A stretch of DNA of 32,000 nucleotides from an uncultured archaeon (GTDB lineage: Archaea; Iainarchaeota; Iainarchaeia; Iainarchaeales; Iainarchaeaceae): the NCBI GenBank assembly GCA_964577555.1, contig CAZNZM010000007.1, positions 25,586 to 57,585 of the forward strand, written 5' to 3'. Shown piece after piece: positions 1 to 32,000 of this stretch. Every line of letters starts with the position of its first letter. Positions within the stretch are counted from its first letter, which is position 1. The notes under the pieces are model-generated. The model saw only the letters and a list, made by a program, of their open reading frames with translations, made no database searches and was not told where the DNA came from. The translations under genes were made by a program, and so were the position numbers.

Positions 1-157
1 GCATTCCCGGGCTTTTATTGCAAGCTTTTCCAACTGCCCTTGAATATTTTAGGCTTCCTAAAGTTTTTGCTATTTCACCATAACTTGTAACCTTGCCTTT
101 TGGCACCATTGAAATTAATTCAAAAACCCTCTTTCTAAAATCAGGAATGCTTTGCAT
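1..157 (-). CDS. MGMT/Ogt-type alkyltransferase DNA-binding domain protein, 5' part only (runs off window start)
   Basis: Own translation of the minus strand from ATG 157-155 gives MQSIPDFRKRVFELISMVPKGKVTSYGEIAKTLGSLKYSRAVGKACNKSPGM... This fits the MGMT C-terminal domain pattern (IP.GK..SYGEIA...RAVG.A...NP). It stops just before where the PCHR active site would lie, so Ogt versus ATL cannot be decided. Truncated, so absent from the ORF track. Confidence 0.6.
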   Translation of the reverse strand, partial: MQSIPDFRKRVFELISMVPKGKVTSYGEIAKTLGSLKYSRAVGKACNKSPGM

Positions 158-162
158 GTAAG

Positions 163-258
163 TGGGGACACAGGGATTTGAACCCCGATCCACCGGTATC
201 CCCAAAAACTTCTTTTTTGCTGGAGCCGGTTGCACTAACCTGGTTATGCTATGTCCCC
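163..258 (-). tRNA. tRNA-Trp (anticodon CCA) with a 22-nt intron at the canonical 37/38 position
   Basis: Minus strand reads GGGGACA-TA-GCAT-AACCAGGTTA-GTGC-A-ACCGG-CTCCAG[CAAAAAAGAAGTTTTTGGGGAT]A-CCGGT-GGAT-CGGGG-TTCAAAT-CCCTG-TGTCCCC-A. The 7-bp acceptor stem, D stem, anticodon stem and T arm with TTCAAAT loop all pair. The intron (198-219) contains a CAAAAA/TTTTTG helix. The mature length is 74 nt and no CCA is encoded. Confidence 0.8.
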
Positions 259-315
259 TTTCAAATAATACAAATAATAGTTGGTTTAAAATTTTTCCCT
301 TTGATTCTTTTTTTC

Positions 316-1590
316 TTAAGCTAATTTGGTGTGGTTGATTCTTCCTCTTGCCCTTTCCGCTTCAAGAATTTTATTCACCGCTATAATATAAGCGGCTTTT
401 CTGAGACTTACTTTTTCCCTTTGGCTAACAATTTCAACTTCATTTAATGCATTCGACATTGTTGCTTCAAGCTTTGAATTGATTTCATTTTCTGTCCAAT
501 AATAATTTGCCAGGTTTTGCACCCATTCAAAGTAACTTACTACAACCCCGCCGGAATTAGCCAATATATCTGGAATTATGACATGTCCCTTTTTTTCAAG
601 ATAATCATCCGCTTCAGGGGTTATAGGACCGTTTGCCATCTCAACTATTATATTTGCTTTTATTTTTGTCATGTTGCTTGAATTTATTACATTTTCAACC
701 GCTGAAGGTATGAGAATATCAACCGACAATTCAAGCAATTCTTCATTGGTTATTTTTTTGCCATAATGCAATTCATGAATTTTTTTTCCGTTTTCCGTTT
801 CCTCAAAAATCTTTTTTATGTCAAGTCCCTTTTCATTATAAATTCCTGATTTTGAATCCGAAACAGCCACGATGTCAAAGCCCCATTCATACAATATTTT
901 TGCAATATGCGAACCAACATTACCAAAACCTTGAATTGCAACCTTAAGCCCTTGTTGTTTTATTCCAGCATTATTCAAGTATTGTTTCAAACAAATAGCC
1001 CCGCCAAGCGAAGTTGAATAAACCCTTCCAAGACTGCCTCCAAGAGACAACGGCTTGCCGGTTATTACTCCAGGAACCTTTGAATTGGTGATTTTTTCAT
1101 ATTCATCAAGCATCCAACCCATTATTTTTTGATTAGTATTCACATCAGGAGCAGGTATATCAACCCTGTCCCCAATAAATCTTGAAAATTCTTTTATATA
1201 CTGCCTGCTCAACCTTTCAAGTTCTTGCTCGCTTAATTTTTTCGGATCAACCTTTATGCCGCCTTTTGCCCCGCCATATGGCAAATTTACTACTGCGCAT
1301 TTCAAAGCCATTAAAAAAGCCAACTCTTTTATTTCCTCAACATTCACGCTTTGAGAAAATCTTATACCGCCTTTAGTTGGACCTCTTGCATCATTATATT
1401 GCACCCTGTAAGCCGGAAAAATTTTTATTGAACCGTCATCCATTCTCAATGGAATATTAATGTTTATTGTCCTGGCCGGCTGTGCCAAAATAGCAAGGTC
1501 GCTTGCAGAAAAAAAACCCAAATCAATTATTTTTTTAAGATAAATTTTACAAATATCGCATTCTATTTCAGGATTTGAATGAAAACTCAT
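316..1590 (-). CDS. gdhA: Glutamate dehydrogenase (Glu/Leu/Phe/Val dehydrogenase family)
   Basis: Contains the family signature PYGGAKGGIKVDP and the Rossmann motif IQGFGNVG. The track start at 1614 is a TTG codon. The first ATG is at 1590 (MSFHSNPE...), so the start is set there. Confidence 0.9.
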   Translation of the reverse strand: MSFHSNPEIECDICKIYLKKIIDLGFFSASDLAILAQPARTININIPLRMDDGSIKIFPAYRVQYNDARGPTKGGIRFSQSVNVEEIKELAFLMALKCAVVNLPYGGAKGGIKVDPKKLSEQELERLSRQYIKEFSRFIGDRVDIPAPDVNTNQKIMGWMLDEYEKITNSKVPGVITGKPLSLGGSLGRVYSTSLGGAICLKQYLNNAGIKQQGLKVAIQGFGNVGSHIAKILYEWGFDIVAVSDSKSGIYNEKGLDIKKIFEETENGKKIHELHYGKKITNEELLELSVDILIPSAVENVINSSNMTKIKANIIVEMANGPITPEADDYLEKKGHVIIPDILANSGGVVVSYFEWVQNLANYYWTENEINSKLEATMSNALNEVEIVSQREKVSLRKAAYIIAVNKILEAERARGRINHTKLA

Positions 1591-1658
1591 CTTACCAACC
1601 CATTTTTTTTCCAATCCTAATTAAATCTTCAAATTCAATATTCTACTTTTTGATTCAA

Positions 1659-2294
1659 TTAATTTAAATCCTTTTTTATAAAACCTTCACCACTTTTTTT
1701 TGACTCAACCAAATAATATTTTATTATAGTTTTATGCGGCTTGTATTCCACATAATAAATGCATTCGTTTGGAAACTCTATTTCCATCATTTCATTTCCA
1801 TTCAAACCAAGAATGTTTCCAAGCAATAATCTGCAAATTCCGCCATGAGTCACTATTAAAATTTTTCTACTTGAATACTTTTCCTTTAATTCTTTTAAAA
1901 AAGGCTTGACCCTAAATTCATCAGCTTGCTTGTAACTTTCTCCGCCTTCATGCATGAATTCATACTTGTTATCAACCCTTTCAACCCAATCCCCGGGAAA
2001 TTTTGATTCTATTTCATGTTTGTCCATGCCGCTATATTTTCCTATGTCAATTTCCATCAATTCTTTTCTATAATCCACCTTATTTTTATGGTGTTTCATT
2101 ATCTCTGAAATTGTTTGCCTGCATCTTAATTGTGGGGAACAAAATACGTGGTCAAACTTTTCGTCTTTAAGTTTTTCAGCAATTAATTTTGCCTGGATTT
2201 TCCCGTGTTCGTTTATTGAGGATTCAATCCTGCCTTGAAGCTTTTTTTTGACATTATCGTCGGTTTCGCCATGCCTGCAAATCACAATATCCAT
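1659..2294 (-). CDS. Histidine phosphatase superfamily protein (phosphoglycerate mutase-like)
   Basis: N-terminal ICRHGETDDN (RHG catalytic motif) and a later VTHGG motif. ATG start at 2294. Confidence 0.75.
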   Translation of the reverse strand: MDIVICRHGETDDNVKKKLQGRIESSINEHGKIQAKLIAEKLKDEKFDHVFCSPQLRCRQTISEIMKHHKNKVDYRKELMEIDIGKYSGMDKHEIESKFPGDWVERVDNKYEFMHEGGESYKQADEFRVKPFLKELKEKYSSRKILIVTHGGICRLLLGNILGLNGNEMMEIEFPNECIYYVEYKPHKTIIKYYLVESKKSGEGFIKKDLN

Positions 2295-2337
2295 GCATTA
2301 AAAAAAATCACAAACTAATAAAAATTGTCACTTTTTA

Positions 2338-3291
2338 TCAAAGCTTTTTCATTTCATCGATCGCTTTCTTGGCAATAGATTCTGCATCCATGCCGTATTT
2401 TTTCAACAAATCAAAAGGTTTTCCAGATTCGCCAAAAGAATCTTTTAACCCAACTCTCACAAGTTTTGCACTAATGCCTTTTTCCGCAATTGCTTCAGCA
2501 ACAGCGCTTCCCAAACCATTAATGACTCCATCTTCGATTGTAAACACCAACCCCTTATTTGCCTCTTTTTCAACGGCTTTAACGTCCAGTGGCTTGATCG
2601 AGGCACAATTAAGCACTGAAGCCGATATGCCGCTTTTTGCAAGAATATATGCGGCTTTTAATGCTTCTGGAACAAGCGAGCCGCAAGAAACAAAAGCAAT
2701 GTCATTTCCATCTTTTAACAATTCGGCTTTTCCAAATTTGAAGTCCGACGCTTTTTCGTGCAGAACTTCCGTTTTTTCCCTTGCAGTCCTCATAAATATT
2801 GGCCCTTTTGTTTCATACATCGCATTAGTGCATGCAACAGCTTCATAATAATCAGAAGGCGTGCATACTTTGAGATTAGGAATGCACCTTGCAACAGCCA
2901 AATCAAAAACCGATTGCCCTGTCGGACCGTCTTGACCAGTCAATAAACCTCCATGGCTTCCAACAAGCTTTACATTTGTTTCAGAATATGCAACACTTAT
3001 TTTAATCTGGTCAAGGCTTCTGTTCAAAAGAAAACTCGCAAAGGAACTTACAAATGGCACTTTACCGCAACGAGCAAGCCCCGCAGCTGTTGAAACCATG
3101 TCAGCCTCGGAAATTCCAATGTATTTGAATCTTTCAGGAAATTTTTTTCCAAAAACAATGGATTTAGTGCTCTTGGCAAGATCGGCATCCATGACAACAA
3201 TCTCTTCATGCTTTTCACCCAATTCACACAAAGCATCGCCATAACCATCTCTTGTAGCAACCTTGTCGCCAATCTTGTATTTTGCAATCAT
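2338..3291 (-). CDS. Transketolase, C-terminal (pyrimidine-binding) subunit
   Basis: IGISEADMVSTAAGLA and SHGG...GPTGQ motifs, typical of the split archaeal transketolase. The start overlaps the upstream subunit's stop by 4 bp. Confidence 0.9.
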   Translation of the reverse strand: MIAKYKIGDKVATRDGYGDALCELGEKHEEIVVMDADLAKSTKSIVFGKKFPERFKYIGISEADMVSTAAGLARCGKVPFVSSFASFLLNRSLDQIKISVAYSETNVKLVGSHGGLLTGQDGPTGQSVFDLAVARCIPNLKVCTPSDYYEAVACTNAMYETKGPIFMRTAREKTEVLHEKASDFKFGKAELLKDGNDIAFVSCGSLVPEALKAAYILAKSGISASVLNCASIKPLDVKAVEKEANKGLVFTIEDGVINGLGSAVAEAIAEKGISAKLVRVGLKDSFGESGKPFDLLKKYGMDAESIAKKAIDEMKKL

Positions 3292-4118
3292 TCCTGATCA
3301 AGCTCCTTTAATGCTTTCAAATATTCATCTTTTGTCAAGGCTTTGCCATGCCAATCAGGATTGTTTTCAATAAAACTTACTCCCTTGCCCTTGACAGTTT
3401 TAGCAATCAAAGCAGTTGGCACCGCATCAATTTTAGCTTCTTCCAAAGCACTTACAAGCTCTTTAATATCATGCCCATAGCATTTAATTACTCTCCAACC
3501 AAAAGCTTCAAGCTTTTTGTCCAAAGGTTCAGGGTCTTTTGTATCCTTGACCCAACCATCATTTTGCAATCCGTTTCTGTCAATTATTATTGTAACATTA
3601 TCAAGCTCGAATTGTTTTGTAGTCCAAAGAGACTCCCAAACCTGGCCCTCTTGCAACTCCCCATCCCCAAAAAGCACAAAAACATGATAATTTTTTTTAT
3701 CCAATTTTCCAGCCCAAGCCATTCCATTGCCAACGCTTAAACCAGTGCCAAGACTGCCTGTTGAAATCTCAACACCAGGAGTGCCAATATTATGCGGATG
3801 CCCCTGAAGCATCCTTCCAACAGCCCTCAAACCATCGTATTCCTTTTTAGAAAAATAACCACATTGTCCAAGAACTGCATATAAAGCAGGAGCAGCATGC
3901 CCCTTGCTCATAATAAACCTGTCCCTTTCAGGCCATTCAGGATTTTTCGGATCATGCCTCATGACTTTAAAATAAAGTGCAACCAATATTTCAACACACG
4001 AAAAACTTGAAGTAGGGTGCCCAGATTCGGCATTAGTAGTCATATACAAAATATCCTTCCGCATTTCTTTTGCAATTTTATACAAATCAATATTTTTAGT
4101 CATAAAACCACTTTTCAT
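3288..4118 (-). CDS. Transketolase, N-terminal (TPP-binding) subunit
   Basis: GHPTSS, SKGHAAPALYA and the TPP-binding FGDGELQEG motif. Co-oriented with and overlapping the C-terminal subunit gene. Confidence 0.9.
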   Translation of the reverse strand: MKSGFMTKNIDLYKIAKEMRKDILYMTTNAESGHPTSSFSCVEILVALYFKVMRHDPKNPEWPERDRFIMSKGHAAPALYAVLGQCGYFSKKEYDGLRAVGRMLQGHPHNIGTPGVEISTGSLGTGLSVGNGMAWAGKLDKKNYHVFVLFGDGELQEGQVWESLWTTKQFELDNVTIIIDRNGLQNDGWVKDTKDPEPLDKKLEAFGWRVIKCYGHDIKELVSALEEAKIDAVPTALIAKTVKGKGVSFIENNPDWHGKALTKDEYLKALKELDQE

Positions 4119-4161
4119 TAAAAGATATTAAATATTTATAAACCAACTATAAATTATTTTC

Positions 4162-5556
4162 ATGGAAGTAAAGTTTAACAAGTCAATTTTTATTTTCAGA
4201 CGAGACTTAAGAATTGTTGACAATACCGCCCTCGTTGAAGCAACCGAAAAATCCAATGTTGTTTTGCCTTGCTTCATATTTGACCTGCAACAAATTGCAA
4301 AAAATGAATATTTCAGCCCAAAAGCATTCAGATTCATGTTGGAATCCTTGCTTGAATTAAAAGAAGAAATTTCAAAAAAGGGCGGAAAATTATCTTTTTA
4401 TCAAGGCAAGCCAGAAGACATTGTAAAAAAAATCATAGAAAAAGAAAAACCCAAAGCGCTTTTTGCAAACAAAGATTATACGCCTTTCAGCACAAGCAGA
4501 GACGAAAAAATAGAAAAAATTTGCAAAAATCATGGAATTAGGTTTTATTCATATCACGATATTTTGCTAAGCCCGCCTGAAAAAAATTTGAAACATGACG
4601 GCACTCCATATACGATTTTCACGGCATATTACAAAAATGCGAAAAAAAACCCCGTAAAAAAACCATTATCTCTTGAGACATCAAATTATTCAAATCACAA
4701 AATGGAAGGAAGCGATGACAATATTCTATTTGAACTGCTTTCAAAATACCCTGCAAACAAATTTTTGCAAGGCGGAAGAAAAGCAGGGCTTGAAAAACTA
4801 AAAAACGCAAAAAAACTTGTTGATTACGATAAAGTACGTGATTTTCCTGAAATTTCAGGAACTTCAGGACTCTCACCCCATTTAAAATTTGGAACAATTT
4901 CAATAAGAGAAGTTTATTGGGGCATAAGAGACTCATTGACACAATTTCATCCTTTAATAAGGCAACTTTATTGGCGAGACTTTTTCACAAACATTGCATT
5001 TTATTACCCGCACGTTTTCGGAGCACCATTCAAAAACAAGTATAAAAGAATAATATGGGACAATAATGGAAAAAAATTTGAGGCATGGAAAAAAGGACTC
5101 ACAGGGTTTCCTATTGTTGATGCAGGAATGCGTGAATTAAACGAAACAGGCATAATGCATAACAGGGTCAGAATGATAACAGCTTCTTTTTTGGTAAAAG
5201 ATCTGCACATAGATTGGCGGCTTGGAGAAAAATACTTTGCACAAAAACTTGCAGATTACGATCCATGCATAAATAATGGGAATTGGCAATGGGTTGCATC
5301 AACAGGCTGCGACGCCCAACCATACTTTAGAATATTCAACCCATGGTTACAACAAAAAAAGTTTGATCCAAATTGCACTTATATCAAAAAATGGGTGCCA
5401 GAGCTAAAAAACCTTGACCCAAAAACAATTCACTCATTATGGCTTGATTTTCCAAAAGACCTCAACTATCCTAAACCAATTGTTTTCCACGACAAAGAAG
5501 CAAAAAAATCAAAAGAAAATTATTTTTCAGCCATGAAAAATCAAGAAACCTTTTAA
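4162..5556 (+). CDS. phr: Deoxyribodipyrimidine photolyase (class I CPD photolyase/cryptochrome family)
   Basis: WRDFF, TGFPIVDAGMREL, MHNRVRMITASFLVKDL and NNGNWQW motifs of the FAD-binding domain. The N-terminal IFRRDLRIVDN matches the photolyase alpha/beta domain. Confidence 0.9.
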   Translation: MEVKFNKSIFIFRRDLRIVDNTALVEATEKSNVVLPCFIFDLQQIAKNEYFSPKAFRFMLESLLELKEEISKKGGKLSFYQGKPEDIVKKIIEKEKPKALFANKDYTPFSTSRDEKIEKICKNHGIRFYSYHDILLSPPEKNLKHDGTPYTIFTAYYKNAKKNPVKKPLSLETSNYSNHKMEGSDDNILFELLSKYPANKFLQGGRKAGLEKLKNAKKLVDYDKVRDFPEISGTSGLSPHLKFGTISIREVYWGIRDSLTQFHPLIRQLYWRDFFTNIAFYYPHVFGAPFKNKYKRIIWDNNGKKFEAWKKGLTGFPIVDAGMRELNETGIMHNRVRMITASFLVKDLHIDWRLGEKYFAQKLADYDPCINNGNWQWVASTGCDAQPYFRIFNPWLQQKKFDPNCTYIKKWVPELKNLDPKTIHSLWLDFPKDLNYPKPIVFHDKEAKKSKENYFSAMKNQETF

Positions 5557-6002
5557 TTCCCGTTTTTTGAAACTTTGCCCTTTGTTTGGCTGTATTTTTC
5601 AGGATAATTCTCCTGAAAAATTTTTTTTACAACAAGAATGACAAGAATAATTATTGTTGAAACAATTCCAAGCCCATAATACCCAAATCCTATTGCCATT
5701 CCAATAGATGCAATAACCCACAAATCAGCAGCCGTAGTAAGGCCTCTTATCTTATTATTGTCTTTGAAAATAGTGCCTGCGCCAAGAAAACCAATCCCTG
5801 TAACAATGCCTGCCGCAATCCTCGTAGGATCACCATTATAAGAAGAATAAAGCGAAACAATAGTAAATAAAGTCGCGCCAATACAAACCAGCATGTGAGT
5901 TCTCAAACCTGCCGCTTCCTGGTCAAGCTCTCTTTGTAACCCTATAAGCCCGCCAAGTATTGCCGCAATTATGATTTTTATTATTGCCTCATACTCAAGC
6001 AT
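5553..6002 (-). CDS. MgtC/SapB family membrane protein
   Basis: GLRTHMLVCIGATLFT and GIVTGIGFLGAGTIF motifs with 4-5 hydrophobic helices. Its stop codon overlaps the photolyase stop (convergent TTTTAA). Confidence 0.8.
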   Translation of the reverse strand: MLEYEAIIKIIIAAILGGLIGLQRELDQEAAGLRTHMLVCIGATLFTIVSLYSSYNGDPTRIAAGIVTGIGFLGAGTIFKDNNKIRGLTTAADLWVIASIGMAIGFGYYGLGIVSTIIILVILVVKKIFQENYPEKYSQTKGKVSKNGN

Positions 6003-6314
6003 TTTTTAAATATAGTAAAACTTATATAAAGGCTTTTTGCAACAGCAAAAAACTTTGCACATCCCCATGCATTTTTACAGGCAATGAATGTGAAAGACAA
6101 TAATTTAATTTGTTAGGGTAGAATATTGCGTTTTTATGGTCGCCAGCCTAACAGGATATTGTATTTGCTTTTTTGCAGGCGTAAACTACTATAATTTGAA
6201 TCATCAATTCAAGAGAGTACGCCTATATTAAACCAACTTAATCAGTTGCCAACGCCAAAACTTTTCTAAACAAAAATATTTTATTATAGAAAAAGCAAAA
6301 ATTATTCGATTATA

Positions 6315-7088
6315 ATGGTTAAACATCTTGTTAACTATTTTTTATTAAAAGTCGCTAAACGTGGAAGGACTAAAAGTGGAGTCTCTGATGGGAATAAGCC
6401 CTCAAAGAAACCAGTAAAAAAACAGTTAGGAAATTGTTCAGTGTCTTATATGAATCGCTTTCCATGGGCTGATGAAATTAGAACTATTAAAAGAAAAAAT
6501 TTCACTCTTACAATCTATGCCGACAATAGCAGATTGTATCAATTTAAAGATGGAGGATACTTGATATTAACTCCTGAAGGAGTTTCAATAATAAAATCTC
6601 AACCAAGAGTAATTAAACGTTATTTGAAAGGTGAAAAACTTTTTCTTGTTGGCGGAGGAAATTCAAATATATATACTTTTAATGTTGGTGGATATCCTAA
6701 AATTGTTAAAGAACATTTTGCTGGAGATTCAGCATTAACACAACTAGAACATGCTCATGCAATAAAAAAAGCTTTGGTTGAAAAAAGAAGTTATCATTCA
6801 GTTCCAGATTACTATGCTGTTGCATCAATGCCTGGCAAATATATAAGAGAAATAAGTGTAATGGAATTAATGCCGGGTAAAAAAATTTCTGACATTATAG
6901 AAGAACTAAAAAGCAATCCCACTGCAGATAATATGCGCAGATTACATAAATTAATGGATGATTATAGAGCATTAAAAAAATGGCTAATAAAAAGAAAACT
7001 ACCAATAACAGATTTCCACGAAGGAAATATTCTCACAACGTACGCGAAAGACCTTAGAAGATATATATTTTCAATAATTGATCAATGA
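6315..7088 (+). CDS. Hypothetical protein with protein-kinase-like (APH/RIO-like) features
   Basis: The order of elements fits a kinase-like fold. These are a Gly-rich loop (VGGGNSNIYTF), an IVKEH lysine, a hinge-like SVMELMPG, a catalytic-loop-like DFHEGNIL and a terminal IIDQ. By-eye only. The basic N-terminus may mean a later start. Confidence 0.4.
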   Translation: MVKHLVNYFLLKVAKRGRTKSGVSDGNKPSKKPVKKQLGNCSVSYMNRFPWADEIRTIKRKNFTLTIYADNSRLYQFKDGGYLILTPEGVSIIKSQPRVIKRYLKGEKLFLVGGGNSNIYTFNVGGYPKIVKEHFAGDSALTQLEHAHAIKKALVEKRSYHSVPDYYAVASMPGKYIREISVMELMPGKKISDIIEELKSNPTADNMRRLHKLMDDYRALKKWLIKRKLPITDFHEGNILTTYAKDLRRYIFSIIDQ

Positions 7089-7441
7089 TTACAAAGCTAG
7101 TTGGCTTGTTTCAATTATTAAAAAAAGTGTTCCAAAGCATATAATAAATATAAATACAAAAATGAGAATAAGAAAATAGTTGCCAATCGTGTAATTCTCA
7201 CATCACTTCTAAAGCTAAAATTATTCCAAAATATTGTTTAATGATTTTAAAACTAATAATTTAATTTGTTAGAGTCTTTTTGCCGGATTAATAAATCTTT
7301 GTTTGATTTTTTTCAGGTTTTTTTGTTTGTATTTGAAGTTTTTTGAAAACATTTTTAATATCGCATTTTGTGCTAATTCTTTTGAGTTTTTGTTTTAAGT
7401 ACTAATTTTAAATTCTTGTCAGCTATTACATTTGAGTTTTT

Positions 7442-8050
7442 ATGCTTGTATTGATTTCAGGTTTTGCAGGATCAGGAAAGAGTTCGCTTGCTGATTCGCT
7501 TGGCAAAGCCCTAGGTTTGAAAGTTGTTCATGCTTCTGCGATTTTGAGGGAAATGGCTGTAAAAGGTGTTAAGGCCCTTGACAATGCAAGCCATGAAAAA
7601 ATACATGATTGGTGGGAGAGCGAAGAAGCCAAGGAATTTATGAAAAGAAGAAATAAAGACGGTTCCCTTGACTTGGAATTGGACAAAAAGCTTATTGAAA
7701 TCGCCAGCAAAGGAAATGTTATACTGGATTCTTGGACAATGCCGTATCTTTACAAAGGAAATGCTCTGCGAATATGGTTGAATGCTTCACCGGAAACAAG
7801 GGCAAAAAGAGTGGCTTCGCGCGACAATTTGGATTACAAAGTTGTTTTGAACAAAATAATTGAAAGGGACAACGATACAAAAGCTTTATATCAAAGGTTG
7901 TACAACTTCAGAATGGGAGAAAACCAAAACCTGTTTGATTTGATTATTAACACTGACAATTTGACACAGGAAGAGGTTTTCAAAAAAACAATGGCTTTTG
8001 TAAGGAAGTGGTTTGATGGAAAGAGTAAAATCAGGAATAAAAGGCCTTGA
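7442..8050 (+). CDS. cmk: Archaeal-type cytidylate (CMP) kinase
   Basis: P-loop ISGFAGSGKSS, RIWLNASPETRAKRVASRD and IERDNDTKALYQRLY segments are collinear with archaeal CMP kinases as I recall them. Confidence 0.65.
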   Translation: MLVLISGFAGSGKSSLADSLGKALGLKVVHASAILREMAVKGVKALDNASHEKIHDWWESEEAKEFMKRRNKDGSLDLELDKKLIEIASKGNVILDSWTMPYLYKGNALRIWLNASPETRAKRVASRDNLDYKVVLNKIIERDNDTKALYQRLYNFRMGENQNLFDLIINTDNLTQEEVFKKTMAFVRKWFDGKSKIRNKRP

Positions 8051-8720
8051 CGAACTTATCGGCGGAGGCTTTCCGTTGGGTTCGACAATACTGCTTTCAG
8101 GCGGTCCAGGAACAGGAAAAACAATATTTGGGTTGAGTTACCTTTATAACGGAGCAAAATTTTATAACGAACCGGGGCTTTACATAACTTTGGAAGAAAA
8201 CCTGAAAAACATTGTTTGGAACATGGAAACTTTTGGTTGGGATATTGCGGCTTTGCAATCAATGGGAAAATTCAAGATTTATAAAATGAATTTGCACACG
8301 GAAGACAACGTGGAAAAACAAATAGAAGAAGAATTGAAAGTAATTGCAAGGCTTGTAAAACAAATGGGTTGCAAAAGGCTGGTAATAGATTCAAGCACTG
8401 CATTTGGTTTATGGGTGCCAGACATAGGCAAGGTAAGGTATTTGCTTTACACATTTGCGGACAGCTTGAAAGATTTTGGTTGCACCACAATTCTAATTTC
8501 CGAAACAAAAGACTCAAAAACAGATTATTCCGCATTCGGAGTGGAAGAATTTGTATCAGACGGAGTAATAGTTCTTTACTTCACCCCGCCTAACAGAAAT
8601 ATTTTTATCAGAAAGATGAGAGGCACAAACCACAGCAAAAGCGTCCACCCATTTCTTATTACTGATATGGGCATAGAAGTACGTTCAAGGGACGAAGTCA
8701 GTTGGGAAGCATTAAAATGA
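8013..8720 (+). CDS. KaiC/RadA-like RecA-superfamily ATPase
   Basis: VKSGIKGLDELIGGGFPLGSTILLSGGPGTGKT (Walker A) followed by RLVIDS (Walker B-like), typical of a single-domain archaeal KaiC-like protein. It overlaps the upstream gene by 38 nt. Confidence 0.8.
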   Translation: MMERVKSGIKGLDELIGGGFPLGSTILLSGGPGTGKTIFGLSYLYNGAKFYNEPGLYITLEENLKNIVWNMETFGWDIAALQSMGKFKIYKMNLHTEDNVEKQIEEELKVIARLVKQMGCKRLVIDSSTAFGLWVPDIGKVRYLLYTFADSLKDFGCTTILISETKDSKTDYSAFGVEEFVSDGVIVLYFTPPNRNIFIRKMRGTNHSKSVHPFLITDMGIEVRSRDEVSWEALK

Positions 8721-8845
8721 AATTTTTATAAAGATTTTCCTGAACTAGCTAAAATGAAAAAGAATCGGGAAAAAAGAAAGGAATTGATTTGGTAGAATAA
8801 CAAAAGTGCTTGCAGCAAAAGCCTGAACCAATAGGCGTTAAAGCA

Positions 8846-9355
8846 TCAGAAGTCTTCCAAGTCAAACACCAGATAACCTGTGCTTCTGATTTTTTGCTTG
8901 CCATCAATTTTCTTGGCAATAACTCCAAGTTTCAGGTTTTTTGGAGTTTTTTTCAAATGTTTGGTTTTTCCCAGATCATTTATAAGATACTCAATCCTGA
9001 CTGGCTTGTAGTCAAGCAGCTCGCAACTCACATTAATAGTCTTATTCGGGCTGTTTACCAGAGGATAGTTTTCAAGGTTCTTATTGTGAACATGGCTGTG
9101 AATGAGCCAGCCGTTCCAATCATCAGGCCGATTGGCCTGTATGGGTCGCAAAAAAGGTTTTTATTCCGTGCTTTATTAACAGTTCTTTCGGGGCGGTGAA
9201 GTTTTTTGATAATCCATTTTTTTCTTGTGACCAAACACAAGGTCTCCAACAAACAAAACAGTGCTTTCTCCCTACTCTGGTTCGGATTGAACGCATCCGG
9301 ATAAAAGCAATGCTGAAATGGCAAAAATGAAAATTGTTGCAAAAGCCTGGTTCAT
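8846..9355 (-). pseudogene. Decayed small lipoprotein gene (in-frame stops, fragments in three frames)
   Basis: The frame starting at ATG 9355 reads MNQAFATIFIFAISALLLSGC VQSEPE-TAG-GESTVLFVGDLVFGHKKK..., a signal peptide with a lipobox-like LSGC. The same frame resumes as the track ORF 8846..9151 after three TAA stops. Two other track ORFs (9055..9342, 9123..9380) cover the middle in other frames. Frame changes sit at A7 and A5C2T6 homopolymer runs. Confidence 0.5.
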
Positions 9356-9409
9356 GGAACAAAATAAATCCGAAAAACATTTAAATATTGATGCATATCA
9401 ATATGTTTT

Positions 9410-9724
9410 ATGAGTGAAAAAAATCCTATTGCAATACTTAAAGCTCTTTCTGACGAAACAAGGCTGAAAATACTTGAACTGCTTTTAGACGGGGAAAGAT
9501 GCGTCTGCGAGATTTTCCCAAAAGTAAAGAGAACGCAGTCAACTGTTTCAACCCAGTTAGGCACGCTTGAAAAAGCAGGCTTAATTGAATCACGAAGGCA
9601 GGGCAAAAAGGTTTTTTATAAAATCAAGAACCTGGTTGTTTACGATGTTTTCAAGGCTTTGGGTTATTCAAAAGGGATTTTGCTGAAAGAAACCCGTTGC
9701 ATGCAAGAGATGCATAAAAAATGA
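9410..9724 (+). CDS. ArsR/SmtB family transcriptional regulator
   Basis: LKALSDETRLKILELLLDGERCVCEI... followed by TVSTQLGTLEKAGLIESRRQGKKVFY, a classic ArsR winged helix with a CVC metal/metalloid site. Confidence 0.85.
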   Translation: MSEKNPIAILKALSDETRLKILELLLDGERCVCEIFPKVKRTQSTVSTQLGTLEKAGLIESRRQGKKVFYKIKNLVVYDVFKALGYSKGILLKETRCMQEMHKK

Positions 9725-10035
9725 AAATCTTTGATTTGAAAGAAAAAATTGTTTTTTTTCCGGAAAAGCCGATAAAAAGGCATTTTTTGAATGCCAAAGG
9801 CTTTCACGCGGCGATAATCTGCCTCAAAAAATGCATTGAACTAAAGCCACATCAAGAAGACTACGGAGTGATCTTAACATTCCTTGAAGGCAAAGGCACT
9901 TTCACAGACAGCAACTGCTCACCCCCCTTGACAAAAAACCAGGGCATTTACATAAAAAAAGATGAAATAAGAGGCATAAAACCAGAAAAAGACTTAGTAG
10001 TGCTTGGAATCCAAGACATGAGAAAGGTGTTGTAA
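9721..10035 (+). CDS. Hypothetical protein (possibly cupin-like)
   Basis: ATGA overlap with arsR. The beta-rich pattern ...LKPHQEDYGVILTFLEGKGTF...GIYIKKDEIRGI... is loosely cupin-like. The function call is weak. Confidence 0.4.
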   Translation: MKIFDLKEKIVFFPEKPIKRHFLNAKGFHAAIICLKKCIELKPHQEDYGVILTFLEGKGTFTDSNCSPPLTKNQGIYIKKDEIRGIKPEKDLVVLGIQDMRKVL

Positions 10036-10248
10036 TTGAAAGTCGTTGTCTACACTTATCCAACATGCACTTATTACCATATAGTGGAAACAAAAAACAT
10101 GAAAGCCAAAGAAGAAGTCTTCAAAAAAACAGGCTACCCCACAGTTCCGATAACTCTTGTCGACAAAGAATACGTTTTTAGGCTGGGACAAGGAAAAAAT
10201 GAAAAAACTCTTATGGTTGTGAAAAAATGGAAATACTTTCAACAATAA
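10036..10248 (+). CDS. Glutaredoxin-like small protein with degenerate CxxY site
   Basis: TTG start directly after the upstream stop. VVVYTYPTCTYYH occupies the CPYC position of glutaredoxin/NrdH, and GYPTVPITLVD matches the cis-Pro region. The second Cys is replaced by Tyr. Confidence 0.5.
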   Translation: MKVVVYTYPTCTYYHIVETKNMKAKEEVFKKTGYPTVPITLVDKEYVFRLGQGKNEKTLMVVKKWKYFQQ

Positions 10249-11426
10249 AAGAGTTCACAAAATCAAAATTCAATTTAGGCCTATTAATACTCCTGTTTTT
10301 GATTGGAATAATACTTCTTACACAGCCAGAAACGCAAGCACAGGACACCCAAGGAATGACAGTAAACTACTTTTACCTGACAACCTGCCCGCACTGCGCA
10401 GAACAAAAACCAATTATCTTGGAACTACAACAAGAAATGCCTGAAATCAACTTTGTTTTCCAAGATGCTTCTTCAACAAAAGGCTCTACATTGTTTTACC
10501 GAATGGCTTCAGAAGCAGGCATGGACACTTCAAGGCTTAGAACGCCAACAACCTTTGTGGGAAAAAAGCCGCTGGTTGGAGTGCACAGCAAACAGGAAAT
10601 ACTAAATGCAATCAATGAGTGCATTGAACAATGCCAAAAAGGTGGACAACAACCTCATGAAACACAGGAAATCAGTTCAAGCTTCACAGCCTTTGAGTTG
10701 CCTTTCTTGGGAAGAACTGACCTCACAACATTCTCAATTCCAACACTCGCAATAGTGCTTGGCTTAATCGACGGCTTTAATCCCTGCGCAATGTGGGTAC
10801 TCGTTTATCTGATAGCCTTGCTCATAAATATTGGCAATAAGAAAAAAATCTGGGCAATAGTAGGAAGCTTTGTGTTGGCATCAGGCATACTATACTTTTT
10901 GTTCATGACAGCCTGGCTGAATGTTTTCCTCTTGCTTGGCTATCTGAAGCCAATAACAATTCTGATTGGCCTGGTTGCTTTAGGAGAGGGAATCCTAAGC
11001 TTAAAAGAATACCTTACAACAAAAGGCGCGCTAACCTGCAAAGTTGGAGACGAAAGCTCCCACAAAAAAACAATGAACAAAGTCCAGGAACTAATCTCAA
11101 AGCCATTGTCAATCACTGTTTTGTTTGGAATATTTGCACTGGCTTTTGTAGTGAACTCAGTAGAATTCGTTTGCTCTGCGGCAATTCCCGCGGTTTTCAC
11201 ACAAATTCTTGCATTAAGCGGCCTCTCAACAATAGAACACTATTGGTATATCCTGCTCTACGTTTTGTTCTTCATGCTTGACGACCTAATAATATTCGGG
11301 TTGGCTGCATTTGCAGTGAACAGCAACTTTGGAGAAAAATACGCAAAATACTGCAAAGCAATAGGAGGAATAATCCTCGTAATTTTAGGATTAGTACTGT
11401 TGTTTGCACCACATTTACTGAGATGA
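10227..11426 (+). CDS. Thioredoxin-fold (CPHC) domain fused to a polytopic membrane domain (DsbD/CcdA-like thiol-disulfide transfer protein)
   Basis: Signal/anchor helix, then YLTTCPHCAEQKP (CxxC). A membrane domain of about 6 helices follows, with LIDGFNPCAMWVL and FVCSAAIP cysteines. Confidence 0.6.
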   Translation: MEILSTIKEFTKSKFNLGLLILLFLIGIILLTQPETQAQDTQGMTVNYFYLTTCPHCAEQKPIILELQQEMPEINFVFQDASSTKGSTLFYRMASEAGMDTSRLRTPTTFVGKKPLVGVHSKQEILNAINECIEQCQKGGQQPHETQEISSSFTAFELPFLGRTDLTTFSIPTLAIVLGLIDGFNPCAMWVLVYLIALLINIGNKKKIWAIVGSFVLASGILYFLFMTAWLNVFLLLGYLKPITILIGLVALGEGILSLKEYLTTKGALTCKVGDESSHKKTMNKVQELISKPLSITVLFGIFALAFVVNSVEFVCSAAIPAVFTQILALSGLSTIEHYWYILLYVLFFMLDDLIIFGLAAFAVNSNFGEKYAKYCKAIGGIILVILGLVLLFAPHLLR

Positions 11427-11436
11427 AAGTGAAAAT

Positions 11437-12543
11437 ATGAAAGAAAAAAATACATTTATAATAATTACCGCCCTGTTCCTGGCATTTTATTTTATGCCTG
11501 TTGGAAGCCAATGGCTGGACAATGCACTGTTAAGCGGTTTTGCATTGCTGCATGAATATGCCATACAGCATGTCCTAACCTGCCTTGTTCCGGCATTCTT
11601 TATTGCAGGAGCAATTGCTGTTTTTGTGAAGAAACAGGCAGTGCTGAAATACTTAGGCGGAAAAGCAAAGCCCTACCTTTCCTATCCAATTGCTTCTGTT
11701 TCTGGAACAATTCTTGCAGTCTGCAGTTGCACAATTCTCCCTTTATTTGCAGGAATATACAAGCGAGGTGCCGGGCTTGGACCAGCAATTGCGTTCCTTT
11801 ACTCTGGACCTGCAATTAATGTCGCCGCAATCTTTCTTACTGCAAACGTTTTGGGCTTTAAAATTGGATTAGCCAGAGCTGTTGCAGCAATTTCTTTAGC
11901 AGTGCTTGTTGGCCTGACAATGGCATTCCTTTTCAGGGAAAAAAGCACAAAACAAGAAATTGCAATAGAAGAAGAAACCAAACAAAAAACTTCAAAAACC
12001 GCAATCGGATTATTTTTTGCCTCAATGGTTGGAATTCTAGTTGTGAATGGCCTGCAAATAGACGCAGTAATAAAATGGGTTGTAATGATTGCGCTTACAA
12101 TTGCAACAGCAGCAATAGCTTTCCTAAAATTCAAAACCGAAACAAGAAATGCTTGGTTATCGGAAACCTGGAGCATAAGCAAACTGCTTACCCCATACTT
12201 GTTCATTGGTGTATTCATAGTGGGATTCATTCAACCACTAATACCAGAACGACTTATAGTACAATGGGTTGGCTCAAACACAATACAAGCAAACCTCTTG
12301 GCAGCAGTGTTTGGCGCATTCATGTATTTTTCAACACTAACAGAAGTGCCAATAATGCAAGCACTAATAGCAAAAGGAATGAATCAAGGTCCAGCCCTAG
12401 CTTTGTTGCTTTCAGGCCCGTCATTAAGCCTGCCCGCAATGTTGGTTATAAGAAAAGTTTTGGGAAACAAAAAAACAATTGCTTACGTTGCAATAGTAAT
12501 AATTTATTCAGCCTTGGCAGGGCTAATATTTGGCATGATTTAA
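11437..12543 (+). CDS. Predicted permease (ArsP_1 / YraQ-like family)
   Basis: Polytopic membrane protein with the characteristic AVCSCTILPLFAG motif and a two-halves architecture split by a charged loop. Confidence 0.75.
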   Translation: MKEKNTFIIITALFLAFYFMPVGSQWLDNALLSGFALLHEYAIQHVLTCLVPAFFIAGAIAVFVKKQAVLKYLGGKAKPYLSYPIASVSGTILAVCSCTILPLFAGIYKRGAGLGPAIAFLYSGPAINVAAIFLTANVLGFKIGLARAVAAISLAVLVGLTMAFLFREKSTKQEIAIEEETKQKTSKTAIGLFFASMVGILVVNGLQIDAVIKWVVMIALTIATAAIAFLKFKTETRNAWLSETWSISKLLTPYLFIGVFIVGFIQPLIPERLIVQWVGSNTIQANLLAAVFGAFMYFSTLTEVPIMQALIAKGMNQGPALALLLSGPSLSLPAMLVIRKVLGNKKTIAYVAIVIIYSALAGLIFGMI

Positions 12544-12553
12544 GGGGGAAAAA

Positions 12554-12784
12554 TTGATGAAAATACAAGTGTTAGGAACAGGCTGCCCAAAATGCAAACA
12601 ACTTGAAGCAAACGTAAAAAAAGCTTTGGAAGAAACTGGAAAAAAAGCAGAAATAGAAAAAGTGACAAACATAACCAAAATAATCGAGTTCGGGGCAATA
12701 GCAACTCCAACATTAGCCATTGATGGAAAAATCATTTGCAGCGGCTGCATTCCCACAACAGAAGAAATCAAGAAATGGCTATAA
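12554..12784 (+). CDS. Redox-active disulfide protein 2 (small thioredoxin-family protein)
   Basis: MKIQVLGTGCPKCKQLEANVKKAL... with a 76-aa length and ATPTLAIDGK motif. This type of gene usually follows the YraQ-like permease. Confidence 0.8.
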   Translation: MMKIQVLGTGCPKCKQLEANVKKALEETGKKAEIEKVTNITKIIEFGAIATPTLAIDGKIICSGCIPTTEEIKKWL

Positions 12785-12824
12785 AAACAATACTTTAAAG
12801 CAATAATCCCTACACATTACAATC

Positions 12825-12840
12825 GGCAATGATGAGGTGA
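12825..12840. repeat. Left copy of 16-bp direct repeat GGCAATGATGAGGTGA (candidate attL core)
   Basis: Exact match to 23313-23328. It lies 67 bp upstream of the integrase ATG. An inward subterminal site GGCAATCATAGTAA lies at 12859-12872. Confidence 0.55.
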
Positions 12841-12906
12841 GTTACTATAGTGTCGTATGGCAATCATAGTAAGGGTTTTTAAACACTGTGCAGCACTATA
12901 GTAGCT

Positions 12907-14199
12907 ATGGAATCAAAGGATGATTACAATCTGCGGTTTACCCTGCAAAAGCTTGGCAATTCGCCAATGCTTGCCTGCAACAAAGAGAAGCTTTTGGAAT
13001 ACTATAACGAAAAAGTCGCCAACGGCATCAAAAAAACAAGTTATGCTTTTGTCTTGCGAATTTTAATAAAGCTCGGAGAGCACTTTCCTGACAAAAAGTT
13101 TGAGGATGTTTCAAAACAGGAAATGGTTTCCTTCATTAACGGCTTGAAGCCTGAAAAACATGTTTTGCCCCAAAAGCACGGCGGAGTAGTTGTTTTTGAA
13201 AAAGCTGCTTTCAGCGATAACACATTATGGCAACTCAAAGCAGCGATTAAAACATTTTACCGTTGGCTTTTTGGCGTTGGCTCTACAGACACTCCGCCGG
13301 AAGCAGTGAAATGGATTAGGAAGGAAGGCCATTCCAATGGAAAGCTTGAGGACAATTTCAAGAAAGAAATTTTGTCTATTAAAGAAGTTACTGAACTGAT
13401 TAACTGCGCCCACAATCCTCGGGATAAGGCAGTAATTGCGATTTTGTGGGAATCCGGCTTGAGGGCTTCTGAATTTTTGGGAATGAAAAAGAGCTGTTTG
13501 CAATGGCACAACCAGTATGTTGAATTTGAAGCATCCGGAAAGACTGGAAAACGGAATGTTATCCTCGTTCAATCAAAGCCTCATTTGGAAATTTGGCTTA
13601 ACGAGTTGGAGCGCAGGAAAAGCCAGTTAGCGCCTGGCCTGCAGGATTGCATTTGGATTGCTTTTAACAAGAAGGGCCTGAGAAACAACACGCTTGGCAA
13701 CAAGCTGCTTACAAGAGACAATTTGAACAACATGCTCAAAATCAATGCCAAAAGAGCAGGCATTCAAAAAAGAGTTTGGACTCATGGTTTGAGGCATTCT
13801 GCAGCTACTCGCGATGCTGCTAATGGCTGGAATGAAGCAAAGCTCCGCATCAAATACGGTTGGAGCAAAAAAAGCAATATGCCAAGCACTTATACTCACC
13901 TTGCAAACAGCGATTTGAAGGATACTATTTTGGAAGAGAATGGGATTATTGAGCACAAGCAAAACCAACAAAAATCCCTATTGGAAAATACTGTAAAGTG
14001 CTTGTTTTGCTTCACAGCCAACTTGCAGGAAAACGATTACTGCACCAAATGCGGCAGGCCATTAAAAGAAGAACAATTCAAGGCATTAGAGAAAAAAGCC
14101 GAAACAACAGAAGTACTGCAAAAAATGATACAACAAGAACTAGAAAGCAAGGGCATTGACATTGCACAAATAGCAAAAATTTTGACAATAAATGGCTGA
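12907..14199 (+). CDS. Tyrosine recombinase / phage-type integrase with C-terminal zinc ribbon
   Basis: Catalytic residues are in order: ESGLRASEF (Arg), HGLRHSAATRDA (HxxR) and PSTYTHL (Tyr). A C-terminal CLFC...CTKCG zinc ribbon is present. Confidence 0.85.
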   Translation: MESKDDYNLRFTLQKLGNSPMLACNKEKLLEYYNEKVANGIKKTSYAFVLRILIKLGEHFPDKKFEDVSKQEMVSFINGLKPEKHVLPQKHGGVVVFEKAAFSDNTLWQLKAAIKTFYRWLFGVGSTDTPPEAVKWIRKEGHSNGKLEDNFKKEILSIKEVTELINCAHNPRDKAVIAILWESGLRASEFLGMKKSCLQWHNQYVEFEASGKTGKRNVILVQSKPHLEIWLNELERRKSQLAPGLQDCIWIAFNKKGLRNNTLGNKLLTRDNLNNMLKINAKRAGIQKRVWTHGLRHSAATRDAANGWNEAKLRIKYGWSKKSNMPSTYTHLANSDLKDTILEENGIIEHKQNQQKSLLENTVKCLFCFTANLQENDYCTKCGRPLKEEQFKALEKKAETTEVLQKMIQQELESKGIDIAQIAKILTING

Positions 14200-14208
14200 C
14201 TATCCAGG

Positions 14209-14249
14209 TTAGGCAACAAGAATTCTGCTCGTTGTTTGCCTAAATTTTT
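14209..14249 (+). terminator. Hairpin plus T5 downstream of the integrase gene
   Basis: TTAGGCAACAA (14209-14219) pairs with TTGTTTGCCTAA (14232-14243) with one bulge, followed by ATTTTT. Confidence 0.4.
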
Positions 14250-14392
14250 GTATTACAATTATATTGTTACAATAGAATTGTGATATAAAATACGGTCCTG
14301 CGTTTGTATTACAGTTTAACACTTTTTGTTAAATTATGATATAAATCACAATTCTCCTGTTTTGGGCGAATTATAATACAAATTGAATTATG

Positions 14393-14731
14393 TTATTTTT
14401 GCTGCGGATTGATTTTCAGCATTTCAAGAATCAGCTTGTCAATCGCATCTTGTTGCTCTTTTGTAATCGTCCCAATTTTGCTTTTGAATCTGCTGTCATC
14501 CATTGCAGTTATTTGGAAAACGAGTGCAATACTGTCTTTGCTCAAGCCGTTTTCCGGCCTTGGCTCAATGTGCAAGGTAAAAGAAAAAGTTGCTTTGTCT
14601 GTGCTGCCGGTAAGTGGGATAATTGTGGTTAAACCGTTAGCTCTGCAAAGAACAACTGCTGGTCTTTCTCCTTTTTGTTCATGACCTTTGCCCTCTGGCA
14701 AGTCCACAAACCAGACTTCGCCTTTCCTCAT
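14393..14731 (-). CDS. mazF: MazF/PemK family endoribonuclease toxin
   Basis: MRKGEVWFVDLPEGKGHEQKGERPAVVL... and IIPLTGS... are the canonical PemK/MazF N-terminal and core motifs. Length is 112 aa. Confidence 0.85.
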   Translation of the reverse strand: MRKGEVWFVDLPEGKGHEQKGERPAVVLCRANGLTTIIPLTGSTDKATFSFTLHIEPRPENGLSKDSIALVFQITAMDDSRFKSKIGTITKEQQDAIDKLILEMLKINPQQK

Positions 14732-14737
14732 TCAAAA

Positions 14738-15268
14738 CTAGCTCCGTATTGATTTTGCTGATGCTTCCTGCCAAGGCTTCAACTCTGCTTTCAAATCTGC
14801 CAGTTCTTTTTCGCTTGGCCTGAACAAAAACTCTTTTGCTTTTGAAACACCAACAGCGATTTGTGCTTCAGAATAAAACGATTTCATTCTCTTTACATTT
14901 TTCAAAGCAGTTATTGGGTCTTGTTTTTGGCCAAATGCAAAAAAGGAATATGTTGCAGCAACTTCCAAGGCGCTGGGCTTTAACTCGGAAAACAATTCCT
15001 TAAATTCTTGAATGTCTTTTGATTCTGTGCTTGAAAGGTGTGCGGAGCTATCCAAATGCTCAATCTTTTTTCTATTTTCATAAACTTGGTCAGTCAAGTC
15101 TTTGGAATACGGCCCGCGGACATACAAATGAAAATTAAAGCCAGATTTTATGCCCTTCAAGTCCAAAAGATAAACTGCTTTTTGAATAATCAAGCGATCC
15201 TCAAAATCGTCAATCTTCGGCTTGAAACCCAACTCTTTAAAGCACGCAATAACTTTATCCAAATTCAT
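14738..15268 (-). CDS. Hypothetical protein, DUF4065/Panacea-like (candidate antitoxin for MazF)
   Basis: Lies 6 nt upstream of mazF. The start is set at the ATG forming an ATGA overlap with the upstream wHTH stop. IIQKAVYLLDLKG...YVRGPYSKDLTDQVYE resembles the DUF4065 pattern (..QK..YL...GP...ly). By-eye only. Confidence 0.45.
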   Translation of the reverse strand: MNLDKVIACFKELGFKPKIDDFEDRLIIQKAVYLLDLKGIKSGFNFHLYVRGPYSKDLTDQVYENRKKIEHLDSSAHLSSTESKDIQEFKELFSELKPSALEVAATYSFFAFGQKQDPITALKNVKRMKSFYSEAQIAVGVSKAKEFLFRPSEKELADLKAELKPWQEASAKSIRS

Positions 15269-15597
15269 TTTTTCACCCCACATTCAACTAATTTCTTCAA
15301 CCAATCTTTTATGTGCTCCCATGCCTGTTGACCTTCCTGAGTTATTTGGTAGGTTTCCAATTCTTTACCTTCCAAAGTAATCTTTTTTGAAGTAATATAA
15401 CTCATTTCTTTCAAGGCATTAAGATTTGTGTAAAGCGCCCCGTCACTAACTTGCAGAACCGCTTTCAATTCTCTGTAGGACACTCCATCTTGCCCAACGC
15501 TGGCGATGCTTGAAAGCAGTTGCAGCCGGATCAATGAAAAAACGCTTGAATTCAAAGCTTTTGACTCTTCAATCAAGGATAAAAAATCGCTATTCAT
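15265..15597 (-). CDS. Winged-helix transcriptional regulator (ArsR/PadR-like)
   Basis: LIRLQLLSSIASVGQDGVSYRELKAVLQVSDGALYTNLNALKEMSYITSKK...ETYQITQEGQ is a typical wHTH with a beta-hairpin wing. It is the first gene of the three-gene minus-strand unit. Confidence 0.7.
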   Translation of the reverse strand: MNSDFLSLIEESKALNSSVFSLIRLQLLSSIASVGQDGVSYRELKAVLQVSDGALYTNLNALKEMSYITSKKITLEGKELETYQITQEGQQAWEHIKDWLKKLVECGVKK

Positions 15598-15701
15598 AAC
15601 TATGCCAACTATGGTGCATTTCTATAAGAATTGAACAACCAATAAGTATAAAAGCTTTTAGTATTACTTTAATTTTAAAAGCATTTATAAAAGTTGATTT
15701 T

Positions 15702-15995
15702 ATGGTCAATCTCTACAGAAGAGGCAGGATTGCTGAAGGAAAGGTTGCAAGCGACCTTCGCTCCAAAGGCTTCAGAAACATTCGTCAAAGCGCTGGAAGC
15801 CGCGGGCCTGCTGACATTTACGCTTACAAGGGCGGTCAAAAATACTATGTTCAAGTAAAAAGCGGAACCGCAAGAATAAATTCCCAAGGCATAAACCGGC
15901 TGCGCAGACTGGCCAGAGACAGAGGCGGCACAGCAGTAGTCATTAACCGCCAAAACGCAAAAAATAAATGGCGCTTCTTTGGAAACTGGGGGTGA
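15702..15995 (+). CDS. Hjc-like PD-(D/E)xK nuclease (Holliday junction resolvase-like)
   Basis: RRGRIAEGKVASDLRSKGFRNIRQSAGSRGPADIYAYKGGQKYYVQVKSG is collinear with the archaeal Hjc core (..ER.l...L...Gf.v.R...S....D..A......iEvK). The E-x-K position reads Q-V-K. Confidence 0.6.
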   Translation: MVNLYRRGRIAEGKVASDLRSKGFRNIRQSAGSRGPADIYAYKGGQKYYVQVKSGTARINSQGINRLRRLARDRGGTAVVINRQNAKNKWRFFGNWG

Positions 15996-16000
15996 AATAA

Positions 16001-16195
16001 ATGGTTCAGAAACTGTTTGGATTGGGCCTTGGAGCAACAGGAATAGTTGGAGTTTTAATTGTAGCTGGAATACTCCTTAAAGGAGCAAATATTGCACCAA
16101 GCCAAGGCGACCTTGCAATTTCAGCAGGAATCGGTATAGGAGTAATCTTAGGCCTGCTCGGAATCTTCAGCGTGGTAAAAAGGTTGGCCTATTAG
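16001..16195 (+). CDS. Small two-helix glycine-zipper membrane peptide
   Basis: 64 aa with two hydrophobic helices rich in GxxxG (GLGLGATGIVGVLIVAG; GIGIGVILGLLGIF). ATG lies 5 nt after the nuclease stop, with GGGGTGA just upstream. Confidence 0.5.
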   Translation: MVQKLFGLGLGATGIVGVLIVAGILLKGANIAPSQGDLAISAGIGIGVILGLLGIFSVVKRLAY

Positions 16196-17220
16196 ATTCT
16201 TTGTTCAAAATAAGCTTTCCAGAATTTGGCGTTTTCTATTATTCTTTTTGCTATTTTGTCTGGTTCTGAAATATGTTCTGACAAAATCCCCGTCAATTCT
16301 TTTTCTCCTATTGCAGCCAAATCAGTGGTCTTTATGCTTTGGCACGAGACCTTTTTCATAATCCCTTCAAATATCGCATCATTGTTCTTTCGCAATTTTT
16401 CCAAATCAGACTTTTTAATTAAGTAATCCTCTACCAAGAATAACAAATTTGGCAATTCTATAATGTCTTTTGTTGAGATATTCTTCTTAAGTTTTATGTA
16501 TTCTACTACCTCTTGCGGTTTCATTATATCTTCTGCTTTTAAAATATCAAGAAATGTTCTAGCCTTTGTAACTATTTTCTTATCGCAAACCATTTTTCTT
16601 AAATCCACAACTATCGCAAAATTGATAATGTATTTGTAGTCCTTTGGCAACCCCTTGAGAACATTTCTTTTGATCCAACTTTTCAAATCAAATCCGACCT
16701 GTATAAAATCAGCTTTAACAGGGGGTAGAACGTAAATTCCATAACCAAATGTTTTGAAACCTAGCGATAGCAATTTTTTCTGAATTCGTTTTTTTGGTTC
16801 ATTATATTTTTGGATTATGATTGTTGGCAAAGGCGCATCTAATTTTGCAATTAGCTCTTCTTTGGTTATATTTTCTCTTTGTAGCATTTCATTTATTTTG
16901 TCCAGAAATTTTCTCAATTCACTTTTCTCAAATGTTGCTTCAGATTTTTCTTTTTCAAGCTTTTCAGATTTTTGCAATTCTGACTCATACTTTTGTTTAT
17001 ATTCTGTGACGGCTTTCTCGTAATCAGTTTTTGCTTTGTTCCCTTGGTAGTATTGATAAACTGAAAATAGTAGGCCAGCAAATCCAACTATAAAAGTAAT
17101 AAAACTAATCGCGCCCTGATCCACGTAAAAATAAAGCACACTACCCGCAGCAAGAATTAAGAGACTTACAACAGCAAACCATCGCTTTTTAAGTTCTTGA
17201 AAAATATTCTCTAATGGCAT
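16192..17220 (-). CDS. Membrane-anchored coiled-coil protein of unknown function (fourth gene of the R-M operon)
   Basis: The track start at 17256 is TTG inside res. The first ATG is at 17220 (MPLENIF...), 14 nt after the res stop. The protein has two TM helices, a charged heptad-like stretch KQKYESELQKSEKLEKEKSEATFEKSELRKFLDKINEM and a C-terminal domain of about 230 aa with no motif I recognise. Confidence 0.7.
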   Translation of the reverse strand: MPLENIFQELKKRWFAVVSLLILAAGSVLYFYVDQGAISFITFIVGFAGLLFSVYQYYQGNKAKTDYEKAVTEYKQKYESELQKSEKLEKEKSEATFEKSELRKFLDKINEMLQRENITKEELIAKLDAPLPTIIIQKYNEPKKRIQKKLLSLGFKTFGYGIYVLPPVKADFIQVGFDLKSWIKRNVLKGLPKDYKYIINFAIVVDLRKMVCDKKIVTKARTFLDILKAEDIMKPQEVVEYIKLKKNISTKDIIELPNLLFLVEDYLIKKSDLEKLRKNNDAIFEGIMKKVSCQSIKTTDLAAIGEKELTGILSEHISEPDKIAKRIIENAKFWKAYFEQRI

Positions 17221-17234
17221 AAATATGACAATTA

Positions 17235-19433
17235 TCAAATTTCCAAAATTTTCCAATTTGATAAATCAGTTAGGTTGTATTCATATTTTTCTTGATCATT
17301 GTAACGCCAAGTACCATTAATGCATATTGCTATTCCGCCCCAGAGTTTTCTGCCTTTTTTGTTTTGGTTTTTAATATATTTTTGCAACCCCTCTGCTCTA
17401 GGGCCAGCGTCGGATGTTTCTGCAGTTCTTCCCGATTTTGTATCAAGCAGACCAATTGTCCCGTCTTTTAATTGTATTATAAAATCAACATAAAAAGCTC
17501 TCTCATATTCATTCTCATCTTTGTATGGGACAGCAAAGTATTTGATTTCCGTTTCCCCATTTTTGAACCACCAGGCTACTTTAGCAGAGCCGTCTAATTT
17601 ATCAATGAATTGTCGTTCTGGCTCGCTTGGCTTTTTTGTGTAAAACGGCTTCATTATTGATTTTACATGCTCTTCCTTTTTGTAGTGGCTGTTATAACTT
17701 ATTATTACAGGCACTTCCCAATCCGGCACTGTTTTCTTTTCTCTTATTCCGTTTAGCCTTTCTGTAATGTGTTTTTGGTATTTTTCTTTTGCCAAGTTAA
17801 TTACATCAACAAAGGCCTGCACATTTTCTTTTCCCAGCACAAGTTTTTGAGCTCGAGGATGGTAACGGTCCAGTTTGAATTTTTGGCTTAAAAATTGATA
17901 AAGCGCTGTTTTCATTCTATCGCTTGAATCAGCAGGCGCATAGGGAATACAATTTTGTGAGATAAACTTATCCCAGACCTGCCTTAGTTCTGCTTCATTT
18001 AGCTGAATATCGATTTGGCCCTTGCGTTCTATTTCCCCCAATTTATCAACATCAACGATTTTGCCATCGGCAATAATTGGGCTAACTATTTTTGAAGGAT
18101 TATACGTTATCTTTTTTTCGAGTTTTGTTTCTTCTGCGACTTTCATAAAGATTTTTACAAAATCTCCAGAAAGTCTCGTTCTTTCCCTCTGCCTTTTTAA
18201 ATAAACAGATTCCAAACTAATGTTTTTGTATAGTTTGTTATCCCTTTTTGCTTCATAAACAGTAACATAATCCTTGGCGTAATCTTCAGTAATTTCTATA
18301 TTTGGCAGGTTTGTGAAAACAAAGCCCTTATTTAGCTCTGGCTCATTATAATATTTCAATTCTGGCATTCTCATTATTCTACCAATTGTCTGGATTGTAA
18401 AAGTAAAACTTTTTGATTCTCTAAAAATAAGCAGTATTTGTGCTCTTGGACAATCCCAACCTAATGCAGGGGCTTGTTTGAAAACAAGCACTTCAACTTC
18501 ATTTTCTGGCTTATCAATGTTTATTAAATTGTCAGATTTTTCTTCTGATAACCAAACAGCAAGTTTCCCGTTTCCCTCTACAATCTTGAATTTGTCTTTT
18601 AGTATCTTTAAGACCTCATCTTTTTTATTGATTAAACTGCTTTTTTGATCCGGCAATTGAATCAGAATTAATGGGTTAATGTTCGCTCCTTCCTTTTTAT
18701 AAAGTTTTAACAATTCTTCCCTTTTTTTTAAGGACTGTTCAATTACCAATTCATCAGAACTCTTTGTGCCAACTTTTATATCCAAAAATTCAGGGTTAAC
18801 GGCTATTTCCGATTTTATCATTTCCTCTGCTTTTACGTCACTTAAGTGCACTTTTTCTATTTCTGAAACATTTTCTTTCAAGTGTGGAGTTGCAGAGACT
18901 TCCAAAGTCACTTTTGGACCTATGACTTCAATTAACTCTCTTGATTTTTCAGAGCTTGCAGTATGGTGGCTCTCATCAATGACCAAGACTATTTCTCTTC
19001 CTTCTTCTTTCGTGTTTTGAATGATGCTGTTCAAATTGTTGTCCTGCTCGTTTTCTCGAACATAAATATTTATCTCTTTTTTGTTTATGCTGTGCCAATT
19101 AATGAACAGTATCTCATTTTCTCCAATCATTCGGTCTTCCAGGTCTTCAAAATACGAACATTGAAGCAAGCAGTCATCTTCATAGTATTTTTCCAGTTTT
19201 TCCTTACTTTGTTCGTGCAGCATCCTAACAGAAACCCATACAAAAGAAAATTTTTTGTCATCCTTTCTATTCTTCACTAATTGCTTTAATACCTCTGAAA
19301 CCATTACTGTTTTTCCTGAACCTGTTGGACTTTGAAAAATAACCACTTCGTGCTCTGCTGACCTTAAAGCATTCTCTATTTTTCTATGCAGGTTTTCAAC
19401 AGCTCTTCTCTGGTAGTCCCTTAAGTCTATCAT
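17235..19433 (-). CDS. res: Type III restriction enzyme Res subunit (SF2 helicase plus C-terminal PD-(D/E)xK nuclease)
   Basis: Helicase motifs in order: FQSPTGSGKT (I), VIDESHH (II, DExH), EVSATPH (III) and QTIGRIMRMP (VI). C-terminal YVDFIIQLKDGTIGLLDTKSG is nuclease-like. ATGA overlap with mod. Confidence 0.85.
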   Translation of the reverse strand: MIDLRDYQRRAVENLHRKIENALRSAEHEVVIFQSPTGSGKTVMVSEVLKQLVKNRKDDKKFSFVWVSVRMLHEQSKEKLEKYYEDDCLLQCSYFEDLEDRMIGENEILFINWHSINKKEINIYVRENEQDNNLNSIIQNTKEEGREIVLVIDESHHTASSEKSRELIEVIGPKVTLEVSATPHLKENVSEIEKVHLSDVKAEEMIKSEIAVNPEFLDIKVGTKSSDELVIEQSLKKREELLKLYKKEGANINPLILIQLPDQKSSLINKKDEVLKILKDKFKIVEGNGKLAVWLSEEKSDNLINIDKPENEVEVLVFKQAPALGWDCPRAQILLIFRESKSFTFTIQTIGRIMRMPELKYYNEPELNKGFVFTNLPNIEITEDYAKDYVTVYEAKRDNKLYKNISLESVYLKRQRERTRLSGDFVKIFMKVAEETKLEKKITYNPSKIVSPIIADGKIVDVDKLGEIERKGQIDIQLNEAELRQVWDKFISQNCIPYAPADSSDRMKTALYQFLSQKFKLDRYHPRAQKLVLGKENVQAFVDVINLAKEKYQKHITERLNGIREKKTVPDWEVPVIISYNSHYKKEEHVKSIMKPFYTKKPSEPERQFIDKLDGSAKVAWWFKNGETEIKYFAVPYKDENEYERAFYVDFIIQLKDGTIGLLDTKSGRTAETSDAGPRAEGLQKYIKNQNKKGRKLWGGIAICINGTWRYNDQEKYEYNLTDLSNWKILEI

Positions 19434-21100
19434 TTGAAAATCCTCTTGTAAACATTCAGAATAACTGCCGGAATTGGTCTTAATTCAACTAACTCGGTCA
19501 AATCTTCGAATTCTTCTTCTCTTGCACTTTCATCTAGAGAGAAGACATACACTACAAACTTTTTTTTCATTTTCTTGGCTTCTTTCTTAAAGGGTTCAAT
19601 CCCGTCATCGGAATAAATTATCCCCAAAAATTTCCCTTTAGAATTATTGTAAATTCGGAAATGCTTACCTTTCATTACCTCATCAAAACAATCCTCTTTC
19701 AAACACAACATTTCAGTTGATTTAGCCACGAGTTCTCTCTTGTTCTTATCAGTTGGTTCAGCGTCAACAAAACCAGTCGTAAAATATTTAAGGTTGACCT
19801 TAATTTTAGTTATTTCTGGATAGTCTTTATGCCCTTCAATAACTTTCTTTATTCTTGGATAACACACTTCTTCAGCTATTTTATTTTCATTATTCGTGCA
19901 CAAAATAAATTTTCTATCCGCGCCATCTTCTTTGTTCAAAATCATTACCGCATGGCCTGTTGTTCCTGATCCTGCAAAATAGTCTAAGATAATGGCATTT
20001 TTTCGTTCTGAAACTATTGGAGCCAAACAATCGTACGTGTTATAAACAGACTTTGGAAAATCAAACGATGAATTGGGAACAAGTGCGTGTACCAATTTTG
20101 TACCGTACTCCGCAGCATCATATTTGGGATTTTGCCAGACAGTTCTAACAGAGCCGTATGGCTTACCAATTTCGATTTCAATTCTATCATCAGATTTCTT
20201 AATTCTGAGCAAATCCTTTACAGATTCTACACTTTGTCTAGCATATCTCCATTTTCTTTCGACGCCAGTTATGTCAATGGGCCATACATAATATTTCCCG
20301 CCCCTCTCTTCAGTCTGTTTTCTTGGATGGAGATTATCTAGCGGCACTTCCCCAAAGCCCAAAATTTTATTGCCTTTAATTATTATTGGATAAAAACAAT
20401 TACGCGCATCTGTTCTTAGTGATTCTCCACCCCAGTTTCTCAGATTACTCCAGTATATTTCCTCTTCTCTCAATTTTCGAGTACCAATAACTTTCAATCC
20501 TTTTCTGAAAACAAAATAAGCATATTCATGCGTATAAGAAAAATTACTTCCTTGGATTCCTCTTGGGTTGTGCACAATTGTTATGCAATGTATTTCCCAA
20601 CCAGGAAATATTTCTTCTAGGAGACAGCCCAAATGGTGGAATTCATTGTCGTCAATTGCACAAATGAGCACGCCGTTTTGTTTCAATAAATTTCTTGCAA
20701 GTTTTAAGCGCTTTTCCATCATACTTAGCCATTTGCTGTGTCTCCAATGATCGTTAATGTCAACAAAGTCGTTATTGTATTTCCAGTCTTTTGCACCAGT
20801 GTTAAATGGCGGATCAATGTAAATTACATCAATCATTCCCTTGTGTGTGTAATTTAAAACAGAAAGTGCATGATAATTGTCGCCCTCAATTAGAATATTC
20901 GCTGATTTTGTTTTATCGGTTGCTATTTCCCTTTTTTTGACTTCTTCCAAAACAGGGAGTTTTTCTTTGCATAACTCTGCTACTTCTTCAGGCTTGTCTT
21001 CCCAAACTATTCCATACTTTCTCCTTAGGAGTTTATCTTTTTTTTCAAGTTCTTTAACCAAATCTGGCTTTGCCCAATTGGAATAATCTTTTTTAGCCAT
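19430..21100 (-). CDS. mod: Type III R-M Mod subunit (beta-class N6-adenine/N4-cytosine DNA methyltransferase)
   Basis: Motif IV DVIYIDPPFNTG precedes motif I ILDYFAGSGTTGHA. This is the beta permutation typical of Mod, with a variable region between them. Confidence 0.85.
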   Translation of the reverse strand: MAKKDYSNWAKPDLVKELEKKDKLLRRKYGIVWEDKPEEVAELCKEKLPVLEEVKKREIATDKTKSANILIEGDNYHALSVLNYTHKGMIDVIYIDPPFNTGAKDWKYNNDFVDINDHWRHSKWLSMMEKRLKLARNLLKQNGVLICAIDDNEFHHLGCLLEEIFPGWEIHCITIVHNPRGIQGSNFSYTHEYAYFVFRKGLKVIGTRKLREEEIYWSNLRNWGGESLRTDARNCFYPIIIKGNKILGFGEVPLDNLHPRKQTEERGGKYYVWPIDITGVERKWRYARQSVESVKDLLRIKKSDDRIEIEIGKPYGSVRTVWQNPKYDAAEYGTKLVHALVPNSSFDFPKSVYNTYDCLAPIVSERKNAIILDYFAGSGTTGHAVMILNKEDGADRKFILCTNNENKIAEEVCYPRIKKVIEGHKDYPEITKIKVNLKYFTTGFVDAEPTDKNKRELVAKSTEMLCLKEDCFDEVMKGKHFRIYNNSKGKFLGIIYSDDGIEPFKKEAKKMKKKFVVYVFSLDESAREEEFEDLTELVELRPIPAVILNVYKRIFK

Positions 21101-21103
21101 TGT

Positions 21104-21250
21104 TCAAACCTTCACATCGTTCTTCTTCAGTTCTTGTTCTACAAACAATTCAAACTGGCGAGAAATAATTAGGCCCTTCTTTTTGCAGTGTTCTTTATAT
21201 GCATTATACAGTCTCTCATCAACTTTCAAAGTAATGTTTTTACTGGCCAT
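21104..21250 (-). CDS. Ribbon-helix-helix (CopG/Arc-like) small DNA-binding protein, candidate controller of the R-M operon
   Basis: Own translation (not in track, 48 aa): MASKNITLKVDERLYNAYKEHCKKKGLIISRQFELFVEQELKKNDVKV. It shows a beta-strand then two helices, the RHH pattern. Its stop lies 3 nt before the mod ATG. Confidence 0.6.
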   Translation of the reverse strand: MASKNITLKVDERLYNAYKEHCKKKGLIISRQFELFVEQELKKNDVKV

Positions 21251-21276
21251 GTTACAATAGTAAATATTTGCACAAC

Positions 21277-21284
21277 TTTATAAA
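21277..21284 (-). promoter_or_regulatory. TATA-like box upstream of the RHH-mod-res operon
   Basis: The minus strand reads ATATTTATAAAG, about 27-34 nt upstream of ATG 21250, consistent with a leaderless or short-leader archaeal promoter. Confidence 0.35.
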
Positions 21285-21310
21285 TATGTTTTGACTCTGT
21301 CCAAGGCCTG

Positions 21311-21330
21311 TTTTTCAACCATTTTCAACC
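21311..21330. repeat. Tandem TTCAACCAT-type iteron pair, copy 1 (TTTTTCAACCATTTTCAACC)
   Basis: It recurs as TTTCTCAACCATTCTCAACCGTT at 21468-21490. Confidence 0.6.
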
Positions 21331-21467
21331 TTGCCAAAAAAGCGAGTTTTGGGTTTATTGGCTGTTTTGAATCATTTAATGCACATTTTGGCCGTATGTT
21401 GTAATGGTTGCAGTTTCTGGCTTTTTTTGAGAGTTTACGAGGTAAATTGCACTTTTAGAATCCAGAA

Positions 21468-21490
21468 TTTCTCAACCATTCTCAACCGTT
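21468..21490. repeat. Tandem TCAACC iteron pair, copy 2
   Basis: TTTCTCAACCATTCTCAACCGTT lies 157 bp from copy 1. Confidence 0.6.
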
Positions 21491-21527
21491 TAGACATAAC
21501 TGCCTTTTTGTTGCTTTTTTGCTCAAA

Positions 21528-21557
21528 TTGACAAACTGGCAGGGGGTGTTTGTCAAG
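21528..21557. repeat. Palindromic element 1: TTGACAAAC-N11-GTTTGTCAA with G-string spacer
   Basis: Reads TTGACAAACTGGCAGGGGGTGTTTGTCAAG, with 9-bp perfect inverted arms. A near-identical copy lies at 21659-21687. Confidence 0.7.
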
Positions 21558-21658
21558 TCAGGTAGTAGTACAGTAGGGTTTTGAAAGTATGTGTGTAACT
21601 GGGTAGGGTAGTTAGTCCTTCATATTTTGTTTAAGTAGCAATGGTTGGGTGGGGCATC

Positions 21659-21687
21659 TTGACAAACAGGGCAGGGGTGTTTGTCAG
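21659..21687. repeat. Palindromic element 2: TTGACAAAC-N11-GTTTGTCAG
   Basis: Reads TTGACAAACAGGGCAGGGGTGTTTGTCAG. It lies 10 nt beyond the stop of the minus-strand ORF 21698..22228. Confidence 0.7.
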
Positions 21688-21697
21688 TTTTTGAGAA

Positions 21698-22228
21698 TCA
21701 GTCTTTGCCAATCCAGGCAAAGCTTTTGTCATTCAAGATTATCTTCTTGCTGGCTACGAGCTCGCCGATTTTCTTGCTTGCAATGTCAGCAGGGCCAATG
21801 AAGCGGACTATTTGCTCCCTTGTTGGATTCCGGTTTTTAATGAACTGCTTTAATTCCTCATCAGGGTCTTTTTCTGTTTCCGCAAGCTTTTGGTCGTCAG
21901 CCCAGGCAACATAAATCTTTTTCCTGTCACCGTATTGTGCAGGCCGCTTGTCAACATGAACATTTGGATATCCTGCAAGAATACTGAATAAGCGTTTTTT
22001 CTGGTTGGTGTCAAGCACGCCCAATTTGACAGCATCATATGAGGTGAATTTTCCTTTTTCAAGAAGTATTTGAAAAGCTTTTTCAGCCAATCGTTCAACT
22101 CTGCCCAAAGGAGTTTGCATCGCAATTATTCGGGTTGCTTCAAAAAAGCGGTTAAATTCGGCCTGCAACGATTGACTCCAATCGCAATAGCCTTTCAAAG
22201 TCAAATGCTTCCAGTTTTCTTCACTCAT
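21698..22228 (-). CDS. Hypothetical protein (island cargo; possible DNA-binding/replication-related)
   Basis: 176-aa ORF with an ATG start and no motif I recognise. It is adjacent to the iteron/palindrome region. Confidence 0.5.
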   Translation of the reverse strand: MSEENWKHLTLKGYCDWSQSLQAEFNRFFEATRIIAMQTPLGRVERLAEKAFQILLEKGKFTSYDAVKLGVLDTNQKKRLFSILAGYPNVHVDKRPAQYGDRKKIYVAWADDQKLAETEKDPDEELKQFIKNRNPTREQIVRFIGPADIASKKIGELVASKKIILNDKSFAWIGKD

Positions 22229-22263
22229 TCAAACCACGCCTTGCCATACCAAACCACTTGCCT

Positions 22264-22563
22264 TTATTCGCTTGGTTCTGCTTCACTTTCAGTATTGCCA
22301 ACAACCAGGTAAATTGTCCTGTTGGTTTCCATTGCTGGCCCGCCGAGCTCAAGCAAGTTTTCGCCTTGAAAATAACTGCATTCAATGCCATTGCTTGGCT
22401 CCTCATGAAAGAACAACAGCTTGCTGTTGAAGCCCTGTTTTTTAAGGTCCAGCTTGTCACCCCTCTTTCCAGAAACATTGATTACGGCGAACAAGTTTCC
22501 TTTCTTGAGCGCATGAATGGACTTTTCAATTACCTGCACAAACCTCGCCTCTTTGGCATTCAA
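22264..22563 (-). CDS. Hypothetical protein
   Basis: 99-aa ORF whose only available start is TTG. It overlaps the upstream ORF by 38 nt and has an acidic tail (ESEAEPSE). Confidence 0.35.
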   Translation of the reverse strand: MNAKEARFVQVIEKSIHALKKGNLFAVINVSGKRGDKLDLKKQGFNSKLLFFHEEPSNGIECSYFQGENLLELGGPAMETNRTIYLVVGNTESEAEPSE

Positions 22564-22747
22564 TCCCGTCGCTGCGGAGTTTTACTTTCTGGATGCACTG
22601 ATTAGGAATATAGAGAATGTTGTCCTCTGTCTTGATTTTCAAAAAATGAGCATCAATGTTCAAAACCAAGCCAAAGCACTGCATCTGCTTTTGTCCTTCG
22701 CTGTAAATCAGCAAAGCCCTTTTCCCAACCAAATCGTGCCTTTCCAT
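22526..22747 (-). CDS. Hypothetical small protein, loosely Sm/SH3-like
   Basis: GKRALLIYSEGQKQMQCFGLVLNIDAHFLKIKTEDNILYIPNQCIQKVKL has the alternating beta pattern of Sm-like barrels. By-eye only. Confidence 0.4.
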   Translation of the reverse strand: MERHDLVGKRALLIYSEGQKQMQCFGLVLNIDAHFLKIKTEDNILYIPNQCIQKVKLRSDGIECQRGEVCAGN

Positions 22748-22794
22748 GCAAAAAACCTTACAAAAACCTCAATCGAGGTAGTATTTATTTGTAT

Positions 22795-22813
22795 TAGCGC
22801 AATTTTTGCGCTA
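22795..22813. promoter_or_regulatory. Operator-like palindrome TAGCGCAA-TTT-TTGCGCTA in a divergent promoter region
   Basis: 8-bp perfect inverted arms, GC-rich against an AT-rich background. It lies between the minus-strand operon start (22747) and the plus-strand RHH gene (22972). Confidence 0.45.
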
Positions 22814-22971
22814 GCGCAGGAAAAACGCACAAGAGTTTATATTTGAGATGGCTGGCAAGCATAAAATATAAACTATTTGAAACAATGGCAAATAGTTTGT
22901 ACCATTAGCACCATGCTTTTAAATAGTTCCTATAGTAATAATTCTTTACAATGTAAAGAGGTGCAAAAAAA

Positions 22972-23112
22972 ATGCCCAGCAGAAGCGGAATAACCACAAT
23001 CCAATTGGAAACAAAAACCCGGGACAGGCTAATGGAAATAGGCAAAAAAGGCGAAACATACGACCAAATCATCAACAAACTCATAGACCAAAGCCAAAAA
23101 CGCAAAAAATAA
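22972..23112 (+). CDS. Small ribbon-helix-helix-like DNA-binding protein
   Basis: Own translation (46 aa, not in track): MPSRSGITTIQLETKTRDRLMEIGKKGETYDQIINKLIDQSQKRKK. GAGGTG lies 8 nt upstream of the ATG. The pattern is a beta-strand (TTIQLE) plus two helices. Confidence 0.6.
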   Translation: MPSRSGITTIQLETKTRDRLMEIGKKGETYDQIINKLIDQSQKRKK

Positions 23113-23312
23113 TTATCACCGGCACAAAAAAGCCACAGCAGGCCAGTTATAACTGCTTTGAAAGCTAGGCAGTTAGGCTGAGAATTTGCCAATCTTTTTA
23201 TCAGCCTAACCCGCCAAAATGCCATGAAAGGCAAGGCAACTGCAATTAACGCCTTGTAGCAAGTCAGGCTGGAACGTTAAGGTTTTTACTATCATTGCCT
23301 GACGATAACATA

Positions 23313-23328
23313 GGCAATGATGAGGTGA
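23313..23328. repeat. Right copy of 16-bp direct repeat GGCAATGATGAGGTGA (candidate attR core)
   Basis: Exact match to 12825-12840. The inward site TTACTATCATTGCC (23286-23299) is the reverse complement of GGCAATGATAGTAA. Confidence 0.55.
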
Positions 23329-23403
23329 AAACCAACAATATATCCAAAATGGATTCTTGAATATTTTGGGAAGATGCGAAGACAATTTTTGGCGATTTTT
23401 TTT

Positions 23404-23619
23404 TCATTTTATTTGCTTAAGTGCAAGTCTTATGTCTGCTCCGACAACGGTTTTTCTATTCGCGTGCTTTGCAAATTCTGTTGCTTGCTGGCTTATTTTA
23501 ATTCCTTCTTCTTCAAGGATTTCGGCAAGAGCAACAACTGCATCTTCGCTTACCCTTCCAGCACCGGCTTTGCGAATAATTCTGTCAACTGCAGCCAAAG
23601 GCAAAATTTGATCCCCCAT
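23404..23619 (-). CDS. Archaeal histone (HMf/CBF-NFY fold)
   Basis: [71 protein letters not shown] is a classic 71-aa histone fold. The track start at 23628 is GTG. ATG 23619 is preceded by AGGTGG. Confidence 0.9.
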
Positions 23620-23883
23620 TAAATCCACCTAAACACTAAAACAACCTAAATATTTAAAATCAGGACGCTTTTAAGAAAAAAAGCAATTAATAATATTTTT
23701 TTGGTCAAATTAAACGAAAAATAGTTTTATATGCAATTATTGTAATATAAAAGACTTCATAATTAAAATCATGCGTAAAATAATTGAATTATGCCGTGCA
23801 ATTGTTTTATTTTTTTGTTTTATTTCGCAGTGGCATTTATCTACACGTGCCATTTAAAAATAAGTTTTTTTAAAGTCTAATTT

Positions 23884-26157
23884 ATGGGTTTTGTTTCGCA
23901 TCCTTTGATAAAGCCTGAACAAATAGAATCTAAGCTTTATCAAGAAGTGCTTGCTGCTCGTGCGCTTGAAAAGGGCAACACTTTGATAGTTGCTCCGACT
24001 GCGCTTGGTAAGACAATAATTGCGATACTTGTTGCTGCAGAAATACTTAAAAGAGGGCAGAAAGTTTTGTTTCTTTCTCCCACAAAGCCTTTGGCTGTTC
24101 AACATGGCGCATCCATGAAAAAATTTCTGAATGTTGATGAAAATCAAATAATAGTTCTTACAGGAGCACTTGGCAGGGAGAAAAGAATTCAAGCTCTTGA
24201 AAATGCTTTGGTTGTTTCTGCCACGCCACAGGCAATTCAAAATGACATTGTTTTGGGCCAATTTCCAATACAAGACTTTGGCTTGATTATTTTTGACGAA
24301 TGCCATAAAGCAGTTGGAAATTATAGTTACGTTTTTATTGCAGAACAATACATGCGCAATTGCAAAAATCCTCTTATACTTGGCTTGACGGCATCGCCTG
24401 GAGCGGACGACGAAAAAATTCAAAGCATTTGCAGAAATCTTTTTATTAAAAATGTGGAAGTGAAAACACACAACGATGCAGATGTAAAGGATTATGTCAA
24501 CCCCATAAATGTAAAATGGGTTCGCGTTGATTTGCCTGAAAAATTTCTTGAAGCAAAAAAATTGTTGGAAAAATTCCAAAAAAACCAAACAGATTCCTTG
24601 AAAGAAATGGGTTTCGGTTTAGGCAAAAAATATTTTTCAAAAAAAGACATGTTAATGTTGCAAAGCCAGGTAAGGCGAGATATAATATCAAAAGGAAAAA
24701 CCATGCCTTCTTTGTACGGCGCAGCAATGAAAATAGCTTCTTTGATAAAAGCTTCCTATGCTTTGGAACTTCTTGAAACCCAAGGCATAGAAGCGCTGAA
24801 TGCATATTTTGACAAAATATATGGCGAAAGCAAAGGCTCGAAGCCTTTGAAATCAGTCAAGCAATTAGTGTCAGATCCAAACATAATAAAGGCAAGGGAA
24901 ATAGCAAAAGAACTTTTAGATAAAAAAATGGTTCATCCGAAAATAGAAGTGTTGAAAAAAATTATTTTGGAACAATTCAAAAAAAATCCGGAAAGCAAAA
25001 TAATAGTTTTCAACCATTATCGCGAAAACATAAGAGCGCTTGAAAACCACCTTGCTGAAATTGAAGTAATCAGGGCAAAAAGATTTGTAGGCCAAGCATC
25101 CAAAGGAGATGACAAAGGACTCACGCAAAAAGAACAATCCGAAATAATAAATGATTTGAAAAACGGAAAGTATAATTGTCTTCTTGCTTCAAGCGTTGCA
25201 GAAGAAGGACTTGACATTCCTGAAGTTGATTTGGTAGTATTTTACGAGCCAGTGCCTTCAGAAATAAGATACATACAAAGAAGAGGTCGTACAGGAAGAA
25301 AAAACGAGGGAAACGTCGTCATTTTAATGGCCCGAAACACAAGGGATGAAGCATTTTATTATTCAAGCAAATCAAAAGAAAGAAAAATGCAAGAAGCCTT
25401 AAAGCAATTGCAAAAGCCTGAAGCAATACCGGAAAAAATTGCCAACAACGATAAGCAAACAACTTTGTTGGGTTTTATTCAAAACGAAAAAAAAGTCGCT
25501 ATATTCATAGATACAAGGGAACAGGCTTCAAGCATTGTTTCTGAATTGCAAAAATTTGATGTTGAAATAAAAATAAAGCAATTAGATGTAGGAGACTTCA
25601 TATTAAGCAATGATGTAGTGGTTGAAAGAAAAACAATCGAGGATTTTTTGAGTTCGGTAATTGACGGAAGGCTTTTCAATCAACTCACCTTGATGTCTTC
25701 AACATATGCCGCTCCACTGATAATTTTGGAAGGCAAGCCGGAAGAACTCTATACAACCAGAAACATTCACGAAAATGCTGTTAGAGGAATTCTTGCCTCA
25801 ATTGCATTGAATTACAGAATCCCAATACTTTTCACAGCAGGAGTGGAAGAAACAGCAAAATTGCTTTTTATAATGGCTAAAAGAGAGCAACTTGGCACTG
25901 AGAAGGAAATAAGATTAAGATTTGGGCGGAAAGGCTTGACAATGCAAGAACAGCAACAATTCATATTGGAAGGTTTTCCAATGGTGGGCCCAAGCCTTGC
26001 AAAGTCGCTTCTCAAAAAATTTGGGACAATCAGGGCTATTGTTTGCGCTACTGTAAAGGAACTTCAAGAAGTTGAAAACATGGGGCCAATAAAAGCAAAA
26101 AAGATACATGAAATATTGAATGCATATTACAATCAAGAAAACAATAATGATTCATAA
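23884..26157 (+). CDS. hef: Hef: SF2 helicase fused to ERCC4/XPF nuclease and HhH2 (fork-structure endonuclease)
   Basis: APTALGKT (I), FDECHKA (II), LTASPG (III) and QRRGRTGR (VI). The ERCC4 core follows (IFIDTREQ...VVERKTIEDFLSSVIDGRL), then a C-terminal HhH (GFPMVGPSLAKSLLKKFG). Confidence 0.9.
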   Translation: MGFVSHPLIKPEQIESKLYQEVLAARALEKGNTLIVAPTALGKTIIAILVAAEILKRGQKVLFLSPTKPLAVQHGASMKKFLNVDENQIIVLTGALGREKRIQALENALVVSATPQAIQNDIVLGQFPIQDFGLIIFDECHKAVGNYSYVFIAEQYMRNCKNPLILGLTASPGADDEKIQSICRNLFIKNVEVKTHNDADVKDYVNPINVKWVRVDLPEKFLEAKKLLEKFQKNQTDSLKEMGFGLGKKYFSKKDMLMLQSQVRRDIISKGKTMPSLYGAAMKIASLIKASYALELLETQGIEALNAYFDKIYGESKGSKPLKSVKQLVSDPNIIKAREIAKELLDKKMVHPKIEVLKKIILEQFKKNPESKIIVFNHYRENIRALENHLAEIEVIRAKRFVGQASKGDDKGLTQKEQSEIINDLKNGKYNCLLASSVAEEGLDIPEVDLVVFYEPVPSEIRYIQRRGRTGRKNEGNVVILMARNTRDEAFYYSSKSKERKMQEALKQLQKPEAIPEKIANNDKQTTLLGFIQNEKKVAIFIDTREQASSIVSELQKFDVEIKIKQLDVGDFILSNDVVVERKTIEDFLSSVIDGRLFNQLTLMSSTYAAPLIILEGKPEELYTTRNIHENAVRGILASIALNYRIPILFTAGVEETAKLLFIMAKREQLGTEKEIRLRFGRKGLTMQEQQQFILEGFPMVGPSLAKSLLKKFGTIRAIVCATVKELQEVENMGPIKAKKIHEILNAYYNQENNNDS

Positions 26158-26204
26158 AAAAATTGAAATCTAAGACGCTTCAAAGGTTTTTCTCACTTTT
26201 GTTT

Positions 26205-26690
26205 TATCGGAATTTTTTACAATTAAATTTTTTTGGCTTTTCTAGCCAAGTTTTAGACTTTTTTTGAATTTGAATTTGTTTTTTTTGATTTATTTTATTT
26301 TTTTGTCTTTGTTGGCTTGTTTTTTTTGTTTGAATTTTTGTTTTTTTTATCGTGCTGTTTTTTGTTATTTTTCTTTTTTTGAATTCTTTTTTTTGCGAGC
26401 CAATTTTTTTGTTTGAATTTTTGTTTTTTTTGGCTTGTTTTTTTTAGTCATTTTTTTGTGAATTTGTTTTTTTTGATTTGCTTGGTTCTTTAATTTGAAA
26501 AATTATTTTTTTGCAAGCCATTTTTTGGGGCGATTTTTTTTAAGTTTTGATTTTTTTGGTGTTTGTTTTTTTGCAGTATTTTTTTTGAGTCGACTTTTTT
26601 TTTAATTTTGGGATTTTTGTAGAAATAAATTATTTTTTTGTTTTTTCTTTTTCTTTTTGGCTAAATAAATTTTCGTCTTTTTTTTATTCA
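26205..26690. repeat. Strand-asymmetric oligo-T array 1 (about 25 T6-T9 runs with short G-containing spacers)
   Basis: Direct reading. T runs are separated by the words GAATTTG, GC(G/A)AGCCA and GGCTTG. A 28-bp exact internal duplicate lies at 26321-26348 and 26404-26431. Confidence 0.85.
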
Positions 26691-26699
26691 GTTTCACTT

Positions 26700-27227
26700 T
26701 TATTTTTCCAATGTGACAAAAGCTGTTTTTTCCACTACAAGCATTTCAATGTTATTTTTAACATCTTTTACTGAGTTTAATTCGTCTTCTGAAATTTCGT
26801 AAATTTTCATTAGTTCGGCTTTGTTATTGCCCAATTTTTCCAAAATTTGTTTTTTTTCTTCAAAATCAAGCAACTTTATGATTTCATTTATTTTATTTTT
26901 GTTGTTTTCCTCGATCACAAGCAATAAATCTTCATTTCCAAAAACACTTTTGTCAATCGCTTTTGATATTTGTCTCTCACCAAGTACGCGAACAATAAAT
27001 TCAATATTAGGGTTTTGTGAAAATGCAACTCCTGAATCAATTGCAGCAATTGTCCTAGCTAGAGCGGTTTTTAAATGAAATTTTCCTGCTACAATTTTTG
27101 CCGGAATTATTTGGCAAAGATTGTTTTTTCCTAAAAGCGCAAGCTTTTTAATAGTCGCGTTATATGAATCATTAGATATTTTTCCGGAAAAAACCGTGAA
27201 AAATTTTTTTCCAATTGAAATTTTCAT
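26700..27227 (-). CDS. cgi121: KEOPS complex subunit Cgi121
   Basis: Collinear with archaeal Cgi121 as I recall it: ...AKIVAGKFHLKTALARTIAA..., IEFIVRVLGERQISKAIDK (the ..sGqRQI..Ai.. motif), and C-terminal IEMLVVEKTAFVTLEK. Confidence 0.7.
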   Translation of the reverse strand: MKISIGKKFFTVFSGKISNDSYNATIKKLALLGKNNLCQIIPAKIVAGKFHLKTALARTIAAIDSGVAFSQNPNIEFIVRVLGERQISKAIDKSVFGNEDLLLVIEENNKNKINEIIKLLDFEEKKQILEKLGNNKAELMKIYEISEDELNSVKDVKNNIEMLVVEKTAFVTLEK

Positions 27228-27242
27228 GGAAAATTGTTGTAT

Positions 27243-27259
27243 TTTAAAAATTTAAAAAG
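27243..27259. promoter_or_regulatory. Shared TATA-like element TTTTAAAAATTTAAAAA in the 43-bp cgi121/rps8e divergent gap
   Basis: It is centred about 21-23 nt from both start codons (27227 and 27271) and offers TTTAAA on both strands. Confidence 0.4.
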
Positions 27260-27270
27260 GTTGTTTTTTT

Positions 27271-27771
27271 ATGACACAGTGGCACATTAAAAGCAAAAGA
27301 AAAATAACTGGCGGCATAGACAGAAGCCACAGCAGGAGTGATAAAAGGCTTGCTTGGATAGGCGGGGATCCGTCGGAAACAACAATAGCTTCTGAAACAG
27401 AGCCACAAAGGAAAGTGGTTAAAGGGCTTGGAAGCACTAAAAAAGTCAAATTAAAAGCTGATAAATATGTTATTGCAACTGACAAGAAAACGGGAAAAGC
27501 AAAAAAACTTGAAATATTGACTGTTGTTGAAAACAAGGCTGACCGCCAATTTGCAAGAAGAAATATTATAACAAAAGGCGCGGTCATAAAAGCTAAAGAC
27601 GGACAAATTGAAGTGTTTGTCAAAGTAACTTCAAGGCCAGGGCAATCAGGAACAATACACGGCATTATACTTGAAAAATTCGAAAAAGAAGGCGAAAAAG
27701 CCAAAAAAGAAAAAAGAGAATCAAAAAAGCCTCAAAAACCTTCCAAAAATCTTGAAGAGGCTAAAAAATGA
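27271..27771 (+). CDS. rps8e: 30S ribosomal protein S8e
   Basis: N-terminal MTQWHIKSKRKITGG, plus the overall basic composition and a Lys-rich tail, are typical of archaeal S8e. Confidence 0.85.
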   Translation: MTQWHIKSKRKITGGIDRSHSRSDKRLAWIGGDPSETTIASETEPQRKVVKGLGSTKKVKLKADKYVIATDKKTGKAKKLEILTVVENKADRQFARRNIITKGAVIKAKDGQIEVFVKVTSRPGQSGTIHGIILEKFEKEGEKAKKEKRESKKPQKPSKNLEEAKK

Positions 27772-27952
27772 TAAATCTGCTTAAATTAGCTCTTTTTAAA
27801 CAATGTTTTTAACAGTAAAATTTATAAATGTTCGTAGGAGCATTTATATAAGTTCTCATGTTCTCTTTTTTTTGTAAAGCACATTCATTACCTAATTGGA
27901 ACAGGAACAGAATTATTTTTTGACATATTTGGAAAAGGACAGGAGTGATGGT

Positions 27953-28861
27953 ATGGTAGAAGTCAAATGTCCAGAGTGCAAAAGCACAAAAGTAAGAAGG
28001 GACGATGAAAAAGGTGAAATAGTTTGCCAAGATTGTGGCCTTATAATATCAGAAGATGAAGTCGATTTCGGCAAGGAGTGGAGAAGCTTTGATTCGGATC
28101 AAGCTGAAGAAAGGGCTAGAACAGGCTCTCCAATGAAATACGTCAAACTCAACAAAGGTTTAGTTACAATGATTGACAGGCGTGGCACTGATTTGAGGGG
28201 AAACAAACTTTCCACCAAGTCAAGGGCGCAAATGTACAGGTTAATAAAATGGCATAAAAGGGCATCAATAAGCTCTTCAATGCAGAGAAATCTTTCAATA
28301 GCACTTACAGAGTTGAGAAGAATTGCAAGTTATCTTAATACTCCTGAACAACTCGTTGAAGCAGCCGCATTGCTTTACAGAAAAACCGTAAAAAAAGGGT
28401 TGATAAGAGGCAGGTTAATAGAAGCAGTTGTTGCAGCAGTACTTTACACAGTTTGCAGAAACTACAACGTGCCAAGGACTTTGAATGAAATGGCTGAAGC
28501 ATCAGGCCTTACCAAAAAGGAAATTGGAAGAACGTACAGGTTTTTGGTTAGGGAACTTAAATTGGATATCCCGCTTACAAATCCTGTTCATTACATTCCA
28601 AGATTTGCTTCGGAACTTAACCTTTCAGGAGAAGTCCAAGAAGAAGGCAGAAAAATACTTGAAGAAGCCATTAAAAAAGGACTTATCTCAGGCAGGGGTC
28701 CAACAGGAGTTGCTGCTGCTGCAGTTTACATTGCAGGGCTTTTGAAAGGCGAAAGAAGGACACAAAAAGAAGTTGCAAATGTAGCAGGCGTTACCGAAGT
28801 TACTATAAGAAACAGGTATCGCGAACTGAAGAAAAAATTGGACATAGAAGTGGTGGCTTAA
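27953..28861 (+). CDS. tfb: Transcription initiation factor B (TFB/TFIIB)
   Basis: Zinc ribbon CPECKS...CQDCG, a B-finger/linker region and two cyclin-fold repeats (RGRLIEAVVAAVLYTVCR; RGPTGVAAAAVYIAG). The track start at 27896 is TTG. ATG 27953 is preceded by AGGAGTG. Confidence 0.9.
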   Translation: MVEVKCPECKSTKVRRDDEKGEIVCQDCGLIISEDEVDFGKEWRSFDSDQAEERARTGSPMKYVKLNKGLVTMIDRRGTDLRGNKLSTKSRAQMYRLIKWHKRASISSSMQRNLSIALTELRRIASYLNTPEQLVEAAALLYRKTVKKGLIRGRLIEAVVAAVLYTVCRNYNVPRTLNEMAEASGLTKKEIGRTYRFLVRELKLDIPLTNPVHYIPRFASELNLSGEVQEEGRKILEEAIKKGLISGRGPTGVAAAAVYIAGLLKGERRTQKEVANVAGVTEVTIRNRYRELKKKLDIEVVA

Positions 28862-28902
28862 AAAGCCACTTTTCCAATTTCTTTCAAAATTTCACTATTA
28901 AG

Positions 28903-29340
28903 TTTTTTTACTTTTTTTGTCTTTAAAAAATTTAACTTTTTTTTGGCGAGCCAGTTTGTTTTTTTTCTTTTTTTTGGTAAGCCAATTTTTTTTGGAATTT
29001 ATTTTTTTGATTTTTTTTATAACCATTTTTTTGTTTTTTAGGCCGGCAATTTTTTTACACCAGAGTCAGTTTTGTTTTTTTTGTGAGCCGTTTTTTTTGT
29101 TAATTAATTTTTTTTGCAAGCCAATTTTTTTTCAGTTATTTTTTGTGAATTTGTTTTTTTATTTCGTTTTAATTATTTTTTGTCTTGTTTGTTTTTTCCG
29201 AGCCTTTTTTTGGGATTTGTTTTTTTAAGCTAGCAAATTTTTTTTTACACCATGTTCTTGGCTGGTTTTTTTATTTTTTGCAAACTAAATTTTTCTGTCA
29301 ATTTGTTTTTTTCTAGCCAAAAATTTGTTTTTTGGGTAAT
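28903..29340. repeat. Strand-asymmetric oligo-T array 2 (about 26 T6-T9 runs), related to array 1
   Basis: Direct reading. It shares TTTTTTGTGAATTTGTTTTTTT (29139-29160 = 26452-26473) and TTTTTTTGCAAGCCA (29109-29123 = 26506-26520) with array 1. Confidence 0.85.
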
Positions 29341-29353
29341 AAGATTGATTAAT

Positions 29354-29830
29354 TCATGCTTTTGCACGCGGCTCGATTTTTTGCTTTTTTATCCTTATTT
29401 CAAGAACGTTGTTATTAAACTCCGTTTTTATCGAAGACTTGTCAACAGGACAAGGAAGTTTTATGTTTTTTGAGAATTTTTTGGAAGTTTTAGATGAAAC
29501 TATTATCTTGCTGTTCAATATTTTTACATTAATATCTCGTTTCGACAATCCGTTTAATTCCACTGCAGCCACAAGTTCTTCGCCAAAATCAATCATTTCA
29601 ACCAATGGCTGTTCTTTTTTGCTATCGGATAATTGTGAAGCGCTGATAATTCCAAATTCTTTTACATTGACATACCCTTCGCTGTCAAGTATGAGTGTAA
29701 AACCTATTTTGAAAGGCTTTGTAAAATCAACATTTGCAGTATCAAGATTTTCAACAATTTCCCCCAATATCATTTCAAGAGTTTCAAAGTCAATTGAAGA
29801 ATTATCGTCTTTTTTTTGCCAACGCGACAT
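29354..29830 (-). CDS. Hsp20/alpha-crystallin-domain-like small heat shock protein
   Basis: The C-terminal half reads LVAAVELNGLSKRDINVKILNSKIIVSS...NIKLPCPVDKSSIKTEFNNNVLEIRIKK. This follows the ACD pattern (aelPGv.kedi.v.v....L.I......i.LP..vd...i.a.y.nGvLei.i.K). Confidence 0.55.
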   Translation of the reverse strand: MSRWQKKDDNSSIDFETLEMILGEIVENLDTANVDFTKPFKIGFTLILDSEGYVNVKEFGIISASQLSDSKKEQPLVEMIDFGEELVAAVELNGLSKRDINVKILNSKIIVSSKTSKKFSKNIKLPCPVDKSSIKTEFNNNVLEIRIKKQKIEPRAKA

Positions 29831-29877
29831 GTTATTTTAAACCCCCATGGTTGAAATTGAATAATTAAAATATTTTT

Positions 29878-30528
29878 TTAAAATAATTTTTTTTGGTATT
29901 TTTGGTCTTGCAAGTCTTTGCTTGTCTGCCAGGACTTTCTTGCAAAGTCAGGCAACCGATTATTTTGTAAGAAATATTCCTTTAAAAAATTAATTGTGTC
30001 AGGGTCATGCGAGTACCCGGAACCGATTTTTCCATAAGTTTTGCATAATTTTTCTATTTCCATATCTCTTTCAACCTTGGCAATGATTGAAGCCGCTGAA
30101 ACTATTGGATAATTTTCGTCAGCCTTATGTTCTGAAATTATTTTAACATTGAAATCAAGGTATTTCTCAATTCTTTTACCAAAATCAGCCATTACAACAT
30201 CAGGACTATCAATATAAACAACTTTTGGTTTGTGCTTTAACATATTAAGAAGTTTTGCAGCTTTCATTGCTTCAAGTTCATTAAGCCCTTTTTTTTCAAC
30301 CATTCTGTCAATTTCATCAGGTTGAATGTGTATAGTATAATATTCCAACAAAATTTTTTTTATTTCAGGCAATTGTGTTTCCCGTTCAAATTTAGTCAGC
30401 TGTTTTGAGTCTTTCACTCCAAGGGTCTCAAGTTTTTCCTCTTCATTTTTTTCAATAACCGCAATGGCCATAACCATAGGGCCTATAACCGGACCGCGCC
30501 CAGCTTCATCAATTCCTGCAATAATCAT
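29878..30528 (-). CDS. rnhB: Ribonuclease HII
   Basis: MIIAGIDEAGRGPVIGPMV (DEAGRG catalytic motif), ...YIDSPD... and ADENYPIVSAASIIAKV. Confidence 0.9.
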   Translation of the reverse strand: MIIAGIDEAGRGPVIGPMVMAIAVIEKNEEEKLETLGVKDSKQLTKFERETQLPEIKKILLEYYTIHIQPDEIDRMVEKKGLNELEAMKAAKLLNMLKHKPKVVYIDSPDVVMADFGKRIEKYLDFNVKIISEHKADENYPIVSAASIIAKVERDMEIEKLCKTYGKIGSGYSHDPDTINFLKEYFLQNNRLPDFARKSWQTSKDLQDQKYQKKLF

Positions 30529-30598
30529 AATTTATAAAAAAATAGAGGATAATAAAAAGACTATGTAAAAATAACAATCCAAAAAATCAGTTAAAGAT

Positions 30599-31294
30599 TT
30601 AGCCGTATTTTTCAGTCTTTACTTTATCTTTGGAAATCTTGTTTTCATAAAGCATGGCTTCAACATCAACAACCATTTGTGGCGGTCCGCAAATGAAATA
30701 ATAAGCACTAGGATTGTTTTTCACGATTTCAGAAATGCTGTTTGAATCTATGTGCCCGCATTCAAACCCATATTTTTTTTCTCTAGTAAGATAATAAACA
30801 AGTTTCATTCCAGGTATTTTTTTTGCAAATTCGTCCAAATCATGCCTGCAAATAATGTCGGCTTCGGTTTTGTTTGAATAATAAAGACTCACTTTGGTTT
30901 TTAGTTTATTGTCAATAATGTATTGACAAAAACACCTGAATGGCGCAATTCCAGAACCTGCCGCAATAAGCACTATTTCAGGCATTTTTTCTGATTCAAA
31001 CACAAAATGACCCCAAGGTCCGTCAAGCATGAATTCTTCCCCGACTTTTGCTTCATTCAACAATTTTGAAACATAACCGTTTGGCATTGCTTTTACAGTA
31101 AATTCAAGAATTCCTTTTCTTGTTGGCGAAGAAGAAACAGAGTAAGACCTTTTTGGTATTTTTTCCTGCCTCATAAATTCAATCATGAAAAATTGCCCTG
31201 GCTTGAAGTCTGGTCTGTCAGGCGATTCAAAAGTCAAGGTTTTTGAATCATGAGTTTCAATCTTTGTATTGACAAGCTTCATTTTTAATTTCAT
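30599..31294 (-). CDS. FNR-like FAD/NAD(P)-binding oxidoreductase
   Basis: RSYSVSS (RxYS FAD motif), GPWGHF and LIAAGSGIAPF (NAD(P) motif), with no C-terminal Fe-S cysteine cluster. The start is trimmed to ATG 31294 (MKLKMKLVNTK). The track's 88-aa N-terminal extension overlaps the scpB start and the promoter region. Confidence 0.75.
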   Translation of the reverse strand: MKLKMKLVNTKIETHDSKTLTFESPDRPDFKPGQFFMIEFMRQEKIPKRSYSVSSSPTRKGILEFTVKAMPNGYVSKLLNEAKVGEEFMLDGPWGHFVFESEKMPEIVLIAAGSGIAPFRCFCQYIIDNKLKTKVSLYYSNKTEADIICRHDLDEFAKKIPGMKLVYYLTREKKYGFECGHIDSNSISEIVKNNPSAYYFICGPPQMVVDVEAMLYENKISKDKVKTEKYG

Positions 31295-31420
31295 GAAAAA
31301 TATAAAGATTAACACCTTATAAATTTCGCGGTTCCAAGATTTGTAACATAATATAGCCAAAAAAACAAGTTTTGGATAAACAATATTAAATTTATTGTAT
31401 TTCATTTTCAAAAGATAAAA

Positions 31421-31912
31421 ATGGATACTAAGACCGCAAAGAAAGTTATTGAAGCAGCATTGTTCACAGCGCCCGGCACAGTAACTTTTAAGGAACTTGT
31501 AAATTTGACAGGGCTTGGATTGGGAGAGATAAGAATAATTGTAAACGAATTGATTCATGATTATGAAGCAAGAGACACTTCGCTTGAAATAAGACTGGAT
31601 TCAGAAGGCGCAAAAATGACAGTAAAACCAGAATACGACAATCATGTCAGCCACATGGCCGCTTCGCCAGAATTACACAAAGGTATAATGAAAACTCTAG
31701 CATTCATCGCTTATAAACAACCAGTAAAACAATCTGAAGTAATTGAATTCAGGAACAGCAAAGCATACGAACACATAAAAATTTTAAGAGAAAAAGGTTT
31801 TATAAGAAAAGAAAAAAAAGGCATAACTTATATTCTTTATACCACTCCAAAATTCAAGGAATACTTTGGCAAAAAAGCTGAAAATAATCCAAAAATTGAA
31901 CAGCCACAATAA
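31421..31912 (+). CDS. scpB: Segregation and condensation protein B (ScpB)
   Basis: AKKVIEAALFTAPGTVTFKELVNLTG... and a second winged-helix segment LKTLAFIAYKQPVKQSEVIEFRN...ILREKGFI, the typical ScpB tandem wHTH. Confidence 0.75.
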   Translation: MDTKTAKKVIEAALFTAPGTVTFKELVNLTGLGLGEIRIIVNELIHDYEARDTSLEIRLDSEGAKMTVKPEYDNHVSHMAASPELHKGIMKTLAFIAYKQPVKQSEVIEFRNSKAYEHIKILREKGFIRKEKKGITYILYTTPKFKEYFGKKAENNPKIEQPQ

Positions 31913-32000
31913 AAATATCAACCTATTTTGCAATCATTGTTTGTGTATATTGCTATTGCTGTTCCTAATAGTGTGTTGTTGATTGTGTTGTTGGTTATGT

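Follow-up and report, generated by a model that had tools for sequence, protein, structure and literature searches.

In Thermococcales, pTN3-like integrases use the 5' half of a tRNA gene as attB, and the promoter of the integrase gene then drives the rebuilt tRNA (PMC8371274). Non-suicidal elements of the pNOB8 type target tRNA 3' ends and keep an intact integrase gene beside one att site, with short direct repeats and with integration in tandem. SSV-type elements carry the att site within the integrase gene itself, so that integrating splits that gene. Islander-type genomic islands of bacteria and archaea target tRNA and tmRNA genes, which the island restores while a displaced fragment marks its other end (PMC4383910). 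Finally, in integron cassette arrays and among cis-mobilizable elements bounded by att sites, recombinase-less small units accumulate head-to-tail at one site.

Here we describe an element (B, positions 12825-23328) in the window, by which we mean the whole stretch of 32,000 nucleotides analysed. We consider it likely, at a probability of about 0.78, that its integrase clade uses GGCRATGATGAGGT, the 5' end of a C/D box sRNA gene, as attachment core and that arrays form in this way. With the pTN3-like systems (PMC8371274) the clade shares a tyrosine integrase with an unsplit gene, an attB formed by the 5' portion of a small stable RNA gene and a promoter that the element itself would supply to the rebuilt gene; integrase-linked genome rearrangement comes into discussion in both cases. 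Unlike in pTN3, the target is a C/D box sRNA gene instead of a tRNA gene, and the promoter lies at the element end opposite the integrase. As the best solved relatives of the window enzyme are XerA and XerD (E ~1e-9), no close sequence relationship to pTN3-like integrases is detectable. The intact integrase gene beside one att site, the short direct repeats and the tandem integrations recall the pNOB8 type, but target class and polarity differ: tRNA-target elements have the intact gene beside the integrase, whereas the window clade has a displaced 5' fragment and the old promoter there and the intact gene at the far end. With SSV-type elements the locus shares an archaeal tyrosine recombinase of an integrative element, but its ORF is uninterrupted, and an SSV-type suicidal integrase was rejected because the core precedes the intact 430-aa ORF by 67 nt. 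As in Islander-type islands, a conserved small RNA gene is targeted and restored and a displaced fragment marks the other end, although the target here is a C/D sRNA gene. The small recombinase-less units resemble integron cassettes, but lack an IntI-type integrase, attC hairpin sites and a common Pc promoter. In the literature searched, we found no report of a C/D box methylation-guide sRNA as the target of an archaeal integrase.

Element ends and tyrosine integrase

An initial annotation of the window had described an exact 16-bp direct repeat at both ends of the island and had asked for its genome-wide count. Both ends indeed carry GGCAATGATGAGGTGA (Table 1), which has no further copy with up to two mismatches in the window or in the whole 979-kb assembly. 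The smaller features noted at the ends were likewise recovered directly in the sequence: the inner word GGCAATCATAGTAA, with a one-mismatch, reverse-complemented copy at 23286-23299; the inverted repeat of ATCATTGCCT (23291-23300) and AGGCAATGAT (23312-23321); the left-end palindrome ACTATAGT, present twice; and the integrase start codon 67 nt past the left core copy. A search of the whole assembly found no copies of GGCAATCATAGTAA with the leading GGCAAT elsewhere. The chance estimate of ~0.1 for the 16-mer was too optimistic, as at least one repeated 16-mer occurred in 75% of 200 first-order Markov simulations of the AT-rich window (mean 1.9), and the window contains other exact 16-mer repeats (e.g. 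AAAACGCAAAAAATAA at 15952 and 23097). Since repeated 16-mers are common by chance, the significance of the repeat rests on its strong cross-genome conservation and not on its length. The proposed core-arm ... arm-core symmetry is present in the window element, where the inverted core-like site of the P arm also scores 12.3 bits with the sRNA covariance model, but in relatives the integrase-side arm alone is conserved and the opposite side is the sRNA promoter.

Table 1 Features of the array and its flanks in window coordinates.
Feature	Position	Strand	Remarks
Block A, apparent remnant of an older element or cassette	8776-12793	+	ArsR to thioredoxin
Frameshifted phosphoesterase pseudogene	~8846-9380	-	Homologous to the LigT-metallophosphoesterase cargo gene of the G170 element
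ArsR	9410-9724		Block A; Pfam
104-aa ORF	9721-10035		Block A
Glutaredoxin-like ORF	10036-10248		Block A
Thiol-redox membrane protein, 399 aa	10227-11426		Block A
ArsP-type permease	11437-12543		Block A; Pfam
Thioredoxin_3	12554-12784		Block A; Pfam
sRNA-type promoter, 'type I'	12794-12824	+	TTTAAAG (12794-12800) and 24-nt spacer up to the core
Core copy 1 (attL)	12825-12840	+	GGC (sRNA terminal stem), AATGATGA (C box), GGT (first guide bases), GA
Integrase-side arm (P')	12841-12906	+	ACTATAGT 12844-12851; core-like GGCAATCATAGTAA 12859-12872; TATA-like TTTTTAAAC 12876-12884; ACTATAGT 12895-12902
Tyrosine integrase, 430 aa	12907-14199	+	C-terminal CxxC...CxxC zinc-ribbon-like tail
MazF/PemK toxin	14393-14731	-	In the three-gene module 14393-15597
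181-aa protein	14738-15283	-	Weak DarG-type match
Winged-helix regulator	15265-15597	-	MazF module
Hjc-like nuclease-fold protein, 97 aa	15702-15995	+	Weak Hjc and PHROG matches
Membrane peptide, 64 aa	16001-16195	+	Downstream of the 97-aa Hjc-like gene
Membrane/coiled-coil protein, 354 aa	16192-17256	-	Adjoins the type III restriction genes
Type III restriction subunit (Res)	17235-19433	-	Pfam, PADLOC; 51% identity to G114-element protein
Type III methylase (Mod)	19430-21100	-	Pfam, PADLOC; 59% identity to G114-element protein
Small RHH protein	21104-21250	-	Upstream of Mod
Repeat-dense non-coding region	21251-21697	.	28-33-nt palindromic word twice: 21525-21557, 21658-21690 (families D10, I2)
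Backbone protein, 176 aa	21698-22228	-	Common to related elements
Backbone protein, 99 aa	22264-22563	-	Region 21698-23112
Backbone ORF, 73 aa	22526-22747	-	Region 21698-23112
Backbone RHH protein, 46 aa	22972-23112	+	Common to related elements
sRNA-side arm (P)	23113-23312	+	Hairpin-rich non-coding tail; TATA-like TTAAGG (23277-23282) and TTTTTAC (23283-23289); inverted core-like site 23281-23299
Core copy 2 (attR)	23313-23328	+	Exact second 16-mer copy
'G-type' unit stub	23329-23403	+	GAAAACCAAC, then diverged sequence; final T-run at the stop codon of the histone gene

The integrase matches PF00589 over residues 157-334 (Pfam, 68.1 bits against a cut-off of 27.1). In alignment A2, comprising six homologues, R186, H293, R296, W319 and Y329 are invariant, as are the tail cysteines C365, C368, C379 and C382 and both candidates for the catalytic lysine (K212 and K215); putative catalytic roles were assigned from the family pattern R...K...HxxR...H/W...Y. 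With 83 bits against an equivalog cut-off of 220 for NF040815, identity with the XerA chromosome-dimer resolvase was rejected, leaving a relative and not an orthologue. A TATA centre 27 nt before the ATG suggests a leaderless integrase promoter. Homologues with 56-73% identity are encoded in seven Iainarchaeales genomes from five families and on six metagenome contigs, and all have the same upstream layout of a TATA-like box, ~25 nt, GGCRATGATGAGGT, ACTATAG, a core-like site, TATA and the integrase gene; the motif order of the P' arm is the same upstream of all close homologues. All integrases with the core upstream (12/12) form one clade with support of 100/100. Its sister is a separate clade of tRNA-adjacent integrases of the order, which lie directly downstream of tRNA 3' ends and also have the ACTATAG motif before the start codon.

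In agreement with the initial annotation, no tRNA is involved at the locus: ARAGORN finds none in the window, the sole Rfam tRNA lies at 163-258, and none is present at the ends of related elements. Since the att repeat does not belong to a tRNA gene, a tRNA-targeting integrative element was rejected. Block 12825-23328 has a direct repeat at either end and a recombinase beside one of them and is absent from relatives, and cross-genome conservation confirms, at the level of sequence, that it is a genuine integrated mobile element of a tiny DPANN archaeon (Iainarchaeales) with the 16-mer as its att core.

The attachment core and the C/D box sRNA gene

While the core had been taken for an anonymous word, it proved to be the start of a conserved C/D box sRNA gene (14-16 bases), with the terminal stem of 3 bp, the C box and the first three bases of a guide. 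In the genomes G170 and G114, a second core, 6.1 and 12.6 kb away, respectively, starts an intact C/D sRNA of the pattern GGC-RATGATGA-12 nt-CTGA-loop-TGATGA-12 nt-CTGA-GCC followed by a T-run (77-80 bits with sRNA model R1), and in every case in which the contig extends to the far end, an intact C/D box sRNA begins with the second core. An alignment of 22 sequences showed invariant C, D, C' and D' boxes and guides, a variable loop and one compensatory change in the GGC/GCC terminal stem. Both guides match the window genome's own 23S rRNA at sites 29 nt apart, in keeping with the pattern expected of C/D box guides (10-12 nt of complementarity to rRNA, with the target opposite the fifth nucleotide upstream of D/D'). 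By the box-D+5 rule, the targets are the equivalents of E. coli U2552 (A loop) and G2581, at which the sRNA is predicted to guide 23S rRNA methylation; fibrillarin and Nop5 genes are present.

The uninterrupted site was found in the congeneric genome G002, which reads thioredoxin gene-promoter-GGCAATGATGAGGT-TAACACC and continues as the sRNA. This stretch aligns at 82-84% with window positions 12557-12838, and the similarity ends after GGT. The promoter left of core copy 1 aligns with that of the intact G002 sRNA as well as with the promoters of the G170 and G114 elements, which lie at their sRNA-side ends. The comparison with related genomes proposed in the initial annotation thus bore out the absence of the block from ten relatives and yielded an uninterrupted site that fits the left junction, but not the predicted empty site CAATC-core-AAAACCAACAAT nor another one matching the right junction, among genomes that are all metagenome bins with some contigs breaking at the repeat.

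Flanking blocks and island cargo

The array in the window is not located at the sRNA gene but is flanked by a KaiC/RecA-like gene (g8013) on one side and the histone gene on the other. Because g8013 is directly followed by the histone gene and Hef in ten relatives, all of ~8776-23400 is extra; neither the sRNA nor the core is present between g8013 and the histone gene in these ten genomes. The window genome's own sRNA, on another contig, has a changed stem and C box and matches the core at 8/14 bases. Accordingly, the description of both flanks as core genes needs amendment, as the left 'redox operon' is absent from the ten relatives and appears to be older element DNA, and the right flank begins with a cassette stub. 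The ArsR, ArsP and thioredoxin genes share 77-84% DNA identity with G002, where they lie directly left of the intact sRNA, and this block behaves like the cargo of an older element. At its outer left boundary there is no core copy or target duplication (the best candidate, 8779-8797, matches at 12/19 positions, which is not significant). On the right, 23313-23403 scores 17 bits with model R1, with the first 24 nt alone aligning; lacking D, C' and D' boxes and a second guide, it was rejected as the sRNA remainder, and the canonical attR product is therefore not seen in the window. Instead, at least 12 genomes of the order have the core followed by GAAAACCAA(T) as the left end of small integrase-less cassettes. 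Cassettes of 2-2.4 kb with toxin-antitoxin or type II restriction-modification cargo are found in G023, and each unit ends in its own sRNA-type promoter.

Besides the integrase and a few backbone genes, the island itself carries a MazF module and a type III restriction-modification system. Nine proteins are common to the island and the G114 element, which resides in a different family of the order, and some of them are 91-99% identical, among them the Hjc-like protein (99%) and the regulator of the MazF module (91%; 67% for the toxin and 82% for the 181-aa protein). In contrast, the core gene Hef is only 65-68% identical even between congeners. By tblastn, the G170, G114 and G010 elements also encode the 176-aa and RHH backbone proteins close to their sRNA-side ends; no family match was found for the backbone genes. 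The repeat-dense region might, as a guess, serve in replication or regulation. Viral contigs yielded no attP-type contig, and the element may still be mobile at present.

Proposed gene restoration, order of events and array growth

On this anatomy, integration would cut the sRNA gene after base 14, leaving the old promoter and 14 bases beside the integrase gene. At the opposite end, the element would contribute a promoter of its own together with an identical set of 14 bases and thereby rebuild a complete sRNA gene. As the integrase has its own TATA box, any use of the displaced sRNA promoter by the integrase is conjecture. In the window, B lies inside such an array, with the end of the block A remnant and the promoter on its left and the first dozen bases and a diverged cassette stub on its right. 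Our best guess is that B integrated into a resident core-bearing stub, perhaps because the native site was unusable, and that the left part of A decayed afterwards.

An unlikely, though not far-fetched, alternative differs from this account only in the order of events. Here, A and B (~8.8-23.4 kb) would have moved together as one composite unit, either by excision between the outer cores of a donor array followed by use of a poor secondary site or by uptake of a DNA fragment, so that the 16-mer at 12825 would be a relic and B would not have integrated here alone. The unit missing from relatives is the whole 14.6 kb, the native core of the genome is unusable at 8/14 matches, and tandem elements and use of near-cognate sites are known in archaea (PMC8371274). 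In addition, A is closer to G002 than are core genes (68% amino-acid identity for Hef), suggesting that A itself travels. Against this stand the outer left boundary described above and the perfect 16-mers and intact integrase, which fit a recent single insertion of B equally well.

It is improbable that the C/D sRNA is cargo at the element's right end and not its chromosomal target, with a partial internal duplication as the integrase-side copy and the true insertion sites elsewhere. Such cargo would suit the invariable position of the intact sRNA at the far end, the few sRNA promoter types common to distant host families and the location of the window element away from the host sRNA. However, the sRNA is almost ubiquitous in the order, being present, usually once, in 112/151 genomes (48/53 of high quality), compared to integrases of the sRNA-core clade in only ~10/196 genomes searched. 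Moreover, its neighbours in genus g1 are the same in G000, G001, G002 and G003, whether element DNA is present or not, in family f1 it adjoins the same 346-aa or 413-aa genes, G001 and G000 have an orthologous native promoter in common, and the promoter left of the G114 attL is similar to the native one in the congener G116. Very improbable is a repeat unrelated to recombination, in which GGCAATGATGAGGT would be a conserved regulatory leader (a C-box/k-turn half-site bound by L7Ae) and the copy at 23313 a chance or unrelated match, even though chance 16-mers are common in this DNA, the motif lies near a promoter and L7Ae has been reported to bind k-turns in mRNAs (PMC5539422). A second copy in the same orientation follows 6-12.6 kb downstream in G170, G114 and G010, the similarity to G002 breaks exactly after the motif, and what lies between the copies moves among host families. 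Furthermore, a C box on its own, lacking a D box, forms no k-turn.

With the 5' end of the sRNA gene as attachment core, the gene rebuilt at the far end would keep the core. Further elements as well as integrase-less cassettes, the latter probably mobilised in trans, could therefore insert successively at the same site and form arrays.

Ends, integrase and cargo of the island

The initial annotation had delimited an integrative island (element B) by two exact copies of the 16-mer GGCAATGATGAGGTGA, and both copies were found as claimed, with no further copy at up to two mismatches in the window or in the 979-kb, 15-contig assembly. The shared inner words, the right-end inverted repeat of 10 bp and the pair of ACTATAGT palindromes at the left end likewise matched the earlier description, and no tRNA was found near the island. 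Because the window holds further exact 16-mer repeats and at least one repeated 16-mer arose in 75% of 200 first-order Markov simulations of the window, the length of the repeat carries little weight and was dropped as a significance argument. At the Rfam gathering threshold, both element ends were without any family; the sole match in the window was a tRNA, which was missed by ARAGORN and probably contains an intron. The attP junction of the excised island would read ...CGATAACATA-GGCAATGATGAGGTGA-GTTACTATAGTG..., and the junction without the island ...CATTACAATC-GGCAATGATGAGGTGA-AAACCAACAAT....

Integrase homologues with 56-73% identity were patchily distributed over seven genomes from five families of the order and six metagenome contigs, all compared genomes being metagenome bins. 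Residues R186, H293, R296, W319, and Y329 were invariant among homologues. Upstream of the integrase, all homologues showed one layout: a TATA-like box, about 25 nt, GGCRATGATGAGGT, five bases, ACTATAG, the core-like GGSRTTAYAGTAA, TTTAAA, ACTATAG, and the start codon. The integrase gene of the island has a TATA-like box of its own, centred 27 nt ahead of the ATG. Maximum-likelihood analysis placed all 12 integrases that have the core upstream in one clade (support 100/100) and those adjoining tRNA 3' ends in a separate one (100/99), a topology that suggests a target switch from tRNA to sRNA inside one integrase family. Neither an integrase relative nor an attL-type pattern was found in a viral contig collection. 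The closest genome-borne homologue (L100, JAFCCG010000037.1; 65% identity, same att arm) lies in a bin labelled as a Chloroflexi bacterium, probably a binning or labelling error.

An element in G114, an Iainarchaeales genome of another family, has nine proteins in common with the island at the identities listed in the table; for comparison, Hef is just 65-68% identical even between congeners. Judged from these identities, the exchange of the module of Hjc-like and winged-helix proteins is very recent relative to the rest of the element. Genes for a terminase, a Shedu nuclease, a transposase or an AAA ATPase are found in other members of the element family. A 450-bp non-coding stretch of the island contains a palindromic word of about 30 nt (TTGACAAAC.GGCAGGGG.TGTTTGTCA) twice.

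Features of the island, its flanks and related loci (window positions unless a contig or locus is named; identities are those between the island and the G114 element)
Feature	Position	Strand	Identity (%)	Remarks
tRNA	163-258	-		96 nt, Rfam 53.7 bits
Left terminator half (putative)	8750-8775			77% complementary to right half
Block A pseudogene	8846-9380	-		frameshifted, metallophosphoesterase-like (...WLIHSHVHNK...)
Core, attL	12825-12840
Inner word, left	12859-12872	+		GGCAATCATAGTAA
Tyrosine integrase			56	430 aa, PF00589 (68 bits), CxxC...CxxC tail
MazF toxin			67
Partner protein of MazF			82	181 aa
Winged-helix regulator			91	adjoins Hjc-like gene
Hjc-like protein	15702-15995		99	97 aa; compared with G114 locus L063
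Membrane peptide
354-aa protein
Type III restriction-modification, Mod			59
Type III restriction-modification, Res			51
RHH proteins			78	two, small; value for one of them
176-aa protein			49	without family match
99-aa protein				without family match
Palindromic word	21525-21557, 21658-21690
Inner word, right	23286-23299	-		reverse complement, one mismatch
Core, attR	23313-23328
Right terminator half (putative)	23386-23411
Native sRNA	contig C2 146860-146928	+		53 bits
Partial sRNA paralogue	contig C2 148943-148965	-		2 kb from native sRNA
HicA/HicB-like pair	L107 (G003:C119) 5510-6023	-		small, judged by eye
Integrase-less cassettes	L126 (G023:C1:119000-128000) 3480-7880

A C/D box sRNA gene as probable integration target

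In two other genomes of the order, G170 and G114, the second core lies 6,109 bp and 12,578 bp from the first, respectively, and is the start of a C/D box sRNA that reads GGC-RATGATGA-GGTTAACACCRT-CTGA-loop-TGATGA-NTTAACTCAACN-CTGA-GCC, followed by a T-run. A strict sequence pattern recovered this sRNA in 21 genomes, and a covariance model built on 22 copies recovered it in 112 of the 151 genomes searched (48/53 high-quality ones), usually once per genome. In the alignment, neither the boxes nor the guides vary, loops differ in length, and one compensatory change is present in the terminal stem. Both guides are complementary to the 23S rRNA of the genome studied here, at sites 29 nt apart. Applying the fifth-nucleotide rule places the targets at U2598 and G2627, aligned with E. 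coli U2552 (in the A loop) and G2581. According to a review, A-loop modification at the equivalents of U2552/G2553 is always present among the species examined (PMC7994747). Genes for fibrillarin and Nop5 are found in this genome. The 14-nt core thus corresponds to the terminal stem, the C box and the first three guide bases of the sRNA.

An uninterrupted site was found in the congener G002, where ArsR, ArsP, thioredoxin, a promoter and the intact sRNA follow in order. Its sequence aligns with window 12557-12838 at 84% DNA identity up to a point exactly past GGCAATGATGAGGT; beyond it G002 reads TAACACC... and the window reads GAGTTACTATAG. Such a break in similarity is predicted by insertion into the 5' end of the sRNA gene. 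A homologue of the right flank of G002 was not found in the genome studied here.

The native sRNA of this genome lies on contig C2, with the same guides as the family and in the same neighbourhood as the sRNA of the congeners G001, G002 and G003. Its stem and C box are altered (GGGCCGC-ATGAAGA), so that 8/14 positions match the core; the stem comprises 7 bp (GCGGGCC/GGGTCCGC), and the C box is changed to ATGAAGA. We speculate that the altered 5' end protects the gene against the integrases. A partial paralogue on the opposite strand carries the AACTCAAC guide in first position.

Flanks of the island and proposed origin of the array

The left flank, initially taken for core genes, proved not to be so: ten relatives, including the congener G003, run g7442, g8013 (a KaiC/RecA-like gene), histone, Hef, and therefore about 8776-23400 is extra, more than the 10.5-kb island. 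The part left of the island, block A, is closer to its G002 copy from ArsR to thioredoxin (77-84% DNA identity) than core genes are, terminates in an element-type promoter and contains a pseudogene homologous to the LigT-phosphoesterase cargo gene of the G170 element. For these reasons, block A appears to be left over from an earlier element. At the outer left boundary (8720-8830), matches to the core were only weak (7/16 and 12/19), and a third core was not accepted there.

The right flank gave no free host site. A search across the order with the right-flank word of the predicted empty site led to another cassette family, whose left end it forms: integrase-less cassettes beginning with the core followed by GAAAACCAA(C/T) occur in at least 12 genomes. 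Right of the island, the window retains only a diverged 75-nt stub of this type, which ends in a T-run at the histone stop codon. A remainder of the sRNA right of 23328 is absent (17 bits with the sRNA model), and the cassette-end word was rejected as a second rRNA guide, since the rRNA operons of G023 and G056 contain no complement to it with two or fewer mismatches. Between g8013 and the histone gene, none of the ten relatives has an sRNA or a core. In several relatives this spacer is variable, with lengths from 61 to 857 bp, and in G003 it seems, by eye, to hold a small HicA/HicB-like pair. Two mutually complementary stretches outside block A and the island, now 14.6 kb apart, may be the halves of a former g8013/histone hairpin terminator.

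We prefer a reading in three steps, in which an earlier element would have entered a core-bearing stub here, the native site being unusable, B would then have entered the regenerated core, and the left part of block A would have been lost last. The main alternative is that block A and B moved in together as a composite.

Proposed promoter exchange, arrays and implications

The sequences ahead of the cores fall into few types, each common to distant host families. The TTTAAAG-CAATAATCCCTACACATTACAATC type lies left of the attL core in the window, before the intact G002 sRNA and before the far-end sRNAs of the G170 and G114 elements; in G114, the promoter left of attL is similar to the native promoter of its congener G116. 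The element end opposite the integrase would bring a promoter and 14 bases, rebuilding an expressed sRNA gene, and the old sRNA promoter would remain ahead of the integrase gene. We infer both the strand-exchange points and this use of promoters.

Arrays are common, since G170 carries the terminal part of a further element, with RHH and thioredoxin-like genes, immediately left of its attL, G010 has three cores, and G023 has three cores about 2.2 kb apart with integrase-less cassettes between them. Such core-flanked cassettes of 2-2.4 kb (L126, L128, L118, L094, L127) encode either a RelE-type toxin pair or a restriction-modification system of type II. They start with about 85 conserved nt (GAAAACCAAT...TGATGACGACGCAA...ATTAAGACC...CTGA, then a T-run) and end in a conserved promoter-like sequence (TCTTTACCGTATCATTTTTTGATGTCATTAACACCCACTCATAAC).

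We tentatively propose, at a probability of about 0.35, that the 5' end of the guide sRNA for A-loop U2552 is a dedicated landing pad, at which one integrase clade assembles arrays, the promoter is replaced with each insertion and hosts may escape. If so, promoter-bearing elements and integrase-less defence cassettes would form integron-like arrays in DPANN archaea, every insertion would swap the sRNA promoter for an element-borne one, and expression of a conserved ribosome-maturation factor would hinge on the last inserted element. Escape could come by mutation of stem and C box, of which the native sRNA of this genome may be one case.

In a 2021 review of archaeal tyrosine recombinases (PMC8371274), the targets named are tRNA genes, intergenic sequences and protein-coding genes; tandem integrations and the use of near-cognate sites by SSV1 are treated as well, and sRNAs are never mentioned. 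Two C/D sRNA surveys make no mention of integrases. A further literature search, with most subscription journals outside its coverage, found no C/D sRNA as integrase target. As integration at a specific site of a small stable RNA gene, the system is thus of a known kind; its target belongs to a class that we did not find described.

A methylation-guide C/D box sRNA as target broadens the rule that integrases pick small, stable, conserved RNA genes, and indicates that C box and terminal stem can act as a core site. With the combination of GGCRATGATGAGGT and then ACTATAG, mobile elements can be searched for in the genomes of DPANN archaea, a group with a poorly known mobilome. The presumed promoter exchange, arrays of restriction-modification, toxin-antitoxin and Shedu genes at one site, and an apparent host escape variant bear on how ultra-small archaea gain defence genes.

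Follow-up and report, generated by a model that had tools for sequence, protein, structure and literature searches.

The type III restriction-modification (R-M) operon described here is complete, consisting of an RHH-like regulator gene, mod and res. Its last cistron is a fourth gene, which encodes a conserved membrane protein without a structural match (X, 342 aa) and is found repeatedly at the end of DNA-targeting defence operons of several kinds. Sequence comparisons place X in a real, undescribed family of membrane-anchored coiled-coil proteins and mark it as a credible candidate for a defence accessory. The reading preferred here, with a probability of roughly 0.4, is that X is anchored in the envelope and serves DNA-targeting defence operons as a promiscuous accessory, by a mechanism that we infer. 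Archaeal immunity is far less explored than bacterial immunity, and R-M systems are usually viewed as self-contained units of two genes. If X is functional, classical restriction might be wired to the cell envelope (compare Zorya and Kiwa) or backed up by a membrane effector, and the defence repertoire would gain a reusable accessory module. X offers, in addition, a concrete target that can be cloned, and "swap" variants in which it has other partners occur naturally and allow comparison.

The operon is located on the minus strand of the window (the whole stretch of 32,000 nucleotides that was analysed), and the host is archaeal, judging from genes for a histone, Hef and CGI-121. An ORF scan and inspection of the sequence reproduced the tight co-directional unit of four genes that the first-pass annotation had described, with intergenic gaps of 3, -4 and 14 nt. 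An ORF of 48 aa, RHH-like and of the RelB/DinJ N-terminal type (21104..21250), is followed 3 nt past its stop by mod (19430..21100), which encodes a type III N6/N4 DNA methyltransferase of 556 aa; mod overlaps by 4 nt, in an ATGA, with res (17235..19433), which encodes a protein of 732 aa with an SF2 helicase and a C-terminal PD-(D/E)xK-like motif; and the gene for X (16192..17220) starts 14 nt past the res stop at an ATG at position 17220 and ends with its stop at 16192. The whole cassette spans about 5.1 kb. The packing goes beyond chance; the adjacency of Res and X recurs in an independent contig (L005). An in-frame TTG at 17256 offers an alternative upstream start for X, and the N-termini of the homologues favour the ATG.

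X matches no family in Pfam, NCBIfam, PADLOC or PHROGs, which bears out the initial impression that the fourth protein belongs to no recognised family, and against PADLOC v2, which includes the Zorya, Kiwa, Shedu and Abi families (2023 version of PADLOC-DB), 0 families were found at E<=0.01. The X family itself is represented by 113 clusters (50% identity) at E<=1e-3, 85 of them at E<=1e-10, and almost all of these matches are full-length, at 290-420 aa; two alignments bear out a family with a uniform architecture. An alignment of 64 sequences revealed conserved residues, family-wide LPP, W182 and D206 in the middle domain, and T222, A331 and W334 in the C-terminal domain.

Neighbourhoods were surveyed for 21 non-redundant loci, on contigs that are few and mostly short. 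In 12 of them X lies on the same strand as a known defence gene, at a distance of 6-160 nt or overlapping it, and X is usually the last gene; the first-pass annotation had made its case for a defence role depend on homologues recurring beside Mod/Res or other defence genes, and they do recur there. X is found behind a type III Res in the window and in L005, behind a type II methyltransferase with a putative restriction endonuclease upstream and Avs2 alongside (L004, L013/L014, L010), behind an EcoRI-like methyltransferase and a GmrSD_N-HNH endonuclease (L019), before an IIG/mad2-like methyltransferase (L021), behind the Shedu gene for SduA (L006), beside a HerA/mad8-like ATPase (L002, L007, L001), overlapping a DUF4238 gene (L018) and behind a gene for a PsyrT/ShosT-like protein (L016). 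The earlier view of X as an extension of type III systems is therefore not supported in that form: X is not a type III-specific subunit, because its homologues pair with varied defence genes and haloarchaeal copies have no R-M genes adjacent to them.

Three of the pairings survive sequence divergence. Res-X is retained between L005 and the window with Res 74% and X 51% identical, MTase-X is kept at two loci with X 74% identical, and ATPase-X is kept with ATPases 71% and 36% identical. The closest relatives of X (51-53% identity) are located behind a type II methyltransferase, so that the partner changes from type III to type II R-M even at this level of identity, which argues against a specific protein-protein partnership.

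The remaining 9 of the 21 loci have no recognised defence neighbour. In the window the operon sits on an integrase-associated island in the archaeal genome; the integrase matches PF00589 (Pfam), and a 19-nt direct repeat on the plus strand, ATCGGCAATGATGAGGTGA, occurs 67 nt upstream of the integrase gene (12822..12840) and again adjoining the histone gene (23310..23328), the two copies being 18/19 identical. These repeats are candidate att sites, and thus candidate ends of an island of about 10.5 kb that includes the operon. It is unlikely, yet it has to be weighed, that X is a passenger without a functional link to R-M, that is, a gene of mobile elements (for a DNA anchor, for exclusion or blocking of entry, or for maintenance) that shares variable islands with defence genes and has been operonised because these cassettes are compact. 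The high heterogeneity of the partners would fit, as would the presence of the window's own copy on an integrase island bounded by a repeat, the element at L021 with its NrS1-1-type primase-polymerase, five loci without a directly adjacent recognised defence gene (L011, L012, L015, L017 and L022), and four haloarchaeal plasmid copies, one of them a split pseudogene, which have integrase, resolvase, ParA and IS genes around them and no adjacent R-M. However, same-strand adjacency to defence genes in 12/21 loci far exceeds the density of defence genes in genomes, three different pairings have been kept through substantial divergence, and phage and viral collections yielded no homologue.

The AlphaFold (AF2) model of X (pLDDT 93, pTM 0.72), hydropathy and heptad periodicity together confirmed the two N-terminal TM helices and the charged coiled coil that had been noticed in the first reading. 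The TM hairpin comprises residues 13-56 (17053..17184, minus strand), with Kyte-Doolittle peaks at residues 15-33 (2.26) and 33-51 (1.67) and AF2 helices at 3-32 and 36-115; a KKR before TM1, a DQG loop and a K-rich stretch after TM2 predict an N-in/C-in topology. It is followed by a charged heptad stalk, residues 57-115 (16876..17052, minus strand), in which 46% of the residues are charged and the hydrophobic periodicity of 3.5 residues was reached in 0/2000 shuffles. The model shows the coiled coil as a single unbroken helix (block-mean pLDDT 89-96 over residues 51-120), and it is predicted with confidence that this coiled coil of about 60 residues holds the cytoplasmic module off the membrane. 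Conservation within the family is lowest in the membrane module, which varies between a 2TM hairpin, one TM segment and an amphipathic helix alone. Of the 64 members, 46 have one or more TM segments, and the other 18/64 (about 28%) fall below the TM threshold; members without a clear TM have a hydrophobic or amphipathic N-terminus, and the coiled coil always comes next.

An N-terminal 2TM hairpin followed by a long helix is also the architecture of SLATT and other 2TM effector domains (PF18169, NF033630), and weak matches to these occur in four members of the X family: X itself matches NCBIfam NF033630 (SLATT_6) over the 2TM-plus-helix region with E 0.01, the family member P0005 matches it similarly weakly (E about 0.01), and two others among the 64 members match Pfam SLATT_6 (PF18169; E 0.013). 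One member matches S_4TM. Membership of X in SLATT was rejected, since its 15.5 bits are far below the curated cut-off of 100 and none of the surveyed loci has SMODS, SLOG or reverse transcriptase neighbours; in addition, the TM module is not conserved in the X family.

Some R-M systems carry accessory genes that are thought to be Abi toxins, for example PrrC in EcoprrI (review PMC12707154), and this is how R-M accessory genes are usually read (PMC12707154). X might accordingly be imagined as an abortive-infection effector, the TM hairpin of which, oligomerised via the coiled coil, would form a pore or otherwise disrupt the membrane once its cytoplasmic domains detect that the DNA-targeting system encoded beside it is inhibited or overwhelmed, and which would thus act as a second line guarding R-M, like PrrC with EcoprrI or like the SLATT 2TM effectors. 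We consider this improbable. The SLATT matches over the 2TM-plus-helix region point in this direction, and so do the last position of X in the operon and its faster divergence compared with Res, but the scores of those matches are low, the variable membrane module suits an anchor better than a defined pore, and X contains no sensor-type domain (SAVED, CARF, STING or NTPase). The likeness to PrrC and RloC consists in an extra non-R-M gene that is embedded in an R-M operon or closes it (for PrrC, the type IC EcoprrI locus), with an established concept of restriction back-up (PMC12707154). PrrC and RloC, however, are anticodon nucleases, soluble ABC-ATPases that go with type I systems, whereas X has neither an ATPase nor a nuclease motif, is membrane-anchored, has varied partners and shares no sequence similarity with them.

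The cytoplasmic part of X consists of two domains, and its model yielded no significant match among solved or viral structures. Residues 128-210 (16591..16839, minus strand) form a basic ferredoxin-like domain with the beta-alpha-beta-beta-alpha-beta topology of the Cas2/VapD type; DSSP of the AF2 model assigns strands at 132-139, 162-165 and 198-206 and helices at 145-152 and 179-186, and a first model of X additionally shows a strand at 156-159. In 77% of the members this domain is basic (+10 in X over residues 116-215), and from its charge alone it may be proposed to bind nucleic acid. The top Foldseek matches of X are VapD and Cas2 (E 0.3-2, TM 0.43-0.55, target-normalised). In Cas2 and VapD, strand beta1 ends C-terminally in a conserved catalytic Asp. 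This Asp is absent from the 64-sequence alignment, in which position 138 is K/Y/F and position 141 is E/Q, and D206 at the end of beta4 is the only strongly conserved acidic residue. PaaX_M (PF20803) was matched by 9/64 members at E<=5 (best E 3.8e-4), with individually listed scores of 12.6-17.2 bits, all below the gathering score of 24, and the matches fall on the segment "L..LGF.....G.y.LPP". In its topology, its top structural matches and these repeated segment matches the middle domain would thus resemble Cas2, VapD and PaaX_M, a weak and sub-threshold resemblance; it differs from them in the missing Asp at the end of beta1, in the lack of a wHTH or PaaX_C and in its fusion to an anchor and a coiled coil.

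Residues 216-342 (16195..16575, minus strand) form a conserved, all-helical C-terminal domain in the AF2 model, which is acidic across the family (median charge -3) and without a significant fold match, with Foldseek returning only weak matches (E>1) to HhH proteins and PaaX. Its acidity is unlike that of a DNA-binding module.

That X is a membrane-sequestered regulator, in which a PaaX-like ligand-binding module (the Cas2-like and helical domains) has lost the wHTH and, cued by a small molecule or an envelope signal, controls how strongly the operon is expressed or how active it is, is very improbable: PaaX_M is the sole Pfam family that was matched repeatedly, Foldseek lists PaaX 8a39 over 234 columns and hhalign picks the same beta1-alpha1-beta2-beta3 segment (X 133-171 with PaaX 111-151), but these similarities are not significant (8a39 E 3.3, TM 0.16-0.18, rmsd 14 A; hhalign E 0.44), the wHTH (PF07848) and PaaX_C (PF08223) were reported for none of the 64 members, the N-terminus of X is a TM hairpin with a coiled coil where PaaX has its wHTH, and the operon already has an RHH-like regulator of its own.

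As a promiscuous accessory, X would connect DNA-targeting defence systems with the envelope of the cell. It would form dimers or oligomers by way of the coiled coil and the Cas2-like domain. Its basic domain would attach to nucleic acid, or to a partner that is loaded on nucleic acid, and the anchor would confine this activity to the inner side of the envelope, at the place of entry of foreign DNA. At this site X might raise the local concentration of the nuclease encoded next to it, activate this nuclease, or signal that it is engaged. Envelope wiring of defence has recently been found in bacteria in Zorya, in which the membrane complex ZorAB, extended into the cytoplasm by a long coiled-coil tail, is accompanied by the nuclease-helicase proteins ZorC/ZorD, and in Kiwa, which consists of the membrane protein KwaA and the DNA-binding KwaB. 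As in these systems, the gene for a membrane protein whose coiled coil lies in the cytoplasm stands beside one for a DNA-targeting helicase or nuclease, and by analogy the coupling of envelope events to local DNA attack is a plausible shared logic. In contrast to them, X is a single small protein with only a 2TM hairpin, without a MotAB-like motor and without homology to their components (no PADLOC match). It is a more tentative and rather doubtful extension of the accessory reading that X founds a new, mainly archaeal class of envelope-anchored adaptor, a "membrane arm" whose fold is unmatched among solved structures, for several immune systems that target DNA but are unrelated to each other (type II, IIG-like and type III R-M, Shedu and HerA-type ATPase-nucleases); the adaptor would either couple these systems spatially to the place where DNA enters or provide an abortive back-up at the membrane.

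Profiles and motifs identify mod and res as a genuine type III pair. Mod matches PF01555 (2e-24, Pfam) and PADLOC MTase_III (4.1e-73), and reading of the sequence revealed the motifs IDPPF and FAGSGTTG, as required for a beta-class N6/N4 methyltransferase. Res matches ResIII (8.1e-25, Pfam) and REase_III (1.4e-17, PADLOC), with a sub-threshold score for Helicase_C (21.0 bits, cut-off 23.5); it contains GSGKT, DESH and a C-terminal D...LLDTK, a PD-(D/E)xK-like nuclease motif assigned by eye only. Type III R-M systems are two-gene mod-res operons, and their ATP-dependent cleavage needs two inversely oriented unmethylated sites. The locus shares with the classical EcoP15I/EcoP1I type the canonical order of mod before res with overlapping stop and start codons, the N6/N4 methyltransferase motifs of Mod, and the SF2 core and PD-(D/E)xK-like motif of Res. 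It differs in the short Res, in the archaeal host, and in two additions outside the canonical type III definition, the RHH-like gene upstream and the membrane-protein gene downstream.

The 48-aa ORF had been presented as an unannotated RHH gene. It is annotated, JGI naming it "antitoxin component of RelBE/YafQ-DinJ module", and it can be called RHH only through sub-threshold matches. The likeness to RelB, DinJ and ParG regulators is sub-threshold throughout: NCBIfam TIGR02384 (RelB_DinJ) gave E 0.005 with 17 bits, below the cut-off of 45.65, RelB_ParD gave E 0.0096, also below its cut-off, the best PDB match was the RHH domain of ParG over residues 4-45 (E 1.1), and there were zero Pfam matches at E<=0.01. 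The protein is likely a small DNA-binding transcriptional controller of the operon, which it would probably autoregulate in the manner of a C-protein-like controller. As in C-protein-controlled R-M systems, the gene for a small DNA-binding protein is located directly upstream of the R-M genes and co-oriented with them; classical C proteins, however, are HTH proteins of type II systems, whereas the protein here is RHH-like and the system is of type III.

Two further elements were read from the sequence. A TATA-box-like element, TTTATAAA, about 30 nt upstream of the ATG of the RHH-like gene (21277..21284, minus strand), is a candidate archaeal promoter of the operon, which would give a leaderless transcript or a very short 5' UTR, in an AT-rich region in which a chance match is plausible. 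At the other end, a T5 run 11 nt past the stop of X (16177..16181, minus strand), inside a convergent ORF of 64 aa, is a possible archaeal oligo-T terminator.

The packed arrangement of four co-directional minus-strand genes described in the first-pass annotation was reproduced from the six-frame ORF list and the sequence: a 48-aa ORF (21104-21250) comes first, mod (19430-21100) follows after a 3-nt gap and shares a 4-nt ATGA overlap with res (17235-19433), and the 342-aa ORF, here called X (16192-17220), lies 14 nt beyond res. Judged by sequence, Mod (PF01555, 2e-24; PADLOC MTase_III, 4e-73) and Res (ResIII, 8e-25; PADLOC REase_III, 1e-17) are a type III pair, and catalytic motifs are seen in both proteins: Mod shows DPPF and FAGSGTTG, while Res shows GSGKT, DESH and, at its C-terminal end, D...LLDTK. 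The start of X was placed at ATG 17220 rather than at an in-frame TTG at 17256, which would lengthen X into res, because the N-termini of the homologues support the ATG. The TTTATAAA element about 30 nt upstream of the operon's first ATG and a T5 run after the X stop would be compatible with one archaeal transcription unit. The host is an archaeon: CGI-121, a histone and a Hef-type helicase-nuclease are encoded on the same contig, beside the integrase-bearing island that holds the operon.

The first gene had been described as an unannotated RHH gene. The former term is not strictly correct, since the JGI annotation lists a RelB/DinJ antitoxin component. With regard to the latter, a Pfam search gave no match at E<=0.01, the NCBIfam matches, to RelB/DinJ (E 0.005) and RelB/ParD (E 0.0096), were sub-threshold and fell on the RHH-type N-termini of these families, and the top PDB match was the RHH domain of ParG (residues 4-45, E 1.1). 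Because these matches are sub-threshold or weak, an RHH-type protein is plausible, not proven. Given its length, it is the DNA-binding part only, and the simplest reading is a C-protein-like autoregulator.

X itself has no match in Pfam, PADLOC, NCBIfam or PHROGs, in agreement with the earlier statement that its C-terminal domain shows no recognised family motif, and on the same result a housekeeping membrane family was rejected. A viral origin was likewise rejected, as there was no match in INPHARED phages or IMG/VR and nothing significant in a Foldseek search of viral structures (BFVD). Only 13 relatives were found via a word-indexed database, and a profile search of it added none; a profile search run exhaustively over 1.84 billion representatives retrieved 113 clusters at E<=1e-3, of which 85 reach E<=1e-10, with a length of 290-420 aa in nearly all full-length matches. 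These counts and the uniform lengths therefore define a genuine, modest-sized family with a single architecture.

The AlphaFold model of X, calculated with a 64-sequence alignment as input, is confident (pLDDT 93, pTM 0.72). Its helices 3-32 and 36-115 form a membrane hairpin, in accord with Kyte-Doolittle peaks at 15-33 and 33-51, so that the two N-terminal TM helices noted previously are borne out. The KKR ahead of TM1 and lysines past TM2 predict an N-in/C-in topology, and therefore all parts past the hairpin would be cytoplasmic. The second TM helix runs on into a coiled-coil stalk of about 60 residues (57-115), the charged segment already noticed at first pass; 46% of its residues are charged, and its 3.5-residue hydrophobic periodicity was matched by none of 2000 shuffles. 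At least one TM segment is present in 46 of 64 family members, while the N-termini of the remaining members are hydrophobic or amphipathic and the coiled coil always comes next. The combination of a variable anchor with a conserved stalk and cytoplasmic module suggests that membrane position matters more than a defined pore.

The modelled cytoplasmic module consists of a ferredoxin-like domain (beta-alpha-beta-beta-alpha-beta, residues ~128-210) and an all-helical domain (residues 216-342), and P166, P167, W182, D206, T222, A331 and W334 are conserved across the family. In 77% of members the middle domain is basic (charge +10 in X, family median +5). Foldseek found no PDB match to X at E<=1e-3; the best weak matches of the alpha/beta domain were consistently VapD and Cas2 (E 0.3-2, target-normalised TM 0.43-0.55). 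The sole recurrent Pfam family was PaaX_M ('Cas2-like', PF20803), matched by 9 of the 64 members (best E 3.8e-4), each individually listed match scoring below the gathering score and, where the region is listed, covering the segment 'L..LGF.....G.y.LPP'. In the 64-sequence alignment, beta1 does not end in the Asp typical of Cas2. As none of these likenesses is significant, the domain is labelled ferredoxin-like, possibly Cas2/PaaX_M-related. The C-terminal domain gave weak Foldseek matches to EndoIII, TDG, ROS1 and the Rad51 N-terminus (E 1-4), but a reading as an HhH-type DNA-binding module is weakened by its acidic character, seen in 81% of members (median charge -3).

The gene neighbourhoods were surveyed at 21 non-redundant X loci (handles L001-L025). 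An R-M gene adjoins X on the same strand in six of them, representing four distinct R-M systems. In the window X stands behind type III Res on the same strand, and in L005 it follows a type III Res after 37 nt, the Res being 74% and X only 51% identical to the window's proteins. L004 (the same system as L013/L014) has the order candidate 307-aa REase, type II MTase and, after 6-9 nt, X, with Avs2 alongside; in L010 the same MTase C-terminus lies 9 nt upstream of an X 74% identical to that of L004. An EcoRI-like MTase and a GmrSD_N-HNH REase precede X in L019, and X precedes a IIG/mad2-like MTase in L021, which lies on an element that also has a primase-polymerase. Another recognised defence gene adjoins X at six further loci: Shedu SduA (L006), a HerA/mad8-like ATPase (L002/L003 and L007, 71% identical between the two, with a TIR-like gene and ThaI R-M nearby in L002), a 36% identical ATPase in inverted order relative to X, followed by SduA_C and MvaI/BcnI R-M (L001), a PsyrT/ShosT-like protein (L016), and a DUF4238 gene, DUF4238 being a reported defence gene, which X overlaps (L018). 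No recognised defence gene lies beside X in the other nine, namely L011, L012, L015, L017, L022 (with a convergent MORC-like HATPase_c_3 gene nearby) and four haloarchaeal plasmid copies, one of them a split pseudogene, amid integrase, resolvase, ParA and IS genes (L020, L023-L025).

Homologues of X thus do co-localise with R-M and other defence genes, a point on which the first-pass annotation had made its proposal depend: adjacency on the same strand is found in 12 of 21 loci, often at 6-50 nt, and three pairings (Res-X, MTase-X and ATPase-X) are kept through substantial divergence, which is hard to put down to chance. The idea of a type III-specific extension, in turn, has to be given up, as partners switch even where two X proteins still share about 50% identity, and a sizeable minority of copies lies in mobile-element regions with no defence gene beside them; X is not a type III component. 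The position of X behind MTases in L004, L014 and L010 raised the possibility that it is a hidden type II REase serving them, which was rejected: L014 has the separate upstream 307-aa candidate, L019 has its own REase, and a conserved nuclease motif is absent from X.

The reading that we favour, tentatively and with a probability of about 0.4, is that X is an envelope-anchored oligomeric accessory. Gene order, family, predicted architecture and neighbourhood pattern are shown; as to mechanism, we infer that X would be an oligomer anchored in the envelope, that its basic domain would bind nucleic acid or a loaded partner, and that DNA-targeting defence would in this way be tied to the membrane's inner face. 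The accessory logic would be analogous to that of Zorya and Kiwa, whereas the sequence is not. It is rather unlikely that X is a passenger gene of mobile elements, as the plasmid copies might suggest; the persisting pairings speak against it. An Abi-type membrane effector guarding the nuclease, with PrrC-like logic and a SLATT-like module, is unlikely; the weak SLATT_6 matches within the family (15 bits, cut-off 100) are leads only. A PaaX-like regulator tethered to the membrane is highly improbable. PaaX homology was tested with E. coli PaaX (checked against 8a39) and with a PaaX profile; hhalign against the profile aligned exactly the 'L..LGF.....G.y.LPP' segment, but not significantly (E 0.44).

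This kind of R-M system is itself already known. Literature searches found no description of the X family, its fold or its promiscuous association, all of which appear undescribed, and X, with its putative defence function, is a good experimental candidate; many uncharacterised families, however, are enriched in defence islands. The idea of R-M accessory genes is already known (PMC12707154).

Several further features of the window and of the other loci should be noted. A 19-nt direct repeat (18/19 identical; 12822-12840 and 23310-23328), the right copy of which abuts the histone gene, flanks a segment of about 10.5 kb in which the R-M-X operon is accompanied by a tyrosine integrase (12907-14199), a MazF module and small unknown genes; the segment is probably a mobile island that has integrated, its ends resembling att sites. 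The MazF module (14393-15597, minus strand) comprises a 110-aa wHTH protein (HTH_34/PadR-like), a protein of 181 aa whose match to a DarG-like antitoxin is weak, and a 112-aa MazF/PemK toxin; these three genes probably form a toxin-antitoxin unit in which the antitoxin is unusual. Convergent to the operon (15702-16195, plus strand), a 97-aa Hjc/Mrr_cat-like mini-nuclease is followed after 5 nt by a 64-aa protein with two glycine-rich hydrophobic helices, the stop of which overlaps that of X by 4 nt; the pair may be a further small defence or toxin module. In the 447-nt spacer from a 176-aa gene to the RHH-like gene, a 28-nt palindromic element (TTGACAAAC-N10-GTTTGTCA) occurs twice, 131 nt apart (21528-21555 and 21659-21686), the first copy beginning 12 nt past the 176-aa gene's stop; the copies could serve as operators or as terminator hairpins, and the RNA fold z-score is only -1.8. 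Elsewhere in the window, Rfam places a 96-nt tRNA at 163-258 (minus strand, 53.7 bits), missed by ARAGORN, the extra length of which suggests an archaeal intron-containing tRNA, and GC drops sharply across 26001-27000, to 0.25 from about 0.36 in the rest, where the AT skew is also strongly negative.

The HerA/FtsK-like (PADLOC mad8-like) partner ATPases of about 530-600 aa (L002, 3204-5003; L007, 3-1040; L001, 6320-7906, where the SduA_C protein comes next) have a C-terminus with a weak wHTH match and a 'DFDIEIETGLKHD' motif resembling a PD-(D/E)xK nuclease, and may represent an undescribed ATPase-nuclease defence gene. The region 8138-13553 of L014, from an uncultured archaeon MAG, is a compact archaeal defence island, in which the operon of the 307-aa candidate REase, the type II MTase and X is convergent with a 777-aa Avs2-like ORF (PADLOC E 8.5e-227); of the Avs2 models, about 1500 residues long, this ORF matches the C-terminal half only. 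In Natrinema thermotolerans (CP031304; L020, 8716-9714) an intact 332-aa X homologue is present where the PLSDB gene table lists no CDS, while that of Natrinema sp. SYSU A 869 (L025, 7067-7680), beside parA, is probably a pseudogene, being divided between two genes annotated as 'hypothetical proteins'. Finally, L017 (4441-6951, minus strand) encodes an 836-aa protein in which a LexA DNA-binding domain and S24 peptidase are fused to an N6 methyltransferase that is type IIG-like and has a TaqI_C specificity domain; it would be an unusual, SOS-cleavable methyltransferase.

Follow-up and report, generated by a model that had tools for sequence, protein, structure and literature searches.

An oligo-T array between the convergent genes hef and cgi121 of an uncultured Iainarchaeales archaeon, and the polar intergenic repeat family to which it belongs

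The gap between hef and cgi121

The window is the whole stretch of DNA analyzed here, 32,000 nucleotides long (C7:25586-57585), and positions are those of the window unless a contig (C1 to C15) is named. The genes hef and cgi121 converge on a gap that is filled almost completely by an array of T runs, referred to here as array 1 (Table 1). The two stop positions, 26157 and 26700, and the convergent arrangement had been given in a preliminary description made from the sequence alone, and were checked by the domain matches of the flanking genes. A second array of the same family and polarity occupies another convergent gap of the window, between tfb and hsp20.

Table 1. Features of the hef/cgi121 locus and of other loci discussed in the text. 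Positions are those of the window unless a contig is named.
Feature	Position	Strand	Basis and remarks
Histone gene	23404-23628	-	domain match; 256 bp upstream of hef
hef (DEAD/Helicase_C, ERCC4, HhH)	23884-26157	+	domain matches; transcripts run into T runs
T7 overlapping the hef stop codon	26156-26162	-	about 535 nt beyond the cgi121 stop; only T6+ run in the cgi121 sense
First T5 past the hef stop	26188-26192	+	sequence; 31 nt downstream of the stop; likely the first hef termination signal
Oligo-T array 1	26205-26690	+	25 T6-T9 runs; short, mostly G-initial spacer words; period about 16 bp
Perfect small hairpin TTGGCT-TTTCT-AGCCAA	26233-26250	+	hef-proximal array edge; sole stable local stem in the fold
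28-nt exact duplicate TTTTTTTGTTTGAATTTTTGTTTTTTTT, copy 1	26321-26348	+	sequence identity
GCGAGCCA, family signature word (GYRAGCC)	26395-26402	+	sequence
28-nt exact duplicate TTTTTTTGTTTGAATTTTTGTTTTTTTT, copy 2	26404-26431	+	sequence identity
T5 inside array 1	26498-26502	-	sequence
GCAAGCCA, second GYRAGCC-type word of array 1	26513-26520	+	sequence
cgi121 (KEOPS subunit, PF08617)	26700-27227	-	domain match; transcripts would read array 1 as A runs
tfb	27896-28861	+	left flank of array 2
Oligo-T array 2	28903-29390	+	same family and polarity as array 1; convergent gap tfb/hsp20
hsp20	29354-29830	-	right flank of array 2
cdc6 gene 1	C1:60159-61301		outside the window; array polarity unflipped there
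XerA-like tyrosine recombinase gene	C1:147988-148866		best match of the genome, 162.8 bits; bracketed by the polarity flip on C1
cdc6 gene 2	C4:16046-17158		outside the window; array polarity unflipped there

The run starts of array 1 lie between 26213 and 26678. Their number had been put at about 25 in the preliminary description, and exactly 25 were counted; no run of six or more A was found on the plus strand, as had been stated, and the spacing of run starts (8-39 bp, mostly 13-22) was reproduced. The recurrent words were also located where they had been reported, with GAATTTG at 26266, 26272 and 26460, GGCTTG at 26314 and 26432, and one copy each of GCGAGCCA and GCAAGCCA. The exact 28-nt repetition described there was likewise recovered; its two copies are offset by 83 bp and are the mark of a local duplication within the array. 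The base content is 63.6% T, 15.4% A, 14.2% G and 6.8% C. The remark that C is almost confined to AGCC and GGCT words was overstated, since only about 12 of the 33 C residues lie in them.

Strict helical phasing had been denied, correctly: a 10.5-bp signal is absent and the spectral peak, which gives the dominant period, is at 16 bp. TRF returned periods of 14-49 with matches of 62-85% on the array, and the head-to-tail units and local duplications are those of a minisatellite or VNTR-like tandem repeat. The run lengths are not those of random T-rich DNA. Exact T7-8 runs number 20; mononucleotide shuffles have 4.3 ± 1.9 and first-order Markov simulations 6.0 ± 2.3, and the observed number was reached in 0 of 2000 simulations. 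The longest T run is 9 nt, against about 18 nt predicted by the Markov simulations.

The region is non-coding, as had been proposed. Its reading frames give only Phe- or Lys-rich junk, a permissive Rfam search (E ≤ 1) returned 0 matches, and the RNA fold of array 1 is no better than that of shuffled sequences on either strand (z = -0.15 and +0.11). A scan for promoters and terminators of the bacterial type found nothing exceeding shuffles. A run of five or more T on the non-template strand soon after the stop codon, as in an archaeal oligo-T terminator, is present for hef, with a T5 at 31 nt, a T6 at 56 nt and 24 more runs beyond. None is found within 150 nt of the cgi121 stop. The earlier view that cgi121 has no oligo-T terminator of its own thus holds for the vicinity of the gene; farther on, two minus-strand runs do exist, the T5 inside the array and the T7 at the hef stop codon.

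A family of arrays copied between intergenic gaps

The assembly comprises 979 kb in 15 contigs and is 95.5% complete. Arrays were defined as at least 8 T6+ (or A6+) runs separated by at most 45 bp, and the gene calls used for the gap analyses were crude longest-ORF calls. So defined, 127 arrays are present on 12 of the 15 contigs, covering 45.9 kb or 4.7% of the DNA. They occupy about 125 of 860 intergenic gaps (~15%), with every orientation of the flanking genes, so that a device of this kind is not peculiar to the hef/cgi121 gap. T runs of 6, 7, 8, 9 and 10 nt occur 430, 804, 969, 329 and 49 times in the family, a bimodal distribution with a peak at 7-8, unlike the steady geometric decay predicted by an iid model of run length. 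G follows 67% of the T runs. The commonest long word, GYRAGCC, is found 217 times on the T strand and 7 times on the opposite strand.

Arrays at different loci have long exact blocks in common. There are 814 exact 40-mers common to arrays, distributed among 54 of them, compared with 13-24 in unit-shuffled controls. Of the array pairs with common 30-mers, 43 are within one contig (21 ± 4.7 expected), and 72% of the sharing of array sequence is between contigs. Array 1 has a 37-nt block of two units in common with the array at C10:19380-20262, and is 75-82% identical to many other arrays over 150-230 bp. Exact blocks of several units at separate loci imply copying among the arrays, not a separate origin of each from composition. 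The T-run block downstream of hef is a member of an oriented, copied, non-coding repeat family, and array 1 grew by local duplication from units common to other loci. According to the preliminary description, similar T-run density in most gaps, whatever their orientation, would mark the array as a composition effect. The outcome is mixed: similar arrays do occur in gaps of all flank orientations, as noted above, but the oriented words, the shared blocks and the unbiased codons of the flanking genes speak against composition.

The family appears to be restricted to its lineage and to turn over fast, judging from the relatives. Matches to a three-run pattern drawn from the family number 478 here; two genomes of the same genus have 28 and 6, and a further 28 relatives have 0-9 each. 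A sister species retains the synteny of S8e, cgi121 and hef, its Hef being 68% identical; 3' of its hef gene lie about 250 bp of unrelated sequence rich in A runs, that is, of opposite polarity, followed by an extra small ORF. At one locus of genome G001 an array similar in style but of a different vocabulary is present, and the adjoining gene is without skew. The signature unit TTTTTTTGYGAGCCRTTTTTTT gave 0 matches in IMG/VR and 16 single matches in JGI metagenome contigs, none of them within an array; entries near to the present genome may have been kept out of both scans. A Cgi121 query for the same locus had no match in the JGI metagenomes, and a Hef query of GTDB genome contigs returned two distant matches only. 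No description of such arrays was found in the literature; the whole-genome census of the arrays and the evidence for copying between loci are new here.

REP/BIME elements, the STRR repeats of cyanobacteria and the heptamer arrays of Xanthomonas and Nostoc are families of dispersed intergenic repeats in bacteria. The present arrays resemble them in being non-coding, in filling many gaps, in their fast turnover and restriction to a lineage, and in breaking assemblies. They differ from REP/BIME elements in their non-palindromic units, with a fold z of about 0, and in that no Y1/RAYT-type transposase was found. The palindromic or hairpin-forming units or terminal inverted repeats typical of REP/BIME/MITE-like elements are absent, as seen from the fold values of array 1 and from the 217:7 strand bias of GYRAGCC, and the array units form no hairpin. 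Searches for the Y1 transposase (PF01797) and TnpB (PF07282) had no match in the 95.5%-complete assembly, and an origin of the IS200/RAYT type was rejected because neither was found. The heptamer arrays have a strict period of 7, whereas the period here is loose (13-17 bp). From all three bacterial families the arrays differ in that their polarity follows the chromosome region and not the nearest gene.

The arrays and neighboring transcription

The genome was divided into two compositional halves. The skewed half (481 kb) consists of C1 beyond 149.5 kb, C2, C3, C4 and C9, and the low-skew half (498 kb) of C1 0-149 kb, C5-C8 and C10-C15; the latter contains the window. A chimeric bin of two organisms was rejected as the source of the two halves, only 42 of 421 proteins of one half having a match in the other, one with more than 50% identity.

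Termination at oligo-T or U tracts is documented in archaea, both as an intrinsic process and with the assistance of aCPSF1/FttA (reviewed in PMC13675443; for a map of 3' ends in Haloferax see PMC7237163). The present genome encodes an aCPSF1/FttA orthologue and uses such terminators generally: in 65% of ordinary genes (gap of at least 40 nt) a T5+ run follows within 150 nt of the stop, the median distance being 7.5 nt. The arrays are like these terminators in placing T5-T8 runs on the non-template strand right past a stop codon. They differ from them in several respects. Array 1 has 25 runs in 486 bp when one or a few would be enough, an excess already pointed out in the preliminary description. 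The arrays also face the wrong way for an adjoining gene, 86 gene 3' ends being turned toward the A-run side. Their polarity is regional and not gene-relative, so that orientation does not follow a gene served; they carry an oriented GC word, and they are copied between loci.

Genes abutting the A-run side of an array (n = 66) have a T5+ run of their own within 150 nt in only 17% of cases, and cgi121 is among those without. From array to gene 3' end, the median distance is 19 bp for the T-run side and -2 bp for the A-run side, the TAA stop there being fused with the run. Gene 5' ends are farther away, at 71-93 bp.

The skewed half provides a clean test of an effect on transcription, since its genes run in both orientations, at close to 50:50, under a fixed array polarity. 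Among its co-directional gaps, arrays are present in 7.9% of those where the T runs would lie on the mRNA (T-sense) and in 20.9% of those where the A runs would do so (A-sense; Fisher p = 0.003), so that T-sense arrays are 2.6-fold rarer between co-directional genes. Array occupancy in the same half is 28.7% for convergent and 15.4% for divergent gaps. Most simply, T-sense arrays would stop transcription and be counter-selected between co-transcribed genes, whereas A-sense arrays would be harmless. This asymmetry of placement between ++ and -- gaps is another new observation.

A placement for termination is not apparent. The probability of an array is 17% where a flanking gene ends into its T runs and 19% where a gene of the opposite strand starts; with no enrichment behind genes that the T runs would stop, a selected terminator function is unsupported. 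The barrier against head-on transcription that had been suggested for array 1 is retained only as a one-way effect, to which the avoidance of T-sense arrays between co-directional genes points. In the low-skew half, the mRNA strand carries the A runs in 73% of the co-directional gene pairs (n = 266) and likewise in the gene of r-protein L2, and T-sense transcription is consequently the minority direction in that half. Seeding of the arrays from local terminators was rejected, as the own terminators of the low-skew genes are mostly opposite to the T-run strand of the arrays. It follows that the arrays are not expanded local terminators, nor do they seem placed for termination.

The reading preferred here, with a probability of roughly 0.6, is that of a lineage-specific polar satellite that would stop transcription one way, ending hef transcripts and letting those of cgi121 pass. 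Its unit is a T7-8 run plus a short, usually G-initial word, often GYRAGCC, recurring about every 16 bp. The family spreads among intergenic gaps by DNA copying and expands locally by duplication, taking up free space at gene 3' ends and sparing promoters. Because each unit has the canonical archaeal oligo-T signal on one strand only, an array would act as a one-way stop. Transcripts of hef, read from the plus strand, would end within the first tens of nucleotides, early in the array. Those of cgi121, from the minus strand, would encounter A runs, a single T5 some 200 nt on, and no longer T run before the T7 at the hef stop codon, and would probably pass the array as A-rich RNA; the T7 may be a last stop for read-through from cgi121 before it enters hef in antisense. 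That the T runs actually terminate transcription is inferred from the sequence. The family would be mainly self-propagating DNA, and the one-way stop a tolerated or mildly useful side effect. Among the three roles proposed in the preliminary description, a degenerate satellite with an AGCC word is nearest to the data. Uniform polarity over 150-kb regions is not accounted for by a purely selfish or neutral satellite alone.

Regional polarity and alternative readings

In the intergenic DNA of the low-skew half, the ratio of T7+ to A7+ runs is 32:314 for C1 0-148 kb, 145:13 for C5, 162:12 for C6, 93:19 for C7, 116:19 for C8 and 162:8 for C10. Two isolated arrays, on C7 and C12, oppose the majority of their contig. 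The strand component of the third-codon AT (AT3) skew in this half is only -0.06 to +0.05, and the third codon positions of the genes that flank array 1 have no strand bias (hef, A3 0.41 and T3 0.28; cgi121, A3 0.44 and T3 0.33). The composition of the arrays themselves is equal in the two halves, with a T content of 0.641 in the low-skew and 0.664 in the skewed half. Among arrays in convergent and divergent gaps, 22 of 25 follow the regional polarity, which is telling because neighboring transcription cannot pick the strand in such gaps. Polarity almost as strict as in the skewed half, in the absence of AT3 skew, means that direction belongs to the repeat family and the chromosome region and is not a passive readout of composition. 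The regional polarity is independent of the neighboring genes and, in the low-skew half, also of base-composition bias. Its persistence without compositional skew is new here, as is its flip at a XerA-like gene. This flip is the sole one of the family within a contig: on C1 an A-type array ends at 147,957 and a T-type array starts at 150,274, bracketing the gene of the genome's best XerA-like recombinase, and the same point coincides with the onset of strong skew.

A selected polar signal tied to the replichores, consisting either of one-way terminators against head-on transcription or of KOPS/ASPS-like pointers toward dif, survives best among the alternatives, and is considered rather unlikely. 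In Sulfolobales, dif lies close to xerA and polar words switch their orientation at dif (Cortez et al. 2010, PMC2958812). Given this proximity, the position of the C1 flip at a XerA-like gene fits a replichore boundary. A search for a dif-like inverted repeat near the gene found only AT-rich palindromes. The arrays may be likened to the bacterial KOPS and the archaeal ASPS (PMC2958812), which have one orientation per chromosome arm, for their uniform polarity per contig and for the single within-contig flip around a XerA-like gene, the C7 and C12 arrays being isolated exceptions; polarity is uniform across 50-150 kb whatever the flanking genes. T-sense being the minority direction of transcription in the low-skew half also favors such a signal. 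KOPS and ASPS are, however, short words scattered everywhere, genes included, and here the polarity resides in clustered intergenic arrays. No arm-wide skew of the word was found: outside arrays, intergenic GYRAGCC is co-oriented in 11 cases and anti-oriented in 18, and its genic copies follow gene orientation with no excess. Neither of the two cdc6 genes is at a polarity flip. A reading of array 1 as a replication origin was rejected, since the cdc6 genes lie elsewhere and no flip is present at either, and some 127 array copies cannot all be origins. If the C1 flip were a terminus, the G+T-rich strand would be lagging and the 16S gene (C9, plus strand) head-on; if it were an origin, most genes of the low-skew half would be head-on. 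Either way, one of the customary rules on gene orientation or G+T skew is broken. Arrays are also no commoner behind T-sense genes, and close relatives manage without them.

A related proposal, judged unlikely, is that the arrays constitute a chromosome-direction code read by RNA polymerase, which would pass one way and stop the other, with inversion of the code at the XerA/dif region. If this were true, a tiny archaeon would have a built-in suppression of transcription head-on to replication, and base skew would record the direction of replication far less sensitively than the polarity does.

Passive composition would have one strand mutating to T everywhere, synonymous sites included, with slippage-prone T-rich filler accumulating on it and no need for an orientation signal. 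The skewed half agrees with it: the T-run strand is the G+T-rich strand in 80 of 80 arrays, the strand component of AT3 is 0.23-0.69 whichever way the genes are oriented, with a gradient along the DNA, and array density is about twice that of the low-skew half. Even in the low-skew half, the non-array intergenic DNA has an AT skew of -0.095 in the orientation of the arrays, from which an 8-mer bias of about 4.6-fold follows by arithmetic. The window, however, is in the low-skew half, where hef and cgi121 are unbiased and polarity is still about 10:1. Composition of this kind cannot yield the peak of run lengths at 7-8, the 217:7 bias of GYRAGCC or shared exact blocks of at least 40 nt. It is contradicted at the array 1 locus and is distinctly unlikely as an explanation of the family. 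A chromosome-wide strand disparity in G/C, with no disparity in A/T, is known from Ca. Chazhemtobacterium aquaticus Ch65 (PMC7143001). Half of the present genome, with its T runs on the G+T-rich strand and a skew that is graded and independent of gene orientation, is like Ch65 and like the heavy/light-strand gradient of mitochondria. Unlike what is described for Ch65, for which no repeat arrays are reported (PMC7143001), array 1 is an array in a skew-free half.

A role in chromatin or DNA structure, by which rigid poly(dA:dT) would keep archaeal histones off and leave gene ends or boundaries accessible, is very improbable. Long A/T homopolymers in a histone-bearing organism are indeed present, namely 25 T6-9 tracts, one histone gene next to hef (Table 1) and a further one on C3. 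The T7-8 tracts recur with a period of 16 bp, or about 1.5 helical turns. At such a distance the bends of successive A-tracts would cancel and the DNA would be straight and stiff. Exclusion of histones is, however, blind to strand and leaves the regional polarity, the oriented words and the ++/-- asymmetry unexplained. An assembly artefact, in which low-complexity reads were collapsed or mis-joined into an array, is barely credible for array 1. Arrays do contain 12 of the 30 contig ends and 7 of the 11 scaffold gaps, and about 270 bases are identical between C7:17-459 and C1:76506-77417. Array 1, however, is contig-internal and N-free, has intact syntenic genes on both sides, and has units in an order found nowhere else, with a longest exact match to another array of 37 nt; 127 arrays of coherent grammar are present along with arrays in independent assemblies of the same genus. 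Because of the contig ends and N gaps within arrays, errors in the length of arrays and at some joins are possible.

For the organism, the array family, even if only a satellite, amounts to about 5% of a streamlined 1-Mb genome. It leaves no fewer than 55 genes, or 83% of the 66 scored, without a conventional terminator, and it breaks short-read assemblies of the lineage. If the polarity is set by replication or segregation, the chromosome arms of an uncultured DPANN archaeon could be read from the arrays, which would also be a natural case of orientation-dependent insulation of transcription.

Strand skew in the two halves of the assembly

The 979-kb, 15-contig assembly falls by third-codon strand skew into two nearly equal parts. 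The 481-kb half (contig C1 past 149.5 kb, C2, C3, C4 and C9) has an extreme skew that is independent of gene orientation, while in the 498-kb half (other contigs, including that of the window) the skew is nearly absent. The proposal that the halves are two organisms binned together was rejected. The skew looks graded along the DNA. The AT3 strand component (the part of third-codon AT skew independent of gene orientation) is approximately 0.69 beside the junction on C1, 0.62 on C4 and 0.23 on C9. Along C2 it declines from 0.57 to 0.46, along C3 from 0.46 to 0.25, and along C11 from 0.32 to about 0. The sense of the decay relative to the strand bearing the T runs of the arrays is constant throughout.

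The switch region and possible recombination features

Array polarity and the onset of strong skew both change inside approximately 2.3 kb of C1, and this region is a candidate dif/terminus region or origin region. No dif-like site was recognised within it. The 23-kb high-skew end of C1 is flanked by two arrays sharing 114 overlapping exact 40-mers (~150 nt identical) in inverted relative orientation, and recombination between them could invert the segment. The only Phage_integrase domain match in the assembly besides the XerA-like recombinase is a 430-aa ORF of the window, which may mark an integrated element; the 32-kb window contains no tRNA gene.

Coordinates of the features described
Feature	Location	Strand	Remarks
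Switch region	C1:147300-150500 (L035:4300-7500)		in the ~2.3 kb of the switch: XerA-like tyrosine recombinase, 420-bp spacer without array, PRC-barrel gene
Inverted array pair	C1:147318-147957; C1:170918-171274		
Near-end array	C7:17-459		start of the window's contig
Internal array	C1:76506-77417		
Array 2	window 28903-29390	+	convergent gap tfb/hsp20; polarity and family as array 1
Phage_integrase ORF	window 12907-14199	+	domain match C7:38957-39493, 70 bits
Archaeal histone gene	window 23404-23628	-	74 aa, PF00808; 256 bp upstream of hef

Arrays, assembly breaks and gene 3' ends

Arrays contain 12 of the 30 contig ends and 7 of the 11 N gaps of the assembly. The near-end array of the window's contig and the internal C1 array have ~270 identical bases in common, reflecting either a very recent copy or assembly ambiguity. 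The hsp20 ORF is Lys-rich at its 3' end, and the final T runs of array 2 extend into that part. Across the genome, 86 genes have a 3' end that faces the A-run side of an array (the end at which an incoming gene reads A runs), and in 46 of these the array starts at most 5 bp from the stop codon, so that TAA merges directly with the A run. Many mRNAs would therefore, as predicted from the sequence, carry an A-rich 3' extension encoded in the genome.
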